NCBI GenBank assembly: GCA_934481325.1 | Contig: CAKSPL010000001.1 | Span: forward strand, 1-42,203 | From: an uncultured Eubacteriales bacterium | Lineage (GTDB): Bacteria; Bacillota; Clostridia; Oscillospirales; CAG-272 | Direction: 5' to 3' | Length of the DNA stretch: 42,203 nt | Shown: positions 1 to 42,203 of the stretch, one piece after another | Layout of the letters: each line of letters begins with the position of its first letter | How positions within the stretch are numbered: the first letter of the stretch is position 1 | Made by a program: the position numbers and the translations under genes | Notes under the pieces: generated by a model | Databases searched by the model: none | Seen by the model: only the letters and a program-made list of their open reading frames with translations | What the model was told of the DNA's origin: nothing

Positions 1-334
1 CCTCTCTTGCTTCGTCCCCGGGGGCAAAGACTTCGTTTGCCGCCGTGGCACGCGGGCTGTTGCCCCCTGCGCCGTTAATCAGCACCGAGGTGCGCCCCAA
101 TTCCTTCAGCACCCCTGCGTGCGCCGCCAGCAGAGAGTCCTTATCCAACACGTCGCAGGGGTAAGCCGCCGCCGTGCCGCCCGCATCGCAGATGCGCCCG
201 GCAAGCTCCCGTGCGCCTTTTTCGTTGCGGTCAAGCAGAGCCACGGCATAGCCGTTTTTCGCCATTTCCAGCGCAAACGAGGAGGGCAATACTCCCGCCG
301 CTCCCGTAATGGTGCACACTCTTTTTGCTTCCAT
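1..334 (-). CDS. SDR-family oxidoreductase, N-terminal part only (gene runs off the left edge); mannonate/fructuronate-oxidoreductase-like by context
   Basis: Own translation of the minus strand from ATG at 334-332: MEAKRVCTITGAAGVLPSSFALEMAKNGYAVALLDRNEKGARELAGRICDAGG... This is the TGxxGxL Rossmann start of short-chain dehydrogenases. The ATG lies 2 nt after the uxuA stop, so same operon. Not in the ORF track because it is truncated. Confidence 0.7.
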   Translation of the reverse strand, partial: MEAKRVCTITGAAGVLPSSFALEMAKNGYAVALLDRNEKGARELAGRICDAGGTAAAYPCDVLDKDSLLAAHAGVLKELGRTSVLINGAGGNSPRATAANEVFAPGDEARE

Positions 335-335
335 A

Positions 336-1376
336 TTATTTGTCTCCTTTTTCAATCGCTTCTATCATACCGGCAAGGTACATTGCACCGAGCGCACGGT
401 CATACAGTCCGTAGCCGGGGCGTCCGTTCTCCCCCCAAATCATCCGCCCGTGGTCGGGGCGGACGTAGGAATCAAACCCGCCGCGATGCAGGGCCTTCAC
501 AATCCCGTAAATATCCAACGAGCCGCATTCCGTGGGATGTGCCACCTCGTGAAAACGGCGGTATCCGGTGCGCTTGATGTTGCGAATGTGGGCAAACGGG
601 ATGCGTTTTGCGTACTTTTGCGCCATACGCACCAGGTCGTTGTCAGGGTCGGCACCGAGGGAACCCGTGCAGAAGGTCAGTCCGTTTTCTTCCTCATCCA
701 CCAGCTTCAAAAACCGATCGATGTTTTTTTCCGAGGTGATAATCCGCGGCAAGCCGAAAATGCCCCACGGCGGATCGTCCGGATGAATTGCCATATGAAT
801 ACCGGAGGCCTTTGCCACCGGAATCACCGCCTCCAGGAAGGCTTGCAGATTGTGCCAGAGCTGTTCCTCCCCCACGTTTTCGTATCGTGCCAGCAGGGCG
901 CGCAATTCCGCGCGGGTATAGCTTTCATCCCATCCGGGGAGGGAGAGACCCTCCTTGGCGGGGTCCATCGCCCGCACGGTCTCCTCCTCGTATGCCAGGG
1001 AATTTGCACCGTTTTCCATCGGGCGGTGCAAATCACTGCGAAGCCAGTCAAACACCGGCATAAAGTTGTAGCAAACGCACCTGACGCCCGCCTCGCCGAG
1101 GCGGCGGAGGTTTTCGCAATACGCGTCAATCATCGCGGGAGCTTTCCCGGAGCCGAGTTTGATCTCCTCCGGCACCGGCACGCTTTCCACCACCTCAAAC
1201 AAAAGCCCGTGTGCCGCCGCGTCCTCGCGGATTTTCGCAATGCTCTCCCGGGACCAAACGCCGCCGGGCGGCACGTCATATACGGCACTGACCACGGATT
1301 TTACCGCGGGAATCTGTGAAATCGCGGTCAGCGTCACCGGGTCACCGTCGCCGTAATGGCGAAAGGTCATCATCAT
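336..1376 (-). CDS. uxuA: Mannonate dehydratase
   Basis: 346-aa ORF with UxuA-typical blocks CYNFMPVFDW, MAIHPDDPPWGIFGLPRI and VRPDHGRMIWGE. GGAGG lies 8 nt upstream of the ATG at 1376. Confidence 0.9.
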   Translation of the reverse strand: MMMTFRHYGDGDPVTLTAISQIPAVKSVVSAVYDVPPGGVWSRESIAKIREDAAAHGLLFEVVESVPVPEEIKLGSGKAPAMIDAYCENLRRLGEAGVRCVCYNFMPVFDWLRSDLHRPMENGANSLAYEEETVRAMDPAKEGLSLPGWDESYTRAELRALLARYENVGEEQLWHNLQAFLEAVIPVAKASGIHMAIHPDDPPWGIFGLPRIITSEKNIDRFLKLVDEEENGLTFCTGSLGADPDNDLVRMAQKYAKRIPFAHIRNIKRTGYRRFHEVAHPTECGSLDIYGIVKALHRGGFDSYVRPDHGRMIWGENGRPGYGLYDRALGAMYLAGMIEAIEKGDK

Positions 1377-1500
1377 ACGGAGTTCCTCCTCTCTTTTCGC
1401 GGACAGGTAAACGATAAAGCCGACCTCGCGTCAGCCTTTCTCTTGATGATATTGTAGCATTTCTTTTGTGCAAATAAATTGACTATTTTTTCATAAAACA

Positions 1501-1529
1501 TTGCAAATCGGTTCATTCTATGTTATACT
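1501..1529 (+). promoter_or_regulatory. SigA-type promoter for the AraC-family gene
   Basis: TTGCAA (1501-1506), 17-nt spacer, TATACT (1524-1529), preceded by TGT (extended -10). It lies 20 nt upstream of the ATG at 1550. Confidence 0.55.
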
Positions 1530-1549
1530 GTTCCCAAAGGAGGGATGGT

Positions 1550-2419
1550 ATGAAGCTGTTTGAAGCCTCGGACGGAACCGAAATGATTCATCATTCCATT
1601 GATACGGAGCCGGACGAACGCAATTTTCCCCTGCACGCGCACAAATTCTGTGAAATTTTCTGTTTCTTTGGGGGGGACGGCGTTTACACGGTTGAGGGGC
1701 GGGACTACCCCCTCTCCCCGGGGGCGATTCTGCTGTTTCGGGAAGGGGAAACGCACAAGCTGCACATCCGCCCGGAAACCCCATACGAGCGGATTGCCGT
1801 GCATTTTGACCTTACCGCCTGCCTTGGCGAAAATGCGGCGTATCCCCCCATACGCGCGCTGTTTTCGGACCGCCTCCCCGGTTGCGGCAATCTGTTTCTC
1901 CCCACCGGGGCGCACGCCGAATTTATCGAAAGCATTTTTTCCCGCCTTTGCCGCAAAAGCGGCGGAAAACCAGAATTCCGCGCACGCCTTTCGGCATTGC
2001 TGCCCGCCCTGCTGTTGGAGCTGACCGAGCTTGCCGAAGCTCCCGTTTTTGCCCCGCACGGCAAGGATACTATGACCGTAGCCGGCATCGTGGACTACAT
2101 CAACCGCAACCTCTTTACCATATCGGGCGTGGAGGAGCTGGAACGGCATTTCTATCTCAGCCGCTCCACCCTCAACCGCCTGTTCCGCCGCTCGGTCGGC
2201 TCCTCGGTGTGGGATTTTGTGGTGATTAAGCGTCTGCACGCGGCGCGGCGAATGATCCGCGCCGGAAAGCCAGCCGCCCTTGCCGCCGATACCTGTGGCT
2301 TCGGGGATTATTCCGCCTTTTACAGAAGCTATTGCAAAACCTTTGGGGAAAGCCCGCGCGGAGAAAAAAATCCCGCAAAAAGCCGAATAGGGGTTGCAAA
2401 AGAACCGGAAATGTATTAA
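1550..2419 (+). CDS. AraC-family transcriptional regulator (N-terminal cupin-like sensor, C-terminal HTH)
   Basis: Start moved to the ATG at 1550 (MKLFEASDG...), which has AGGAGGG 6 nt upstream. C-terminus SRSTLNRLFRR...ADTCGFGDYSAFYRSYCKTFGESP is the AraC/XylS double-HTH signature. N-terminus PLHAHKFCEIF...GETHKL is cupin-like. Confidence 0.85.
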   Translation: MKLFEASDGTEMIHHSIDTEPDERNFPLHAHKFCEIFCFFGGDGVYTVEGRDYPLSPGAILLFREGETHKLHIRPETPYERIAVHFDLTACLGENAAYPPIRALFSDRLPGCGNLFLPTGAHAEFIESIFSRLCRKSGGKPEFRARLSALLPALLLELTELAEAPVFAPHGKDTMTVAGIVDYINRNLFTISGVEELERHFYLSRSTLNRLFRRSVGSSVWDFVVIKRLHAARRMIRAGKPAALAADTCGFGDYSAFYRSYCKTFGESPRGEKNPAKSRIGVAKEPEMY

Positions 2420-2480
2420 AATAGTACTGTTTGAGGACGCTAACCGGAAAGCGTCCATTCCATAGAACCGAGGACGAAAT

Positions 2481-3179
2481 ATGAGCTACAAAACCGAATT
2501 GCACTGTCACAGTGCGGGCGTGAGTGCCTGCGCACGCATTGCCCCTGCCGACATCGCGGAAAAATACCTTGCCGCAGGCTATACCACCGTGGTGCTGACC
2601 AACCACCTGAGCTTTGTCACCTTCTCCCCCGACAACTATCACGGCTCCTACGATTGGCAGGAGAAGATGGACTTTTTCCTTGCCGGCTACCACGCATTGA
2701 AAGAGGCGGCAGGGAATCGGCTGAACGTTCTGCTTGGCGCGGAAATCCGCCTTTATAAGCACGAAGCCACGGACTATCTGGTATACGGGCTGACCGAGGA
2801 CTTTCTGCGCACCCACCCGGGCATCCTGGATACCGACTTTCCCGTTTTTTCTCAGTGCGTGCGCGCGGCGGGGCTGTTTTTGGTACAGGCGCATCCCTTT
2901 CGCAATCATATGGTAGTCACCGAGCCGAGCCTACTGGATGCCATCGAAACCTACAACGGCAATAAGCACTGCGCCTCCCGCAACGATATGGCGGAAATCT
3001 GGGCGGAGCGTTTCCATATGCGGAAAACCTCCGGCTCTGACCTGCACCGCCCGGCGGACGATGCCTGCGCCGGCATCCGCACCGAAACGCCGATTACCAC
3101 CAACGAAGAATTGCTGGCGGTTCTGCGCTCCGGCAACTATACCCTGATTCAGGAAGCCAAAAATCTGCAGGAGGACTGA
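2481..3179 (+). CDS. PHP-domain (polymerase/histidinol-phosphatase-like) metal-dependent phosphoesterase, copy 1
   Basis: 232 aa. N-terminal ELHCHS His-x-His motif, later AHPFR and SGSDLH, which are typical PHP metal ligands. Function beyond the fold is unknown. Confidence 0.7.
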   Translation: MSYKTELHCHSAGVSACARIAPADIAEKYLAAGYTTVVLTNHLSFVTFSPDNYHGSYDWQEKMDFFLAGYHALKEAAGNRLNVLLGAEIRLYKHEATDYLVYGLTEDFLRTHPGILDTDFPVFSQCVRAAGLFLVQAHPFRNHMVVTEPSLLDAIETYNGNKHCASRNDMAEIWAERFHMRKTSGSDLHRPADDACAGIRTETPITTNEELLAVLRSGNYTLIQEAKNLQED

Positions 3180-3187
3180 GCGGAACG

Positions 3188-3886
3188 ATGAGCTACAAAA
3201 CCGAATTGCACTGTCACAGTGCGGGCGTGAGTGCCTGTGCGCACATCTCTCCCGCGGAGCTGGCGGAAAAATACATTGCCGCAGGCTATACCACCGTGGT
3301 GCTGACCAATCACCTGAGCCTTTCCACCTTTGCCCCCAACAATTATCACGGCACCTATGACTGGCAGGAGAAGATGGACTTTTTCCTTGCCGGCTACCAC
3401 GCATTAAGGGAGGCGGCAGGGGATCGGCTGAACGTTCTGCTTGGCGGGGAATTCCGCCTTTTCAAGCACGAGGCCACGGATTTTCTGGTATACGGACTGA
3501 CCGAGGCGTTTCTTCGCACCCACCCGGACATTCTGAGAACCGGATTCTCCATCTTCTCCCAGCGTGTGCGCGCGGCGGGGCTGTTTGTGGTGCAGGCGCA
3601 TCCTTTCCGCAAAAATATGATGATGACCGACCCGAAATTGTTGGACGCGATAGAAGCCTACAACGGCAACAAACGCCACCCCTCCCGCAATGACTTTGCG
3701 GAATTGTGGGCGGACCGCTTCGGGATGCGGAAAACCTCCGGCTCCGATGTGCACCGCCCGGAGGACGACGCGTGTGCCGGCATCCGCACCGAAACGCCGA
3801 TTACAAGCAACGAGGAATTGTTGGAGACTCTGCGTTCCGGCAATTACACCCTGATCAGAGAAGCCGCAAATTTAATGGAGGACTGA
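3188..3886 (+). CDS. PHP-domain phosphoesterase, copy 2 (tandem paralog of 2481-3179)
   Basis: Same length (232 aa) and collinear with copy 1. I count roughly 80 percent identical residues by eye, and the first ~50 nt are near-identical. Confidence 0.7.
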   Translation: MSYKTELHCHSAGVSACAHISPAELAEKYIAAGYTTVVLTNHLSLSTFAPNNYHGTYDWQEKMDFFLAGYHALREAAGDRLNVLLGGEFRLFKHEATDFLVYGLTEAFLRTHPDILRTGFSIFSQRVRAAGLFVVQAHPFRKNMMMTDPKLLDAIEAYNGNKRHPSRNDFAELWADRFGMRKTSGSDVHRPEDDACAGIRTETPITSNEELLETLRSGNYTLIREAANLMED

Positions 3887-3889
3887 ACG

Positions 3890-4675
3890 ATGAAACTGCT
3901 CTGCCTTGGCACGGGTGCCGCCGACTGGACCGATAAGGATCGGGTTCCCGGCCCTGCGTGGCGAAACTTCACCAGCACCCTGATTGACGGGACGCTTCTG
4001 ATTGATCCGGGTCCGCACATTTTCCGTTTCGCAAAGGAACACGACCTCCCGGACCTTTTTGACGGCGTAACCGACGTGTTGGTAACCCACTCACACGGGG
4101 ATCATTTCTCGCCCACGGCGGTCAAAGCCTTGTGGGAGAAAAAGCCGCGGCACCTTATCGGCGGCTTCGGCTGTATGCAATGCCTCACGGAGTACGATCC
4201 GTTTTTCGCCGCAAAGGTGAATTTTACGGAACTGAAACCGTTTGACGGCACTGCCGCGGCAGGCTATGACATCTTTACCCTGCCTGCCAACCACAGCACC
4301 GCCGTACCGGGCGAAGTTCCGTTCCACTACATCCTGCAAAAAGACGGAAAATCGCTTTATTACGGGCTGGACGGCGGCTGGATGCTGCGGGAAAGCTGGA
4401 ACGCTTTCCGCAAATGGGCGCACTTTGATGCGATGATTCTTGACACCACCGTGGGAGATGTGGAGGGGGACTTCCGCATTTTTGAGCACAACAATATCCG
4501 GATGGTGGAGGAGATGGTATCCACCTTCCGAAAGCTTGGCGTGCTGAAACCGCAAAGCAGAGTTTTTGCCGACCATATGGCAAAAACCCTGCATACCGAC
4601 CACGAAACACTGGCAGCGCGCCTTGCGCCTTCCGGCATCACCCCCTGCTTTGACGGGATGGAAATCGAAATCTGA
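3890..4675 (+). CDS. MBL-fold metallo-hydrolase
   Basis: 261 aa with the HxHxDH motif (VTHSHGDHF). GGAGGA is upstream. The start is 4 nt after PHP copy 2, so same operon. Confidence 0.8.
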   Translation: MKLLCLGTGAADWTDKDRVPGPAWRNFTSTLIDGTLLIDPGPHIFRFAKEHDLPDLFDGVTDVLVTHSHGDHFSPTAVKALWEKKPRHLIGGFGCMQCLTEYDPFFAAKVNFTELKPFDGTAAAGYDIFTLPANHSTAVPGEVPFHYILQKDGKSLYYGLDGGWMLRESWNAFRKWAHFDAMILDTTVGDVEGDFRIFEHNNIRMVEEMVSTFRKLGVLKPQSRVFADHMAKTLHTDHETLAARLAPSGITPCFDGMEIEI

Positions 4676-4708
4676 ACCCGCCGGAGTGCCGGCTATTCTG
4701 TCAGGCAT

Positions 4709-4742
4709 AAAAAAGACCGGGCATATGCCCGGTCTTTTTTTT
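4709..4742. terminator. Bidirectional intrinsic terminator between convergent genes
   Basis: Palindrome AAAAAAGACCGGGCA-TA-TGCCCGGTCTTTTTTTT: a GC stem flanked by an A-run and a T-run. It sits between the MBL gene (+) and the transglutaminase-like gene (-). Confidence 0.85.
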
Positions 4743-6111
4743 ATGCCGCAAAGGTACACTGCCGTATCTCAAACGAGGAATCCTGAGGCGAGGTGCCAAA
4801 CACCAGCAACAGGGTTTTTCCGTTCCGTTCCAGAATCCCGTAAACCGAGGAGCGTGAAGCGGCAAACAGCAAAAGCAAGGTGTCCTCGCCGCTCACGGGG
4901 TCATACATCCGCACGGAATTCGGCGTGTTATAAATCAGCTTGCCTTCATACACGCACAAGCCCGAAAAGCACGCGGTGTAATAAGTGCTGCTGTCCTGCT
5001 TCCACTCCCCGCCGATCGGGGTTACCGCCGTCATATTCGCCGCGTCCGTTCCGGTATAAAGCGCACCGTGCAGGCGGTTTCTGCCCGAGGTGCTTTCCTC
5101 GGAGACCGCGCAATAGTAATTTCCGTCCGTTTTCTGAATCGGCGCGCGGGAGCTATGATATGCGGCACCGTCATATCTCGTGTCCGAGGCAGCAACCGGT
5201 GCGCTCCATTTACGGTGCGGATTTTCGCTTTGGGCATCCGTGCCGACAAGCCCGTTGTCGCTTTGCAGAAAATACAGATAGGAAACCTCCGCCGGATTGA
5301 CCGAGCTGTCATCCCAGGTAATGTCCACGTGGTACCATTGTCCGTCTATTTTTACCAGATTCCACGCGTGCAGCATTTCACTGCTGGTCACCGGGAGAAC
5401 TTCCAGCCCGATTGCGTTGCCTGCCGCGATAAACGCCAGCATATACGCCTGGCAAACCCCGGTTTTTTCCTCAAAAAATCTGCTTGCATCCCGGATGGTG
5501 TAGGTGTAATCGTAAGTATAATTGCGCACGAAATAATCGTGCAGGTAAAGTGCCTTGTCAAAATCCCCCCACGCGGCGTCCGCCCCTGCGGTGATTTCGG
5601 CAAGCGTTTCCTCATACCGTGCGGTACGTGCGGCAATCTCCGCTTCGCCATAAAGATATTCGGGCAGGATTTCCTTTACCTCATCGCCCGCAGACGAATA
5701 GGAATACTGGGAGGAAACGAAAAACAGCTCCGGGTGCGAATACTGAATCTGTGCCATCGTGTTTCTGACCTGTGCCACCGACAGATGAAATGCGGAAACG
5801 TCGATTTTCTCCCGCTGTGCCTGCATCGCGCTGCACAGCGTCCCTTCCAGATCGCTACTGAGCGGTGAGGAAAGGTCATAATCCGCATAAATCTGACTCG
5901 CATCGCCCGAGGAAGCCTCGGTCGGTCTTGAAATCGCGCCGCTGATGGTTTTGCCGATCGCGGAAACGGTGTTTTCCGCCTTTTCGGTTGCCTTTTGCCA
6001 CGCCGCGGTTACACCGCCAAGGTCGGGAAGTGCATTTTGCCGCCAAAGCGTCAGCGTGCAAAGCAGACAAACAAGCAACAACCCGGATACCACCCGCCAG
6101 AATTTTCTCAT
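4741..6111 (-). CDS. Membrane-anchored transglutaminase-like (cysteine protease fold) protein
   Basis: 456 aa. N-terminal TM (VVSGLLLVCLLCTLTLW). Core Cys-His-Asp arrangement: GVCQAYMLAF ... LHAWNLVKIDGQWYHVDITWDD. GGAGGTG RBS. Confidence 0.75.
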   Translation of the reverse strand: MRKFWRVVSGLLLVCLLCTLTLWRQNALPDLGGVTAAWQKATEKAENTVSAIGKTISGAISRPTEASSGDASQIYADYDLSSPLSSDLEGTLCSAMQAQREKIDVSAFHLSVAQVRNTMAQIQYSHPELFFVSSQYSYSSAGDEVKEILPEYLYGEAEIAARTARYEETLAEITAGADAAWGDFDKALYLHDYFVRNYTYDYTYTIRDASRFFEEKTGVCQAYMLAFIAAGNAIGLEVLPVTSSEMLHAWNLVKIDGQWYHVDITWDDSSVNPAEVSYLYFLQSDNGLVGTDAQSENPHRKWSAPVAASDTRYDGAAYHSSRAPIQKTDGNYYCAVSEESTSGRNRLHGALYTGTDAANMTAVTPIGGEWKQDSSTYYTACFSGLCVYEGKLIYNTPNSVRMYDPVSGEDTLLLLFAASRSSVYGILERNGKTLLLVFGTSPQDSSFEIRQCTFAA

Positions 6112-6147
6112 CGGCTCACACCTCCCCTTTCCAAACTCGGTTCCGGA

Positions 6148-6588
6148 TTACTGAAAATCAGCCTCGCTTGCTTCTTCATCCCGCGGGATTTCACGTTTGG
6201 CACAGGGTGCCGTTGCGGTTTCCCCATCGCGATCCCCACCAAGGGCGTGGCGCATTCTTTCTTCCATTTCCGCGCTTTCTTCCTCGGTGAAAAACTCCTC
6301 CTCTGCCTCCTCGGCGTCCGCGTCCGCATCCGCGGCATCATCGGTCGCCTCTTCCGCCTCCCCGTTTTCCGGGTCGGCTTTCTTTTTGGGGCAAGGCAGT
6401 TTCTTTTCCAGTTTTTCCGCAGGGGTCAACAGCACACCGAGCGTAAGCCCCGTGCTTGCCATCAGCAGCATTGCCTGCCATACACTGCGCTTTTTACAGC
6501 TGAGAACCAGGAAGGTAATCACCAGGTGCAGTGCGGCAACCGCCGTTTTCAGCGCGCAAATCGGATTGCATTTTTTCAGTTTTTTCAT
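6148..6588 (-). CDS. Hypothetical small membrane protein with polyacidic C-terminal tail
   Basis: 146 aa with two hydrophobic segments near the N-terminus, then DDAADADADAEEAEEEFFTEEESAEMEE. GGGGGA RBS. Packed between prfB and the transglutaminase-like gene. I recognise no family. Confidence 0.5.
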   Translation of the reverse strand: MKKLKKCNPICALKTAVAALHLVITFLVLSCKKRSVWQAMLLMASTGLTLGVLLTPAEKLEKKLPCPKKKADPENGEAEEATDDAADADADAEEAEEEFFTEEESAEMEERMRHALGGDRDGETATAPCAKREIPRDEEASEADFQ

Positions 6589-6602
6589 TTTGGTTTCCCC
6601 CT

Positions 6603-7712
6603 TTATTGTTTTGCGTTCATTTTCAGATACGCATTGATAAACCCGTCAATGTCGCCGTCCATCACGGCACCGATGTTTCCGTTTTCAAAGCCCGTGCGGG
6701 TATCCTTGACCAGCGTATAGGGCATAAACACGTAGGAACGGATCTGCGAGCCCCATTCGATGTTGACCTTGTTGCCCTGAATTTCTTCAATCGTATCCAA
6801 CCGCTCGCGGATTTTGATTTCCATCAGCTTTGCTTTCAGCATTTTCATAGCGGTTTCTTTATTCTGCAACTGACTGCGCTCGGTCTGGCAACCCACCACA
6901 ATGCCTGTGGGCTTGTGCAGAATCCGGATGGCGGAGTCGGTTTTGTTGATATGCTGACCGCCCGCGCCGCTGGAACGGTGTGCCGTCACCTCAATATCTT
7001 CGTCCCGGATTACCACCTTATCCACATCGGAAAATTCCGGCATTACCTCAATCGAGGCAAAGGAGGTCTGCCGCCGCCCTGCCGCGTCAAACGGGGAAAC
7101 GCGCACCAGCCGATGCACGCCGTTTTCGCTTTTCAGATACCCGTAGGCGTTATTGCCCTCCACCATAATAGTGGCGCTCTTGATGCCCGCGCAATCGCCG
7201 TCCAGCCAGTCCACCAGCTTGTATTTGAAGTGGTGACGCTCCGCCCAGCGCGTAATCATCCGGTACAGCATCTGCGCCCAATCCTGTGCCTCGGTGCCGC
7301 CGGCACCCGGGTGAAACGACACAATCGCGTTGCTGTGGTCATATTCTCCGCAGAGAAGCACCTCCATCCGCTGTGTTTCTTCCTCCTGTCGGATTTCGGC
7401 AAGCTCGTTTTCCACTTCCTCGGTGCAGGATTCGTCCTCGGTTTCGATTGCAATATCGGCAAGCGCGATGGCATCCTCCAACCGTGCGCACAGTGCCTCG
7501 TATTCCTCAATCGTGTCTTTGCTTTGTTTCAGTTCCTGCAAGACCTTGGAGGAATTCTCCTGATCCCCCCAGAACGCAGGATCGGCGGTTTTGTGTTCCA
7601 GCTCGGTTACGCGCAGTTTCAGATCTTCAATCCGAAGCGCACTGCCGAGGTCCGTCAGCTGTCCCCGCATATCCACCAAATCGTGCCTTGCGTTTTCCAA
7701 TGCGATAATCAA
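6603..7712 (-). CDS. prfB: Peptide chain release factor 2, encoded in a single frame
   Basis: SPF tripeptide (VRVSPFDAAGRRQTSF) and GGQ loop (SGAGGQHINKTDSAIR). I place the start at TTG 7712-7710, 5 nt after GGGAGG, giving 369 aa. The 400-aa track ORF starts further upstream in the promoter region. Confidence 0.9.
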   Translation of the reverse strand: MIIALENARHDLVDMRGQLTDLGSALRIEDLKLRVTELEHKTADPAFWGDQENSSKVLQELKQSKDTIEEYEALCARLEDAIALADIAIETEDESCTEEVENELAEIRQEEETQRMEVLLCGEYDHSNAIVSFHPGAGGTEAQDWAQMLYRMITRWAERHHFKYKLVDWLDGDCAGIKSATIMVEGNNAYGYLKSENGVHRLVRVSPFDAAGRRQTSFASIEVMPEFSDVDKVVIRDEDIEVTAHRSSGAGGQHINKTDSAIRILHKPTGIVVGCQTERSQLQNKETAMKMLKAKLMEIKIRERLDTIEEIQGNKVNIEWGSQIRSYVFMPYTLVKDTRTGFENGNIGAVMDGDIDGFINAYLKMNAKQ

Positions 7713-7762
7713 AAAAACCTCCCGCCGCCACCGCGGCTCATTTCCATAATTACTCAAAATAT

Positions 7763-7791
7763 AGTATAGCACAGCTTTTCCTTTTTGACAA
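7763..7791 (-). promoter_or_regulatory. SigA-type promoter for prfB
   Basis: Minus strand reads TTGTCA (7791-7786), 17-nt spacer, TGC-TATACT (-10 at 7768-7763). Confidence 0.55.
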
Positions 7792-7814
7792 GTGGCACGG
7801 GGCAAATTTTTCGT

Positions 7815-7847
7815 GAAAAAACGGGGCGGTTTCCCGCCCCGTTTTCA
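7815..7847 (-). terminator. Intrinsic terminator downstream of serA
   Basis: Stem ACGGGGCGG / CCGCCCCGT with a 4-nt loop. On the minus strand it is followed by TTTTTT (complement of 7815-7820). Confidence 0.8.
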
Positions 7848-7853
7848 GAAAAA

Positions 7854-9023
7854 CTATCCGAACCGGATAACCCGCACGCGATGCACCCCCTCAATGGCAC
7901 CGAGTGCCGCCAGTGCATCCGCCCCGATTCCGGTATTGACGTCCAGCATCGTATACGCGTTTTCGCCTTTGGAACGATTCAGCATATTCTCGATATTTAC
8001 CCCCTGTTTGGAAAAAACCGTTGTGATTTTCGTCAGAGTGGCGGGAATATTGGCGTGTAGCACGCACACCCGCACACCCGCGCCGGGCGGGCAGGAGACA
8101 TCCGGGTAGTTGACGCTGTTGCGGATATTGCCCGCCGTCAGGTAGTCGTCCAGCTGTGTCGCCGCCATCATCGCGCATTTCTCCTCCGACTCCGCCGTGG
8201 AGGCCCCGAGATGCGGAATCGTCACGGCTCCGGGAATTGCCACCGTCTCCGCCGTCGGAAAATCGGTAACGTAGGCACCGACCTTGCCCGCCCTCATCGC
8301 CGCCGCAAGGTCGGCGGCACAGACCAATTCCGCACGCGCAAGATTCACGATTTTTACGCCGTCCTTCATTCCTGCAATGGATGCCGCGTTAATCATTCCG
8401 GCGGTTTCCTTTGTCGCGGGCGTGTGCAGGGTGAGATAATCGGCATTGGCAAACACCTCGTCAAAAGATGCCGCCTTTTGTACCAGATGGTTCATATTCC
8501 ACGCCGAATCCACCGAGAGATACGGGTCATAACCGATGACCCGCATCCCGAGGGCAAGCGCGGCATTTGCCACCATCCCGCCGATGGCACCAAGCCCGAT
8601 CACCCCCAGCGTTTTTCCGTACAGCTCCGTGCCGCCGAAAGCGGACTTGCCCGCCTCCACCTGCTTTGCCACATCCGGAGCACCGGCAAGCGAACGGGCA
8701 AAATTCACCCCGTCCACCACGCGCCGCGCGGCAAGAAAAAGCGCGCACAGGGTCAGCTCCTTGACCCCGTTGGCGTTTGCCCCCGGTGTGTTGAAAACCA
8801 CAATCCCGGCGGCAGAGCAACGCTCCACCGGAATATTGTTCACCCCGGCACCCGCACGGGCAATCGCCACCAGTTCCTTACCGAATGTCATATCGTGCAT
8901 TTTGGCGGAGCGGACAAGAATCCCCTCGGGTGCCGTGATTTCCGCTCCGTAACGATACCGGTCGGGGTCAAGGCGGTCAAGTCCCGCCCCGGCGATGTTG
9001 TTCAGCAGTAAAATATTCTTCAT
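7854..9023 (-). CDS. serA: D-3-phosphoglycerate dehydrogenase with C-terminal ACT domain
   Basis: 389 aa. 2-hydroxyacid dehydrogenase blocks GAGVNNIPVE, NAD loop GVIGLGAIGGMVA and HLGASTAES. The C-terminus VCVLHANIPATLTKITTVFSKQGVNIENM is ACT-like. Adjacent to serC. Confidence 0.85.
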   Translation of the reverse strand: MKNILLLNNIAGAGLDRLDPDRYRYGAEITAPEGILVRSAKMHDMTFGKELVAIARAGAGVNNIPVERCSAAGIVVFNTPGANANGVKELTLCALFLAARRVVDGVNFARSLAGAPDVAKQVEAGKSAFGGTELYGKTLGVIGLGAIGGMVANAALALGMRVIGYDPYLSVDSAWNMNHLVQKAASFDEVFANADYLTLHTPATKETAGMINAASIAGMKDGVKIVNLARAELVCAADLAAAMRAGKVGAYVTDFPTAETVAIPGAVTIPHLGASTAESEEKCAMMAATQLDDYLTAGNIRNSVNYPDVSCPPGAGVRVCVLHANIPATLTKITTVFSKQGVNIENMLNRSKGENAYTMLDVNTGIGADALAALGAIEGVHRVRVIRFG

Positions 9024-9246
9024 TCCGATCTCTCAACCCGTAAAACGGGGCCTTTCTTTGTAAATTGATACCCGGGAAACCAACCGCCGGGAACGGTCGG
9101 TCAAAAACCGTTCGGCAACCGCGCGACGGTGCGCCGGAGCAATGCCGCCGGGCAATACCACCGGGCGGTTCCGGCTGAGTAATGCCGCCGAGACAATATC
9201 GGCGGAGCAAACCCGCCAAAGCAACTCCGCCGGGGGAATTTGCCAA

Positions 9247-10338
9247 TCAGGGCTTGGGGTTTTCGTCGGCAAACGCTTTCATAAACGCCACCAGCTTTTC
9301 CACGCCATCACGCGGCATTGCGTTGTAGATAGAGGCGCGCATCCCGCCGACCGAACGATGCCCCTTCAGGTTTTTCAGCCCTGCTGCGCTTGCCTGCGCG
9401 GCAAACCTTTTATCCAACGCCGCATCTCCCGTCAGAAAAGTTACGTTCATCATCGAGCGGCTGTTTTTCTCCACGGGAGCGAGATAGTAATCCTGCGAGT
9501 CAAGGAAGTCATAAAGCATCCTTGCCTTTTCCTCGTTGCGGCGTTTCATCTCCTCCAGTCCGCCGACGGAAATCAGCCATTCATACACCAGCTTTGCCAT
9601 ATAAATCGCATAGCACGGCGGGGTATTGTACATCGAGCCGTTTTCCGCCATCCGTTTCCATTCCAGCATTGTCGGCATCTCCGATTTCGCGTATGCCAGC
9701 AAATCCTCCCGCACGATAACCACGGTCAACCCGGCGGGTGCCATATTCTTCTGCGCCCCCGCATAAATCACGCCGAAACGGCTGACGTCCACCGGCTCCG
9801 AGAGAATACAGGAGGACATATCCGCCACCAGCGGAATCTCACCCGTGTCGGGGACGGCAGGGAATTTCGTGCCGTAGATGGTATTGTTGTAGCAGATGTG
9901 TACATACGCCGCCCCGGGGCGAAACATTTCCCTTTGCAGTGCCGGCACACGGCTGAAATTTTCCTTCTCGGAGGAAGCGGCAGCCACCGCATCAACGCCC
10001 AATTTCAACGCCTCTTGATAGGCTTTGGTAGAAAACTGACCGGAAAGCACGTAATCCGCTTTTCCGGTTCTGCCGATCAGATTGAGCGGCACCGCCGCAA
10101 ACTGTGTGGAAGCGCCGCCCTGCAAAAACAGCACCTTGTAGTTTGCGGGAATTTGCATCAGCTCCCGCAACAGCACCTCCGCCTCCCGGATAATCGGTTC
10201 AAAGTCGGGGGAGCGGTGTGACATTTCCATTACCGACATCCCGCTGTCCCCATAGCAGACCAATTCCGCCGCCGCCCTTTCCAGCACCGGCAACGGCAGC
10301 ATAGAAGGACCTGCCGAAAAATTGTACACCCTCTCCAC
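9247..10338 (-). CDS. serC: Phosphoserine aminotransferase
   Basis: YNFSAGPSMLP, VMEMSHRS, FLQGGASTQF and YAGAQKNMAPAGLTVV (PLP lysine). I place the start at GTG 10338-10336, 5 nt after GGAGGTG, giving 363 aa. The track start at 10377 lies in the leader. Confidence 0.9.
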   Translation of the reverse strand: MERVYNFSAGPSMLPLPVLERAAAELVCYGDSGMSVMEMSHRSPDFEPIIREAEVLLRELMQIPANYKVLFLQGGASTQFAAVPLNLIGRTGKADYVLSGQFSTKAYQEALKLGVDAVAAASSEKENFSRVPALQREMFRPGAAYVHICYNNTIYGTKFPAVPDTGEIPLVADMSSCILSEPVDVSRFGVIYAGAQKNMAPAGLTVVIVREDLLAYAKSEMPTMLEWKRMAENGSMYNTPPCYAIYMAKLVYEWLISVGGLEEMKRRNEEKARMLYDFLDSQDYYLAPVEKNSRSMMNVTFLTGDAALDKRFAAQASAAGLKNLKGHRSVGGMRASIYNAMPRDGVEKLVAFMKAFADENPKP

Positions 10339-10394
10339 AATCACACCTCCAAGGCTCCGGGCAGGCAACCTGCCCAAATTTATAAATTGAAATT

Positions 10395-10423
10395 ATTATA
10401 TCCGAAAGTTCCGTTTTTGTCAA
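10395..10423 (-). promoter_or_regulatory. Perfect-consensus SigA promoter for serC-serA
   Basis: Minus strand reads TTGACA (10423-10418), exactly 17 nt, TATAAT (10400-10395). The leader then contains hairpin GGGCAGG-TT-GCCTGCCC (about 10358-10374). Confidence 0.7.
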
Positions 10424-10483
10424 GTGTTTTTTGTCATTTCGCCGATTTTGACATTATTTTTGCAATTGCAAGCATTAAAATAT

Positions 10484-10525
10484 TCAAGAAAACGGGAAGG
10501 AACGCCCTTCGGCGCACTTCCCGTT
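10484..10525 (-). terminator. Intrinsic terminator ending the phage-derived operon
   Basis: Stem AACGGGAAG ... CTTCCCGTT (10491-10499 / 10517-10525) with an inner GCC-CTTC-GGC hairpin. On the minus strand it is followed by TTTTCTTGA. It begins 6 nt after the stop at 10531. Confidence 0.75.
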
Positions 10526-10530
10526 CCCGC

Positions 10531-10869
10531 TTACTTCGCGTTCACTTTTTTGGAAAAGGCAATGTCCTCCTCCACCTGTTTGCGGCATTCCTCGGCATCA
10601 AAGGGCAACCCCTGTTCGGCGGCGAAAACACTCAGCTTTTCCAGAACATACGAGAGCTTTTCCGCGGCACCGAAGCCCGGGATTTCTTCCGCCTCCATTT
10701 CAAACTGCCGCGCCGCCTCCAATATGCGGAGCCAGGCACGCACATCGCGCCCCTTTCCGGAGCGGATGTACTCACAAAGATTGTATGCAAGCCCCACAAG
10801 ATTGATGAGAATTCCGAGCAGGAGCGTAATTGCCTGCGGGTTTTCGGTGAACCATTTCAAAATCTGCAT
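10531..10869 (-). CDS. Putative phage holin (LL-H-family-like)
   Basis: 112 aa. One N-terminal TM (AITLLLGILINLVGLAY), then a charged helical tail (GAAEKLSYVLEKLSVFAAEQGLPFDAEECRKQVEE). This resembles LL-H-type holins from memory. It is the last gene of the operon and has a GAGGAAGAG RBS. Confidence 0.5.
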   Translation of the reverse strand: MQILKWFTENPQAITLLLGILINLVGLAYNLCEYIRSGKGRDVRAWLRILEAARQFEMEAEEIPGFGAAEKLSYVLEKLSVFAAEQGLPFDAEECRKQVEEDIAFSKKVNAK

Positions 10870-10930
10870 TTCTCTTCCTCACTTTCGGGAGAAAGGAGAA
10901 GCACCGGAGGGAAAAAGCAGAAAAAACGCG

Positions 10931-11272
10931 TTACAGCCTGCCGCCCTTTGTACGGAGAAACCATTTGGCAAAATCCCCGTATGCCTCGTTGAAAGCCGCG
11001 GCGGACATCTGATATGCCGTGGCATCCTTGGCGGCATAATCAATCATTTTCATCAGATATATCCAGTACACGCGGTCATAGGGTGCCGGGGCAAACAGGC
11101 GGAGTATTTGCGGCGTGTTCTCCCCGAATACCGGAATTTTTTCGGGTTCTCTGCCCGCAATCTCGGTCAGGATTCTGCCCTCCAGCTCCGAGAGCCAGCG
11201 CAGTTTGATGGACTGTGCCAGCTCATTCGGGCGCAGAGCATCCGCGGTCTGCAATACCTCTGCTATCGTCAT
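10931..11272 (-). CDS. Phage head-associated hypothetical protein (possible head-completion/connector protein)
   Basis: 113 aa. The ATG overlaps the upstream stop (ATGA at 11269-11272). Its position after the capsid gene suggests a connector role. No motif I can name. Confidence 0.45.
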   Translation of the reverse strand: MTIAEVLQTADALRPNELAQSIKLRWLSELEGRILTEIAGREPEKIPVFGENTPQILRLFAPAPYDRVYWIYLMKMIDYAAKDATAYQMSAAAFNEAYGDFAKWFLRTKGGRL

Positions 11273-11694
11273 ACCGCATCCCCCGCGGCGCGCCTTCTTG
11301 TCTCATCGGCAAAGCGAACCGCCTCACGCTCCATCAGCTCCGCCGTGCGCAGGTCCTGAATCTCCGACTGGTCGAGCAAAAGCGCGAATTTGCGGCGGAT
11401 GCGTGTCCAGACTCCGCGGCGGATCACGCAGTTTTTGCCGTTGATGGCAACGTACACATCATCCTTGTATTTTTCATTGTCCTTGAAAAGGCGCACCTCC
11501 ACATATTCGTTGAGATATGCCTCCTGGCGTTTGAGGAAGTCGCGGAATTGCCCCTTGTCCTCAAACAGCCGGCTTTTCTTTTCCGTCCCTTCCAATTCGG
11601 CAATCCGCGCCTCATACGCCGCCTGCATCTCCTCCATTTGCCGTTGCAGCTCGGCAAGGGTCGGCGGCTGTTGCCGCCCATTCTGTTTTTCCAT
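11269..11694 (-). CDS. Phage hypothetical protein with N-terminal coiled coil
   Basis: Start taken at ATG 11694 (MEKQNGRQQ...), which has AAAGGAGAAGT upstream, giving 141 aa. Coiled-coil-like LAELQRQMEEMQAAYEARIAELE, then VEVRLFKDNEKYKDDVYVAINGKNCVIRRG. Directly downstream of the capsid gene. Confidence 0.5.
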   Translation of the reverse strand: MEKQNGRQQPPTLAELQRQMEEMQAAYEARIAELEGTEKKSRLFEDKGQFRDFLKRQEAYLNEYVEVRLFKDNEKYKDDVYVAINGKNCVIRRGVWTRIRRKFALLLDQSEIQDLRTAELMEREAVRFADETRRRAAGDAV

Positions 11695-11770
11695 ACTTCT
11701 CCTTTCCGTGGCACCGCAGTCAGGGAGTTTACAAAACATCCCTGACCAGGTGCCGGGTTGTTATTCTACC

Positions 11771-13162
11771 TTAGTTTTCGCCCGCTTCAAAGGTGGACGC
11801 GGTCTCAATGCGCACCATAAATGCCTCTACCAGGCGCGCCGCCGCTTTGGTTGCCTTCCAGCCCACCGTGGCGCGCTGATTCAGCGGGTCGGCGGTGCCG
11901 GCGGAGCCAAGCTGTTTGACGATGTGCTGGAGTCCGCCGCCCTGCAGCTCGGTGGTACCGTAGGCGTTGTCGCCCATCACAAGCGTCACATACACGTCAC
12001 GCCCTGCAAGTCCCGCTTCACCGGGATACAGCATATCTCCCGCGGCGGTGGTCACTGCGGTACTGCCGATGCCGCCCGCAAGCAATTCGCGGTCAAAGTA
12101 CAGGTAGTTGTTGCCGGAAGCACTGTACACGGCACCGGTAACCACGGCATACTGCCAGGAGGACTCCGAAGCGTCAAAGAACAGCACGGAGCGACCCACC
12201 ATAGAGGGTGCCGCCTTTACGCCGTCTGCGGCGGTGCCGATTTTCAGGCGGTATTTGGAGCCTGTTCCGTAGCCTTCGGTTGCCGTACCCGCGGTACTCA
12301 GCGTCTCATAAGCACCCGCAAGGCAGGAAATCGTGCGGGAAACGGCGGTAAGATCGGGGGCATGAATCACCTTTGCCTCGGTGGATTCCACAAACCGAAC
12401 CCCTTCGATCATCCCGATCTCGCCCTCATACAGTGCCTTGGTATCGCTGTACTGATGCGGATATTTCCAGTTGGGATCGTTGGTCAGGTCATAGGCGCAA
12501 TCGGGGTGAATGATGCAGGCATAGGAGCCGTTGATCTTCTCCGCGTTCTGGTTTTTGAGGAAGCGGACGGCACGCTTGATACAGTCCACGCTCATATAGT
12601 GATTGCCGCTCGCCTCGCCGCCCACCAGCAGATACCGCGCGGGAACCGCATCGGCACCGTACTGCACGTTCGTACCGCCGCAAAGCACCTCACGGGTGAT
12701 GGTGTCCAGCGTTCTGCCCGCCTGAGAGCCGAGCAGCTTGGTTGCCATTACAAGGTTGTTGTCAATGGCGGAAAGCAACAGCAGGTCGGAAAGCTCCACA
12801 TACCCGCCGTACTGATGCACCGTTGCCTCCACGGAGCCCATATTCAGGGTCTGACCCGTAGGGGTCACACCCTCGGAAAGGGCAGAGGTGAGCTTGGGCA
12901 GCGGATCGTACTTGCGGAAACGGATGGTTTTGCCGCCGTGTTTCGGAATCGGATGCTTTTGCGCAAACTGATCGTGAATCAGATTCGGCTCCGCGTTGTC
13001 AATGAGGTAATCCGAGTAGTAAACGCGCATCTCCTCGGAGAGTCCCTCTCCCTCGGAAAAGGGCGCGTTGGTGCCGGTTGTGGCATCGGTCACACCGACC
13101 GTGGTGTTGACCGCTTCGCCCGCGCCGAACAGGCGCAGGTCAAGCATTTTTCCGTTTTTCAT
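11771..13162 (-). CDS. Major capsid protein, N4-gp56-like family (HK97 fold)
   Basis: Start at ATG 13162 (MKNGKMLDLRLFGAGE...), which has AGGAGA upstream, giving 463 aa. Blocks MRVYYSDYLIDNAEPNLIHDQFAQKHPIPKHGGKTIRFRKYDPLPK and LSEGVTPTG...HQYGGYVELSDL match my memory of this capsid family. Confidence 0.8.
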   Translation of the reverse strand: MKNGKMLDLRLFGAGEAVNTTVGVTDATTGTNAPFSEGEGLSEEMRVYYSDYLIDNAEPNLIHDQFAQKHPIPKHGGKTIRFRKYDPLPKLTSALSEGVTPTGQTLNMGSVEATVHQYGGYVELSDLLLLSAIDNNLVMATKLLGSQAGRTLDTITREVLCGGTNVQYGADAVPARYLLVGGEASGNHYMSVDCIKRAVRFLKNQNAEKINGSYACIIHPDCAYDLTNDPNWKYPHQYSDTKALYEGEIGMIEGVRFVESTEAKVIHAPDLTAVSRTISCLAGAYETLSTAGTATEGYGTGSKYRLKIGTAADGVKAAPSMVGRSVLFFDASESSWQYAVVTGAVYSASGNNYLYFDRELLAGGIGSTAVTTAAGDMLYPGEAGLAGRDVYVTLVMGDNAYGTTELQGGGLQHIVKQLGSAGTADPLNQRATVGWKATKAAARLVEAFMVRIETASTFEAGEN

Positions 13163-13184
13163 AAATCTCCTTTTTCTCTTCGGG

Positions 13185-13901
13185 TCAGAGTTCGATTCGC
13201 TCCCCCTGTGCCGCCCGCAATGCCACCGCGGCACGCTCGGCACGGGTCAGGCGCGAAACACCGGTACGGGAACCGGAATCCAGCGGGGAAAGCGCATTTT
13301 CCGCAGGGCGTATGCCTCTTGCGAGAATCGTTTCCGTCAGTGCCCGTTCCGTTTCGGCGCGGGCATCTGCCACGGCTCTTTCCACTGTCTCGCGGATGCG
13401 CCTGTCAAGCTCCGCCGCGGATTCCGTTTTTTCCGTTGCCGCCGGCACCGCCGCGTTCGCGGGTGCTGCCACCGGCTCTGTAACCGTTGTTTCTTCGGTC
13501 GGCTCCTTTGCCGTCGCCTCTGTCGACGCCGTCACTGCACTGTCCGCCCGGATGGCGTCCGGCAGTTTGCCGACCTCGCTCACCCCGTATCGTGCCGCCG
13601 CGGCATCCACCACGGCACGGGCAAGGTTCAGCTCCTCCAAAAGACCCTTCTGTTCTTTGAAACGCTTGGCAAATACCTCGTTGAAGTAGGCGGTAAACTC
13701 CTGTTTGTATTCCCCCTCCATCAGCGCACGGAATTTCTGTCGCGCTTCGCTTCGGTTCTTCCCGGCGTCGGAAGCTGCCTCTTCGCCCGCAGGTGCCGTG
13801 GCACCCTCATTTGCCGGCGGGATGATTTCCGGCGGTGTTTCCCCATCCCCTGTGGAACTGCCGAATAACCGCAGTCCCGGCAGATCTGCTGACTGTTTCA
13901 T
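13185..13901 (-). CDS. Phage scaffolding protein
   Basis: Start at ATG 13901 (MKQSADLPGLRLFGSS...), giving 238 aa. Ala/Glu-rich, predicted helical, with FRALMEGEYKQEFTAYFNEVFAKRFKEQ. Located between the protease and capsid genes. Confidence 0.7.
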   Translation of the reverse strand: MKQSADLPGLRLFGSSTGDGETPPEIIPPANEGATAPAGEEAASDAGKNRSEARQKFRALMEGEYKQEFTAYFNEVFAKRFKEQKGLLEELNLARAVVDAAAARYGVSEVGKLPDAIRADSAVTASTEATAKEPTEETTVTEPVAAPANAAVPAATEKTESAAELDRRIRETVERAVADARAETERALTETILARGIRPAENALSPLDSGSRTGVSRLTRAERAAVALRAAQGERIEL

Positions 13902-14275
13902 ATGCTCACCCTTTCGTGGCATCGGGCGGTTTTTTCACCGTCCTGCCGAATTATACCATACTGTTTCTTTTTTGTCGTCAACGATGCAAAAACCGTTACG
14001 TCCCGGGGGTAAATCTCCGCAATGTGGCAAAGCCCCCGCACCGTGGCGTCAAACGCGCCGCCAAGCCCCCCGCGGCAGGAGAGGAACAACCGCCCCGGCT
14101 CCGCCGAGTACCGCAAATGCCTGCAAGCGGGATTTTCCGCGGCAAACAGTAACAGTCCCTCACTCAGTGCGGAAACACCCGCGCACACCAGCTCCTTATC
14201 CGGCGAGACTTCGGCGTGCCCGGTAACATACAGCCGATAACGCCCGTCCTGCCGGTCGGCATACACTCGGATCAT
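13898..14275 (-). CDS. Prp-like (DUF464, ribosomal-processing) cysteine protease, phage-encoded
   Basis: 125 aa. MIRVY...YVTGHAEVSPDKELVCAGVSALSEG reproduces the Prp catalytic His (GHA) and Cys (VCAxxS) spacing. ATGA overlaps at both ends (14272-14275 and 13898-13901). Confidence 0.8.
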   Translation of the reverse strand: MIRVYADRQDGRYRLYVTGHAEVSPDKELVCAGVSALSEGLLLFAAENPACRHLRYSAEPGRLFLSCRGGLGGAFDATVRGLCHIAEIYPRDVTVFASLTTKKKQYGIIRQDGEKTARCHERVSI

Positions 14276-15966
14276 TGGTCGTCCTTTGCCTGCTCGGCAA
14301 GCCGCTTTGCCCCGGAAAACGCGGTGCGTATGGGGTCATATTCCTTTTTTTCGGATTTTCCGGAGGTCTCCCCTCCCAAGAAATCCGAAGGAATTTCCTC
14401 CCCGTTTTTCAGGCGGGCAACCAGCTTTTTCACCCCCGGAAAGTCCATACAATCCAGGAGAATCAGTGCCGCCTCCCGGTTGGCGGGGTCAAATACCCCC
14501 ATCCGGTACAACTCCTTGAGGTTGTCATTGGAGCTGACACGGGTAAAGGAATCCTGTTTTTCCGCCCGTACGTCAATGTCAAAAACAGGCACGCGGGAAA
14601 GCGGAAGCCCGGCGGAGGACACCCCCAGCGACCGCTCGCGGATTCTCACCCCCGAAAAGCTCACATAACGATAGCCCTCCTCGCCCATCACGCGGAAATA
14701 ACGCTCGCCGTCATAAAACTGCCGCACACATTCGATCACCAGTTGTACCAGCCGGACAAACGCCCGATAGGAGGTGGACACCACGTCCCGCACACACTTG
14801 CTTGCCGCCTCCTGCAATGCGGCGATTGCCGCCGCTGCGGTCACGCCGCTCTCGGAGCCGCCCTGCAACAGATTGCGGTTGAAGGTGGTTTCTTTCAACT
14901 CGTCTACCTTGGCTTTTTTCAGTTCCAGCCACATCGAATCCAGTGGCTCCACCGTAATCTGGCGCAAACGCTCCTCTCCGAGGTCGCCCTCCACCTCCAC
15001 GACACGGCGGGTGACATCGGTAAAGTCGTTTTCGTTTACCCCCGTGTTCTTTTTGCAGAAATACCGCACGCGGGTCGCCCAATCCATATATTCCATCAGA
15101 TTGCGATCCATCCGGTCAATGTAGGTTTGCGGGTCCTTCGCCATAGAAATCAGACCGAATCCGGTGCAGCTTTCCTCCATCGGATACATCACGTCCATCA
15201 CAAAGGGGTACTCCCCGTGTTCATACCAGCCCCGCGCAAAGCGGGGGTCGTTTTCGGTGGCAAACAGAACCGCATCCCCCGAAAATTTGCAGTAGTGAAG
15301 CACGGTTCTGCCGCCCGGCAGACGCTTTTTGTAGTACCAGTCCACCACCAGTACCCGCCCGTCGCTTCCTTCTATCTCCCCGAGACGCTCTCTGTCACAG
15401 TGCGGGAATTTCGCCAGCACGGCACTTTTTTCCGCCTCCTCGGTGTAAAACACCGCACGGGAGCTTTGCAGATTCCGCACGCCGGGTTCTATATAAAGCT
15501 GCATCGGGTCTACCCGCCGCACGTCAATATCCCCCAATCCGTTCTGCAATTCGCCGTTCCAGAACACCCCGTAAATGCAAAAGCCGTGCTTGAGCTTGGT
15601 CCACATATTGCGGGAATAGCACTCGGCAAATCCACTGCGCTCCAGTATCACCGGGATAATCTCGGACAATGCCTTTGCGTCCGCCTCATCCCCCGGCTCC
15701 CGCGCCAGACACACCGCCGTCGGAATATAATCCATCAGGTCGGCGTGCTTTTGCAGAACCGCGTTGAGCAACCACGCGGAAGAGGGGGAAAAGCACTCTT
15801 CCTCGCTGTTTCGGTGCGCCTTCGGGGTCATCCGCCCGCGAAACCATTTTTTCTCCTCACACAGTCGCCTTTCCACTTCGGCTCTGCCGTGGCGATAGGC
15901 GGTAAGCAGTTCCGTCGCGTGCCGCACCTCCGGCACGCCCACCGTGCTGTTGATTCTTTTCTTCAT
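14272..15966 (-). CDS. Phage portal protein
   Basis: Start at ATG 15966 (MKKRINST...) after AAAGGAGAAAAA, giving 564 aa. Its size and its position between the terminase and protease genes support the call. Family assignment needs an HMM search. Confidence 0.75.
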   Translation of the reverse strand: MKKRINSTVGVPEVRHATELLTAYRHGRAEVERRLCEEKKWFRGRMTPKAHRNSEEECFSPSSAWLLNAVLQKHADLMDYIPTAVCLAREPGDEADAKALSEIIPVILERSGFAECYSRNMWTKLKHGFCIYGVFWNGELQNGLGDIDVRRVDPMQLYIEPGVRNLQSSRAVFYTEEAEKSAVLAKFPHCDRERLGEIEGSDGRVLVVDWYYKKRLPGGRTVLHYCKFSGDAVLFATENDPRFARGWYEHGEYPFVMDVMYPMEESCTGFGLISMAKDPQTYIDRMDRNLMEYMDWATRVRYFCKKNTGVNENDFTDVTRRVVEVEGDLGEERLRQITVEPLDSMWLELKKAKVDELKETTFNRNLLQGGSESGVTAAAAIAALQEAASKCVRDVVSTSYRAFVRLVQLVIECVRQFYDGERYFRVMGEEGYRYVSFSGVRIRERSLGVSSAGLPLSRVPVFDIDVRAEKQDSFTRVSSNDNLKELYRMGVFDPANREAALILLDCMDFPGVKKLVARLKNGEEIPSDFLGGETSGKSEKKEYDPIRTAFSGAKRLAEQAKDDQ

Positions 15967-15977
15967 TTTTTCTCCTT

Positions 15978-17459
15978 TCACTCCCGGCTCTGCCGCTTTT
16001 CCATCGCGCTCCGATAGGTGCGGATGGGGCGATCCAACGGGTCATATGTGATCACTTCTTTTACCGCCGTTACCTCCGCGCGGGGCAACGGCACCATCAT
16101 ACAGAGGTAGCGTGTTTCGTCCGCAATATGATCCTCCATATCCGAATCCACATCTTCGGGCGATGTTTTGCTGTATTGCAGGGCGGGAACGGTGCGCAAA
16201 AAGTCGGTACAGGTGCGGAAAACATAAAGCATCGGCACCCCGGCGCGGTCAAAAATCAGCCGCTCGTGCAATTGCATCCATCCGGCAATGCGGCGGTTGT
16301 CGCCCGGTTCAAAATAAATGCCGTACCGTTCCCCCGTTTCCGCAACCGATTCTCCGCGTGACGCATCGAAAATCGCCGGGTCTGCCACCCCCACAATCCG
16401 CCTGCCCGAAAGAAACGGATGCTCCTTTTCCACCTGCGCGATTTTGGAAAAAATCTCCTGCGGGCTCCACCGCACCCCCACGTTTGCCTCACGCGGGGCG
16501 CAACCGTACAACTCCAGAATACGGTAAAGCCGCCCGTCTCCGTCCTTTGCCCACCACCCTACCGAAAACGGTTTGGCATAGCCAAAGTCAAAGGATCGGT
16601 AAAGCTGCCAACTGTCCGGCGGGCGGAACGGGTCAATAATATGGGTAAACCGACGGTCGGCATAGTGCGCGGGGTCATCGCGCAATTCCTCAAACACCTG
16701 CCCTTCAAACACGTTCCAATCCCCGTACAGGTGCGCTTTTTTCTTATGCTCCGGCAACGCCTCCAAGCGTTTGATATAAGCCGGGTCCGCCTGCATCAGC
16801 ACCTCGTTGTCGTATACGTTTGCGGGGATAAAGCAGTAGTCCTCCGGGTTCTCGCCCGTGCGGAACCGGCGGTCGATAAACAGCCGCTTAATGTAGGCGT
16901 GTCCCACTCCGCCCGGATTGCAGGTATAATACACGCGGGGGCGAAAATCGGTGCGTGTGGTGCGCAATGCCGTGCAGATGAATACCATCCACTCCTCCTT
17001 GAAATTGGTCGCCTCCTCAAAACCGATCACATCGTACTCCGCGCCCTGATATTGCAGAACGTCGCTGTCCGCATCGCAATAGCCGAGAACCAACCGCGAG
17101 CCGTTGGGAAAGAGAAATGCCCGGTCCTCCTTACGAAACACGGCATAACCCGCCAGGTCGTTCTGCAACGGCAGAATGTGATTTTCCCGCAATTGCGTCA
17201 GCGTGCGGCGCAATAACAGCAACCGCAGGGCAGGGTAGCGCATCGCCAGCATCACCATCTTGCGGCGAAGCGCATAAGACTTTCCGCCCCCGCGCGCCCC
17301 GCCGTAGGCGGTATAGCGCGCCGTGGAACGGAAAAACGCCTCCTGCCTCGGGTTCGGCACCTCGTGCCGCAGTTTATCGAAAATGAGTGCCTCGCGTGGC
17401 TTTTTATCGGTGGCTCCCACTCGCACCCGCCTCCCTTTCTTTGCCCGGAATGTTGCCAA
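15978..17459 (-). CDS. Terminase large subunit
   Basis: Walker A YGGARGGGKSYAL, Walker B-like YDVIGFEEA, and C-terminal nuclease-type DMEDHIADETRY. The track start is TTG 17459. A GTG 12 codons downstream follows GGGAGG and may be the true start. Confidence 0.85.
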   Translation of the reverse strand: MATFRAKKGRRVRVGATDKKPREALIFDKLRHEVPNPRQEAFFRSTARYTAYGGARGGGKSYALRRKMVMLAMRYPALRLLLLRRTLTQLRENHILPLQNDLAGYAVFRKEDRAFLFPNGSRLVLGYCDADSDVLQYQGAEYDVIGFEEATNFKEEWMVFICTALRTTRTDFRPRVYYTCNPGGVGHAYIKRLFIDRRFRTGENPEDYCFIPANVYDNEVLMQADPAYIKRLEALPEHKKKAHLYGDWNVFEGQVFEELRDDPAHYADRRFTHIIDPFRPPDSWQLYRSFDFGYAKPFSVGWWAKDGDGRLYRILELYGCAPREANVGVRWSPQEIFSKIAQVEKEHPFLSGRRIVGVADPAIFDASRGESVAETGERYGIYFEPGDNRRIAGWMQLHERLIFDRAGVPMLYVFRTCTDFLRTVPALQYSKTSPEDVDSDMEDHIADETRYLCMMVPLPRAEVTAVKEVITYDPLDRPIRTYRSAMEKRQSRE

Positions 17460-17482
17460 AACGCATCGCGTTCCGGGGGATA

Positions 17483-17725
17483 TTACTTACTCCACTCATC
17501 CAATACCCCCTCAAAGGTCACACTGCCGGGTACGCCGGAGACAGGTGCCTCGCCCGACAGCACCCGACCGAGAATCTCCTCCGCCGCTTTGAAACGGAGC
17601 TCGGGCTTTGCCTCCTCATCCTTCATCAGGCAAACCAGAAACCGCACCGCGTCCGCCCCCGATGCCCGCAACAGTGCCTGTAAGTCCGTTTCAGTCTTTT
17701 TCGCCGCCGTCGTTTTCCGAGGCAT
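17483..17725 (-). CDS. Small phage protein, candidate terminase small subunit
   Basis: Start at ATG 17725 (MPRKTTAAKK...) after AAGGAGAG, giving 80 aa. The call rests on its position immediately upstream of TerL and on the basic N-terminus. No diagnostic motif. Confidence 0.35.
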   Translation of the reverse strand: MPRKTTAAKKTETDLQALLRASGADAVRFLVCLMKDEEAKPELRFKAAEEILGRVLSGEAPVSGVPGSVTFEGVLDEWSK

Positions 17726-18014
17726 CGGTTCTCTCCTTGTTTTCCGGCAGCTTCCGCGGCACAAACCGGATCAGGTAAGCATCCCCCGCGTCCTCAATTT
17801 CGGGAGAAAACCGCTCCAGTCCCGCGCGGATTTCGCTTTTTTGAATCCGGAGCTCCGGGTTTTTTTCGCACAGTCTTTCCAGTGTCAGCTTCAGAAACGC
17901 CGCAAGCAACGCCACTTCTTCCTCGCGCCCCGCAAGCGCATCACCGAGACTGCGGATGTACCTGTCCCGCCACGCTACTGCATATTCCAGCTTTTTTTCG
18001 TTGTTTTCCGGCAT
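17691..18014 (-). CDS. Phage hypothetical protein
   Basis: Start at ATG 18014 (MPENNEKK...) after AAAGGAGA, giving 107 aa. The 3' end overlaps the next gene by 35 nt. Confidence 0.45.
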   Translation of the reverse strand: MPENNEKKLEYAVAWRDRYIRSLGDALAGREEEVALLAAFLKLTLERLCEKNPELRIQKSEIRAGLERFSPEIEDAGDAYLIRFVPRKLPENKERTDASENDGGEKD

Positions 18015-18015
18015 C

Positions 18016-18210
18016 TCAGAATCTCCTTTCATAATAGCCGTCCATCACGTTTTTGAAGGGGCAGCGTTCAAAATCCTTCGGATGGGCGCAATAGGAATAC
18101 AAAAATCCCCGTCTTGCTTCCTTATCCGGAAATTTCAGCTTTGCGCACTCGCAATAGGTCACCCCCGCCTTTTCGTATTGGTAATACGGACACGCACCTG
18201 CAATCGGCAT
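18016..18210 (-). CDS. Cys-rich 64-aa protein, first gene of the leftward operon
   Basis: AAGGAGGAAGTT-ATG. MPIAGACPYYQYEKAGVTYCECAKLKFPDKEARRGFLYSYCAHPKDFERCPF has five Cys and one His, spaced like a metal-binding knuckle. Confidence 0.5.
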   Translation of the reverse strand: MPIAGACPYYQYEKAGVTYCECAKLKFPDKEARRGFLYSYCAHPKDFERCPFKNVMDGYYERRF

Positions 18211-18256
18211 AACTTCCTCCTTGTTTCTTTTTCGGGACGTTTGTTTTCCCGTTTAT

Positions 18257-18276
18257 TCGTCCTATTTTTGGGACGA
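18257..18276. promoter_or_regulatory. Operator-like palindrome O1
   Basis: TCGTCC-tatttttg-GGACGA: perfect 6-bp inverted arms with an 8-nt spacer, preceded by AT. It lies in the leader of the leftward operon. Confidence 0.5.
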
Positions 18277-18329
18277 GCAAGGTGCAACTCATTCTGCATC
18301 TCCGGAATACAATCAGAATTGCACTCTAT

Positions 18330-18349
18330 TCGTCCTAATTCTGGAACGA
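18330..18349. promoter_or_regulatory. Operator-like palindrome O2
   Basis: TCGTCC-taattctg-GAACGA. Same left arm, same spacer length and same terminal TG as O1. It lies 5-24 nt downstream of the -10 of the leftward promoter, over the expected transcription start. Confidence 0.5.
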
Positions 18350-18353
18350 CATT

Positions 18354-18382
18354 AGCATACACCATTTTCTCCCGTTTGTCAA
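18354..18382 (-). promoter_or_regulatory. Leftward (head-operon) promoter
   Basis: Minus strand reads TTGACA (18382-18377), 17 nt, TATGCT (18359-18354). Confidence 0.6.
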
Positions 18383-18418
18383 GTACGATTTCCAAAAAGT
18401 TATGATGAAATTGTAAAT

Positions 18419-18438
18419 TCGTTCCGTTTTTGATACGA
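18419..18438. promoter_or_regulatory. Operator-like site O3 (degenerate)
   Basis: TCGTTC-cgtttttg-ATACGA. Same architecture as O1/O2. It ends 5 nt upstream of the -35 of the rightward promoter. Confidence 0.4.
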
Positions 18439-18442
18439 CCGC

Positions 18443-18471
18443 TTGACTTTTCCCTCCCGCGTTGCTACAAT
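18443..18471 (+). promoter_or_regulatory. Rightward promoter for the XRE/ImmA-like genes (and possibly glpK)
   Basis: TTGACT (18443-18448), 17 nt, TGC-TACAAT (-10 at 18466-18471). Confidence 0.6.
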
Positions 18472-18514
18472 AATATTGAAGAAAAGACTGCTATGGCAGG
18501 GAAAGAGGCAACAA

Positions 18515-18826
18515 ATGAATGTTTCCGACCGCATCCGCGCGCAAATGGACCGACAGGGGCTGTCCTATGGGGAGCTTGCCCTTCGCACGGGGCTGACGAA
18601 GTCTGCGGTACACCGTTATGCCACCGGGCAGACCGACAAGGTGCCCACCGAGGCATTGGAACGGTTGGCACTTGCCCTCGGCGTAACGCCTGCCTATCTC
18701 ACCGGGTGGGAAACGGAATCCCCCCACACGCTCGCGGCACATTTTGAAGGGGAATCGTTCAGTGATGAGGAGCTGCGGGAAATCGAAGATTTTGTGCGGT
18801 TTGTGAAGTCCAAACGCCCACACTGA
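18515..18826 (+). CDS. XRE-family HTH repressor (ImmR/cI-like)
   Basis: Start at ATG 18515 (MNVSDRIRAQMDRQGLSYGELALRTGLTKSAVHRYATGQ...), giving 103 aa. Canonical XRE helix-turn-helix. Divergent from the phage operon. Confidence 0.85.
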   Translation: MNVSDRIRAQMDRQGLSYGELALRTGLTKSAVHRYATGQTDKVPTEALERLALALGVTPAYLTGWETESPHTLAAHFEGESFSDEELREIEDFVRFVKSKRPH

Positions 18827-18848
18827 AAGGAAACTTTGAAAGGGAGCT

Positions 18849-19331
18849 ATGTACGAGCAACTTTTGGATGAAGCCAAGGAAAAAGGCATTACCGTGATTG
18901 AAAAATACCCGTTTACCTCGCCCCGCATCCGCGGGCTTTGCTGTGATGATACCATTGCCATCAGCGCGCAGGTGGACACCGAAGCGGAGCGCACGGTCAT
19001 CCTTTGCGAGGAGCTGACGCACGCCACGCATTCGGCAGGCGATATCCTCACCGACAGCCGGATGGAACGGCGTGTGCGGGAGCGGATTTTTGACCGTCTG
19101 GTCGGCACTGCGGGGCTGGTGCGTGCCTGCCTCGCCGGGTGCCGCACTCCGTGGGAAATTGCCGACTTTTGCGGCGTTCCGGAGGCATTTCTGCACGCTC
19201 TGCTTGCCAATTACAGAGAGCGGTTTGACCCGCGCATTATCGTCACACTTCCGGAAGGGACCTTTGCGCTGACCCTGCAACCGACCCTTTGCGTTTCCAA
19301 ACTCAAAAAAGGAAAAGGAGAAACGGTATGA
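18849..19331 (+). CDS. ImmA/IrrE-like (COG2856-type) putative anti-repressor metalloprotease
   Basis: 160 aa directly after the XRE gene. The layout ...GLCCDDTIAISAQVDTEAERTVILCEELTHATHS... matches ImmA-like proteins, but the HEXXH position reads CEELTH, so the first His is absent. Confidence 0.6.
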   Translation: MYEQLLDEAKEKGITVIEKYPFTSPRIRGLCCDDTIAISAQVDTEAERTVILCEELTHATHSAGDILTDSRMERRVRERIFDRLVGTAGLVRACLAGCRTPWEIADFCGVPEAFLHALLANYRERFDPRIIVTLPEGTFALTLQPTLCVSKLKKGKGETV

Positions 19332-20809
19332 AAAAATATCTGATGGCACTGGATCAAGGCACCACAAGCTCCCGATGCATTATTTTTGATGCGGACGGCA
19401 CCGTAAAATCCACCGCCAACCGCGAGTTTACGCAATATTTCCCCGAGGCGGGATATGTGGAGCACGATGCCGGGGAAATCTGGCATTCCCAGCTTGCCGT
19501 GGCAAGGGAAGCACTGGAAAAAGCAGGGCTCAGCGCAGGGCAGATTGCGGGAATCGGCATTACCAATCAGAGAGAAACCACCGTCGTATGGGAAAAGGCA
19601 ACGGGAAAGCCGATCTGTCACGCCGTTGTGTGGCAATGCCGCCGCACGGCAAAACGCTGTGAGGAATTGCGGCAGGCTGGCTTGGAACCGCGCATCCGTG
19701 AAAAAACGGGGTTGCGCCTTGACCCGTATTTCTCCGCCACCAAGCTGGAATGGATTCTTTGCCACGTGCCGGGTGCCAAGGAGCGTGCCGCAAAAGGGGA
19801 ATTGCTGTTCGGCACGGTGGATTGCTGGCTGATCTACAATCTGACCGGCAGGCGCGTACACGCCACAGACCCCTCCAACGCCTCCCGCACAATGCTTTAC
19901 AATATTCATACAATGGACTGGGATGACGAGCTTCTCGCGCTCTTCGGCATTCCCCGTGCAATGTGTCCTGCGGTGCTTCCTTCCTCCGGGATTTTCGGGG
20001 AAACCGATCCCGCCCTCTTCGGTGCGCCCATCCCGATTGCGGGTGTGGCGGGGGATCAGCAATCCGCCCTTTTCGGTCAGGGGTGCCACACCGAAGGAGA
20101 CGTGAAAAATACATACGGCACCGGCGGGTTCCTCCTGATGAACACCGGGGAGCGCATCATCTCCTCCGCACACGGACTGCTTTCCAGCGTGGCGTGGCAG
20201 ATCGGAAATAAAGTTTCCTATGCGCTGGAAGGCTCGGTTTTCGTTTGCGGAGCCGCGATACAGTGGTTGCGGGACGGCTTGCGGCTGTTTGATTCCGCCG
20301 CCGAAAGTGAGGCAATCGCCGCCTCTGTTCCGGATACCGACGGTGTGTATTTTGTCCCCGCCTTTGTAGGTCTTGGCACACCGTACTGGGATCCGTACGC
20401 CCGCGGCACCATCACGGGAATTACCCGCGGCACCACAAGGGCGCACATTGTGCGCGCCACGCTGGAGGCGATGGCATTTCAGACCGTGGATGTGCTGGTG
20501 GCAATGCAAAAGGACACCGCACTGCCGTTAAACGTTCTCCGTGTGGACGGCGGAGCCTCCAAAAACGATCTGTTGCTGACACTGCAAAGTGATTTTGCGG
20601 GCGTGACGATTGAGCGACCCGCCAGTGTGGAAACCACCGCGTGGGGCGCGGCGGCATTAGCGGGGCTTGCCGTGGGAATCTTTGAAAGCACCGCACAAAT
20701 CCGCGCACTTGCCGTACCGGAAAAGCGGTTTGACCCGAAGATGGGGGCAACCGAAAGGCAAACGGCACTTGACGGTTGGCACCGCGCCATCCGCGCCGCG
20801 CGCGTATAA
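19328..20809 (+). CDS. glpK: Glycerol kinase
   Basis: Start at ATG 19328 (MKKYLMALDQGTTSSR...) after AGGAGA, giving 493 aa. GITNQRETTVVW, FGTVDCWLIYNLTG and YGTGGFLLMNTG are classic FGGY kinase/GlpK blocks. Confidence 0.92.
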   Translation: MKKYLMALDQGTTSSRCIIFDADGTVKSTANREFTQYFPEAGYVEHDAGEIWHSQLAVAREALEKAGLSAGQIAGIGITNQRETTVVWEKATGKPICHAVVWQCRRTAKRCEELRQAGLEPRIREKTGLRLDPYFSATKLEWILCHVPGAKERAAKGELLFGTVDCWLIYNLTGRRVHATDPSNASRTMLYNIHTMDWDDELLALFGIPRAMCPAVLPSSGIFGETDPALFGAPIPIAGVAGDQQSALFGQGCHTEGDVKNTYGTGGFLLMNTGERIISSAHGLLSSVAWQIGNKVSYALEGSVFVCGAAIQWLRDGLRLFDSAAESEAIAASVPDTDGVYFVPAFVGLGTPYWDPYARGTITGITRGTTRAHIVRATLEAMAFQTVDVLVAMQKDTALPLNVLRVDGGASKNDLLLTLQSDFAGVTIERPASVETTAWGAAALAGLAVGIFESTAQIRALAVPEKRFDPKMGATERQTALDGWHRAIRAARV

Positions 20810-20826
20810 AAACGCAGGGGATGCGC

Positions 20827-20859
20827 GAGGGGGTGCCTTTTGAAAAAAGGCACCCCCTC
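20827..20859 (+). terminator. Terminator-like palindromic hairpin after glpK
   Basis: GAGGGGGTGCCTTTT-GAA-AAAAGGCACCCCCTC is a perfect 15-bp inverted repeat. There is no clean T-run after the stem, so efficiency is uncertain. Confidence 0.5.
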
Positions 20860-20899
20860 GACCCCCTCCAAAGCCTTTCAAACAATCGGAATACCCGGT

Positions 20900-21411
20900 A
20901 AGAAAGGAAAACCTGCACACGCGGCATATCCCCACACGCTTTTCTTCGCAATAACTGCCGCCCCATAGTGAGAAAAGACCCCGCGGCAGGTGAAAAACGG
21001 CACACGAGGCAGGTGAAAACGGCACCCGCTCGGGAGAATCAAACCCCACCCCCTCGGTGTTAAACCTGCACCCGCAGTGCGAAACCTCGCCCGCCGCGCA
21101 CGCCGCCCACGAGAAAAAATCCCCACGGTGGTACAACCCGCCGCAAAAGCAAAACCCGCCGCGCACACTGTCCCGCAATGCGCTCTCCCGGAGTGCAATG
21201 CCCGCCACGCGGTATAAATCCTTGCACGCAGTTTGAAGCCCCCCGCCGTGCGCGTACCGCTCGCCCTTATAGCGCGAAACTCACGCACGCCGTGCGCATC
21301 GTCCCGCCCTTATAGTGCGGAACCCACACGCGCCGCGCACACCGCCACACGATGTGAAACCTTGCCGGAAGTTAAAAGCCCTCTGTCCAAGCAAAAACTC
21401 TCTGCCAAAGT
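20900..21411. repeat. Non-coding GC-rich tract built of degenerate ~20-23-bp units beginning G-N-GAAAAC
   Basis: Consecutive units start at 20970, 20990, 21013, 21036, 21059, 21079, 21111, 21131 and 21149. Examples: gtgaaaaacggcacacgaggcag / gtgaaaacggcacccgctcggga / gttaaacctgcacccgcagt. There is also a ~33-bp direct repeat, cgcccttatagYgcgRaacYcacRcgcc, at about 21273 and 21304. Confidence 0.6.
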
Positions 21412-21461
21412 AAAACCCACCCCTTTGGTGCGGAAATCCGCACCAAAGGGGTGGGTTTTTG
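21412..21461. terminator. Strong bidirectional terminator
   Basis: AAAACCCACCCCTTTGGTGCGG-aaat-CCGCACCAAAGGGGTGGGTTTTT: a ~22-bp stem with an A-run and a T-run. A second hairpin, CGGGGGGC-ttt-GCCCCCCG, lies at 21479-21497. Confidence 0.85.
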
Positions 21462-21516
21462 CGTCAAGGTGTCTTTATCGGGGGGCTTTGCCCCCCGATG
21501 AGGCACCTGTGAAGAA

Positions 21517-21639
21517 TCAATTCATTGCCTCAAAATCGTCGTTGGCGATGTCATCTTCGGACACCAGCAGAATATCCTTCGTGGTGAAAACCAAAAGTTC
21601 CGCCATAGGAGGCATATAGATTGTTGCTTTGTTCTTCAT
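21517..21639 (-). CDS. Unannotated 40-codon ORF downstream of the GLUG gene
   Basis: Below the ORF-track size cut-off. AAGGAGGAGAGATTT-ATG (ATG 21639-21637), 19 nt after the stop of the giant gene. Own translation: MKNKATIYMPPMAELLVFTTKDILLVSEDDIANDDFEAMN, stop TGA at 21519-21517, followed by the terminators. Confidence 0.45.
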   Translation of the reverse strand: MKNKATIYMPPMAELLVFTTKDILLVSEDDIANDDFEAMN

Positions 21640-21658
21640 AAATCTCTCCTCCTTACTC

Positions 21659-24600
21659 TTAGATAAAGCCCTTCAGAATTTCGCGGGCAGATTCCGAATA
21701 CCGGCTGTAAACGGTGTTTCCGCCTGCATCGGTGGTCGCATATCTGTATTCGTCACTCTGCGCGGTCTTTGTGTCGGCAAGAGCCGCCTCGGCAACCTGG
21801 CGGATGGAACGCACGTTGTTCACACCGTCAAACTCGCTGTAATAGTAGGTGACCGCACCCTCTGCATCCACAACCTTCACATAGGAAATTGCCGCAAATG
21901 CACGGGTCAGGTTGGCTTTTTGGATGTTGGTGAGAGCCGCGCGAATCTCTACATTGCCGTTCTCATCCTCAATCAAACCGGCATCGGCTTTGATATCCTT
22001 ATACCTGACCGTGACGTCCTTGAGTGCGCTTGCCGCGTCCAGAGCTTCCATCGTAAACGCATCCGCGCACACCACATAGTCCATCGGAGCAATCACGGTG
22101 CCGTAGCTGATGCTACCGGTAGCACCTGCCAATTCCTTGGCAGCCGCAATCTTATCCGCCGTAATGGTGGAGATGAAGCGAAGACCGGTGGAGCCTGCGG
22201 TCATACGAACCTGTGCGCCGGGTTTGGTGGTCATCGCGTACTTGCTGTCGGTCGCACCGGAGAACGTCCACACCTTGTAGGTTGCGCCCTCAAAGTTGCA
22301 GGTGCCGGCATAGGTACCCACGGCAACGTCGCCGTGCGAGTCGGTCGGGTGATAGCCGCTTGCCGTTGTGATATCGGCACAGCCGTTGGTGTTCACAAAG
22401 TACAACTGAGCCGCACTTGCCAGGAATTTACCGCCGGTGATGTTCAGGGAAGCGCAGGTATTGTTCTTGAAAACGACCTGCTGGCTTCCGGTTTTTTGGT
22501 TGACAAGAGTACCGCCGCTGATGTTCACAGTGCCATAGGTACCAGAACCGCCGCAACGGACAACAGCCCCCCACACCTGCGTGTTACCGGGAGTGGCAAT
22601 CAGCACACCGCCCATAATATTGAGCGTGCCGTTGGTTTCCGTAGTAATGGTATTATCGGAGCCGCTTTCATTCTTGGTTTTACCGCCAAGCGCGCGTGCA
22701 ACGCACATACCGTTGTTGGTAAATCTGCCGCCGAACATATTGAGCGTACCTCTATCTGCACGAATCAGAGCGTCCGCCTGATCGATACCCTCAAAGGTGC
22801 CGCCGTAGATGTTGATTACTGCATTGTCGCCCTGGGTCATTACGGCTTCGCCGCGGGAATTATAGGAGCCGTCCTCAACGTTCAGAACGCCGTTCTTGCA
22901 AAGAATCAGATTGCCGGTTGCGTTCTTGATCACGCTTTCACTGCCCTTGATTTCCACAAGAGAAGGCGTCTCGCAATACAGGCCGATAGCGTAAGTGTTG
23001 CTGCGGATACGACCGTTCTCGTTTGCGGAGCCGACATAGAGCTTCACGTTGGTAAAGGTCAGGTTCAGCACGGAGGAACGGCGGTTCAGCCCTGTGCGCA
23101 CGCCGGCACCCTGTGCATATACCGTCAGATTGTTCACGTTGGCGGTGCCACTGCCGCTGAGGTTGAGCATATACTTGCCCGTATTCGCGGCATAGAAGTT
23201 GTAGCCGTTGCCGTCAAAGGTGTAGGAAACACCGTTGGAAACGATGGTTTCCGGAGTAGCCGCATAGTAATTTGCCAACAGCTTCACGGTTGCACCCTCG
23301 GTGAGGTACATACTGACCTCACTCAGAGAATCAACGGTTGCCACAAGCTCGTTTGCGGCATTGTACACCGCAACCTTGTTTGCCTCGTTGGGTTCCACAC
23401 CAAGGAGCTTCGCATACGCATAGCCAAGCTCACCGTTCGTGACAGGGTTGATACCCGCGGCAAGCAGTACGTTGGCAGTTACGGTGTTGTCCATCGCAAA
23501 GTCGGTAATTGCCACCGTACCCGTGCTGTTTCCGCCAAGGGCAACCGTGGTACCGCCGTTACCGGTTTGCGCATCATACATCGCGCTCCCGGATTTGACC
23601 AGGTTCCCGGAGATGTTGGCTTTTGCCGTCAAAGGGGAAGTACCGGTGCCATAGTACAAGTGGGTTGCCGTTTTTGCCGTAACCGTGGCAACAATCACGT
23701 TGTTCTTGATGGTTGCGACATTCGTATTGGCATATCCGCAAAGCGCACCGGCGCGGGCACCCGTACTGGTAACGGTGCCGGCAATAATGCAGTTCTGAAT
23801 ATCAATGCCGACTTTATCGCTTGCCCACTGATAGCCGACCAGTCCGCCTACATCGGCAGTGCCACAGGAGATGGCACCGGTATTGACGCAGTAGGAGTAA
23901 ACAATGCTGCTACCGCTGGTTGCGTGCAACTCACCCGCCATACCGCCGGCGCGGGTTTTGCCGGTAACGGAGCCGGTATTGATGCAATTCCGGAACGAAA
24001 AGACCTTGCAACCGGAGTCCTGGTGGTGGTTCGCCATCCCCGCCGCGACAAGCGTGGTGGAGGTAACCGAGCCGGTGTTGATGCACGCGGTGAGGGCTAC
24101 GCCCTTGGCACTGTCACCGACGATACCGCCTGCATAGCGAACGCTTACGATTTCGCCGCCGTTGTAGCACCCCTGCGCATAAACCGCAGCCGTGCCGTTA
24201 TAGCCCTGGATACCGCCCGCGCTGGCAAGATCCGCGGTGCCGGTGCTGGTGATTTTGCCGGTGTTTACGCAATCCCGATACATCGGGTTGGCGGAAGCTG
24301 AAGTTTGCGAGCTACCCACGATACCGCCTGCCTGATGCACACTGGATACCGCGCCGCTGTTGGAGCAGTTGATATAAGTGGTGTAGTTACCGTCGGAATA
24401 ACCGCAAAGACCGCCCGCAGCAGTACTGCCGGTAGCGGCTTCAATCGCACCGGTGTTGGTGCAGTTTTCAAACCGCGCCAAAGCACCGTTTGTCGTGCCG
24501 ATGATACCGCCCGCATAGTTCTTGGAGGTGGTAACACTTGCAGTGTTATGGATGTTGATAAAGGTTGCCCCACCGAATCTGGCAAGCGCACCCACCGAAT

Positions 24601-27013
24601 CGGTATGAGTGACGGAGCCTGCAATCGTCAGATTGCGGATTACCGCGCCTGCGGCAAAGGCTGCAAATGCGGGTTTGCCGTTTACGGTGATGGTGTGGTT
24701 GTCCCCGTCAAAGGTGCCGAGGAAATATCCGGAGCGGCTTTCGCTCAGCGTGATATTTGCCGTCAGCTTGTAGTTGCCCACAAGGCTCATTGCCAGGAAT
24801 TCTTCCGCGGTGGAAATATTCGTTACCGTGTCACGAGGGGTGTTGACCAGAACGGTGCCCGACATTACGGTAAACGGATCCGCATCCGCGGCAAAGCGAT
24901 AATCGGTAGCAATCTCCACAGGCGTGCCTGTGCCGGTTTTTGCCTTGTTGTTAATCATCGGGCCCGTAAAGGTCGCTACCACATAGTTGCGTTTGTAATA
25001 GCCCGCACCCATCACGGCATCGTTGTTCCAGCCCAGTGCGTTCAGCACCGAGGAGCCGTTCGCATTTTTGCCGGTGGGGAACACCGTGGAGGTAAGCGTA
25101 CCTGCCAGCACGTTGTCGGTAAACAAGCCATAGGTGCTGTTGGTATAGCCGAATACATAGCCTGCGTTGCCGGCGGCGGTCACGTCGCCGGTGTTGATGC
25201 AGTAGGTTGCCATCAGATAAGCCTGCGAGCCGGAGCCAAACTGATAACCCACAATTCCGCCTGCGTACAGCTGTGTATGGATATTGGAAGCGGAAGCGGC
25301 ATTCGCCAGTTTGGATTCGCCGGACGTCACCTTGCCGGTGTTGATACAGCCGGTTACCCGCGTGACACCCTTGTAAGCGCCATTTCCGGAGAGGGCAATG
25401 ATACCGCCTGCGATACCGCCCTCCTGCTTGGTCACTTTGCCGTCGGTCAGGGTGTACGACGCCTTGGCGGTTACGTTACCGTCATTGCGGCAGTCGGTTA
25501 CGGTCAGGGGGCAGACGACGGTGCCTGCGATACCGCCCGCAGCGATACCGACTGTATCCGGCGAATCCGTACGGGGACCCACGTTGCCCTTATTGGTGCA
25601 ACGGATAATCGTTACGGGAGTTTGCGAATATGTCACAATCCCGGCAACGTTACCGGTATAGGAGGTTACGGCACCCTCATTGAGGCAATCCGAAATGACA
25701 ACGGAAACATCCAGTGCCAAATTTCCAATTGTGTCCGCACGGGCAACAATGCCGCCGGCGTAGTTGTATCGCGAGGTTACCGCGCCATAGTTTTCACAGC
25801 CCTGAACGGTGATTTCCGTGTTGTTGATGCACCCGGCGATACCGCCGTTCTGTCCGGTACCCTCCACATCCGCGTAGTTCTTACAGCCGGTAATGAGCGT
25901 TTTGTTCGTGGAATTGCCGACCATACCGCCCGCGCGTTTTTGATTGTATTCATTTACGGTATTGGTGTTTATCGCCTTGCCGGCATAGACCTTACCGGTG
26001 AGCTCGTTGGTGCAGTTTTCAATGGTAAGCTGCACGATGGAGTTGCCGATCATACCACCCGCATTATTATTATTCGCCGTAATGACCCCGGTATTGGTGC
26101 AACCCACCAAACGGACGGCAACGGTACCGGAGGTGTTGTTGGTATAGGCGATGATACCGCCCGCGTGATCTGCGGAGGTTACCGCGCCCTCGTTGCGGCA
26201 GTTATAGAACAGAGCCACGCCGTTGGGGCATTCCACACCGGCGGCAATGCCTGCGGCACTGCTTGCTTCCGTGGAAACCTCGCCCTTGTTGACGCAGTTG
26301 ATGAAAACGGCTTCACTGTCCTTATCGGCGGATACCAGCGAGGTAATGCCGCCGGAGGTATCGTTGCCGAAAATCTTACCTTCATTGGTGCAACGCTCAA
26401 AAATTGTGTAGCCGGCGGTGCGCCCTGCGATACCTGCGGCGCGCTTTGTAAAGCCGGCGGTACCGTCATAGTCCACCACGTTCGCCTTATTGAGAATGTT
26501 GAAGAAGTTGCAGTCAGACGAATTGCCGCACGCCACCGCACCGGTGTTGCCGGCAGAAACGGTTGCTATCCCTTCCTTCGTACTCTCAACCGTCAGGTTT
26601 TTGATGGTTGCGCCCTGCGGTGCTTCAAACAGCGGCACCGTAGTGGTTACGGTATAGCCGTTGCCGTCAAATACGCCGGCAAAGCCTGCATAGGTCGCGC
26701 TGATGGTGATGTTTGCCGTAAGATAATACTTACCATTGGGATCCATCTTGGCAAAATCCTCACCACTGCTGATTGCGGTGCCGACAGGAGTATACCCCGC
26801 ACCGGGGTTGCCTACCGGAACCGAATCATCAAGTGCCGGATTTCCGGTATTGATCTTGATTTCGCCCGCGCCGTTCGGCTGTTCTGCCGTTCCCTCGGAT
26901 GTCGTAACACCCTCTACCGATACTGCAATAGCACCGGCAGGAATGCCGGATACCACCATCAGAACCGTGAGAACGAGACACAGCCATACAGCAAGTCTGT
27001 TTTTCTTGTTCAT
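21659..27013 (-). CDS. Giant secreted GLUG-repeat / parallel beta-helix surface protein (putative adhesin)
   Basis: Start at ATG 27013 (MNKKNRLAVWLCLVLTVLMVVSGIPAGAIA, a signal peptide) after AAGGAGGAAAAT, giving 1784 aa. About 20 repeats of C-x-N-x-G...(A)GG(I/M/L)(V/A/I)G, e.g. YAGGIVGY and DVGGLVGY. Later a GTLNMFGG / GTLNIMGG / VNISGGT beta-helix region. Confidence 0.8.
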   Translation of the reverse strand: MNKKNRLAVWLCLVLTVLMVVSGIPAGAIAVSVEGVTTSEGTAEQPNGAGEIKINTGNPALDDSVPVGNPGAGYTPVGTAISSGEDFAKMDPNGKYYLTANITISATYAGFAGVFDGNGYTVTTTVPLFEAPQGATIKNLTVESTKEGIATVSAGNTGAVACGNSSDCNFFNILNKANVVDYDGTAGFTKRAAGIAGRTAGYTIFERCTNEGKIFGNDTSGGITSLVSADKDSEAVFINCVNKGEVSTEASSAAGIAAGVECPNGVALFYNCRNEGAVTSADHAGGIIAYTNNTSGTVAVRLVGCTNTGVITANNNNAGGMIGNSIVQLTIENCTNELTGKVYAGKAINTNTVNEYNQKRAGGMVGNSTNKTLITGCKNYADVEGTGQNGGIAGCINNTEITVQGCENYGAVTSRYNYAGGIVARADTIGNLALDVSVVISDCLNEGAVTSYTGNVAGIVTYSQTPVTIIRCTNKGNVGPRTDSPDTVGIAAGGIAGTVVCPLTVTDCRNDGNVTAKASYTLTDGKVTKQEGGIAGGIIALSGNGAYKGVTRVTGCINTGKVTSGESKLANAASASNIHTQLYAGGIVGYQFGSGSQAYLMATYCINTGDVTAAGNAGYVFGYTNSTYGLFTDNVLAGTLTSTVFPTGKNANGSSVLNALGWNNDAVMGAGYYKRNYVVATFTGPMINNKAKTGTGTPVEIATDYRFAADADPFTVMSGTVLVNTPRDTVTNISTAEEFLAMSLVGNYKLTANITLSESRSGYFLGTFDGDNHTITVNGKPAFAAFAAGAVIRNLTIAGSVTHTDSVGALARFGGATFINIHNTASVTTSKNYAGGIIGTTNGALARFENCTNTGAIEAATGSTAAGGLCGYSDGNYTTYINCSNSGAVSSVHQAGGIVGSSQTSASANPMYRDCVNTGKITSTGTADLASAGGIQGYNGTAAVYAQGCYNGGEIVSVRYAGGIVGDSAKGVALTACINTGSVTSTTLVAAGMANHHQDSGCKVFSFRNCINTGSVTGKTRAGGMAGELHATSGSSIVYSYCVNTGAISCGTADVGGLVGYQWASDKVGIDIQNCIIAGTVTSTGARAGALCGYANTNVATIKNNVIVATVTAKTATHLYYGTGTSPLTAKANISGNLVKSGSAMYDAQTGNGGTTVALGGNSTGTVAITDFAMDNTVTANVLLAAGINPVTNGELGYAYAKLLGVEPNEANKVAVYNAANELVATVDSLSEVSMYLTEGATVKLLANYYAATPETIVSNGVSYTFDGNGYNFYAANTGKYMLNLSGSGTANVNNLTVYAQGAGVRTGLNRRSSVLNLTFTNVKLYVGSANENGRIRSNTYAIGLYCETPSLVEIKGSESVIKNATGNLILCKNGVLNVEDGSYNSRGEAVMTQGDNAVINIYGGTFEGIDQADALIRADRGTLNMFGGRFTNNGMCVARALGGKTKNESGSDNTITTETNGTLNIMGGVLIATPGNTQVWGAVVRCGGSGTYGTVNISGGTLVNQKTGSQQVVFKNNTCASLNITGGKFLASAAQLYFVNTNGCADITTASGYHPTDSHGDVAVGTYAGTCNFEGATYKVWTFSGATDSKYAMTTKPGAQVRMTAGSTGLRFISTITADKIAAAKELAGATGSISYGTVIAPMDYVVCADAFTMEALDAASALKDVTVRYKDIKADAGLIEDENGNVEIRAALTNIQKANLTRAFAAISYVKVVDAEGAVTYYYSEFDGVNNVRSIRQVAEAALADTKTAQSDEYRYATTDAGGNTVYSRYSESAREILKGFI

Positions 27014-27094
27014 ATTTTCCTCCTTGAAATAAAATAACAGGGTTGAAATGAAAAGGTGCGCGAAAAATTTCCAAAGCACCGGTTTTCCGTTTTT

Positions 27095-27345
27095 GATTGC
27101 GCCCGCGCGATACTCCACGCGGAATACGCCGCGATGCGCTGTGCCGTGTGCGCTGTGATGCGTTTGCGTTGCGCCGCGATGCGCCGTGCATTAGTGCCGC
27201 CCGCGCGTTCTGCCGCGATGGGCTTGCATTGCGCCGCGCCGTGTGCGCCGCGCCGAAAAGTTTTCTGCGCCATTGCCTGCGCGTGATGCGCCCACGCGCG
27301 ATTCGCCGCGCATTGTACGCCACGACGTGCCGTGCGATGCGCCGT
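27095..27345. repeat. Non-coding CG-rich degenerate repeat tract upstream of the GLUG gene
   Basis: CCGCGATG recurs at 27129, 27174 and 27213, defining ~40-45-bp units (tRcgccgcgatgcgcYgtgc...). Many GCATTGC / TGCGCCGCG words. Confidence 0.55.
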
Positions 27346-27629
27346 TCCGGGAAGCCTTTCTGCAAAGCCGGGTCGCTTCCACAGCCCCCCGTTGCAGGGC
27401 AACGGGGAACCGTGTAGACTCTTTTCATTTACAGAAAAGTTTTTTGAGGGAGTGCCTTGCGACACCTATGTACGCGCCCTCGCGCATTTATCCAAACACC
27501 GCAAGAGGTGAACGGAAACCGCCAAAACCGGATCCCCCGGAATTGCAAAGCACCCGAACGCACGAATGCCGCGCGGATACCGCGCGGAAATCAGGGCAGA
27601 TAGGAGAAATCGTGCGTAGCACGCTCTTT

Positions 27630-27664
27630 CCGCGCCCTCCCAAACGGGAGGGCGCGGTTTTTTT
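27630..27664 (+). terminator. Orphan plus-strand intrinsic terminator
   Basis: CCGCGCCCTCCC-aaac-GGGAGGGCGCGG followed by TTTTTTT (27658-27664). No convincing plus-strand gene lies upstream. Confidence 0.7.
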
Positions 27665-27711
27665 GCGTAGAAAAAAAACCGTTTTCGGACACTCATCCAT
27701 CGTTACACTTC

Positions 27712-27740
27712 ATTGTACTGTATTATTTCAAAAATATCAA
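27712..27740 (-). promoter_or_regulatory. SigA-like promoter pointing toward the GLUG gene, ~700 nt upstream of its ATG
   Basis: Minus strand reads TTGATA (27740-27735), 17 nt, TACAAT (27717-27712). Confidence 0.45.
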
Positions 27741-27856
27741 GAGGTTTTCAAAATTTTCGATATGTTGCACAAATTGTGAACGGTTTTTTGCGCAATTTTA
27801 CCATATACGTCCTGCCTTATCGGCGCGCCCTCACCGGCGGATTACCTCGCCCGGAG

Positions 27857-27896
27857 AAAACACAAAAGCCCGGCAGGCGCCGGGCTTTTGTGTTTT
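27857..27896 (-). terminator. Terminator ending the ABC-transporter operon
   Basis: AAAACACAAAAGCCCGGC-aggc-GCCGGGCTTTTGTGTTTT. It begins 9 nt after the stop at 27905 and looks bidirectional. Confidence 0.8.
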
Positions 27897-27904
27897 GAGC
27901 ATCG

Positions 27905-28930
27905 TTATCCAACGATACCCGAGCGTTCAATACCCTGAACCAGATATCTCTGGCAGAACAGGTAAAGAATAATCAGAGGAGCGGCGATCATCAGACCGCA
28001 GGTGTACTTCATTGCCTGGAGATACGACGCACTGGAACCCGTTACCTTGGTATAAATCGCCTGCAAGGATGTAGGCGGCAGGGACTTGGTCAGTGAAGTC
28101 ATAAACTCCGGTTCCTTGGACAGGAAGAAGAGCGGGATGTAAAAATCGTCCGTCCACTGCCAGCAGAAGGCAAACAGGAACACCGTGATCATCATCGGGA
28201 TCGACAGCGGGATAATCACCTGCACAAAGGTGCGGAAGGTACCTGCACCGTCCAGATATGCGGATTCTTCCAGCTCATCCGGCACGCCGCGGAAGAACTG
28301 CCGCAACATAAAGATGTACAAGCCGTTCTTGAAGGCAAGACCCGTAATCGAAAGCAGAATCAGCGGCCAGATGGTGTCAAGCAGACTGATACTGAGCGTT
28401 TCGTTCAACCCGAAGTACCGGAAACGGTAGAACATTGCGGACTGCAAGGTACCGTGCGGAATAGCCAGCGTCAGAATCACGGCAAAGAACACCGCCTTTA
28501 CACCGCGGAATTTGAATTTGGCAAGCCCGTAACCGATCAGACAGCAGGAGAAGGTTTGCAGCAGTGCGCAGGAAAGCGAGAATGCAATCGTTTTGAAAAA
28601 CACTCTGAAATAGTGCAAATCCACGATAATCGCTTTGTAAATCCCCATCGAAAAGTGCTTCGGCACCTTCACCACCGTGGAGTCAATAAAGTCCGCCGGT
28701 GCCATAATGGAGCGCATAATCATCGTGTAGAACGGCTCCAGCACCACAAACGCAATGCCGATCAGCAGCAGGAAACGGAACAGGAACCAAATCGCGCGCT
28801 TGATGAAATAGCTGTTGAGATATTTCGCCTTCAGCCGCTCTTTCAGATCCGTGCGTTCAAAATCCACCCGGATTTTGTTTTTGGTTTCCTTTTTCACGAG
28901 GGGCTTTTGATTGTCCATATTCTGTGTCAT
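27905..28930 (-). CDS. Carbohydrate ABC transporter permease (MalG/LplC-type), pair 2
   Basis: 341 aa, multi-TM. EAA loop PDELEESAYLDGAGTFRTFVQVIIPLSIP. Confidence 0.85.
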   Translation of the reverse strand: MTQNMDNQKPLVKKETKNKIRVDFERTDLKERLKAKYLNSYFIKRAIWFLFRFLLLIGIAFVVLEPFYTMIMRSIMAPADFIDSTVVKVPKHFSMGIYKAIIVDLHYFRVFFKTIAFSLSCALLQTFSCCLIGYGLAKFKFRGVKAVFFAVILTLAIPHGTLQSAMFYRFRYFGLNETLSISLLDTIWPLILLSITGLAFKNGLYIFMLRQFFRGVPDELEESAYLDGAGTFRTFVQVIIPLSIPMMITVFLFAFCWQWTDDFYIPLFFLSKEPEFMTSLTKSLPPTSLQAIYTKVTGSSASYLQAMKYTCGLMIAAPLIILYLFCQRYLVQGIERSGIVG

Positions 28931-28945
28931 TCTTCAATCCCCCTC

Positions 28946-29938
28946 TCAGTCTCTTCTCTGGTAGAAGACGAACGTGGAGAAGATCAGAGCCACAAGTCCC
29001 ACTACCAAAAGCACTACCAGGAAATACATCCAACCCATTGCGGCACTGACGTGCTTGGCACCGTCAATTGCGCCGCCGTAGGTTTCGTTGATGACGTTCA
29101 TTACCGAGTTGGAGTCCGTGGTAAAGTTATCGATAATCGTATACACGCCGTTTACCAGAATCATCGGGCTGACCATCGGGAAGGTAATCTTCCAGAAGGT
29201 TTCCCACGAGGTTGCGCCGTCAATCTGGCAGGATTCGTAAATGGCGGGGGAAATGGATTGCAGGGAAGCCAGGAAAATCAGAATCTGCACACCCGAACGG
29301 TTGACGATATCCGAAATTCCCGCCACGGCGGAGGCAATGTATTTCACCAGTCCCTCCCCGAAGCCAAGGCTTTCAAACACGCTTTCCAACAGCCCTTCAA
29401 TCGCAAGCGAGGAGGCAATCTTATCGGTTGCGCTCGCCTGGGAGCCAACGTCCATACTGGTACCGGATGCCGCATAGGATGCGTGCATAATCGACTCCAT
29501 CAAGCCCGTGGAAATAACCACAGGCAGGAAGAAGATGGCACGGAACGCGGCGCGCCCCACCATTTTCTGATTCAGAATCACTGCGATAAACAGGGAGAAA
29601 ATCAGAATGGCGGGAATGTCAAACGCCATTTCCTTCAAGCCCGTCAGCAGGGTCTGCATAAAGTCCGCTTTTTCAAACAGCGCACTGCGGTAATGCTCCC
29701 AGCCCGCAAACACCTTAGTCATTCCGCCACCGCCGCTTATCGGGGTGTAGGTGAAGAAGCTGTATTTGATGGACTGGTAAATAATCGGGATGTAAATCAG
29801 CACAAACCCGACCACGAAGGGGAGTACGAACAGCCAGCCGGCGCGCGCCTTGCGGCGGTCAAGGGAGGCGATTTTCTTTTTCTTTTGAGGGGCTTTTACC
29901 GGTGTTGCCGGCTTGCCCGCTTTTACCTGTTGATTCAT
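28946..29938 (-). CDS. Sugar ABC transporter permease (MalF/LplB-type), pair 2
   Basis: 330 aa, multi-TM. EAA loop ISPAIYESCQIDGATSWETFWKITFPMVSP. Lys-rich N-terminus. Confidence 0.85.
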   Translation of the reverse strand: MNQQVKAGKPATPVKAPQKKKKIASLDRRKARAGWLFVLPFVVGFVLIYIPIIYQSIKYSFFTYTPISGGGGMTKVFAGWEHYRSALFEKADFMQTLLTGLKEMAFDIPAILIFSLFIAVILNQKMVGRAAFRAIFFLPVVISTGLMESIMHASYAASGTSMDVGSQASATDKIASSLAIEGLLESVFESLGFGEGLVKYIASAVAGISDIVNRSGVQILIFLASLQSISPAIYESCQIDGATSWETFWKITFPMVSPMILVNGVYTIIDNFTTDSNSVMNVINETYGGAIDGAKHVSAAMGWMYFLVVLLVVGLVALIFSTFVFYQRRD

Positions 29939-29956
29939 TTCGGCTCCTCCCTTCCT

Positions 29957-32900
29957 TTAATGGTAAATCACCACATAGCCGTAGGCGGCAATCGTGTAAA
30001 CCACACCGTCCACGGTGGTCTGCACCGCGTAGTCGTTGAAGTTCAGGATCAGCGATTTGTACGGCGCGTTCTTCTCGCCGTAGGTCACTTTCACCAGTGC
30101 GTTGTCAATGGAATACTTGGATTTCGGAGGATCGGGGATGACCACGTCCTCGTCGTCCTCGCCGGGCTGGCCGTCACCGGGCTCCGGCTCCGGCTCAGGA
30201 TCCTGAGGTCTGGTCAGCGCGCTCAGACGCTCTGCGTAAACAGCCGCGTAATCGATGAGCGAATGCTCACCGTCCGCCTCGTTATACAGCCCGTCACGAA
30301 TCATCATATCGATGAAAGCGCGTTCCAGATTCCCTGCGCTGATGGCGGCATATTTTGCCTCCACCGCTTCGTCATTGCCGAAGAGGAATGCTTCCAAATC
30401 CTCGGCGGCAACCGGCTCGGAGGTGCTTTCCAGCACCAATTGTGCGAGCAGTGCCGTCACCGTGGTATCGGTACCGTTGACATAGGCTTCCTTGGTTTCT
30501 TCGGTAAAGCTGCCGGTCGTTCCGTAATAGCTGCCGTAAAGTGTGGCAAAGCCGTCCAGTGCAAGCAGGAGGTTGGCGCGTGCCTCACTCACAACCTGTT
30601 CATCGGCGTTGCACGCCACAAGCGTGTCGTAGCCCACCTTTGCCGCCGTCAGGCTTTCGCCCGCATTGCGCAGCATCACGGCAATCTGCACCATCGGAGC
30701 CGCCACGGAGGAGCTGATCTGTTTTCTCAGATCGTCCACGGCAACCTCCAGATTCTTCGTCGGGTCGTCATCCGCCTTGGCAGCCTCCTCGCGGTAGCTT
30801 TCCCAGGCGCGGAGCAACCATTTGGTGGTAGAGCTTTCCTTGGCGGCACGCGTATTCTGAAGGTTGGTAATCTGTGCCTTCAAGCGGTCGTTCAGGGAAA
30901 CCATCGTGGTGGCACCCGCCGCAGCCGCATCGGAGGAGGTACGGATCAGCTTGATTGCCGCCAGGCGTTCCGCCTCAATTTTTTCCTCCAGCTCCTTCTG
31001 CTTTTCCGCCATCTTATCCGCAATATCGGAGAGCAATTCCTTCTGCTCCGGCACACGGCTTCCTTCCAGGAATTGATGGTCAATAATCAGCTTGGTCTGC
31101 ACGTCGCCGAGAACGGCGTTCAGCTCCTTGTAAATCTCCACCAGTTTGCTCTGCCAGATGTCATAACGCACCGAGTAGTTCTGAGACAGCAGCTCATCCT
31201 CTTTGAGGATTTCGGTGTTGGCATAGGAGAGGATAAAGTAGATGGAAGCACCGTTTTCCATTGCTTTGAGCATTGCGTAGCTCAGGTTGCCCTCCATATT
31301 GAGTGCGTCACCCGCAAACTGCACGTAGCCGTGCAACACAACCCCAAGGAAGGGAACCGAAAGGTATTCCGCATTGTACCGGCTGGAATCCAGCGGCACC
31401 TTCAGAATATGGTCGGCATAGCTCCAGGTAAAGGCGTTGCCGCCGTCCAGCATTACGTCGTAATCCTTGTTTTTGAAGAACGACAATGCCTGCACCACAT
31501 ATTCCTTGGTTTCCTCCCGCAGGGTCGTTTTGGACTCGTCATAGTCCGCATTCAGCTCACTGCCGAGGGTGGAAAGCGAAATACTGCCAACCTCGTATTT
31601 GCCGTATTTCTTAGCAAGCTTTTCATAGAATTTGCTGTAAGTAGAGGGTGCCAGCACCATCTGATAATAGCTGACCAACCCCTGCTGGGTTGCGGAATAC
31701 AAACGCTTGGTGGTGTATCGGTTGTCAATGGTGCGTGCACCGTTCTTTTTCATCTTAACCGCACTGCCGCCGTCACCCTGTGTGGTATACACAAAGTCAA
31801 AATCGGGGAAGATGCCGAAGCCCTTTTCCTCGGCGTATTTCACGAGATCCTTGAACCCGGATTTTCCGCCTACGGAGCTTTCCCATTTCAGCTTGTACGG
31901 CACATCCGAATAAATGCCGCCGTTGGCATAGCCCTTCATCTTGAAGTTGACGTTTTTGATGCCCTCACCCGCCAGGTAATCGTACATCGTGGCAATATCC
32001 TCAAACGAGGTCAGTGCCACAGAAACCGTTACCGGCATTGAGAGAACCTTTTTCACGGTATCCACACAGCCGAAGGTCTCGATGTAAAGCGGGAGCGAGG
32101 TTCCGGTTCTGGCTTCCGCCAGCCGACGGTAAGACTCGTTGCTCGCCTCCATATAATCGCGGTAAGCGCACGCCATCCCCATCCAGCTGCACTCGTAGTA
32201 CTCGGAAAGCGACGCTTCCTGTGCCTTGGTATCATCGGACAGAATCATATAGCGGAGCTTATAGTCGCCCACGTAGCGGCGGCTGGCATAAACCTTCCAT
32301 TTGGATTTGGAGGTATCGCTCTGTCTCGTGGTAAACGAGGCGGAAACAGCCGCGTAGTCCATATAGGAGGTGTGGTTCGGTGCGATGGTGGCAAGGGATT
32401 CACCCTCCTCAATAATCGCCACGAAGCCGCGCTTGGAGGTTTTGCCCTCGGTTTCGCTGTACACGGCGTCACTGATCTTGTTGCCGTTCTCATCGTACTG
32501 GCTGGGTGTGATCAGGTCGGGCGTGAACACGGTTTCCACCTGACCGAACACCGGCGCGCGCATTGCGGCGTTGCGGTATCCGGAAATGTCGGAAAACAGG
32601 GAATAATCCTCACCGTACACACGGAATGCCGTCACGCTCAGAGAGGACAGATTATACAGCGTTCCCGAGCCGTCCGGAACGAAGGAATACCCCTCGTTGG
32701 TTTTCAGAGAAGCACCCATAAAAGGGAGAATCTGAAAATCGGTAATCCGGTACGCGGTTTCGTCGTAACGAAGCCCGTTTGCGGGGAGAGACACCTGCAA
32801 GCCGTTGCCGGAAATGGTGTATTCCAGTGCCATTTTGAATACGGGCGGAGAGGTTGCCTCCTCCTCGTACTCCACAAAGGAGTGGTCATTGTCCATTTCC

Positions 32901-33682
32901 TCAAACGAATAGTCGGTGCAGTAAGCCAGAATTTTGGCTTCCAGCTTTCTCATTTCGTTGCTGGAGGTGTTGGGGTTCAGCACATAGATGTCAATGTTCT
33001 TCTTTTCACAAATCGGGAAGGAGAGCGCAATTGCCTTTTGCTTGTTCACTGCGGCAGTGGTATATGCCTGCAGGGAAAAGTAAACCTTGAACTGCGTCAG
33101 CTCACGCTCGGTCATCTGCTTCTTTTTCACCGCCGCCTGCAAGGGCTTGAGGATTTTTTCCTCAAACGCGGATTTTTCAATCCGCACGGGGCAAAGGATT
33201 CTGGAAGAACGCTGTCCGATCGCGTATTCCACACGCAGACCGTTTTTGATGTTTTTCACCGTAATCTGCCCGGAGATTGCCGCATCGGTATAGCTGTTCA
33301 GGCTCAGCGACTGGTTTTCGCTGTCCACGTATTCCAGCATAATCTGCGACATCAGCTCGGAGCGCACCACGCTGTCCTTGTTTTTCTCCGCGCCCATATT
33401 CCAGGGGTTGGTGAACAGGGTTTCGCCCGTGGAGAGCTTCTGATACGCCACCACGCCAAGCAGGGTGTCGCAATACAGCGCGTACTCTCCGTTGTCATAG
33501 AATTTCTTCATAGAGGCAAGGCGATCCGCCTCCGTGTCATACAGAACGCTGGTATAATCCAGCGTGGGGTCCAGCACCGGCGTATCCTCCGCCGCGCTGA
33601 CCGGAAGTGCCGGAACAATGCACACCATCATCAGCACAGCCAGGGACGCGCAAAGTAACCGCAACAACAGTTTCTTTTTCAT
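29957..33682 (-). CDS. 1241-aa secreted protein of unknown function (resembles DUF5696-type proteins from memory; possible glycan-processing enzyme)
   Basis: Signal peptide MKKKLLLRLLCASLAVLMMVCIVPALPVSA-AED. Central region with FGIFPDFDFVYT and LSVPFLGVVLHGYVQFAG, then a long Ala/Glu-rich helical segment, a PEPEPEP linker and a small C-terminal beta domain. I could not name a catalytic motif. Confidence 0.45.
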   Translation of the reverse strand: MKKKLLLRLLCASLAVLMMVCIVPALPVSAAEDTPVLDPTLDYTSVLYDTEADRLASMKKFYDNGEYALYCDTLLGVVAYQKLSTGETLFTNPWNMGAEKNKDSVVRSELMSQIMLEYVDSENQSLSLNSYTDAAISGQITVKNIKNGLRVEYAIGQRSSRILCPVRIEKSAFEEKILKPLQAAVKKKQMTERELTQFKVYFSLQAYTTAAVNKQKAIALSFPICEKKNIDIYVLNPNTSSNEMRKLEAKILAYCTDYSFEEMDNDHSFVEYEEEATSPPVFKMALEYTISGNGLQVSLPANGLRYDETAYRITDFQILPFMGASLKTNEGYSFVPDGSGTLYNLSSLSVTAFRVYGEDYSLFSDISGYRNAAMRAPVFGQVETVFTPDLITPSQYDENGNKISDAVYSETEGKTSKRGFVAIIEEGESLATIAPNHTSYMDYAAVSASFTTRQSDTSKSKWKVYASRRYVGDYKLRYMILSDDTKAQEASLSEYYECSWMGMACAYRDYMEASNESYRRLAEARTGTSLPLYIETFGCVDTVKKVLSMPVTVSVALTSFEDIATMYDYLAGEGIKNVNFKMKGYANGGIYSDVPYKLKWESSVGGKSGFKDLVKYAEEKGFGIFPDFDFVYTTQGDGGSAVKMKKNGARTIDNRYTTKRLYSATQQGLVSYYQMVLAPSTYSKFYEKLAKKYGKYEVGSISLSTLGSELNADYDESKTTLREETKEYVVQALSFFKNKDYDVMLDGGNAFTWSYADHILKVPLDSSRYNAEYLSVPFLGVVLHGYVQFAGDALNMEGNLSYAMLKAMENGASIYFILSYANTEILKEDELLSQNYSVRYDIWQSKLVEIYKELNAVLGDVQTKLIIDHQFLEGSRVPEQKELLSDIADKMAEKQKELEEKIEAERLAAIKLIRTSSDAAAAGATTMVSLNDRLKAQITNLQNTRAAKESSTTKWLLRAWESYREEAAKADDDPTKNLEVAVDDLRKQISSSVAAPMVQIAVMLRNAGESLTAAKVGYDTLVACNADEQVVSEARANLLLALDGFATLYGSYYGTTGSFTEETKEAYVNGTDTTVTALLAQLVLESTSEPVAAEDLEAFLFGNDEAVEAKYAAISAGNLERAFIDMMIRDGLYNEADGEHSLIDYAAVYAERLSALTRPQDPEPEPEPGDGQPGEDDEDVVIPDPPKSKYSIDNALVKVTYGEKNAPYKSLILNFNDYAVQTTVDGVVYTIAAYGYVVIYH

Positions 33683-33703
33683 TTTGTTTTCTCCTTTCTG
33701 TGC

Positions 33704-35875
33704 TTAGAGTCGGTAGTTGATTTCGCTCACGATACCGGTCACAAAGCTGATCATATCCACAATCAGCGAGGTAAAGAGAATCGCAAGGAACATAATAAAC
33801 GCCATACCCACCAGCGTACCGGCAGTGGTGAGAATGTTTTTGAGCATCGAATAATCGTGCGTCACCATCATTCCGAAGAAGATGAGGAACCCGGTCCAGA
33901 TGAACCCGATCGTCACAATCAGCGAAAGGATGTTGGTCTCGGAGGTTACCACAAAGTTGGAAATGATGGTAGTGGGAACTATGGTAATCGCAATCGGCAA
34001 CAGCGAGTAGCTGATGGCGATGAAGATATCCCGGAAGCTGCCCTCGCCGTCAAACAGCGTGGTCAGACACCAGTTGGCAATCGCAAACAGGAGAACCGGA
34101 ATTGCCACCACCAAAATCTGCATAAAGATGGTGGAATAGGTCCCCTGCGGGTTCATAATGTAACCCAGACCCACGCTCCGGTAGAACAGTGCCACCACCG
34201 TAATCGCGATAAAGACAAAGGAAGCTCGGAGCGACCCTCGTTTTTCGTGTTTGAGATCCCAATAGCCGTCAAACGGGTGGAACATCAGGTGGAACACAAA
34301 CAACAGCTCCTGTCGGAAGGTGCGCTTGCCCTTGGTTACCGCAACCTGCTTGTTGATCTTTGCGGCGTGACGCAGGAATTTGCCGATCAGCACGCAAATG
34401 ACCACCACAATGACCGGAATCAGCAGGAAGAACTTGGACATCCATTCCTTGCGCAATTCCTGATATGCAATGGAGTAGTTGTCGGTATCGTAGGCGGACT
34501 CGTAATATTTGAGAGCCTCCTTGAACTCGCCGCTCCGGTAGAGCGACTGCCCGATGCCGATGTACGCCGCGTCATAGTTGGAGTTACGCATCAGAATCTC
34601 TTTCCAGTCCTCAATCGCAAGGTCATACTGGCGGGCGTTCTGATGGTGCAGTGCCTGAATCAGCACGTCTCCGTATTCCGTACGGCTATATACCGTCAGA
34701 CTCTGCTTTTTGCCGTTGCCGTCCAGCACCAGCAGTCGGTCACCCTGATAGACGATGGATTTGATTGCCGACAGGTTGCCGAGCTGTGCGCCGGCGTCAC
34801 CGAACGCAAACAGCAGGTTGCCGTCATAATCGTAGGTATAAATCTTACTGCGGTTGGAGTCCACGATGGACCAGGTGGATTCGGGGCCGCAGGCAACGTC
34901 GGTCACCTTGGAGATGCCGCCCTTCGTTTTATCCTGCTTGTTGACGTAGTCGATCTCGCCGGCAGGCGGCCAGAAGCCGTTACGGCGCATAATCTCGTCA
35001 CCCGCAGGGTTGAGCAGCTTACAGGGTGCATAGTCACCGGATTTGTCTTTCGTTTTGATGGCGGAGGTCATCTTAGCAACCAGTTGTTCCTCGTAAATCG
35101 TTGCATAGATGAAACCGCGCTCGTTAATGGCTACGTTATTATAAGGATAGGAAATAACCGAAACGGTATTTTCTCTCTGCTCCTTGGTCTGAAAACGACG
35201 CCAAATCTGTTGCCACACCGAGGTTACGGACTGCTGAGCCCCGATAAAGCCGGTAAACTCGCCCGTATCCGTCATCACGATGATACCCTCGTTGGTCTGA
35301 GAGGACACCACAAACAGCCGGTCATAGCTATCCACGGCAATCGCCACGGGCCAGTACACGGCATCGTCGTCAAACAGCTCGGATTCCGGTGCCGGGATAA
35401 TCGAGGAAAATTCACCGTCCAGGGTAAAAGTAACAATCCGGCTGGCTTCGGTATCGCACACGAAGATACGCCCGGGATACTTCAGCTTGCCCTCCTCATA
35501 CCGGTCGGCAGTGACGCACATCCCGCGGGGCTTGGAGAAATGATCCGGCACACCCTGATCGTTGAGGAACCCTTCGATTTCAAACCGCACGCGGTAGTAA
35601 GGGTCCAGGCACACGATCCGGTTGCGGTCGGTATCCACGATGTATACGTTTTCGTCCGCATCCACCACCACGTCGCTCGCATTGGAAAGCGTGGTGGTCA
35701 GACCCATTGCCGCAGAGTCAATGTTCTTGACCGCGGTATAGGCATCCGGAGAGTAAAGCGGGGTGCCGTCAATGGCATAGGTGTAGGTCTGATACGCGCG
35801 CGACGCGCCGACCGGAACCGATGCCACCATCAAAAGGGCAAACAGCACCGAAACAAATGCCAAAAATTTTTTCAT
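33704..35875 (-). CDS. NHL-repeat beta-propeller / TPR-like / YIP1-family membrane-domain fusion protein
   Basis: Start at ATG 35875 (MKKFLAFVSVLFALLMVASVPVGA), giving 723 aa. NHL-like blades (VVVDADENVYIVDTDRNRIVCLD; GRIFVCDTEASRIVTF; DRLFVVSSQTNEGIIVM; WSIVDSNRSKIYTYD). TPR-like NYDAAYIGIGQSLYRSGEFKEALKYYESAY. Then 5-6 TM helices with a Yip1-like pattern. Confidence 0.65.
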   Translation of the reverse strand: MKKFLAFVSVLFALLMVASVPVGASRAYQTYTYAIDGTPLYSPDAYTAVKNIDSAAMGLTTTLSNASDVVVDADENVYIVDTDRNRIVCLDPYYRVRFEIEGFLNDQGVPDHFSKPRGMCVTADRYEEGKLKYPGRIFVCDTEASRIVTFTLDGEFSSIIPAPESELFDDDAVYWPVAIAVDSYDRLFVVSSQTNEGIIVMTDTGEFTGFIGAQQSVTSVWQQIWRRFQTKEQRENTVSVISYPYNNVAINERGFIYATIYEEQLVAKMTSAIKTKDKSGDYAPCKLLNPAGDEIMRRNGFWPPAGEIDYVNKQDKTKGGISKVTDVACGPESTWSIVDSNRSKIYTYDYDGNLLFAFGDAGAQLGNLSAIKSIVYQGDRLLVLDGNGKKQSLTVYSRTEYGDVLIQALHHQNARQYDLAIEDWKEILMRNSNYDAAYIGIGQSLYRSGEFKEALKYYESAYDTDNYSIAYQELRKEWMSKFFLLIPVIVVVICVLIGKFLRHAAKINKQVAVTKGKRTFRQELLFVFHLMFHPFDGYWDLKHEKRGSLRASFVFIAITVVALFYRSVGLGYIMNPQGTYSTIFMQILVVAIPVLLFAIANWCLTTLFDGEGSFRDIFIAISYSLLPIAITIVPTTIISNFVVTSETNILSLIVTIGFIWTGFLIFFGMMVTHDYSMLKNILTTAGTLVGMAFIMFLAILFTSLIVDMISFVTGIVSEINYRL

Positions 35876-35892
35876 CGCTATTCCCCTTTCTC

Positions 35893-36768
35893 TTAGTCTT
35901 TCATACCGGAGGAACCCATCGTTTCGATGATGTTCGACTGAGAAATCACGAACACCAGGATCGGCACCAACATCATAATGACCAGCGACGCCGCGTGCGC
36001 GCCCGCACGCTTGATACCGCCTGCCATAATCTGACCGATCGCGTAGTTGAAGGATTTCAGCTGCTCCGAATGGATGTAAATGGAGGACCCCTTGTTCCAG
36101 AGATCCTGGAAGGAGTAGATAATCAGTGTCAGCCACGCGGGCTTAACCATCGGCATCGCAATCACCCAGAAGGTGCGGAATTCGCTGGCACCGTCCAGTC
36201 TTGCGGATTCCAGCACCGCATCGGAAACGTTGGTTTCCATAAACTGCTTCATCAGGTAAAGCCCGAGGGAGGTTGCCCACGCCGGCACGATGATTGCCCA
36301 ATAGGTGTCAATCCAGTGGAAGGCACTCATAATAATGAAAGAAGTAACCGCCGTAACCGTGGAGTGGAACATCAGGGAGGTTCGCACGGTTTTGAACATC
36401 ACCTTGCCGCCCGGAAACTTGATCTTCGCCATCGCGTAAGCCGCAAGGGAGGAGAACAGGAGGTTTCCGAAGGTGCCGACCACAGAGGTAAACACCGTGT
36501 TGAAAATGTAACGGGAGAACGGCACCCACGAGGTGTTCATCAGGGTGAACAGGTCGCGATAGTTTTTGAAGGTGGGGTTGCGCACGTAAAAGCGGGGCGG
36601 GAACATCCACAATTCATCCAGCGGTTTGAGTGACTGCAATACCACATAAAGCATCGGCAGGAACATAAACACGCCGAGAATCGCCAGGATAAAGGTAATA
36701 CCGGCATCGCCCCCGGCGGATCGGTTCAGTACGACTTTGTGTTTTCTGGTACGAAGTTTTTTCGACAT
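35893..36768 (-). CDS. Carbohydrate ABC transporter permease (MalG/LplC-type), pair 1
   Basis: 291 aa. EAA loop SDAVLESARLDGASEFRTFWVIAMPMVKP. Confidence 0.88.
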   Translation of the reverse strand: MSKKLRTRKHKVVLNRSAGGDAGITFILAILGVFMFLPMLYVVLQSLKPLDELWMFPPRFYVRNPTFKNYRDLFTLMNTSWVPFSRYIFNTVFTSVVGTFGNLLFSSLAAYAMAKIKFPGGKVMFKTVRTSLMFHSTVTAVTSFIIMSAFHWIDTYWAIIVPAWATSLGLYLMKQFMETNVSDAVLESARLDGASEFRTFWVIAMPMVKPAWLTLIIYSFQDLWNKGSSIYIHSEQLKSFNYAIGQIMAGGIKRAGAHAASLVIMMLVPILVFVISQSNIIETMGSSGMKD

Positions 36769-36769
36769 A

Positions 36770-37705
36770 TCACTGACCCACCTTTGAAAGCATTTTCTTG
36801 ACCAGCATATTTGCGCCGATCATAATGGCAAACAGCACCACGGCAATGGTGGAGGAATAACCCACCTCAAAACGCTGACTGCCGTAGTCCTCCAAGTGGT
36901 GCATAATGGTGTGCGCCGCGTAGTCCACGGACGGGAAGCCGCACAGTGCCGTTACCACGCCGCCGAAGCCGAACGAGGAGGTAATTGCCATAATCGCGCC
37001 GAACATCAGCTGCGGCTTCATCGAGGGCAGAGTAATGTACCAAAGCTCCTTCCAGCGGTTGCGCAAGACGTCCACGGCTCCTGCCTCGTACATCGAGCGG
37101 TCAATGCCCTGCAAGCCCGCGATGAAGGACAGGAACGAGGTACCGAGTGAGGTCCAGAGTGCCACCACGATACACAGCGGCATCACGTAGTCCGCATCCT
37201 CGAAGAACTGAATTTCCTTGGAAATCAGCCCGAGGTTGAGCAACGTACCGTTGACCCAGCCGTAAGCGTCACCCGAGAAAAGCGTACCCCAAATCAGGTA
37301 AACCTGACCCGAAATGGAAGGTGCATAGAAAACCAGCGTGACCACCGCACGGATTTTCGGCGGCAGCTCGTTGATGAACCACGCAACCATCAGGGACATC
37401 AGGTACGAGCAGGGGCCCACGATGATTGCAAAAATCAGGGTGTTTTTGCAGGCGATGATGAAAATATCATCGTCCAGGAACAGGCGGATGTAGTTATCCA
37501 GAAATACAAAATTCGGCATTTCCAGAAGGTTGAAATCCGTAAAGCTGATAACCATAGACAACAGCACCGGCACCACGGTAAAGCAAGTGAAGATCAGCAT
37601 ATAAGGTGCCACCATCAGGTAAGCGACCTTATTGCGCTTCATTTCCTTCCAGGTCCATTGCGCTCTTGTCATATCTGAGCGGATGACCGCTTTTTTCTTT
37701 GACAT
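36770..37705 (-). CDS. Sugar ABC transporter permease (MalF/LplB-type), pair 1
   Basis: 311 aa. EAA-like loop DRSMYEAGAVDVLRNRWKELWYITLPSMKP. The stop is 1 nt before the next start. Confidence 0.85.
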   Translation of the reverse strand: MSKKKAVIRSDMTRAQWTWKEMKRNKVAYLMVAPYMLIFTCFTVVPVLLSMVISFTDFNLLEMPNFVFLDNYIRLFLDDDIFIIACKNTLIFAIIVGPCSYLMSLMVAWFINELPPKIRAVVTLVFYAPSISGQVYLIWGTLFSGDAYGWVNGTLLNLGLISKEIQFFEDADYVMPLCIVVALWTSLGTSFLSFIAGLQGIDRSMYEAGAVDVLRNRWKELWYITLPSMKPQLMFGAIMAITSSFGFGGVVTALCGFPSVDYAAHTIMHHLEDYGSQRFEVGYSSTIAVVLFAIMIGANMLVKKMLSKVGQ

Positions 37706-37741
37706 TTGCTCAAATCTCCTTTATCGTAGCGTTCTGTCCGC

Positions 37742-40700
37742 TCAGCGGTTCAGCACATGCACGGCGTTGTTCAGCGCGGCAATGGTGTTGGCAAACGCGT
37801 TGGCATCCACCTCGGCAAATCCTTGCGCCGCCAATTGCAGGGTGACGTAGTCGGTGGCTTTGATGCCCTCCCTCATCAAAGAGATGGCGTGTTCCGCCGC
37901 CGCCAGCTTTGCAGGATCCATTTTTTCGGTGTCAGCCTTGAATGCCGATTCAACCTGACTCATCCGCTTCTGCGTCAGCGTCTGCCCCAGTTCCAACGTT
38001 TCCAGACCAAACTCCTGTCGCTTCCGGGTAATCTCCTTGTTGATGGTGGTGATGTAGCTTTGCAGCTCGGTAATCGGGTCCGCATTGTCATCATACGCCG
38101 CAAGGAACGCAAACTTGGTGTAACGCCCGATGATGTAACTGCCGGGATAGTTCGGGATGGATGCAAGGTTGTTGAACTGATAGGAAAGCTGCTCGTATTC
38201 CGCCGAGGTCCACGGCATCTCGGAGAGTGCCTGAATGTTGGCGGTCGCGTGCTTCGCGGAGGGACCGATAATCGCCACCATCTCGTTGGAATATTTGATC
38301 TGGCAATCGGCACCCGCGTGCCACTTCATAAACTTCCACGCGTCCGCTTCGTTTTTGCAGCCGTTCAGCATCACGATCGCGGATGCCGTGGAAACCGATA
38401 CGTTGTTGATGTAGGTGTTGCCGTCCGCGTCCGTCTGCTCGATGCCCGGCATCGGCACAAACCCCCACAAGCCCTTGATTTCGGTAGCAAACACGGTCAG
38501 GTGGTTGTAGGTACCGTTGTAGGAGGCAAAGCCGATCGGCATCTCGCCGGTGCGGAACCGGTTGGCAAAGTCATATTTATAAGGGAAGGAATACATCGTG
38601 AAGAAGTTGCACATCGTTTCAAAGGATTCCAACCCCACGTTGGAGTCCAGGTTAATCCGCATCCCGTCATCGGCAAACAGCTCGCCGCCGTTCTGATACA
38701 GGAAAATTTTGTAGTCGGTGTGCATACCGATCTGCATATTGTTTGCCTGCAGAATCGGGATTGCCGCCAGAATGTCATCCCAGGTTTTCGGAATCTCGAT
38801 ACCGAGATCCGCCAGAATGTCATCCCGGATAAACATCATCGTAAAGTTCTGGGTTTCGGGCAGACCGTAGTAGTGGAATGCGCCCTCGGCGTCCTCAATT
38901 CCCATGACGAACATTGCGGCTTCGTTGAACTGCGGGTTTTCGTTCAGCACGTCCTTGCCGAGCGCGTCCTTTGCGCGCACCTTGGTAATTTCCGGCACGC
39001 CGTCCCCGTTGCTGTCACGCTTTTCATATTTATAATAAAGCATATCCTCGAAGCCGTCCATATTCTCAATCGGAACAAGGGCACCGCGGATGGCGTAGTT
39101 GATAACGTTGTCCTCGCCCACGCCGATATAAACGTCGGGGCCCATCCCTGCCAGCACGGAGGGGAGGAGTGTGCCGCCGGCAACCAGCTTCAGGTTGACC
39201 GCCACATTGTACTCGGGGGTAAAGTCGTTGTTGATCAGGTTCCGGATTACCTGCGCCTGGTCACGGCCGTAAGCCAACCACACCTCGATGGTGTCATTGC
39301 TCCCGGTGTCCTCCGTCATCGCGCCCATCCGGTTGTAGTTGCGGAAGAAGGACATAAAGAAGCTGGAAACCTCGTGCGCAATCGACTGGAAGAAGCCCGC
39401 TTTGGCACGGGGCAGCTCGTTGTCCAGAGGCTGAATCACCAGGTAATCCAACTGCAGGGGCTGCGTCTTCGCATCGCCGAGCCAGGTGCCGAGCGTACCG
39501 ATATAGGATTTCAGCTGGTCCAGATACTTGGCGATTTCCTCGCCGCCGTCCTGGCACATTCTCTCCAGCAGCCACGCCACCTTTTCCAGCGTTGCCACGT
39601 GAGAGGATTTTTCACCGGTAATCGCCGTCAGCTCTGCGGCAATCGCATACAGCTCACGGGACTGAATCACCATATCCATCAGGGTATCGGGAAGGGCGCG
39701 GGAGAAACCGTAGTCACGGTACTGATCGGGGTCCGCACCGGTCAGCTTCATAATCGCCAGGTAATCGGCGTTGATGGCGGACAGCGCGGTATCCACGCGG
39801 CGCACCACACTGCCCATAGAGCCGAGCGTTACTTCCATTTCAATGGTGTACTCCACCCCGGCTTCAAAATAGAATTTGTACGCATCGCCGCCGTTGTTCA
39901 GAAACGCGGACTGCCATCTGTTATTGTAGTTGAAACGGAGCTGAGACGCTTCGTAGAACGGGATTCCGCCGTCATAATAGCCAAGCGAACCCGCCTCCGC
40001 TCCGTTGCTTGTAATATAAAGGGAGCGGCAGATGTACATACCGTCCAGCACGTTCTGACGGTAGCGGGTGGCAATGTTGTACATCCCGGAGGAGTTCACC
40101 TTAAATTTATAGCGCACCCACTGACCTGCGGTCTGCCATTTTTCCCCGCCGATCGTGTTCAGCACGGTTCTGCCGGTATCCGAAGGCATCGTTGCGGCAT
40201 CGGTGCGATCCTCAATCGGATACACCGTCTGTGAGGAGGTCGCACTCGTGTATTCCGCCTGAATCCGCACCCAGTCACTGCCGGAACCGACGTTGGCATA
40301 ACGGGCAAGATAAGATTCGTATGTAATCAGATCCTCGTGCGGTACCAGCGTGATCGAGCGAATGGTCATCGGCTCGTTCACCGCCTCCAGCGAGATGGTC
40401 CGCTCGCCTTCTTCCAGCACAAATTCAAAAGTCTCGGCGTAAAAGCCGTCCGCGTCACGCAATTCGTATTTCCGCCATTCGGGGCTTTGCGCCATCGTGG
40501 GGCGCAATTCGTTGCTGTCAATATCCGCGGTCATAAAGCGAACCGTGTGATTGTTGACATAGTCGGCAACCTGCTGTGTCCACACGTCGGGACATTCAAT
40601 TGCCACGTAGCTCTCCCCGTTTTCGTTGACCAGCTTGACCGTCTCCGAATCAAAGCCCGCGGCAATCGCCTCGTCGTAGAGTGCCTGAACGGAAATCTTT

Positions 40701-41236
40701 CCGTCGGGATCGGTCACCTTTGCGGTCACATACTGGTTTTTCCAGATTTTCGGCAGAGTCAGATAGCGCGCTTCCTTGAACGGGATCGCACCATCGATTT
40801 TCAGAATACGCTCGATGGAAGCGGATTTCGCCTCGTCGGGCCAGTACTCAATTACAATGCTGTATTTCGCCGTGCCCGGCACGTTCAGCGTCCAGGTCAC
40901 GGTGCCGGCATTCGGCGTGTACAGTGCCTCGGTGCCGTCCGCCGCAGTCACCACCTTCGCTTCCTCGGTGCCGGTTGCGGTTTTCAGAAATTCTGTGTAG
41001 TGAAGCACATCCACCGGCAAAGGCCCGGTCGCGCGCGCTATCGCGGCATACTTCGTGCAGTATGCCTCATAGGTCATCGCGTTGAGCTGTTCCTTGATCT
41101 CGGCAAGTGTTTTGTTCGTCACGGAGCCGTTCATACCGGAGCCGCTTTCCGCGCCGATGGTCAGCGCACTGCCGCCGACCAGTAAGATCAACGCCAGAAC
41201 GAAAGCCAGCCCTCTGTATAGCCTCGTTTTCTTCAT
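37742..41236 (-). CDS. Giant (1164-aa) extracellular solute-binding protein with long N-terminal carbohydrate-binding-like extension
   Basis: Start at ATG 41236 (MKKTRLYRGLAFVLALILLVGGSALTIGA) after TAAGGAGGGGAAAT. The N-terminal ~600 aa contain beta-sandwich-like segments (TVTWTLNVPGTAKYSIVIEYWPDE; GQWVRYKFKVNSSGMYNIATRYRQ). The C-terminal half is family-1 SBP-like (IEVWLAYGRDQAQVIRNLINNDFTPEYNVAVNLKLV...). Confidence 0.7.
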   Translation of the reverse strand: MKKTRLYRGLAFVLALILLVGGSALTIGAESGSGMNGSVTNKTLAEIKEQLNAMTYEAYCTKYAAIARATGPLPVDVLHYTEFLKTATGTEEAKVVTAADGTEALYTPNAGTVTWTLNVPGTAKYSIVIEYWPDEAKSASIERILKIDGAIPFKEARYLTLPKIWKNQYVTAKVTDPDGKISVQALYDEAIAAGFDSETVKLVNENGESYVAIECPDVWTQQVADYVNNHTVRFMTADIDSNELRPTMAQSPEWRKYELRDADGFYAETFEFVLEEGERTISLEAVNEPMTIRSITLVPHEDLITYESYLARYANVGSGSDWVRIQAEYTSATSSQTVYPIEDRTDAATMPSDTGRTVLNTIGGEKWQTAGQWVRYKFKVNSSGMYNIATRYRQNVLDGMYICRSLYITSNGAEAGSLGYYDGGIPFYEASQLRFNYNNRWQSAFLNNGGDAYKFYFEAGVEYTIEMEVTLGSMGSVVRRVDTALSAINADYLAIMKLTGADPDQYRDYGFSRALPDTLMDMVIQSRELYAIAAELTAITGEKSSHVATLEKVAWLLERMCQDGGEEIAKYLDQLKSYIGTLGTWLGDAKTQPLQLDYLVIQPLDNELPRAKAGFFQSIAHEVSSFFMSFFRNYNRMGAMTEDTGSNDTIEVWLAYGRDQAQVIRNLINNDFTPEYNVAVNLKLVAGGTLLPSVLAGMGPDVYIGVGEDNVINYAIRGALVPIENMDGFEDMLYYKYEKRDSNGDGVPEITKVRAKDALGKDVLNENPQFNEAAMFVMGIEDAEGAFHYYGLPETQNFTMMFIRDDILADLGIEIPKTWDDILAAIPILQANNMQIGMHTDYKIFLYQNGGELFADDGMRINLDSNVGLESFETMCNFFTMYSFPYKYDFANRFRTGEMPIGFASYNGTYNHLTVFATEIKGLWGFVPMPGIEQTDADGNTYINNVSVSTASAIVMLNGCKNEADAWKFMKWHAGADCQIKYSNEMVAIIGPSAKHATANIQALSEMPWTSAEYEQLSYQFNNLASIPNYPGSYIIGRYTKFAFLAAYDDNADPITELQSYITTINKEITRKRQEFGLETLELGQTLTQKRMSQVESAFKADTEKMDPAKLAAAEHAISLMREGIKATDYVTLQLAAQGFAEVDANAFANTIAALNNAVHVLNR

Positions 41237-41360
41237 ATTTCCCCTCCTTAGGATTCCGGCGGCGGTCAAACGCCGCCTTCCGTTGGTTGCAACGGCGCGC
41301 AAAGACCCATCGCGCACCGCCGCCGACGCCCCGTCACCGGGTCATCTTGATTTACGCCCT

Positions 41361-41390
41361 ATTTTACCACTTTTTCATCACAAAAGTCAA
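41361..41390 (-). promoter_or_regulatory. SigA-type promoter for the ABC locus
   Basis: Minus strand reads TTGACT (41390-41385), 18 nt, TGG-TAAAAT (-10 at 41366-41361). This gives a ~120-nt GC-rich leader with hairpins, e.g. GGCGGCG-tttgac-CGCCGCC. Confidence 0.55.
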
Positions 41391-41860
41391 GCAAAAATTC
41401 TCTTTATATATGGTGCGGTGTTCCTGACCCGCACCGGATTTTCCAAAATCGGGTTCCCCGACGGCGCATCCTCCGGGTTCTCCGTTTTTTCATTTTTCGT
41501 CGCTTTATCAAGAGCGGAAACGCAAATGTTAAATTTAATTTACCTGATTCGCGCCAAAATCAGCTCTTTCAATACCCGCTCCTTTTGTTTTTGTTTATTT
41601 TGCACGCCACTCAATTTTCCGTCTCCAAAAAGTAAATGTGATTTAACTTTTAATTTTTTCGCCTTTCGGTTTGCCTTTTTCGAGCGGGGAATCCTGTACA
41701 AATTCGCCTGTGCAACATACACAAAAAAAAGCACAAAATTTCTACATTCGCGACAAACCCTCCAAAACCCTTTTTTTACACTTTCTTCACTTTTCCGCGC
41801 CGCGAGGCTCTCTTTTTTGACAAATGCCTCACGATCCCCGTCCCTCGACCCCACCCGGCG

Positions 41861-42056
41861 GTTACCCTCCCTTGCCTTTCGCCCGCCGTTTCCTCTCTTG
41901 CCTTTCGCCCGCTGTTTCCTCTCTTGCCGTTCGCCCGCTGTTTCCTCTCTTACCGTTCGCCCGCTGTTTCCTCTCTTGCCGTTCGCCCGCCGTCGCCCCC
42001 TTACCTTTCGCTCGGCGATTACCTCCCTTGTCTTTCACCCGGCAGGTTACCGCAAG
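41861..42056. repeat. 26-bp head-to-tail tandem repeat array (~7.5 copies)
   Basis: Units start at 41888, 41914, 41940 and 41966 (gtttcctctcttgccKttcgcccgcY) and are near-identical. The outer copies at 41861, 41992 and 42018 are progressively degenerate. There are no spacers. Confidence 0.85.
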
Positions 42057-42178
42057 CCAACAACTCCGTCAAGGGACGGCACTGGTGGCTTCGCCCCCGT
42101 CACCGCCTGTCAGACCGCAATTATAATTTTTAGCGAAAAAAGGCGGATGATTTGCAGATGTAAGCAAAATTTGAGACG

Positions 42179-42203
42179 ATGGCATTCAACGAGAGATTGA
42201 AAA
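42179..42203 (+). CDS. Possible start of an XRE-type regulator gene (only 8 codons in window)
   Basis: ATG GCA TTC AAC GAG AGA TTG AAA = MAFNERLK, a common opening of HTH-XRE proteins. Far too short to be sure, and the RBS is weak. Confidence 0.25.

Follow-up and report, generated by a model that had tools for sequence, protein, structure and literature searches.

A conserved operon of phage head and packaging genes beside glpK in gut Clostridia, possibly part of a domesticated GTA-like element

Results

A head and packaging operon next to glpK

The window analysed here, a 42,203-nt stretch of DNA, carries eleven uninterrupted open reading frames on the minus strand (10531-18210), located between serC and a divergent pair of genes coding for an XRE-family repressor and an ImmA-like protein, with this pair abutting glpK. 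The operon order is g1, g2, a TerS-like g3, the large terminase subunit (TerL), a P22-type portal, a Prp-like protease, a scaffold, an N4-gp56 capsid, g9, g10 and g11, and the remainder of the window consists of housekeeping genes. The features are as follows.

10395-10423: serC promoter, 12/12 consensus match, beyond the terminator-like hairpin
10496-10510, minus: terminator-like hairpin and T-run (GAAGGGCGTTCCTTC + CCGTTTTCTT) at the distal end of the operon, ~20 nt past the g11 stop
10531-10869, minus: g11, 112 aa, weakly holin-like, N-terminal TM-like segment and conserved C-terminal domain
10931-11272, minus: g10, 113 aa, putative four-helix neck protein (phrog_12105, 4e-25)
11269-11694, minus: g9, 141 aa (phrog_15239, 6.5e-21)
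11771-13162, minus: major capsid protein, N4-gp56 family, ~463 aa (NCBIfam TIGR04387 'N4-gp56 family', 288 bits, cut-off 60; phrog_1357, 4.5e-84)
13185-13901, minus: scaffolding protein, 238 aa from the ATG at 13901 (phrog_13908, 1.5e-15)
13898-14275, minus: Prp-like cysteine protease, head maturation (PF04327, 1.2e-6; phrog_4478, 9e-12)
14272-15981, minus: portal, P22/podovirus type, likely start 15966 (PF16510 P22_portal, 8.7e-22; phrog_156, 6.4e-55)
15978-17459, minus: TerL (PF03237/PF04466; phrog_979, 1e-47)
17483-17725, minus: g3, small and TerS-like, ~80 aa (phrog_15261, 7e-8)
17691-18014, minus: g2, ~107 aa, no family match
18016-18210, minus: g1, 64 aa, Cys-rich, first gene of the operon, no family match
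~18220-18240: degenerate fourth operator, just before the g1 Shine-Dalgarno site
18254-18276, 18327-18349 and 18416-18438: operator array of 23-nt palindromes, TATTCGTCC-N7-GGRACGA
18354-18382, minus: head-operon promoter TTGACA-17-TATGCT, with an extended TGTG before the -10 hexamer (from alignment)
18443-18471, plus: promoter TTGACT-17-TACAAT of the XRE/ImmA-like/glpK transcription unit
18515-18826, plus: XRE-family repressor, 103 aa, CapH/ImmR-like (PF01381, 2.8e-11)
18849-19331, plus: ImmA/IrrE-like putative metalloprotease, 160 aa (phrog_87 'metallo-protease', 6e-18, its only match)

The first-pass annotation had described this layout correctly in most respects: the eleven co-directional genes, the ATGA start/stop overlaps at 14272, 13898 and 11269, a further ATGA where the ImmA-like stop overlaps the glpK start (19328-19331), and the terminator and serC promoter beyond the operon were all found. 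So too was its claim that phage functions other than heads and packaging are missing, as profile searches across the whole 42-kb contig found no tail, integrase, replication or endolysin genes and no nozzle, fibre or receptor-binding genes. In addition, no tRNA, Rfam match or att-like flanking repeat was found in the window. A Shine-Dalgarno site had been reported for each gene; this is true at the shorter starts, the exception being the TTG start listed for TerL.

The capsid protein contains a variable insertion domain at about residues 301-405 (numbering of the 490-aa ORF; roughly 12029-12343), with 61-69% conservation over 31 loci as opposed to 90-100% in the capsid core. TerL has 263 of 493 positions invariant over 25 loci, including the Walker A motif GARGGGKS, DVIGFEE and, as assigned by eye, candidate nuclease-domain stretches, and the portal has 167 invariant positions in an alignment of the same number of loci. 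The context of the dyad motifs of the Prp-like protease (GHA and C-A-x-V-S-A-L) is kept across orthologues. The scaffold gene, between those for the protease and the capsid and sharing an ATGA overlap with the Prp stop, evolves fast, yet is intact in 27 loci. Directly upstream of TerL, g3 has a Shine-Dalgarno site at its 80-aa start and a weak TerS match (phrog_641, 0.003) that covers only profile positions 64-120 of 162. It is too short to hold an N-terminal DNA-binding domain, but a short TerS is common to related bona fide phages and is thus not a mark of domestication.

The small genes differ widely in conservation. The least conserved gene of the module is g2, detected by tblastn in 12 loci only (25-56% identity). 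In g1, 27 of 64 positions are invariant (dN/dS of 0.00-0.16 in close pairs), and its homologue (a92) also leads related modules that have an S24 repressor. Always immediately following the capsid gene and present across all groups of relatives, g9 combines a coiled-coil N-terminus with a very conserved ~75-aa C-terminal domain (49 invariant positions); a PDB sequence search with g9 gave no match, and its single-sequence AF2 model (pLDDT 60) was unusable. The AF2 model of g10 (pLDDT 94.6) resembles, in BFVD, the N-terminal domains of proteins labelled 'tail fiber' in gut podoviruses (E-values of 2e-8 to 3e-5, TM 0.82-0.92), and its PDB matches, which are non-significant, are enriched for the Sf6 gp7, SU10 and KHP30 adaptors. 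Homologues of g10 in related phages are fused to fibre-like C-termini. The predicted fold suggests that g10 is either a podovirus adaptor-like protein or an N-terminal domain of the kind that anchors a tail fibre. The first-pass annotation had proposed looking for adaptor or tail functions among the small ORFs; g10 provides a probable neck or tail-anchor fold, a single adaptor-like domain and not a tail. Finally, g11 is restricted to group-1 modules and retained in every one, with the invariant pattern EAAR..E..AE...AEKL.YVL across orthologues and a dN/dS of 0.02-0.20 in close pairs. It had been called holin-like, which reflects one hydrophobic TM-like segment and sub-threshold matches to PF09682 Holin_LLH (E-value ~0.03) in 5 of 12 orthologues, with no Pfam or PHROGs match at 0.01.

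Conserved regulation

The XRE repressor matches the PADLOC capH model over its full length (2.1e-13). Although its start had been placed at the TTG of a 127-aa ORF, it most likely lies at 18515. The protein has a median identity of 81% over 25 loci and a dN/dS of 0.02-0.06. The ImmA-like gene (dN/dS of 0.04-0.10 in close pairs) matches phrog_87 alone, and its product has EELTH where HEXXH is canonical, both in the window and in every one of the 23 aligned orthologues.

The near-consensus promoter and operator-like palindromes noted earlier are present and conserved in orthologues, as are the divergently oriented genes for the XRE repressor and the ImmA-like protein. The head promoter is kept as CTTGACAAA ... 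GTGTATGCT. Operator 2 starts ~5 nt downstream of the -10 hexamer of the head promoter and operator 3 lies ~5 nt upstream of the -35 hexamer of the XRE promoter. Thirteen other loci have the strict operator motif in their XRE-g1 spacer, and the motif gave no match in 723 kb of more distant loci. A relaxed scan (up to 2 mismatches) detected at least one site in 23 of 24 other loci, with aligned blocks conserved.

Vertical inheritance under purifying selection

This module is found next to glpK at 31 loci from ~30 species-level metagenome-assembled genomes (MAGs; GTDB species representatives), with all frames intact, as well as in three IMG/VR fragments and one further NCBI contig. The latter, 269 kb long, shows identical long-range synteny (thrS-tyrS-aroK-glpK, module, serC-serA...prfB-transglutaminase). 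When capsids were clustered at 90% identity, 101 of the top 120 clusters were of this module type. The first-pass annotation had considered that close relatives might carry a complete prophage here or have frameshifted copies. No complete prophage was found at any of these loci, fragments or the contig, and no pseudogenes or frameshifts were found in sister genomes. Apparent internal stops in some relatives were rejected as signs of pseudogenes, being alignment overruns at gene ends.

All these relatives have the same tail-less head and packaging architecture, with four adding a single putative nozzle gene, a ~550-aa phrog_511 protein. A 148-aa gene that follows g11 in relatives is absent from the window. 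Inspection of ORFs showed that g10 is deleted in locus L024, and in L025 and L065 tblastn gave no match to g10 and the g9-g11 interval is too short to hold it. The invariant core of the clade consists of XRE, the ImmA-like gene, g1, TerS, TerL, portal, Prp, scaffold, capsid, g9 and g11. Thus, tail-proximal genes have been lost repeatedly in relatives while the head genes are still constrained.

In close pairs, dN/dS was 0.000-0.045 for the capsid core versus 0.04-0.59 for the insertion, 0.02-0.08 for TerL and 0.05-0.13 for the portal, compared to 0.06-0.11 for glpK and 0.03-0.09 for serC. Head-gene selection was not relaxed in the L024-L025 pair that lacks g10. The module genes are therefore intact and under purifying selection at least as strong as that acting on adjacent housekeeping genes, far from the neutral evolution (dN/dS near 1) envisaged for a remnant. 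Head-gene dS in close pairs (0.3-1.0) was of the same order as that of the flanks, which argues against recent horizontal spread, and synonymous divergence was saturated between most species. Distances of TerL and portal correlated with those of glpK (r ~0.73, Mantel p = 0.0005), GC3 was 0.684 in both module and host, and RSCU correlation was 0.94-0.97. Our combined findings show that the module has been vertically inherited at the glpK locus across ~30 species. They bear out the central claim made for the window, that of a maintained capsid-production unit with intact frames and conserved regulation rather than a decaying stump.

Discussion

Of the systems known so far, FpGTA of Faecalibacterium prausnitzii (Nat Commun 2026) is the closest. 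Its particles measure ~40 nm, have no identifiable tails and contain 8.4-8.9 kb of random host DNA (PMC12946183). The fibre, RBP, holin and endolysin genes of FpGTA reside in a second operon 125 kb away, and GTA-type packaging was also reported in several uncultured Oscillospirales, without an identified locus (PMC12946183). The FpGTA order of small TerS, TerL, portal, Prp, N4-gp56 capsid, small ORF, adaptor and nozzle is the same in the window up to the adaptor, with Prp at the same operon position and g10 at that of the FpGTA 'Adaptor (7sp4)', whereas the window module stops short of the nozzle. The likeness lies in identical family names and gene order.

Our favoured explanation, with a probability of roughly 55%, is that the operon is the head-assembly and DNA-packaging part of a domesticated, podovirus-derived GTA-like element of the FpGTA kind, fixed in the chromosome of a clade of uncultured gut Clostridia/Oscillospiraceae. 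Of the readings proposed at first pass, this matches the domesticated GTA-like or capsid-release system, which now has a published precedent (PMC12946183). The XRE repressor would bind three or four operators (TCGTYCC-N6/7-GGRACGA) positioned around and downstream of the -10 region of the head promoter, until a signal sensed via the ImmA/CapP-like partner inactivates it and the 11-gene operon is transcribed. Judging from ImmR/ImmA and CapH/CapP, that signal would most likely be DNA damage. Portal, scaffold and N4-gp56-type capsid would then form procapsids matured by the Prp-like protease, and the small TerS, devoid of a DNA-binding domain, would act with TerL to fill heads with headfuls of host DNA. 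The g10 protein may cap the portal as an adaptor and g11 may permeabilise the membrane. By analogy with FpGTA operon II, whatever completes and releases the particle is probably encoded elsewhere in the genome. A truly tail-less particle is still a live alternative because tail-proximal genes were repeatedly lost in relatives, and loss of g10 or the nozzle would be unexpected if a tail were essential.

That alternative, which we consider unlikely overall, posits a capsid machine domesticated for a function for which heads, DNA packaging and the membrane protein g11 are enough. It may be an abortive or decoy system, triggered by DNA damage or infection, in which DNA is packaged or cut and the cell is killed, or it may release capsid-protected DNA without injection. 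The loss of the nozzle-like gene, the 148-aa gene and g10 in different lineages without relaxed head-gene selection fits such a function, as does a clade-invariant core of regulators and head/packaging genes plus g1, g9 and g11. The regulator pair also resembles CapH/CapP, which controls anti-phage systems. However, no structural or small module protein matched any PADLOC defence family, with matches limited to the XRE regulator (capH and weaker RmrA models), and defence systems are as a rule mobile and patchily distributed instead of syntenic over ~30 species. Furthermore, P22-like podovirus heads without an adaptor, nozzle or plug lose their DNA, and tail genes may simply sit elsewhere in the genome. 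Precedent comes again from FpGTA, with its particles that lack identifiable tails and a tail/lysis locus missing from 7 of 12 Faecalibacterium strains (PMC12946183).

Less probable still is a chromosomally fixed analogue of cf-PICIs, one whose DNA-filled heads would be completed by nozzle and fibre proteins from a podovirus, either co-resident or superinfecting. The presence of head and packaging genes but no tail genes is consistent with this, the adaptor/fibre-anchor fold of g10 could dock foreign tail proteins, and gut Clostridia harbour related podovirus-type phages whose gene sets are compatible (group 3; L058, for example, has fibre, endolysin, holin and replication initiator genes). Nonetheless, no integrase, replication genes or att sites were found, and strict vertical inheritance, co-divergence and full codon amelioration are the opposite of what a mobile satellite would show. 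A genome scan found no second capsid locus of related type in group-1 MAGs, which are incomplete assemblies. Moreover, podovirus tails assemble stepwise on the portal and not as preformed units, making tail theft mechanistically harder. The satellite reading raised at first pass is thus disfavoured.

An inert prophage deletion remnant whose decay is merely pending would account for the absence of most phage functions and for a gene order that matches the left arm of podoviruses, Bacillus phage Page among them, but this very improbable explanation is refuted by the comparative data: intact frames at all 31 orthologous loci, dN/dS far below 1 with the capsid core below housekeeping genes, a conserved promoter and operators, and saturated synonymous divergence.

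Gene content and layout of the head operon

The window spans a complete NCBI contig (42,203 bp) from an uncultured Clostridia MAG, and on its minus strand eleven uninterrupted genes run from 18210 to 10531. Their products and best family matches are listed below.

Genes of the head operon, in order from 18210 to 10531
g1, minus strand: 64 aa, Cys-rich; no family match
g2, minus strand: about 107 aa; no family match
g3, minus strand: TerS-like, about 80 aa; phrog_15261, with a weak TerS match confined to the profile core
TerL, minus strand: 493 aa; phrog_979, 1e-47
Portal, minus strand: P22 type; PF16510, 9e-22
Prp-like cysteine protease, minus strand: 125 aa; PF04327, phrog_4478
Scaffold, minus strand: 238 aa; phrog_13908
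Capsid, minus strand: about 463 aa; NCBIfam "N4-gp56 family", 288 bits (cut-off 60)
g9, minus strand: 141 aa; phrog_15239
g10, minus strand: 113 aa; phrog_12105
g11, minus strand: 112 aa; single N-terminal hydrophobic (TM-like) segment; sub-threshold Holin_LLH matches

The start/stop overlaps, Shine-Dalgarno sites, terminator, serC promoter and overlap of the ImmA-like stop with the glpK start that the first-pass annotation had described were all found in the window. The module consists solely of head, packaging, neck and regulator genes, and integration, replication and lysogeny-maintenance modules of its own are absent. No tail, lysin, integrase or replication gene is present in the 42-kb contig, the remainder of which is made up of housekeeping genes, and scans of the window detected no tRNA, Rfam family or att-like repeats. 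There is no gene between g11 and the serC promoter, and hence no tail nozzle at the end of the operon here; tail, adsorption and lysis genes were also not found in the 10-kb flanks of the orthologues examined. PADLOC assigned no defence family to any structural or small protein.

Five small ORFs had been left unassigned, with adaptor, stopper or tail functions named as those to look for. Such a role was recovered in part: g10 has a predicted neck/tail-anchor fold, and profile searches against the PDB gave no significant match for g9, g10 or g11. The g10 model is a four-helix domain (pLDDT 94.6) that matches the N-terminal domains of gut podovirus "tail fibre" proteins in BFVD (E 2e-8 to 3e-5, TM 0.82-0.92). 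Foldseek comparison with the PDB gave non-significant E-values, with a weak enrichment for podovirus adaptors (Sf6 gp7, SU10, KHP30). Because the same domain forms the N-terminus of fibre-like proteins of 359 aa and larger in related phages, g10 is predicted to be a neck or tail-anchor protein, at the "adaptor" position of FpGTA, the gene transfer agent (GTA) of Faecalibacterium prausnitzii. The g9 protein is conserved in all relatives; its single-sequence AF2 model was unusable (pLDDT 60), and when the g9 and g10 profiles were compared by hhalign with the three small post-capsid ORFs of phage Page, the best result, g9 against Page_7, was non-significant (E = 0.034). The g11 protein, weakly holin-like in sequence, is limited to the orthologous modules beside glpK and has been lost from none of them.

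A putative divergent repressor/protease-type switch

Divergent from the head operon are genes for a 103-aa XRE repressor, which matches the PADLOC capH profile over its full length (2e-13), and a 160-aa ImmA/IrrE-like protein (18849-19331), which matches phrog_87 (6e-18) and had no match in Pfam (including PF06114), NCBIfam or PADLOC (including capP). The 300-bp spacer contains two predicted sigma-70-type promoters, face to face, and three clear copies plus one degenerate copy of the palindrome TCGTYCC-N6/7-GGRACGA, which are putative operators. The -35, extended -10 and operator blocks can be aligned across species.

This layout is that of the ImmR/ImmA pairs of ICEBs1 and phage phi105 and of the CBASS-associated CapH/CapP pair: a small HTH repressor of the XRE type and then an ImmA/IrrE-like protein, the two divergent from the controlled operon, with operators (predicted here) flanking and following its promoter. 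It differs in its cargo (a phage head operon here; an ICE, a whole phage or an immune effector in the known pairs) and in the partner protein. The latter lacks the canonical zinc-binding HEXXH motif of M78 peptidases and has C/G-EELTH-A-x-H instead, with the first His replaced by Glu in the window and in 23 of 23 aligned orthologues. The ImmA-like gene is under strong purifying selection despite this variant motif.

At 19328-19331 the ImmA-like stop and the glpK start share the sequence ATGA, an adjacency kept in all orthologues that cover the junction. From this overlap, glycerol kinase seems to belong to the same transcript as the XRE/ImmA-like pair, possibly with translational coupling.

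Conservation, selection and inheritance

We scanned one genome per GTDB species and found 79 loci with a related capsid (numbered with the prefix L). Of these, 31 loci have the same head genes in the same order, with the XRE/ImmA-like pair, beside glpK; they come from about 30 gut MAGs (human, goat, sheep and deer). Three "viral" IMG/VR contigs proved to be pieces of the same chromosomal arrangement. A distant member (65% capsid identity), on a 269-kb contig, has the same long-range synteny as the window, thrS-tyrS-aroK-glpK / module / serC-serA ... prfB-transglutaminase. In a collection of 5.8 billion proteins, 101 of the best 120 capsid clusters were of this type.

The genes are full length in each locus that covers them. 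Apparent internal stops, and dN/dS above 1 in some pairs, were traced to tblastn HSPs that overrun the true gene ends and were rejected. Nei-Gojobori estimates for close species pairs gave the values below.

dN/dS in close species pairs
Capsid core: 0.000-0.045
TerL: 0.02-0.08
Portal: 0.05-0.13
Small ORFs: 0.00-0.45
glpK (flank): 0.06-0.11
serC (flank): 0.03-0.09

In these pairs dS in the head genes is 0.3-1.0, of the same order as in the flanks, which argues against recent horizontal spread of the head genes. The distances for TerL and for the portal track those for glpK (r about 0.73, Mantel p = 0.0005). Codon usage is indistinguishable from that of the host: GC3 is 0.684 in module and host alike, and RSCU values correlate at r = 0.94-0.97. 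TerL is invariant at 263 of its 493 positions, including Walker A, a Walker B-like motif (DVIGFEE) and further long stretches, and the Prp-type GHA / C-A-x-V-S motif context is conserved. The earlier view of the module as maintained rather than decaying is thus borne out by intact frames, low dN/dS and conservation across about 30 species. The signs named as pointing to a neutral deletion derivative (a full prophage at the locus in relatives, frameshifts, dN/dS near 1) were all looked for, and none was found.

The capsid insertion domain (12029-12343, residues ~301-405 in 490-aa ORF numbering) evolves 10-15 times faster than the core, with dN/dS of up to 0.4-0.6 in some pairs, against 0.005-0.045 for the core. 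Diversifying pressure may act on this domain, which is presumably exposed at the surface, and one MAG has its assembly break exactly there (L027/L029). Two loci from roe deer caecum listed as separate species representatives, L003 (RGIG3899) and L004 (RGIG4068), are near-identical across the locus: apart from one non-synonymous change in g1, dN and dS are zero in all genes, which points to a contig common to both or to duplication during binning.

Variation at the distal end

Variability of the operon is confined to its distal end. In 23 orthologues a gene for a protein of 146-149 aa, absent from the window, follows g11, as in the following loci.

Examples of the additional gene after g11
L010, 12745-13191
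L014, 12787-13236
L097, 12694-13134

Its product has no family match; the N-terminal domain is conserved (YRGYTE.KSYGWD) and the C-terminus is a variable coiled coil. The gene may code for a needle or plug-like protein or may instead belong to the host. A phrog_511 protein of about 550 aa occurs, among the orthologues, only in L001, L011, L014 and L017; by eye it is propeller-like, with repeated LF...VY...G stretches, and its sequence reads as that of a nozzle. Some loci have a 65-aa ORF between g9 and g10. The g10 gene is deleted in L024, and L025 and L065 have neither a g10 match nor room for one; in the L024-L025 pair the head genes are still strongly constrained. The window and its closest relative, L015, are among the most reduced forms.

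Sister families and phage relatives

The capsid relatives at about 60% identity were rejected as ordinary prophages, as they are compact chromosomal modules with host flanks conserved across species. They form two sister families of head operons in which a LexA/CI-type repressor (HTH plus Peptidase_S24) replaces the XRE/ImmA-like pair. One subgroup ends in a 549-aa, nozzle-like phrog_511 gene, and the sister families may be closer to operon I, the head operon, of FpGTA. With these families, domesticated podovirus heads look like a general trait of gut Clostridia.

Loci of the sister families
L100, 3898-14048
L030-L048
L064
L066
L075

A third group, exemplified by L058, has the look of real phages in carrying a replication initiator together with genes for fibre, endolysin and holin. 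Contigs from human faecal viromes (MT83xxxx) matched the capsid but were rejected as packaging evidence, being fragments of more distant relatives (34-55% identity) that show no terminal overlap. Podoviruses like Bacillus phage Page, and those of the uncultured gut virome, share with the window the left-arm series TerS, TerL, portal, scaffold, N4-gp56-type capsid and three small ORFs. In these phages the tail genes come next, and lysis and replication modules complete the genome; their capsid identity to the window is only about 38%.

Relation to known systems and interpretation

FpGTA (Nat Commun 2026;17:2046, PMC12946183) was reported with an operon I of ten ORFs, including a small TerS without a DNA-binding domain, TerL, portal, "Prp", N4-gp56-family capsid, a small ORF, adaptor, nozzle and further structural genes, and with a second operon 125 kb away that carries fibre, receptor-binding, holin and endolysin genes. 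Its particles are about 40 nm, have no identifiable tails and contain 8.4-8.9 kb of random host DNA (PMC12946183); the locus described here is 8.85 kb long. The same study found GTA-type packaging in several uncultured Oscillospirales without finding a locus; a responsible locus is known only for Faecalibacterium, and the study reports no FpGTA homologue outside that genus (PMC12946183). Long reads from gut virus-like particles have revealed that many uncultured members of the order package random, short stretches of the host's chromosome.

Both elements come from gut anaerobes of the order Oscillospirales and have podovirus-type parts. They agree in gene order (small TerS without a DNA-binding domain, TerL, portal, Prp-like gene, N4-gp56 capsid, small ORF, adaptor), including the unusual position of the Prp-like gene between portal and capsid; the order was compared by family names and annotations (RCH50847-RCH50852, Supplementary Data 2, PMC12946183), so that homology is read from names and order and not from alignment. 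Both are chromosomal, near-ubiquitous in their host clade and without integrase or replication genes, and neither head operon contains tail-fibre and lysis functions. They differ in that FpGTA operon I continues to a nozzle and further structural genes, whereas the operon here ends at the adaptor-like gene and the holin-like protein, with a nozzle-like gene retained in just 4 of the orthologues; in the divergent XRE/ImmA-like switch with palindromic operators, no regulator being described for FpGTA; and in the host clade. FpGTA is known from particles, the present element from its gene content.

Alphaproteobacterial GTAs of the RcGTA type are domesticated head and packaging clusters with vertical inheritance, purifying selection and a small TerS without a DNA-binding domain, and their accessory genes can be scattered in the genome. 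Vertical inheritance, purifying selection and the small TerS recur in the module, which is probably domesticated too. Unlike it, these GTAs are siphovirus-like, with an HK97-type capsid and tail genes in the main cluster, and they answer to host regulators (CtrA/GafA, quorum sensing), not to a repressor/protease pair of phage type; the two have no sequence relationship.

Our preferred reading, to which we give a probability of about 0.55, is that the module is a domesticated, podovirus-derived, GTA-like head and packaging operon of the FpGTA kind. Vertical inheritance, a syntenic locus across the host clade and purifying selection are all as in GTAs. The repressor/protease switch would derepress the head operon, probably on DNA damage, and the functions for completion and release would be either encoded elsewhere or dispensable.

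The repeated loss of neck and tail genes across the clade, together with the CapH-like regulator, fits a second and distinctly less probable reading, in which the DNA-packaging head is kept as a tail-less cellular device, switched by a DNA-damage- or infection-sensing XRE/ImmA-like pair and not used for transfer by injection. Its role might then be abortive or decoy packaging against phages, or the export of nuclease-protected DNA, and decay of the nozzle, needle-like and adaptor genes would follow from their being no longer needed. We regard a helper-dependent capsid producer as more doubtful still. Capsid-forming PICIs resemble the module in having their own capsid, portal, protease and terminase, no tail, and repressor control, but they carry integrase, AlpA, replication genes and att sites, move across species and need a helper for induction and tails; integrase, AlpA, att sites and a replication module were not found in the window. 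The absence of mobility genes and the strict vertical inheritance speak against such an element, the position being always beside glpK and the divergence following that of the host. An inert prophage remnant is refuted by the comparative data (intact genes, low dN/dS), with no pseudogenes, relaxed selection or sporadic distribution observed, and we give it almost no weight.

A GTA-like head operon of the preferred kind is not new in itself, having been known since the FpGTA report. What is added is a second clade, sampled far more broadly, in which the chromosomal position is exactly conserved; a defined XRE/ImmA-like operator switch; tighter constraint on the capsid core than on the neighbouring housekeeping genes; and a natural gradient of tail-gene loss. 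The window and its roughly 30 orthologues provide a concrete, strongly conserved candidate locus for another clade, with a predicted promoter-operator-repressor switch that is directly testable. The series of variants that have lost nozzle, needle-like gene or adaptor and kept the head bears on whether podovirus-type GTAs need a tail.

Other features of the window

Separated from glpK by about 700 bp of non-coding DNA is a minus-strand pair of genes, followed by two neighbouring clusters of similar organisation and a repeat array.

Further features of the window
21517-21639, minus strand: 40-aa acidic ORF after the 1,819-aa gene, with a strong Shine-Dalgarno site
21659-27118, minus strand: 1,819-aa protein, no Pfam match
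27905-33682 and 35893-41317: two permease gene clusters
41866-42041: tandem array near the contig end

One of the two clusters combines ABC-transporter permease genes with a large DUF5696 protein, the other permease genes with a 1,191-aa protein that has a solute-binding domain, and both look like paralogous glycan-utilisation loci. The tandem array consists of 6.8 copies of the 26-nt unit CCTCTCTTGCCTTTCGCCCGCCGTTT, with 85% matches.

Follow-up and report, generated by a model that had tools for sequence, protein, structure and literature searches.

Two questions are raised by this locus: whether a small protease encoded inside a virus-like head operon trims the N-termini of the capsid and scaffolding proteins made from the same operon, and whether that operon belongs to a phage. 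The DNA analyzed, referred to here as the window, is a stretch of 42,203 nucleotides from an uncultured Eubacteriales bacterium, in which a cluster of ~9 kb is located between serC and glpK. A sequence-only reading had described a 125-aa ORF between the portal and scaffold genes as a phage-encoded Prp (DUF464) protease with a catalytic dyad, and had assigned a Prp-type site to both capsid and scaffold. The features that bear on these claims are the following.

14272..15981, minus strand: portal protein gene, P22-type (Pfam P22_portal, 8.7e-22; PHROG 156).
13898..14275, minus strand: Prp-family cysteine protease gene, 125 aa, folded core at residues 1-101 (Pfam, PHROG, PDB profile, AF2/Foldseek).
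14171..14221, minus strand: catalytic segment G19-H20-A21 ... V30-C31-A32-G33-V34-S35, from the alignment with S. aureus Prp.
14216-14218, 14183-14185 and 14171-14173, minus strand: codons of the catalytic residues His20, Cys31 and Ser35, respectively.
13950..13981, minus strand: conserved promoter-like element, TTGACGACAAA ... TGgTATAAT, within the 3' tail of the Prp ORF and just upstream of the scaffold gene.
13185..13901, minus strand: gene for the 238-aa scaffolding protein, flanked by those for Prp and the capsid (PHROG 13908).
13863..13901, minus strand: predicted scaffold propeptide MKQSADLPGLRLF, residues 1-13, with the predicted cut at F13|G14 (LRLFG at 13860-13874).
11771..13162, minus strand: major capsid protein gene, N4-gp56 family, 463 aa (NCBIfam TIGR04387, 288 bits; PHROG 1357 'major head protein', 3.6e-84).
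13127..13162, minus strand: predicted capsid propeptide MKNGKMLDLRLF, residues 1-12, with the predicted cut at F12|G13 (LRLFG at 13124-13138).

The start codon of the 125-aa ORF overlaps the portal stop codon and its stop codon overlaps the scaffold start codon, in both cases as ATGA. Pfam, alignment and predicted fold agree on the Prp assignment, as had been proposed, and the protease family can be read directly from them. The match to PF04327 is marginal and consistent (29.1 bits against a cut-off of 27 in the Pfam scan), covering residues 1-47 of the ORF and only the N-terminal half of the model, and PHROG 4478 'peptidase' matches residues 1-95 at 9e-12. The catalytic stretch is TGHAEVSPDKELVCAGVSAL, in which His20 and Cys31 are separated by 10 residues. 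A PDB sequence search with the single sequence returned nothing relevant, and a profile was needed to obtain the alignment with S. aureus Prp. In this alignment, which the sequence-only reading had put forward as a check, His20 and Cys31 do fall at the catalytic positions; together with Ser35 they correspond to His22, Cys34 and Ser38 of S. aureus Prp, the roles of which have been described (PMC9405229). His, Cys and Ser are invariant in 20/20 syntenic Prp copies, whose overall identity falls to 39%, and are also intact in more distant Prp relatives. The AF2 model has a pLDDT of 84.6, exceeding 90 across residues 1-100. The top 13 structures in the Foldseek search of the PDB with this model, chains of 2g0i, 2g0j, 2idl, 7jvs, 7kld, 4peo and 1s12, all belong to the Prp family (probability 1.00, target-normalised TM 0.62-0.83), and the BFVD search placed viral 'YsxB-like' and 'cysteine protease' models on top. 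The dN/dS of the gene is 0.10-0.44.

The housekeeping ribosomal Prp (ysxB, the L27-processing orthologue) was rejected as the identity of this ORF: the gene lies between portal and scaffold rather than between rplU and rpmA, and it scores 18 bits against the NCBIfam equivalogs of ribosomal Prp, for which the cut-offs are 133-135. With so low a score, the specificity of the ribosomal enzyme is not transferable with confidence. The ORF is a divergent, non-ribosomal, virus-type paralogue within the Prp family (MEROPS C108). Nearly all matches in an exhaustive profile search with Prp are proteins of ~100 aa, and no Prp-scaffold fusions occur among the best 150 matches. The C-terminal tail 'LTTK...II' was considered as a targeting peptide and rejected, because the conservation there is that of promoter-like DNA (13950..13981), the reading frame of which differs among loci. 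A promoter scan gave ACGACA-17-TATAAT with an extended -10 TG, and the element is kept in at least 13 loci whatever the reading frame.

The substrates of the ribosomal enzyme provide the reference for the N-terminal motif. Long L27 is general in Firmicutes, and its published site is MLxx(D/N)LQ(F/L)F'A (PMC9405229). When S. aureus Prp binds L27, the P4 Leu and the P6 residue occupy hydrophobic pockets and the P1 Phe stacks on the catalytic His; the P3 Gln plays two structural roles, and the S1' site is described as limited by size to Ala or Ser (PMC9405229). A tblastn search with L27 and S. aureus Prp probes found no rpmA in the window, nor in the other loci retrieved. The host almost certainly possesses its own Prp that could trim such leaders.

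The scaffold N-terminus is MKQSADLPGLRLFGSSTGD, starting at 13901, and that of the capsid protein is MKNGKMLDLRLFGAGEAV, starting at 13162 and preceded by an AAGGAG ribosome-binding site. Independent gene calls in other assemblies gave the same lengths for both proteins, 238 and 463 aa. The capsid protein is related to the capsids of the Bacillus podophages Page and Pony, and a search with the scaffold protein returned 37 matches, all close relatives. The identical string LRLFG occupies capsid residues 9-13 and scaffold residues 10-14. Six-frame translation of the 42 kb window yields this string two times only, in both cases at these N-termini, whereas shuffled sequences would be expected to contain it 0.06 times. 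The longer pattern L-x-L-R-L-F-G, previously assigned to both proteins, is true of the capsid only: Leu7 precedes LRLFG by two residues in the capsid protein and by three in the scaffold, so that only the shorter identical string is common to both.

The motif is confined to capsid and scaffold, with no other protein of the 21-22 orthologous loci carrying it, and its Phe is found at residue 11-14 of leaders that are otherwise variable. In the capsid orthologues of 22 loci, P6 is hydrophobic throughout, P5 is Asp in 21/22, P4 is Leu and P1 is Phe in 22/22, P1' is Gly in 17 and Asp in 5, and P2' is Ala in 22/22. Scaffold orthologues keep the motif in 19 of 21 loci, with P4 Leu in 19/19, P2 Leu in 18/19, P1 Phe in 19/19, and P1' Gly in 15 and Glu in 4; two loci (L001 and L022) have lost the scaffold motif and kept the rest of the operon. 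The respective consensus sequences are hydrophobic-D-L-[RQH]-[LR]-F|G-A-G and L-x-L-F|G. The reality of the motif and its conservation are thus direct observations, and the claim that capsid and scaffold share a Prp-type site is sustained by the 22/22 capsid and 19/21 scaffold orthologues. Both leaders have an L27-like end of the kind carried by 80alpha substrates, M-L-D-L-R-L-F|G in the capsid and G-L-R-L-F|G in the scaffold, and the comparison supports the motif as a conserved, L27-like putative Prp site. It departs from the L27 site at P3, which is Arg, Gln or His in the capsid and unconserved in the scaffold, and at P1'. Relatives outside the clade keep ...F|A, and within the clade Ala has been replaced by Gly, Asp or Glu; in one subclade P1' is acidic in both substrates, with ...LFD in the capsid and ...LFE in the scaffold.

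The remaining features of the cluster are as follows.

10531-10869, minus strand: o112, a small gene downstream of the capsid gene, whose product has a hydrophobic N-terminal segment.
10931-11272, minus strand: o113, a small gene downstream of the capsid gene.
11269-11739, minus strand: o156, a small gene downstream of the capsid gene.
15978..17459, minus strand: large terminase gene (Pfam Terminase_6N and Terminase_3; PHROG 979).
17483..17764, minus strand: o93, 93 aa, a possible small terminase (weak match to PHROG 641 'terminase small subunit', 0.003; PHROG 15261).
17691-18032, minus strand: o113b, syntenic across loci, with no family match.
18016-18210, minus strand: o64, Cys-rich, syntenic across loci (dN/dS 0.02-0.10), with no family match.
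18211..18442: divergent switch region with three operator-like repeats and facing promoter-like sites on both strands.
18443-18826, plus strand: XRE-type repressor gene (Pfam HTH_3).
18849-19331, plus strand: ImmA/IrrE-like metalloprotease gene (PHROG 87 'metallo-protease'), its stop codon overlapping the glpK start.

Searches of all ORFs between serC and glpK with Pfam, PHROG and NCBIfam recognized only genes for the head and for DNA packaging, together with the two regulatory genes; no replication, integration, tail or lysis genes were identified. Nor did any ORF of the cluster match a known prohead-protease family in Pfam or PHROG, in agreement with the earlier observation that a classical prohead protease is missing. 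The o93 product aligns only with the middle of the TerS profile (positions 64-120 of 162; E=0.003, a weak match) and may thus lack the N-terminal region. The o156, o113 and o112 group has matches to PHROG 15239 and PHROG 12105, both of unknown function, with synteny kept and dN/dS of 0.07-0.32. The operator-like repeats of the switch (family D2, TCGTCC-N-GGACGA) are located at 18254-18276, 18327-18349 and 18416-18438. The XRE and ImmA genes keep their synteny in 19 loci and diverge in step with the element (Mantel r 0.84).

More than 20 species of uncultured gut Clostridia carry the cluster at the same chromosomal site and with its synteny preserved. Divergence of the host flanks and of the element is correlated with a Mantel r of 0.53-0.54, which was obtained with the same host genes in every pair (mixing genes per pair gave r=0.19) and was reached by 0/5000 permutations (p<2e-4). 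Values of dN/dS are 0.03-0.23 for the capsid gene, 0.05-0.09 for TerL and 0.08-0.16 for the portal gene, and range from 0.03 to 0.5 overall, with dS similar to that of the flanking glpK and serC. A repeat search found no att-like direct repeats flanking the cluster. Synteny, co-divergence and purifying selection are seen directly, and the cluster is inherited vertically with its host flanks. The description 'phage-encoded' does not hold for a head- and packaging-only cluster with such a history. A capsid-forming phage-inducible chromosomal island was also considered. Such islands are characterized by an integrase, a replication module, mobility between hosts and an HK97-type packaging operon (10.1101/2025.02.11.637232), and this identity was rejected because neither an integrase nor replication genes were found in the cluster, its divergence goes together with that of its flanks, and its portal is P22-type, with the scaffold made as a protein of its own. 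The virome scaffolds MT836159 and MT835662 were likewise rejected as the same element, being distant relatives with TerL ~42% identical; IMG/VR contains only six short relatives of the element.

Rather than a prophage, the most fitting reading of the cluster is the head operon of a gene transfer agent resembling FpGTA of Faecalibacterium prausnitzii. Operon I of FpGTA, ~10 kb, encodes TerS, TerL, portal, a 'ribosomal-processing cysteine protease Prp', an N4-gp56 capsid and small conserved genes; FpGTA is near-ubiquitous across its genus and has genes for neither replication nor integration (PMC12946183). The two loci have in common the head and packaging architecture, a capsid in NCBIfam family TIGR04387 and a Prp-annotated gene between portal and capsid, and the FpGTA proteins (RCH50844-RCH50853) are linked to those of the window by shared family names only. 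They differ in host lineage and chromosomal site, and the window copy is without a nozzle-like gene at the locus. FpGTA also has a tail and lysis operon II, so the comparison is one of the head-operon locus. Traits of the FpGTA type include a small terminase without a DNA-binding domain, particles containing ~8-9 kb of random host DNA, and tail and lysis functions encoded at another genomic site. We infer that the cluster would give rise to particles. The Prp-annotated protein of FpGTA was detected in purified particles by proteomics, with its function listed as 'Unknown' (PMC12946183).

The pairing of a Prp with motif-bearing head proteins has precedents. In Staphylococcus phage 80alpha, the capsid protein gp47 and the scaffold gp46 are trimmed by the host Prp, which removes 13-14 residues (PMC5744158, PMC9405229). 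Both proteins there have a leader of ~13 residues ending in an L27-like motif, as here, and are cut after Phe; the scaffold is a separate protein, and neither a delta domain nor a classical prohead protease is used, again as in the cluster. The difference is that the 80alpha enzyme is the host ribosomal Prp acting at ...LQ(F/H)F|A, whereas the head operon here contains the gene for a divergent Prp and the site has Gly at P1' (Asp or Glu in the subclade) and Arg/Gln/His or a variable residue at P3. The orf13 product of Streptococcus phage Cp-1 is a phage-encoded family C108 protease with a GH...SCARVS pattern that trims the major head protein at its N-terminus (PMC12445089). Unlike the short leaders here, the piece lost in Cp-1 comprises 48 residues and is removed at ...RINH|ATV, which is not L27-like, and the protease gene of this phi29-like phage lies away from the portal and scaffold genes. 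The closest arrangements are those of Enterococcus phage phiFL3A (gp45 DUF464) and Oenococcus phage phi9805, in both of which the portal gene is followed immediately by a Prp/DUF464 gene belonging to the phage. Their scaffold and major head proteins have L27-like leaders, LLLNLQFF|AEK and KMNLQIF|AAK in phiFL3A and LLNLQRF|AEG and TVNLQRF|ADI in phi9805. Both genomes are those of complete siphoviruses, in which the portal is SPP1-type, the minor head protein is MuF-like and P1' is the canonical Ala, and in the accessible literature the arrangement is annotated only and uncharacterised. Beside phiFL3A, phi9805 and the capsid-trimming C108 protease of Cp-1, an element with its own copy of Prp is not unusual. 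The design of a Prp with a shared motif is known from phages; what distinguishes the present setting is a head-only, host-inherited, virus-derived cluster.

The proposed mechanism begins with a Prp gene that is translationally coupled to portal upstream and to scaffold downstream. Scaffold and capsid are each made with a leader of 12-13 residues, at the end of which lies a putative site for Prp: in the capsid this is hydrophobic-D-L-R-L-F, with G-A-G coming next, and in the scaffold G-L-R-L-F, with G-S coming next. The locally encoded Prp would bind these leaders in the mode of S. aureus Prp on L27, with P4 Leu and P6 in their pockets and P1 Phe on the His, and would cut after Phe, at F12|G13 of the capsid and F13|G14 of the scaffold, either before the procapsid assembles or while it does so. 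We infer that the leaders are cleaved, that this is the bond cut and that the agent is the local Prp and not that of the host; cutting after Phe by the local Prp is the best reading of the sequences, though it would not be new in kind given 80alpha, Cp-1, phiFL3A and phi9805. The whole reading, in which a divergent local Prp trims the capsid and scaffold leaders within a vertically inherited FpGTA-like head operon, is considered probable. Speaking against it are the marginal Pfam match and low score against the ribosomal Prp models, the Gly, Asp or Glu at P1' where the S1' site of S. aureus Prp is described as admitting Ala or Ser, and the failure of P3 to keep the Gln.

It is unlikely that the leaders are instead trimmed by the host housekeeping Prp, as in 80alpha, with the local Prp serving as a chaperone or assembly factor or acting on host L27. 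The motif is very near the L27 consensus (D/N)LQ(F/L)F'A (PMC9405229), the host enzyme is enough in 80alpha (PMC5744158), and the presence of the Prp-annotated protein in FpGTA particles could suit a structural or chaperone role. Against this stand the constant position of the local Prp gene, its translational coupling to the scaffold gene and the intact catalytic His, Cys and Ser in the syntenic copies and more distant relatives. The shift of P1' from the Ala of relatives to Gly, Asp or Glu in the clade is also more in keeping with a dedicated enzyme than with the one that acts on L27. That the leader serves chiefly to direct assembly or folding, for instance by co-recruiting capsid and scaffold, with removal incidental or absent and the protease dispensable, seems quite improbable. 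The conserved residues are precisely those recognized by S. aureus Prp (P6, P4, P1 and a small P1'), and the adjacent Prp has invariant catalytic residues and is under purifying selection. What speaks for a signal of this kind is that in 80alpha the scaffold N-terminus is essential for assembly and cleavage of neither protein is (PMC5744158), and that two loci lack the scaffold motif and yet keep the rest of the operon. The loss at L001 and L022, together with the dispensable cleavage in 80alpha, means that the cut may be unneeded for assembly. The sequence-only reading had taken maturation by trimming as implied; since in 80alpha the cleavage itself is dispensable (PMC5744158), a dependence on trimming does not follow.

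A further alternative is that what remains here is a prophage in decay, its Prp and motif pair being a non-functional relic, as the lack of tail, lysis, integrase and replication genes might suggest. The window copy is also without the ~550-aa and ~150-aa genes found after o112 at other loci. Decay is nonetheless very hard to reconcile with ORFs that are all intact in more than 20 species while the flanking housekeeping proteins are only 65-85% identical, with dN/dS well below 1 for every gene at a dS equal to that of the flanks, and with a regulatory switch whose three operator-like repeats are intact; moreover, a cluster of the same architecture yields particles in Faecalibacterium. This explanation is accordingly given a very low probability, and trimming by the local Prp within a maintained head operon is preferred.

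On this preferred reading, the Prp protein of FpGTA gains a testable function: judged from the sequences compared here, it may remove capsid and scaffold leaders of 12-13 residues after a conserved Phe. A more far-reaching version is offered tentatively and is rather doubtful. In it, the cluster would be a domesticated FpGTA-like agent with a private protease-substrate pair, its specificity shifted to F|G (F|D/E in the subclade, in both substrates), so that assembly would be independent of, and would not compete with, the essential host Prp/L27 system; trimming would act as an assembly checkpoint, and the 'unknown' Prp in FpGTA particles would be accounted for. Prp is being pursued as an antibiotic target, and the natural variation at P1' and P3 across loci constitutes a ready data set for Prp specificity. 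A head-only cluster fixed at one site in more than 20 species of gut Clostridia extends the range of gut bacteria in which GTA-like DNA packaging is likely.

The head-and-packaging genes that lie between serC and glpK are all encoded on the minus strand of the window:

17459..15978, minus strand: large terminase (TerL)
15981..14272, minus strand: P22-type portal
14275..13898, minus strand: 125-aa ORF, Prp-family protease
13901..13185, minus strand: scaffold, 238 aa
13162..11771, minus strand: major capsid protein, 463 aa, AAGGAG ahead of the start
ending at 10531, minus strand: three small genes downstream of the capsid gene

Both ends of the ORF overlap a neighbour as ATGA: its start with the portal stop, its stop with the scaffold start. 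Where the identical protein occurs in independent assemblies, the scaffold and capsid genes are likewise called at 238 and 463 aa. The window capsid protein belongs to NCBIfam TIGR04387 (288 bits), and the 93-aa product o93, a possible small terminase, aligns with a TerS profile solely across the core of that profile. A conserved DNA element, GTTGACGACAAA-N-TGnTATAAT, lies a short way ahead of the scaffold gene (window 13950–13981, minus strand); it is also present in the related loci L003, L005, L006, L008 and L013–L020 and kept whatever the reading frame. It probably serves as an internal promoter from which the high-copy scaffold and capsid genes are transcribed. Next come a hairpin that is variable and a ribosome-binding region, CGAAAGnGTGAGG, that is conserved. 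The C-terminal 25 residues of the ORF are predicted to be disordered, and this 'LTTK...II' tail is explained by the promoter-like element.

The Prp catalytic context that the sequence-only reading had recognized in the 125-aa ORF is borne out. The ORF passes Pfam PF04327 (Prp) narrowly (29.1 bits, cut-off 27; residues 1–47), and its match to PHROG 4478 'peptidase' spans residues 1–95. A single-sequence search of the PDB found nothing; a profile of 15 homologues matched S. mutans SMU.848, S. aureus Prp and the S. pneumoniae homologue, with His20 and Cys31 of the GHA...VCAG segment aligned to the catalytic His22 and Cys34 of S. aureus Prp. Ser35 is the counterpart of Ser38, which is essential in the S. 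aureus enzyme (PMC9405229), and all three residues are retained in 20/20 syntenic copies. An AlphaFold model built from 60 homologues exceeds pLDDT 90 across residues 1–100, and its best 13 PDB structure matches are of the Prp family throughout (2g0i/2g0j, 2idl, 7jvs, 7kld, 4peo and 1s12; target-normalised TM 0.62–0.83). In a viral structure library, proteins of uncultured phages named 'Cysteine protease' and 'YsxB-like protein' rank highest, along with a Streptococcus phage SOCP protein. A housekeeping Prp was ruled out, since the ORF scores 18 bits on the NCBIfam equivalogs of ribosomal Prp (cut-offs 133–135) and its gene does not adjoin rplU or rpmA.

The N-terminal motif proposed to be common to capsid and scaffold proved specific to them. 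Translated in all six frames, the window contains LRLFG twice only, at capsid residues 9–13 and scaffold residues 10–14, compared with 0.06 occurrences in shuffled window sequence. Orthologues were taken from 36 loci found by one capsid-protein scan of species-representative genomes and two more obtained by exact-protein look-ups. Among 22 distinct capsid orthologues, a hydrophobic P6 is followed by Asp (21/22), Leu (22/22), Arg, Gln or His (8, 8 and 6), Leu or Arg (14 and 6) and Phe (22/22); past the predicted cut come Gly or Asp at P1' (17 and 5), Ala (22/22) and Gly (19). The scaffold motif, present in 19/21 orthologues, reads Leu (19/19), any residue, Leu (18/19) and Phe (19/19), with Gly or Glu at P1' (15 and 4). 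The Phe lies at residue 11–14 in both proteins, and the leaders are otherwise variable. A regex check of all ORFs of 21 loci limited the N-terminal motif to capsid and scaffold, the remaining matches coming from spurious ORFs and from Met positions inside glpK.

The motif aligns with the 80alpha sites and with the published site in ribosomal protein L27, MLxx(D/N)LQ(F/L)F'A(S/H)KK (apostrophe, cut), from both of which the window motif differs in having Gly at P1' and a P3 residue other than Gln. When S. aureus Prp binds its site, the Phe at P1 is stacked against the catalytic His, the P4 and P6 Leu occupy hydrophobic space and P1' is limited in size (PMC9405229). In a subclade with acidic P1' (L001, L022, L023, L024 and L026), the capsid residue is Asp in 5/5 (...LFDAG); the scaffold residue is Glu in L023, L024 and L026 (...LFEG), whereas the scaffold motif has been lost altogether from L001 and L022. 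That both substrates have shifted is a hint of one enzyme common to them, but a weak one, since the change was probably a single evolutionary event.

The most likely mechanism, itself considered probable, is that the local Prp recognises both leaders and cuts after Phe12 of the capsid and Phe13 of the scaffold while a small podovirus-type head is being assembled. The mature N-termini would then be GAGEAVNTT... and GSSTGD..., respectively. There are two main rivals. The leaders may be cut by the host Prp, as in 80alpha, where capsid and scaffold are both trimmed by the host enzyme with removal of 13 and 14 residues (PMC5744158); the window block carries its own copy, with the catalytic residues in place. 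Alternatively, the leader may be chiefly an assembly signal and its removal incidental. Cleavage itself is dispensable in 80alpha (PMC5744158), and the absence of a scaffold motif from L001 and L022 agrees with this.

The proposed processing has further precedents. MEROPS C108 includes the protease of phage Cp-1, whose head protein loses 48 residues (PMC12445089); Cp-1 orf13 has the GH...SCARVS pattern, and its cut site, ...RINH'ATV, is unlike the L27 site. With a more canonical relative as the tblastn query, cultured phages came up that have a DUF464/'peptidase' gene directly 3' of the portal gene. Enterococcus phiFL3A scaffold and head proteins start MEQKKLLLLNLQFF'AEK and MEKSLIKMNLQIF'AAK; those of Oenococcus phi9805 start ...LLNLQRF'AEG and MLKTVNLQRF'ADI. 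Judged from these three kinds of precedent, the combination of an own Prp with the motif on both proteins is widespread, and no characterisation of it was found in the open literature. The observation of the sequence-only reading is confirmed and its interpretation partly supported: it named the enzyme and the likely substrates correctly, and the novelty is lower than had been supposed.

Its 'phage' label does not hold. The virus-derived block is only ~9 kb and head-only; it lacks tail, lysis, integrase and replication genes, and att-like repeats were not found on its flanks. Among uncultured gut Clostridia, more than 20 species-representative MAGs carry the block between glpK and serC, in the order glpK-ImmA-XRE, cluster, serC-serA-prfA (window 10400–19331; L001, L003, L005–L024, L026, L035 and L036). 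Beyond the small genes on the left are serC, serA and a prfA-like release-factor gene; on the right are an XRE repressor, an ImmA-like metalloprotease and glpK, then a large surface protein and ABC transporters. The ImmA-like stop overlaps the glpK start (window 19328–19331; L001 3230–3233), which suggests that glpK, a housekeeping gene, is co-transcribed with the XRE/ImmA regulatory pair of the element. A perfect consensus sigma-70 promoter, TTGACA-17-TATAAT, lies at the cluster edge just upstream of serC (window 10395–10423, minus strand). Between glpK and the ABC-transporter genes, a 1819-aa protein (21659–27118, minus strand) has a signal peptide and many repeats and matches no Pfam or PHROG family.

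The block diverges together with its flanks. Identity to the window is 65–86% for glpK, 74–86% for serC and 83–94% for prfA, and 72–90% for TerL, 63–97% for capsid, 54–83% for portal, 39–70% for Prp and 36–73% for scaffold. Flank and element divergence correlate (Mantel r 0.53–0.54, same genes for every pair; 0/5000 permutations as high), and the nearest host pairs are also the nearest element pairs. Nei-Gojobori dN/dS over nine closer pairs is 0.03–0.23 for capsid, 0.05–0.09 for TerL, 0.08–0.16 for portal, 0.10–0.44 for Prp and 0.24–0.53 for scaffold; element dS approximates that of the flanking genes in these pairs, but is near saturation. Three operator-like repeats, together with promoter-like sites that face each other, occupy the switch region between the 64-aa gene o64 and XRE. 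Given the fixed site, co-divergence, purifying selection, kept His, Cys and Ser and intact-looking switch, the block is unlikely to be either a decaying remnant or a mobile satellite.

The three ~23-nt repeats between the divergent o64 and XRE genes (window 18254–18438) have internal dyad symmetry, TATTCGTCC-N7-GGGACGA, overlap the promoter-like sites and look like repressor operators. Of the cluster's small genes, the Cys-rich o64 (18016–18210, minus strand; CPYY...C.C...C...C) is under the strongest constraint (dN/dS 0.02–0.10); it has no family match and may be a zinc-binding regulator. Several syntenic loci carry ~150-aa and ~550-aa genes (L003 14048–16214) after o112, the last of the three small genes downstream of the capsid gene. 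The window (10378–10530 empty) and L012 are without them, yet purifying selection still acts on the genes that they retain. The ~550-aa product weakly matches PHROG 511 'internal virion protein'.

Relatives in a second group (L025, L027–L033 and L037; capsid ~62% and TerL ~43% identical to the window) also have o64 and are head-only blocks of ~9 kb with a ~555–590-aa gene at the end. Three are flanked by the same surface-protein gene, and L028 has a CI-like S24 repressor. Their capsid leader ends in canonical FLQHF'A, no motif was seen in their scaffold, and their Prp is nearer to that of S. aureus (apparently truncated in L037).

By gene order and family names, the architecture of the window cluster matches operon I of FpGTA, the gene transfer agent-like element of Faecalibacterium prausnitzii, given the common TIGR04387 capsid family. 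Operon I (~10.5 kb) encodes TerL, portal, scaffold, capsid, conserved hypothetical proteins and a TerS that lacks a DNA-binding domain; the tail and lysis genes are in operon II (~5.5 kb), which is separate, and the particles, ~40 nm across, contain ~8.4–8.9 kb of random host DNA (PMC12946183). A Prp-annotated protein of FpGTA was detected in the purified particles. The ~550-aa gene may be the counterpart of the FpGTA nozzle-like protein. What the analysis chiefly offers is a predicted function, specific and testable, for the Prp protein in particles of the FpGTA type.

Follow-up and report, generated by a model that had tools for sequence, protein, structure and literature searches.

We report that a seven-gene block in the genome of an uncultured Eubacteriales bacterium is one copy of a widespread, conserved Gram-positive cassette and no oddity of that genome. 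We consider it reasonably probable that this cassette is a two-module system for oligosaccharide uptake at the cell surface, in which a large secreted DUF5696 protein most likely has a non-catalytic part. The window, by which we mean the whole stretch of DNA analysed, is 42,203 nucleotides long, and the block runs from position 41236 to 27905 on its minus strand. From first gene to last, it encodes a giant solute-binding protein (SBP), a first permease pair (P1_F and P1_G), an NHL/TPR/Yip1 membrane protein, the DUF5696 protein and a second permease pair (P2_F and P2_G); we call the SBP and P1 pair module A and the remainder module B. A search of the full-text literature found no published description of this cassette.

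The locus reads as a single operon. A check of the open reading frames confirmed the boundaries of all seven genes, which are separated, in order from the SBP, by 36, 1, 17, 21, 18 and 15 nt, and the ATG of each (7/7) is preceded by a Shine-Dalgarno sequence. The top-scoring promoter-like site of the region, of sigma-70 type, lies at 41361-41390 on the minus strand, with the SBP start codon approximately 125 nt downstream of it; with TTGACT, an 18-nt spacer and a TG-extended TAAAAT it agrees with the consensus at 10 of 12 positions and, on that match, is a putative promoter. At the distal end, a strong intrinsic terminator (27857-27896, minus strand) begins 9 nt past the last stop codon and comprises an 18-bp stem followed by a U run (dG -31.2 kcal/mol, RNAfold). 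The original prediction, which likewise described one operon, named overlooked internal promoters or terminators as what would count against it. We found 17 internal promoter-like sites versus 10.3 +/- 3.3 in shuffled sequence and 16 terminator-like sites versus 18.8 +/- 4.2; all lie within coding sequence, neither number is clearly above the shuffled expectation, and the single-operon reading stands. No Rfam family matched across the region and no ABC ATPase gene occurs within the operon. Beside this copy lies a gene for a 1784-aa GLUG-repeat surface protein, and neither a carbohydrate-active enzyme (CAZyme) nor a regulator adjoins it.

The SBP (1164 aa; 37742-41236, minus strand) matches Pfam SBP_bac_1 only at aa 664-975 (E 7e-16), within a predicted CUT1 oligosaccharide-binding fold that spans aa 596-1075. 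This fold is followed by a clade-specific helical extension (aa 1087-1163) and preceded by a beta-sandwich at approximately aa 70-300, a second beta-sandwich at approximately aa 320-470 and a four-helix bundle at aa 472-590. By hydropathy, the N-terminus holds a single hydrophobic helix (aa 9-27) that could serve as a signal or an anchor, without a lipobox Cys. The family profile matched sugar SBPs in the PDB (Lin1841, 5ysb, E 1e-31), and its positions 274-402 matched the CBM35 module of CITase (5x7g, E 1e-8). An AF2 model of the protein (pLDDT 80) resembles oligosaccharide SBPs in Foldseek (TM 0.7-0.8). Profile and model thus both point to a CUT1-type extracellular solute-binding domain of cluster B/D.

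All four permeases carry a BPD_transp_1 domain, are matched by NCBIfam models of the MalF/MalG/UgpA/UgpE type (4/4) and have an EAA-type coupling loop readable in their translations (4/4). P1_F (311 aa; 36770-37705, minus strand) is of the MalF/UgpA type, with NCBIfam matches to UgpA/PotB/GlcT, and P1_G (291 aa; 35893-36768, minus strand), of the MalG/UgpE type, starts 1 nt past its stop codon. In no other part of the cassette is conservation as high as in this pair, with identities to sister species of 87-91% for P1_F and 91-94% for P1_G. In module B, P2_F (330 aa; 28946-29938, minus strand) is a divergent MalF/UgpA-type protein and P2_G (341 aa; 27905-28930, minus strand; BPD_transp_1 E 4e-15) is of the MalG type, with NCBIfam matches to MalG/GlcU/UgpE. 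P2_F and P1_F are only distantly related, with cross-matches at E values of approximately 1e-5 to 1e-15 versus approximately 1e-100 for orthologues. The SBP_bac_1 domain and the MalF/MalG-type EAA permeases are shared with CUT1 importers (TC 3.A.1.1; MalEFGK2 and MsmEFGK types). In contrast to those systems, a single cassette operon holds two permease pairs that diverged long ago, its SBP measures approximately 1000-1160 aa and includes two beta-sandwich modules as well as a helical bundle, and the obligatory NHL/TPR/Yip1 and DUF5696 proteins are encoded between the pairs; this bears out the earlier view that the layout is not the canonical CUT1 one.

The lack of an ATPase gene, held from the outset to be normal for Firmicutes, is borne out: in each of four complete cassette-bearing genomes a single UgpC/MsmX-type ATPase is encoded, at a distance from the cassettes, as in Firmicutes CUT1 systems that share an MsmX/MsmK ATPase. 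In the genome of the window, whose assembly is 74% complete, we found no MsmX-type ATPase and no match to OB_MalK (PF17912). A TOBE_2 match on contig C149 was considered for this role and rejected, being PotA-like. The best ATPase candidate in the 74%-complete assembly is PotA-like.

That the cassette is a conserved unit is most evident from its distribution. The same seven-gene order occurs in 29/33 long loci, in a range that begins with close relatives and extends to Paenibacillus, Caldicellulosiruptor, Mahella and Mageeibacillus; these comprise 4 sister species, 20/20 distant Clostridia loci and 5/9 loci belonging to classes elsewhere in the phylum. A further 20/20 short loci have the order Yip1-DUF5696-P2_F-P2_G. 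Frequent absence of the accessory genes from otherwise identical loci would have spoken against a dedicated machine, and both are present in 33/33 long and 20/20 short loci. DUF5696 scored above the Pfam cut-off in 88/300 sampled Clostridia genomes, public data yield approximately 4,000 clusters of it when grouped at 50% identity, and a genome often has several cassette copies; carriers include cultivable fibre degraders (Paenibacillus, Caldicellulosiruptor, Mahella) and gut and vaginal Clostridia. Giant SBPs and long DUF5696 proteins co-occur almost one-to-one, and approximately 75 matches to the N-terminal part of the SBP are followed, 6.5-10 kb downstream on the contig, by a DUF5696 match in the same orientation. 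Beside other copies of the cassette lie CAZymes, namely GH10 (xylanase), GH9/GH5 (cellulase), GH3, GH106 (rhamnosidase), pectate lyase and an apiosidase-like protein, as well as YesM/YesN-type two-component systems and LacI regulators. Such plant-polysaccharide enzymes and sugar-responsive regulators are consistent with the proposed role in glycan capture and import. The adjoining CAZymes differ from locus to locus, and we therefore favour a generic accessory role over that of a single linkage-specific enzyme.

Whether both modules belong to one machine is less secure. In 4/33 long loci the modules are separated or swapped: the A/B order is reversed in two (L058 and L059), and two others (L057 and L061) lack module A and have module B with a normal-sized SBP. 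Because the modules occur apart, they may not form a single machine, and the cassette could instead be two independent CUT1 importers that are merely co-transcribed, with module B using a separate SBP and the giant SBP not serving P2. A normal-sized second SBP adjoins the second permease pair in approximately 17/37 cassettes elsewhere. The window's genome, in the assembled 74% of which we detected no CUT1 permease pair besides those of the cassette, encodes an orphan lipoprotein on contig C75 with weak similarity to the second-SBP profile (E 9e-20), conserved in 10/12 congeners. The original proposal of one SBP for two translocators is, in light of these SBPs, not secure. The C75 lipoprotein is itself a weak lead as an SBP for module B; it may be unrelated, since searches of Pfam and the PDB gave no match to it and, in one relative, its family has grown to 30 copies. 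Against independence, the A-then-B order and tight spacing persist in 29/33 loci over very large evolutionary distances, and giant SBPs pair nearly one-to-one with long DUF5696 proteins. On balance, we regard two separate importers as unlikely, albeit the strongest of the alternatives to a joint two-module cassette.

The two proteins between the permease pairs are what set the cassette apart. The NHL/TPR/Yip1 protein (723 aa; 33704-35875, minus strand) matches Pfam NHL, TPR_1/2/16 and Yip1, the last (PF04893) at aa 529-698 (E 3e-15; 56.8 bits versus a cut-off of 28.6). Domain matches and hydropathy suggest, in order, a signal or anchor, an extracellular NHL beta-propeller, TPR repeats, one transmembrane helix and a Yip1 domain with five transmembrane segments. 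In some loci the NHL/TPR and Yip1 parts are fused and in many they are encoded by two adjacent or overlapping genes; since they occur both fused and as neighbouring split genes, the two parts probably work together. In YknWXYZ of Bacillus, too, a Yip1-domain membrane protein, YknW, is encoded alongside an ABC transporter whose partner it is presumed to be (PMC4887032). Unlike the cassette importer, YknYZ is a MacB-type exporter, and YknW, which we compare by the shared Pfam domain alone, has no extracellular propeller or TPR.

The DUF5696 protein (1241 aa, secreted; 29957-33682, minus strand; PF18952 E 6e-127, 425 bits versus a cut-off of 25.6) is, as judged from profiles and a structural model, a remote homologue of GH129/GH101 glycosidases. 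A single-sequence search against the PDB returned nothing and family profiles were needed; these matched the 3,6-anhydro-D-galactosidase ZgGH129/DagB (8rzk/5opq, E 2e-14) and the alpha-N-acetylgalactosaminidase NagBb (5wzn, E 1e-6). Foldseek with the AF2 model (pLDDT 75.7) placed 5opq first (E 2.5e-22), with 5wzn also at the top, followed by GH101, GH36 and GH31. The predicted architecture is an N-terminal beta-sandwich and a GH129/GH101-like (beta/alpha)8 barrel, then a clade-specific helical insert of approximately 300 aa (around aa 875-1170), a PE-rich linker and a final small beta domain. The beta-sandwich, barrel and small C-terminal beta domain are shared with GH129 enzymes (PMC5698469); unlike them, the DUF5696 protein is secreted, is encoded within a transporter operon and, in the window clade, contains the helical insert. 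The accessory components, said earlier to have no assigned role, can thus in part be given likely folds: a GH129/GH101-like one here and a CBM35-like one in the N-terminal extension of the SBP.

A glycosidase fold does not in itself imply cleavage, and processing of the glycan by the 1241-aa protein, as first proposed, is doubtful because by alignment the GH129 nucleophile is missing. Catalytic columns were mapped from profile alignments at approximately 20% identity. A barrel-only DUF5696 profile reached just the first third of the NagBb barrel, so the standalone short family served to bridge the two. In this alignment, T705 of the window protein occupies the column of the NagBb nucleophile D435 (D486 in ZgGH129), where an Asp would be expected. 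This column is Thr or Ser in 73/75 sequences of the window clade and acidic in 0, and it is Asp in 15/48 cassette-type DUF5696 proteins. The column of the NagBb acid/base residue E478 holds D746 in the window protein and is acidic in 67/75 window-clade sequences versus 17/48 family-wide. Acids at both canonical positions are found in 9/48 cassette-type proteins, and the standalone short relatives keep both D435 and E478 in 5/5. Unlike GH129, the cassette family as a whole appears, by this mapping, to conserve neither catalytic position. By inspection, loss of catalytic residues and presence of a second SBP showed no clean pattern.

Two other carboxylates bear on whether the protein could still act as a glycosidase at the surface, its catalytic centre being displaced or non-canonical, and trim captured glycans until they can be transported; the cassette would then be a classical capture-cleave-import system, as originally proposed. 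D713, near the canonical site, is Asp in 35/48 proteins including that of the window, and E809 is nearly invariant (46/48), so a displaced or non-canonical active site is possible. D713 had been taken as the canonical nucleophile from its conservation and was dropped from that role once the NagBb alignment put D435 at T705; it is now a possible alternative carboxylate. There is precedent for such flexibility: the acid/base residue of ZgGH129 differs from that of NagBb and the enzyme recruits extra carboxylates (PMC5698469), which indicates that a GH129-like fold tolerates rearranged catalytic machinery. The fold itself and the mostly acidic acid/base column of the window clade also fit an active enzyme. 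The Thr/Ser nucleophile column, the rarity of both canonical acids in cassette proteins set beside their retention in standalone relatives, and CAZyme neighbours too varied to square easily with one linkage specificity all argue the other way, and we give an active DUF5696 enzyme perhaps one chance in several, slightly less than we allow for independent importers.

Still less plausible, and in our judgement very improbable, is that the cassette serves mainly in surface sensing, retention or envelope-glycan recycling, with permeases that import signalling oligosaccharides or cell-wall fragments: the GLUG-repeat neighbour and lack of an adjoining CAZyme or regulator, the detection of no other CUT1 permeases in a small genome and the seemingly impaired DUF5696 protein would suit it, but other copies sit among plant-polysaccharide CAZymes and sugar-responsive regulators and the SBP domain resembles those of oligosaccharide importers.

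We therefore return to the two-module uptake cassette and, from the features above, infer how its parts might associate, what substrate they might carry and in which direction it might pass. Module A would be a CUT1-type importer, whose tethered or secreted SBP, with two beta-sandwich modules of which at least one is CBM35-like, may keep a large oligosaccharide or a polymer bound at the cell surface, passing fragments on to P1_F/P1_G. Module B would consist of the anciently diverged CUT1 pair P2_F/P2_G, always accompanied by the Yip1-anchored NHL/TPR protein and the DUF5696 protein, which together could provide the P2 channel with an extracellular receptor or scaffold. Since the family nucleophile is lost in the window clade, the DUF5696 protein there most likely binds or presents glycan without canonical retaining cleavage. 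A shared MsmX/UgpC-type ATPase encoded elsewhere would power both channels.

Sus-like and Gram-positive polysaccharide utilisation loci combine surface glycan binders with a dedicated transporter, with variable CAZymes and regulators nearby, and Sus-like systems have SusD and, as transporter, the TonB-dependent SusC. The cassette is similar in that it appears to couple surface glycan-binding and GH-fold proteins to a dedicated transporter. It differs from Sus in that the transporter is an ABC importer, there is no SusD and the GH-fold part appears catalytically degenerate; moreover, whereas such loci comprise transporter, CAZyme and regulator, the window copy adjoins neither of the latter and other copies have both. 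A bolder version of our model, which we offer as speculation and think improbable, would make the cassette a Gram-positive counterpart of Sus-like machines in which P2 depends on two extracellular subunits for substrate reception or gating, one a catalytically dead protein derived from GH129 and the other an NHL propeller anchored through Yip1; the seven-gene version would have no classical SBP of its own for that channel. If true, this would be a new mode of substrate delivery to type I ABC importers, and bacterial Yip1 proteins would for the first time have an assigned function in import.

Altogether, the cassette described here connects ABC sugar import with three little-characterised protein types: a Yip1 protein from bacteria, an NHL propeller at the cell surface and DUF5696. 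The last of these is a clear example of a glycosidase fold seemingly put to a new use. Solving the function of the cassette would sharpen the annotation of carbohydrate uptake in many Firmicutes that live in the gut or degrade biomass, and it could bring to light a new principle by which accessory subunits serve type I ABC importers.

We favour, with moderate confidence, the reading that the seven minus-strand genes at 41236-27905 encode a two-module surface uptake cassette, the best supported of the explanations considered here. The seven open reading frames of the original prediction were recovered with exactly their predicted coordinates. The first gene (37742-41236, minus strand) encodes a giant solute-binding protein (SBP) of 1164 aa, in which SBP_bac_1 (aa 664-975) was the only domain recognised by Pfam and NCBIfam. 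According to the same libraries, it is followed on this strand by P1_F and P1_G, permeases of the MalF/UgpA and MalG/UgpE types. Next come a protein of 723 aa that combines NHL, TPR and Yip1 domains, one of 1241 aa that matches DUF5696 (29957-33682; PF18952, E 6e-127) and, as the last two genes, a second permease pair, P2_F and P2_G. The intergenic gaps are, in order, 36, 1, 17, 21, 18 and 15 nt, and a Shine-Dalgarno sequence precedes each gene. The top-scoring promoter-like site in the region lies at 41390-41361 (minus strand), and a terminator hairpin with a U run (27896-27857, minus strand; dG -31 kcal/mol) lies 3' of the last stop codon. Inside the cassette, promoter-like and terminator-like matches occur solely in coding sequence, in numbers that do not clearly exceed the shuffled expectation, and an Rfam search of the cassette region matched no family. 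In the model that we favour, the giant SBP, P1_F and P1_G (module A) would form a CUT1 importer, its CBM-bearing SBP serving to capture a glycan, and the remaining four genes (module B) would supply a second CUT1 channel together with a propeller anchored by Yip1 and a protein derived from GH129. Homology, gene order, conservation and residue states of the cassette are direct observations; we infer that the parts associate physically, and likewise the substrate and the direction of hand-off.

All seven genes occur in unchanged order in four sister species (DUF5696 identity 50-55%). When 20-kb regions around 20 DUF5696 matches in distant Clostridia were compared, the order giant SBP-P1_F-P1_G-NHL/TPR/Yip1-DUF5696-P2_F-P2_G was found in 20/20, and 20/20 shorter loci had the order Yip1-DUF5696-P2_F-P2_G. 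Among nine loci from other classes, five had the window-type order, two placed module B before module A, and two combined module B with a normal-sized SBP, module A being absent within 20 kb. Of 300 genomes sampled from the class, 88 encode DUF5696 above the Pfam cut-off, often in two to four copies; in a phylum-wide sample of 301 genomes, 21 had matches at E <= 1e-20, and a large representative library holds approximately 4,045 clusters of the family at 50% identity (E <= 1e-3). The N-terminal, non-SBP part of the giant SBP is present in 70 of 301 class genomes and, by inspection, some 75 matches to it lie 6.5-10 kb upstream of DUF5696 on the same contig and strand. The NHL/TPR and Yip1 parts are fused in some genomes and encoded by adjacent or overlapping genes in others, which argues that they act together. 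Frequent absence of the accessory genes, which would have refuted the original proposal, was not observed; they are integral to the locus. Carriers include Mageeibacillus indolicus, Mahella australiensis (four copies), Caldicellulosiruptor obsidiansis, C. hydrothermalis, Paenibacillus odorifer, P. pabuli and P. taichungensis. In the C. obsidiansis cassette (locus L055), an IS110-family transposase gene (4687-6012) interrupts the P1_G gene; module A is probably inactive there, and module B looks intact.

A profile built from 22 orthologues of the giant SBP matched oligosaccharide SBPs in its C-terminal half (Lin1841, 5ysb, E 1e-31) and, at positions 274-402, the CBM35 module of cycloisomaltooligosaccharide glucanotransferase (5x7g, E 1e-8). 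In an AlphaFold2 model (pLDDT 80), an N-terminal helix is followed by two beta-sandwich modules (approximately aa 70-300 and aa 320-470), a bundle of four helices (aa 472-590), an SBP fold (aa 596-1075) and a clade-specific helical tail (aa 1087-1163). Foldseek aligned the SBP fold at TM 0.7-0.8 with proteins that bind sophoro-, cycloisomalto- and cello-oligosaccharides. The protein has a single N-terminal hydrophobic segment, without a lipobox cysteine.

EAA-type loops are present in all four cassette permeases, and both channels should therefore dock an ABC ATPase; a common MsmX-type ATPase would energise the two. In each of four complete carrier genomes, exactly one ATPase passes the NCBIfam cut-off for the UgpC/MsmX type, and its gene lies hundreds of kilobases away from the cassettes. 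The genome that contains the window (~2 Mb) is 74% complete. No such ATPase was found in it, its sole TOBE-domain ATPase being PotA-like, and the assembled part yielded no CUT1 permeases besides the cassette's four. That one SBP serves two translocators, as originally suggested, is possible and not established: in approximately 17 of 37 cassettes elsewhere a normal-sized SBP directly adjoins module B or, occasionally, module A, and the window's own genome encodes an orphan lipoprotein of ~520 aa (contig C75, 2372-3934, minus strand) with a weak match to the second-SBP profile (E 9e-20). This lipoprotein is kept in 10 of 12 congeners, never on the cassette contig, and has no match in Pfam or PDB; its family reaches 30 copies in one related genome (G609). 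No second SBP adjoins the cassette in the window clade, the close relatives of the window's DUF5696 protein. In an uncultured Bacillota (L060, 10525-17400), the cassette is followed by a tandem array of ORFs, about five copies of the gene, that match the profile of the second SBP. These additional binding proteins, and the loci with module B and no module A, are what two independent importers, merely co-transcribed, could look like; given the fixed seven-gene order in distant Clostridia, we consider that explanation rather unlikely.

A PDB search with the single DUF5696 sequence returned no match. With aa 31-900 modelled by AlphaFold2 (pLDDT 75.7), Foldseek ranked ZgGH129 (5opq) first (E 2.5e-22), then NagBb (5wzn), then GH101, GH36 and GH31. 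The modelled architecture agrees with that published for ZgGH129, namely an N-terminal beta-sandwich, a TIM barrel and a small C-terminal beta domain (PMC5698469). Catalytic residues were mapped by way of short standalone DUF5696-like proteins (L062-L066; 563-608 aa), which have neither signal peptide nor surrounding cassette and whose profile aligns with NagBb over the entire barrel (E 6e-25). Their invariant HYID Asp and ASEGG Glu align to D435 and E478, the catalytic residues of NagBb, D435 being equivalent to ZgGH129 D486 (PMC5698469). The standalone proteins are probably true GH129-type enzymes of the cytoplasm. Alignment to the standalone-family model, at ~20% identity, places T705 of the window protein in the nucleophile column and D746 in the acid/base column. 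The nucleophile column is Asp in 5/5 standalone proteins and in 15 of 48 non-redundant cassette-type proteins (25 of the 48 have an acidic residue either in this column or in the position before it); in the 75 sequences of the window clade it is Thr in 64, Ser in 9 and acidic in none. The acid/base column is Glu in 5/5 standalone proteins and acidic in 17/48 cassette-type and 67/75 window-clade sequences, and both columns are acidic in 9/48 cassette-type and 5/5 standalone proteins. The window protein is thus a GH129/GH101-fold relative that, by these alignments, lacks the nucleophile that defines the family; it is either non-catalytic or has a non-canonical centre. An active glycosidase of the latter kind is doubtful, and E809, nearly invariant (46/48 cassette-type proteins), and the D713 position (Asp in 35/48) would be compatible with it; our preferred reading is that the GH129-derived protein of the window clade probably binds and does not cleave. 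Window-clade proteins have extra segments at approximately aa 155-259 and 385-416 and a ~300-aa helical insert preceding the terminal beta domain. Both surface proteins of this clade have gained helical extensions (~300 aa in DUF5696, ~75 aa at the SBP C-terminus), and relatives of the DUF5696 protein are as long as 2,545 aa.

Constraint is strongly unequal among the cassette parts. Identity with sister species and with distant loci, respectively, is 90-93% and ~50% for the P1 pair, ~70% and ~35% for the P2 pair, 70% and 32% for the SBP, 72% and 28% for NHL/Yip1, and 52% and 26% for DUF5696, a pattern to be expected where the core channel is fixed and diversification affects the outermost parts, those that face the substrate. 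The parts are of known kinds (CUT1 importers, GH129 fold, Yip1 domain); our literature search found no description of their constant grouping, in which two permease pairs go together with a giant modular SBP, a protein of the NHL/TPR/Yip1 type and a GH129-like protein that is degenerate.

The window cassette is flanked downstream by a GLUG-repeat surface protein and upstream by a repeat-rich contig end. The very large GLUG-repeat gene (21659-27118, minus strand) directly follows the cassette, has its own promoter-like sites (27751-27712) and has paralogous fragments on three contigs of the same genome (C27, C28 and C194). Between it and the cassette terminator, a strong terminator-like hairpin (27630-27657, plus strand; 12 bp, 11 of them GC, and T7) has no obvious plus-strand gene upstream. 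Near the contig end, upstream of the operon promoter, head-to-tail units of ~26 bp (GGCGGGCGAA[AC]GGCAAGAGAGGAAACA-like) occupy 41861-42056. No CAZyme or regulator of the kinds found at other copies stands beside the window cassette. Regulators beside those copies are YesM/YesN-type two-component systems and LacI. The other neighbours of these copies include GH10, GH9/GH5, GH3, GH106, pectate lyase and an apiosidase-like protein. Neighbours of these kinds speak against a sensing or recycling role for the cassette, which we consider very improbable. Since the partners differ among copies, our data suggest that the cassette is a generic accessory machine, and not part of one linkage-specific pathway.
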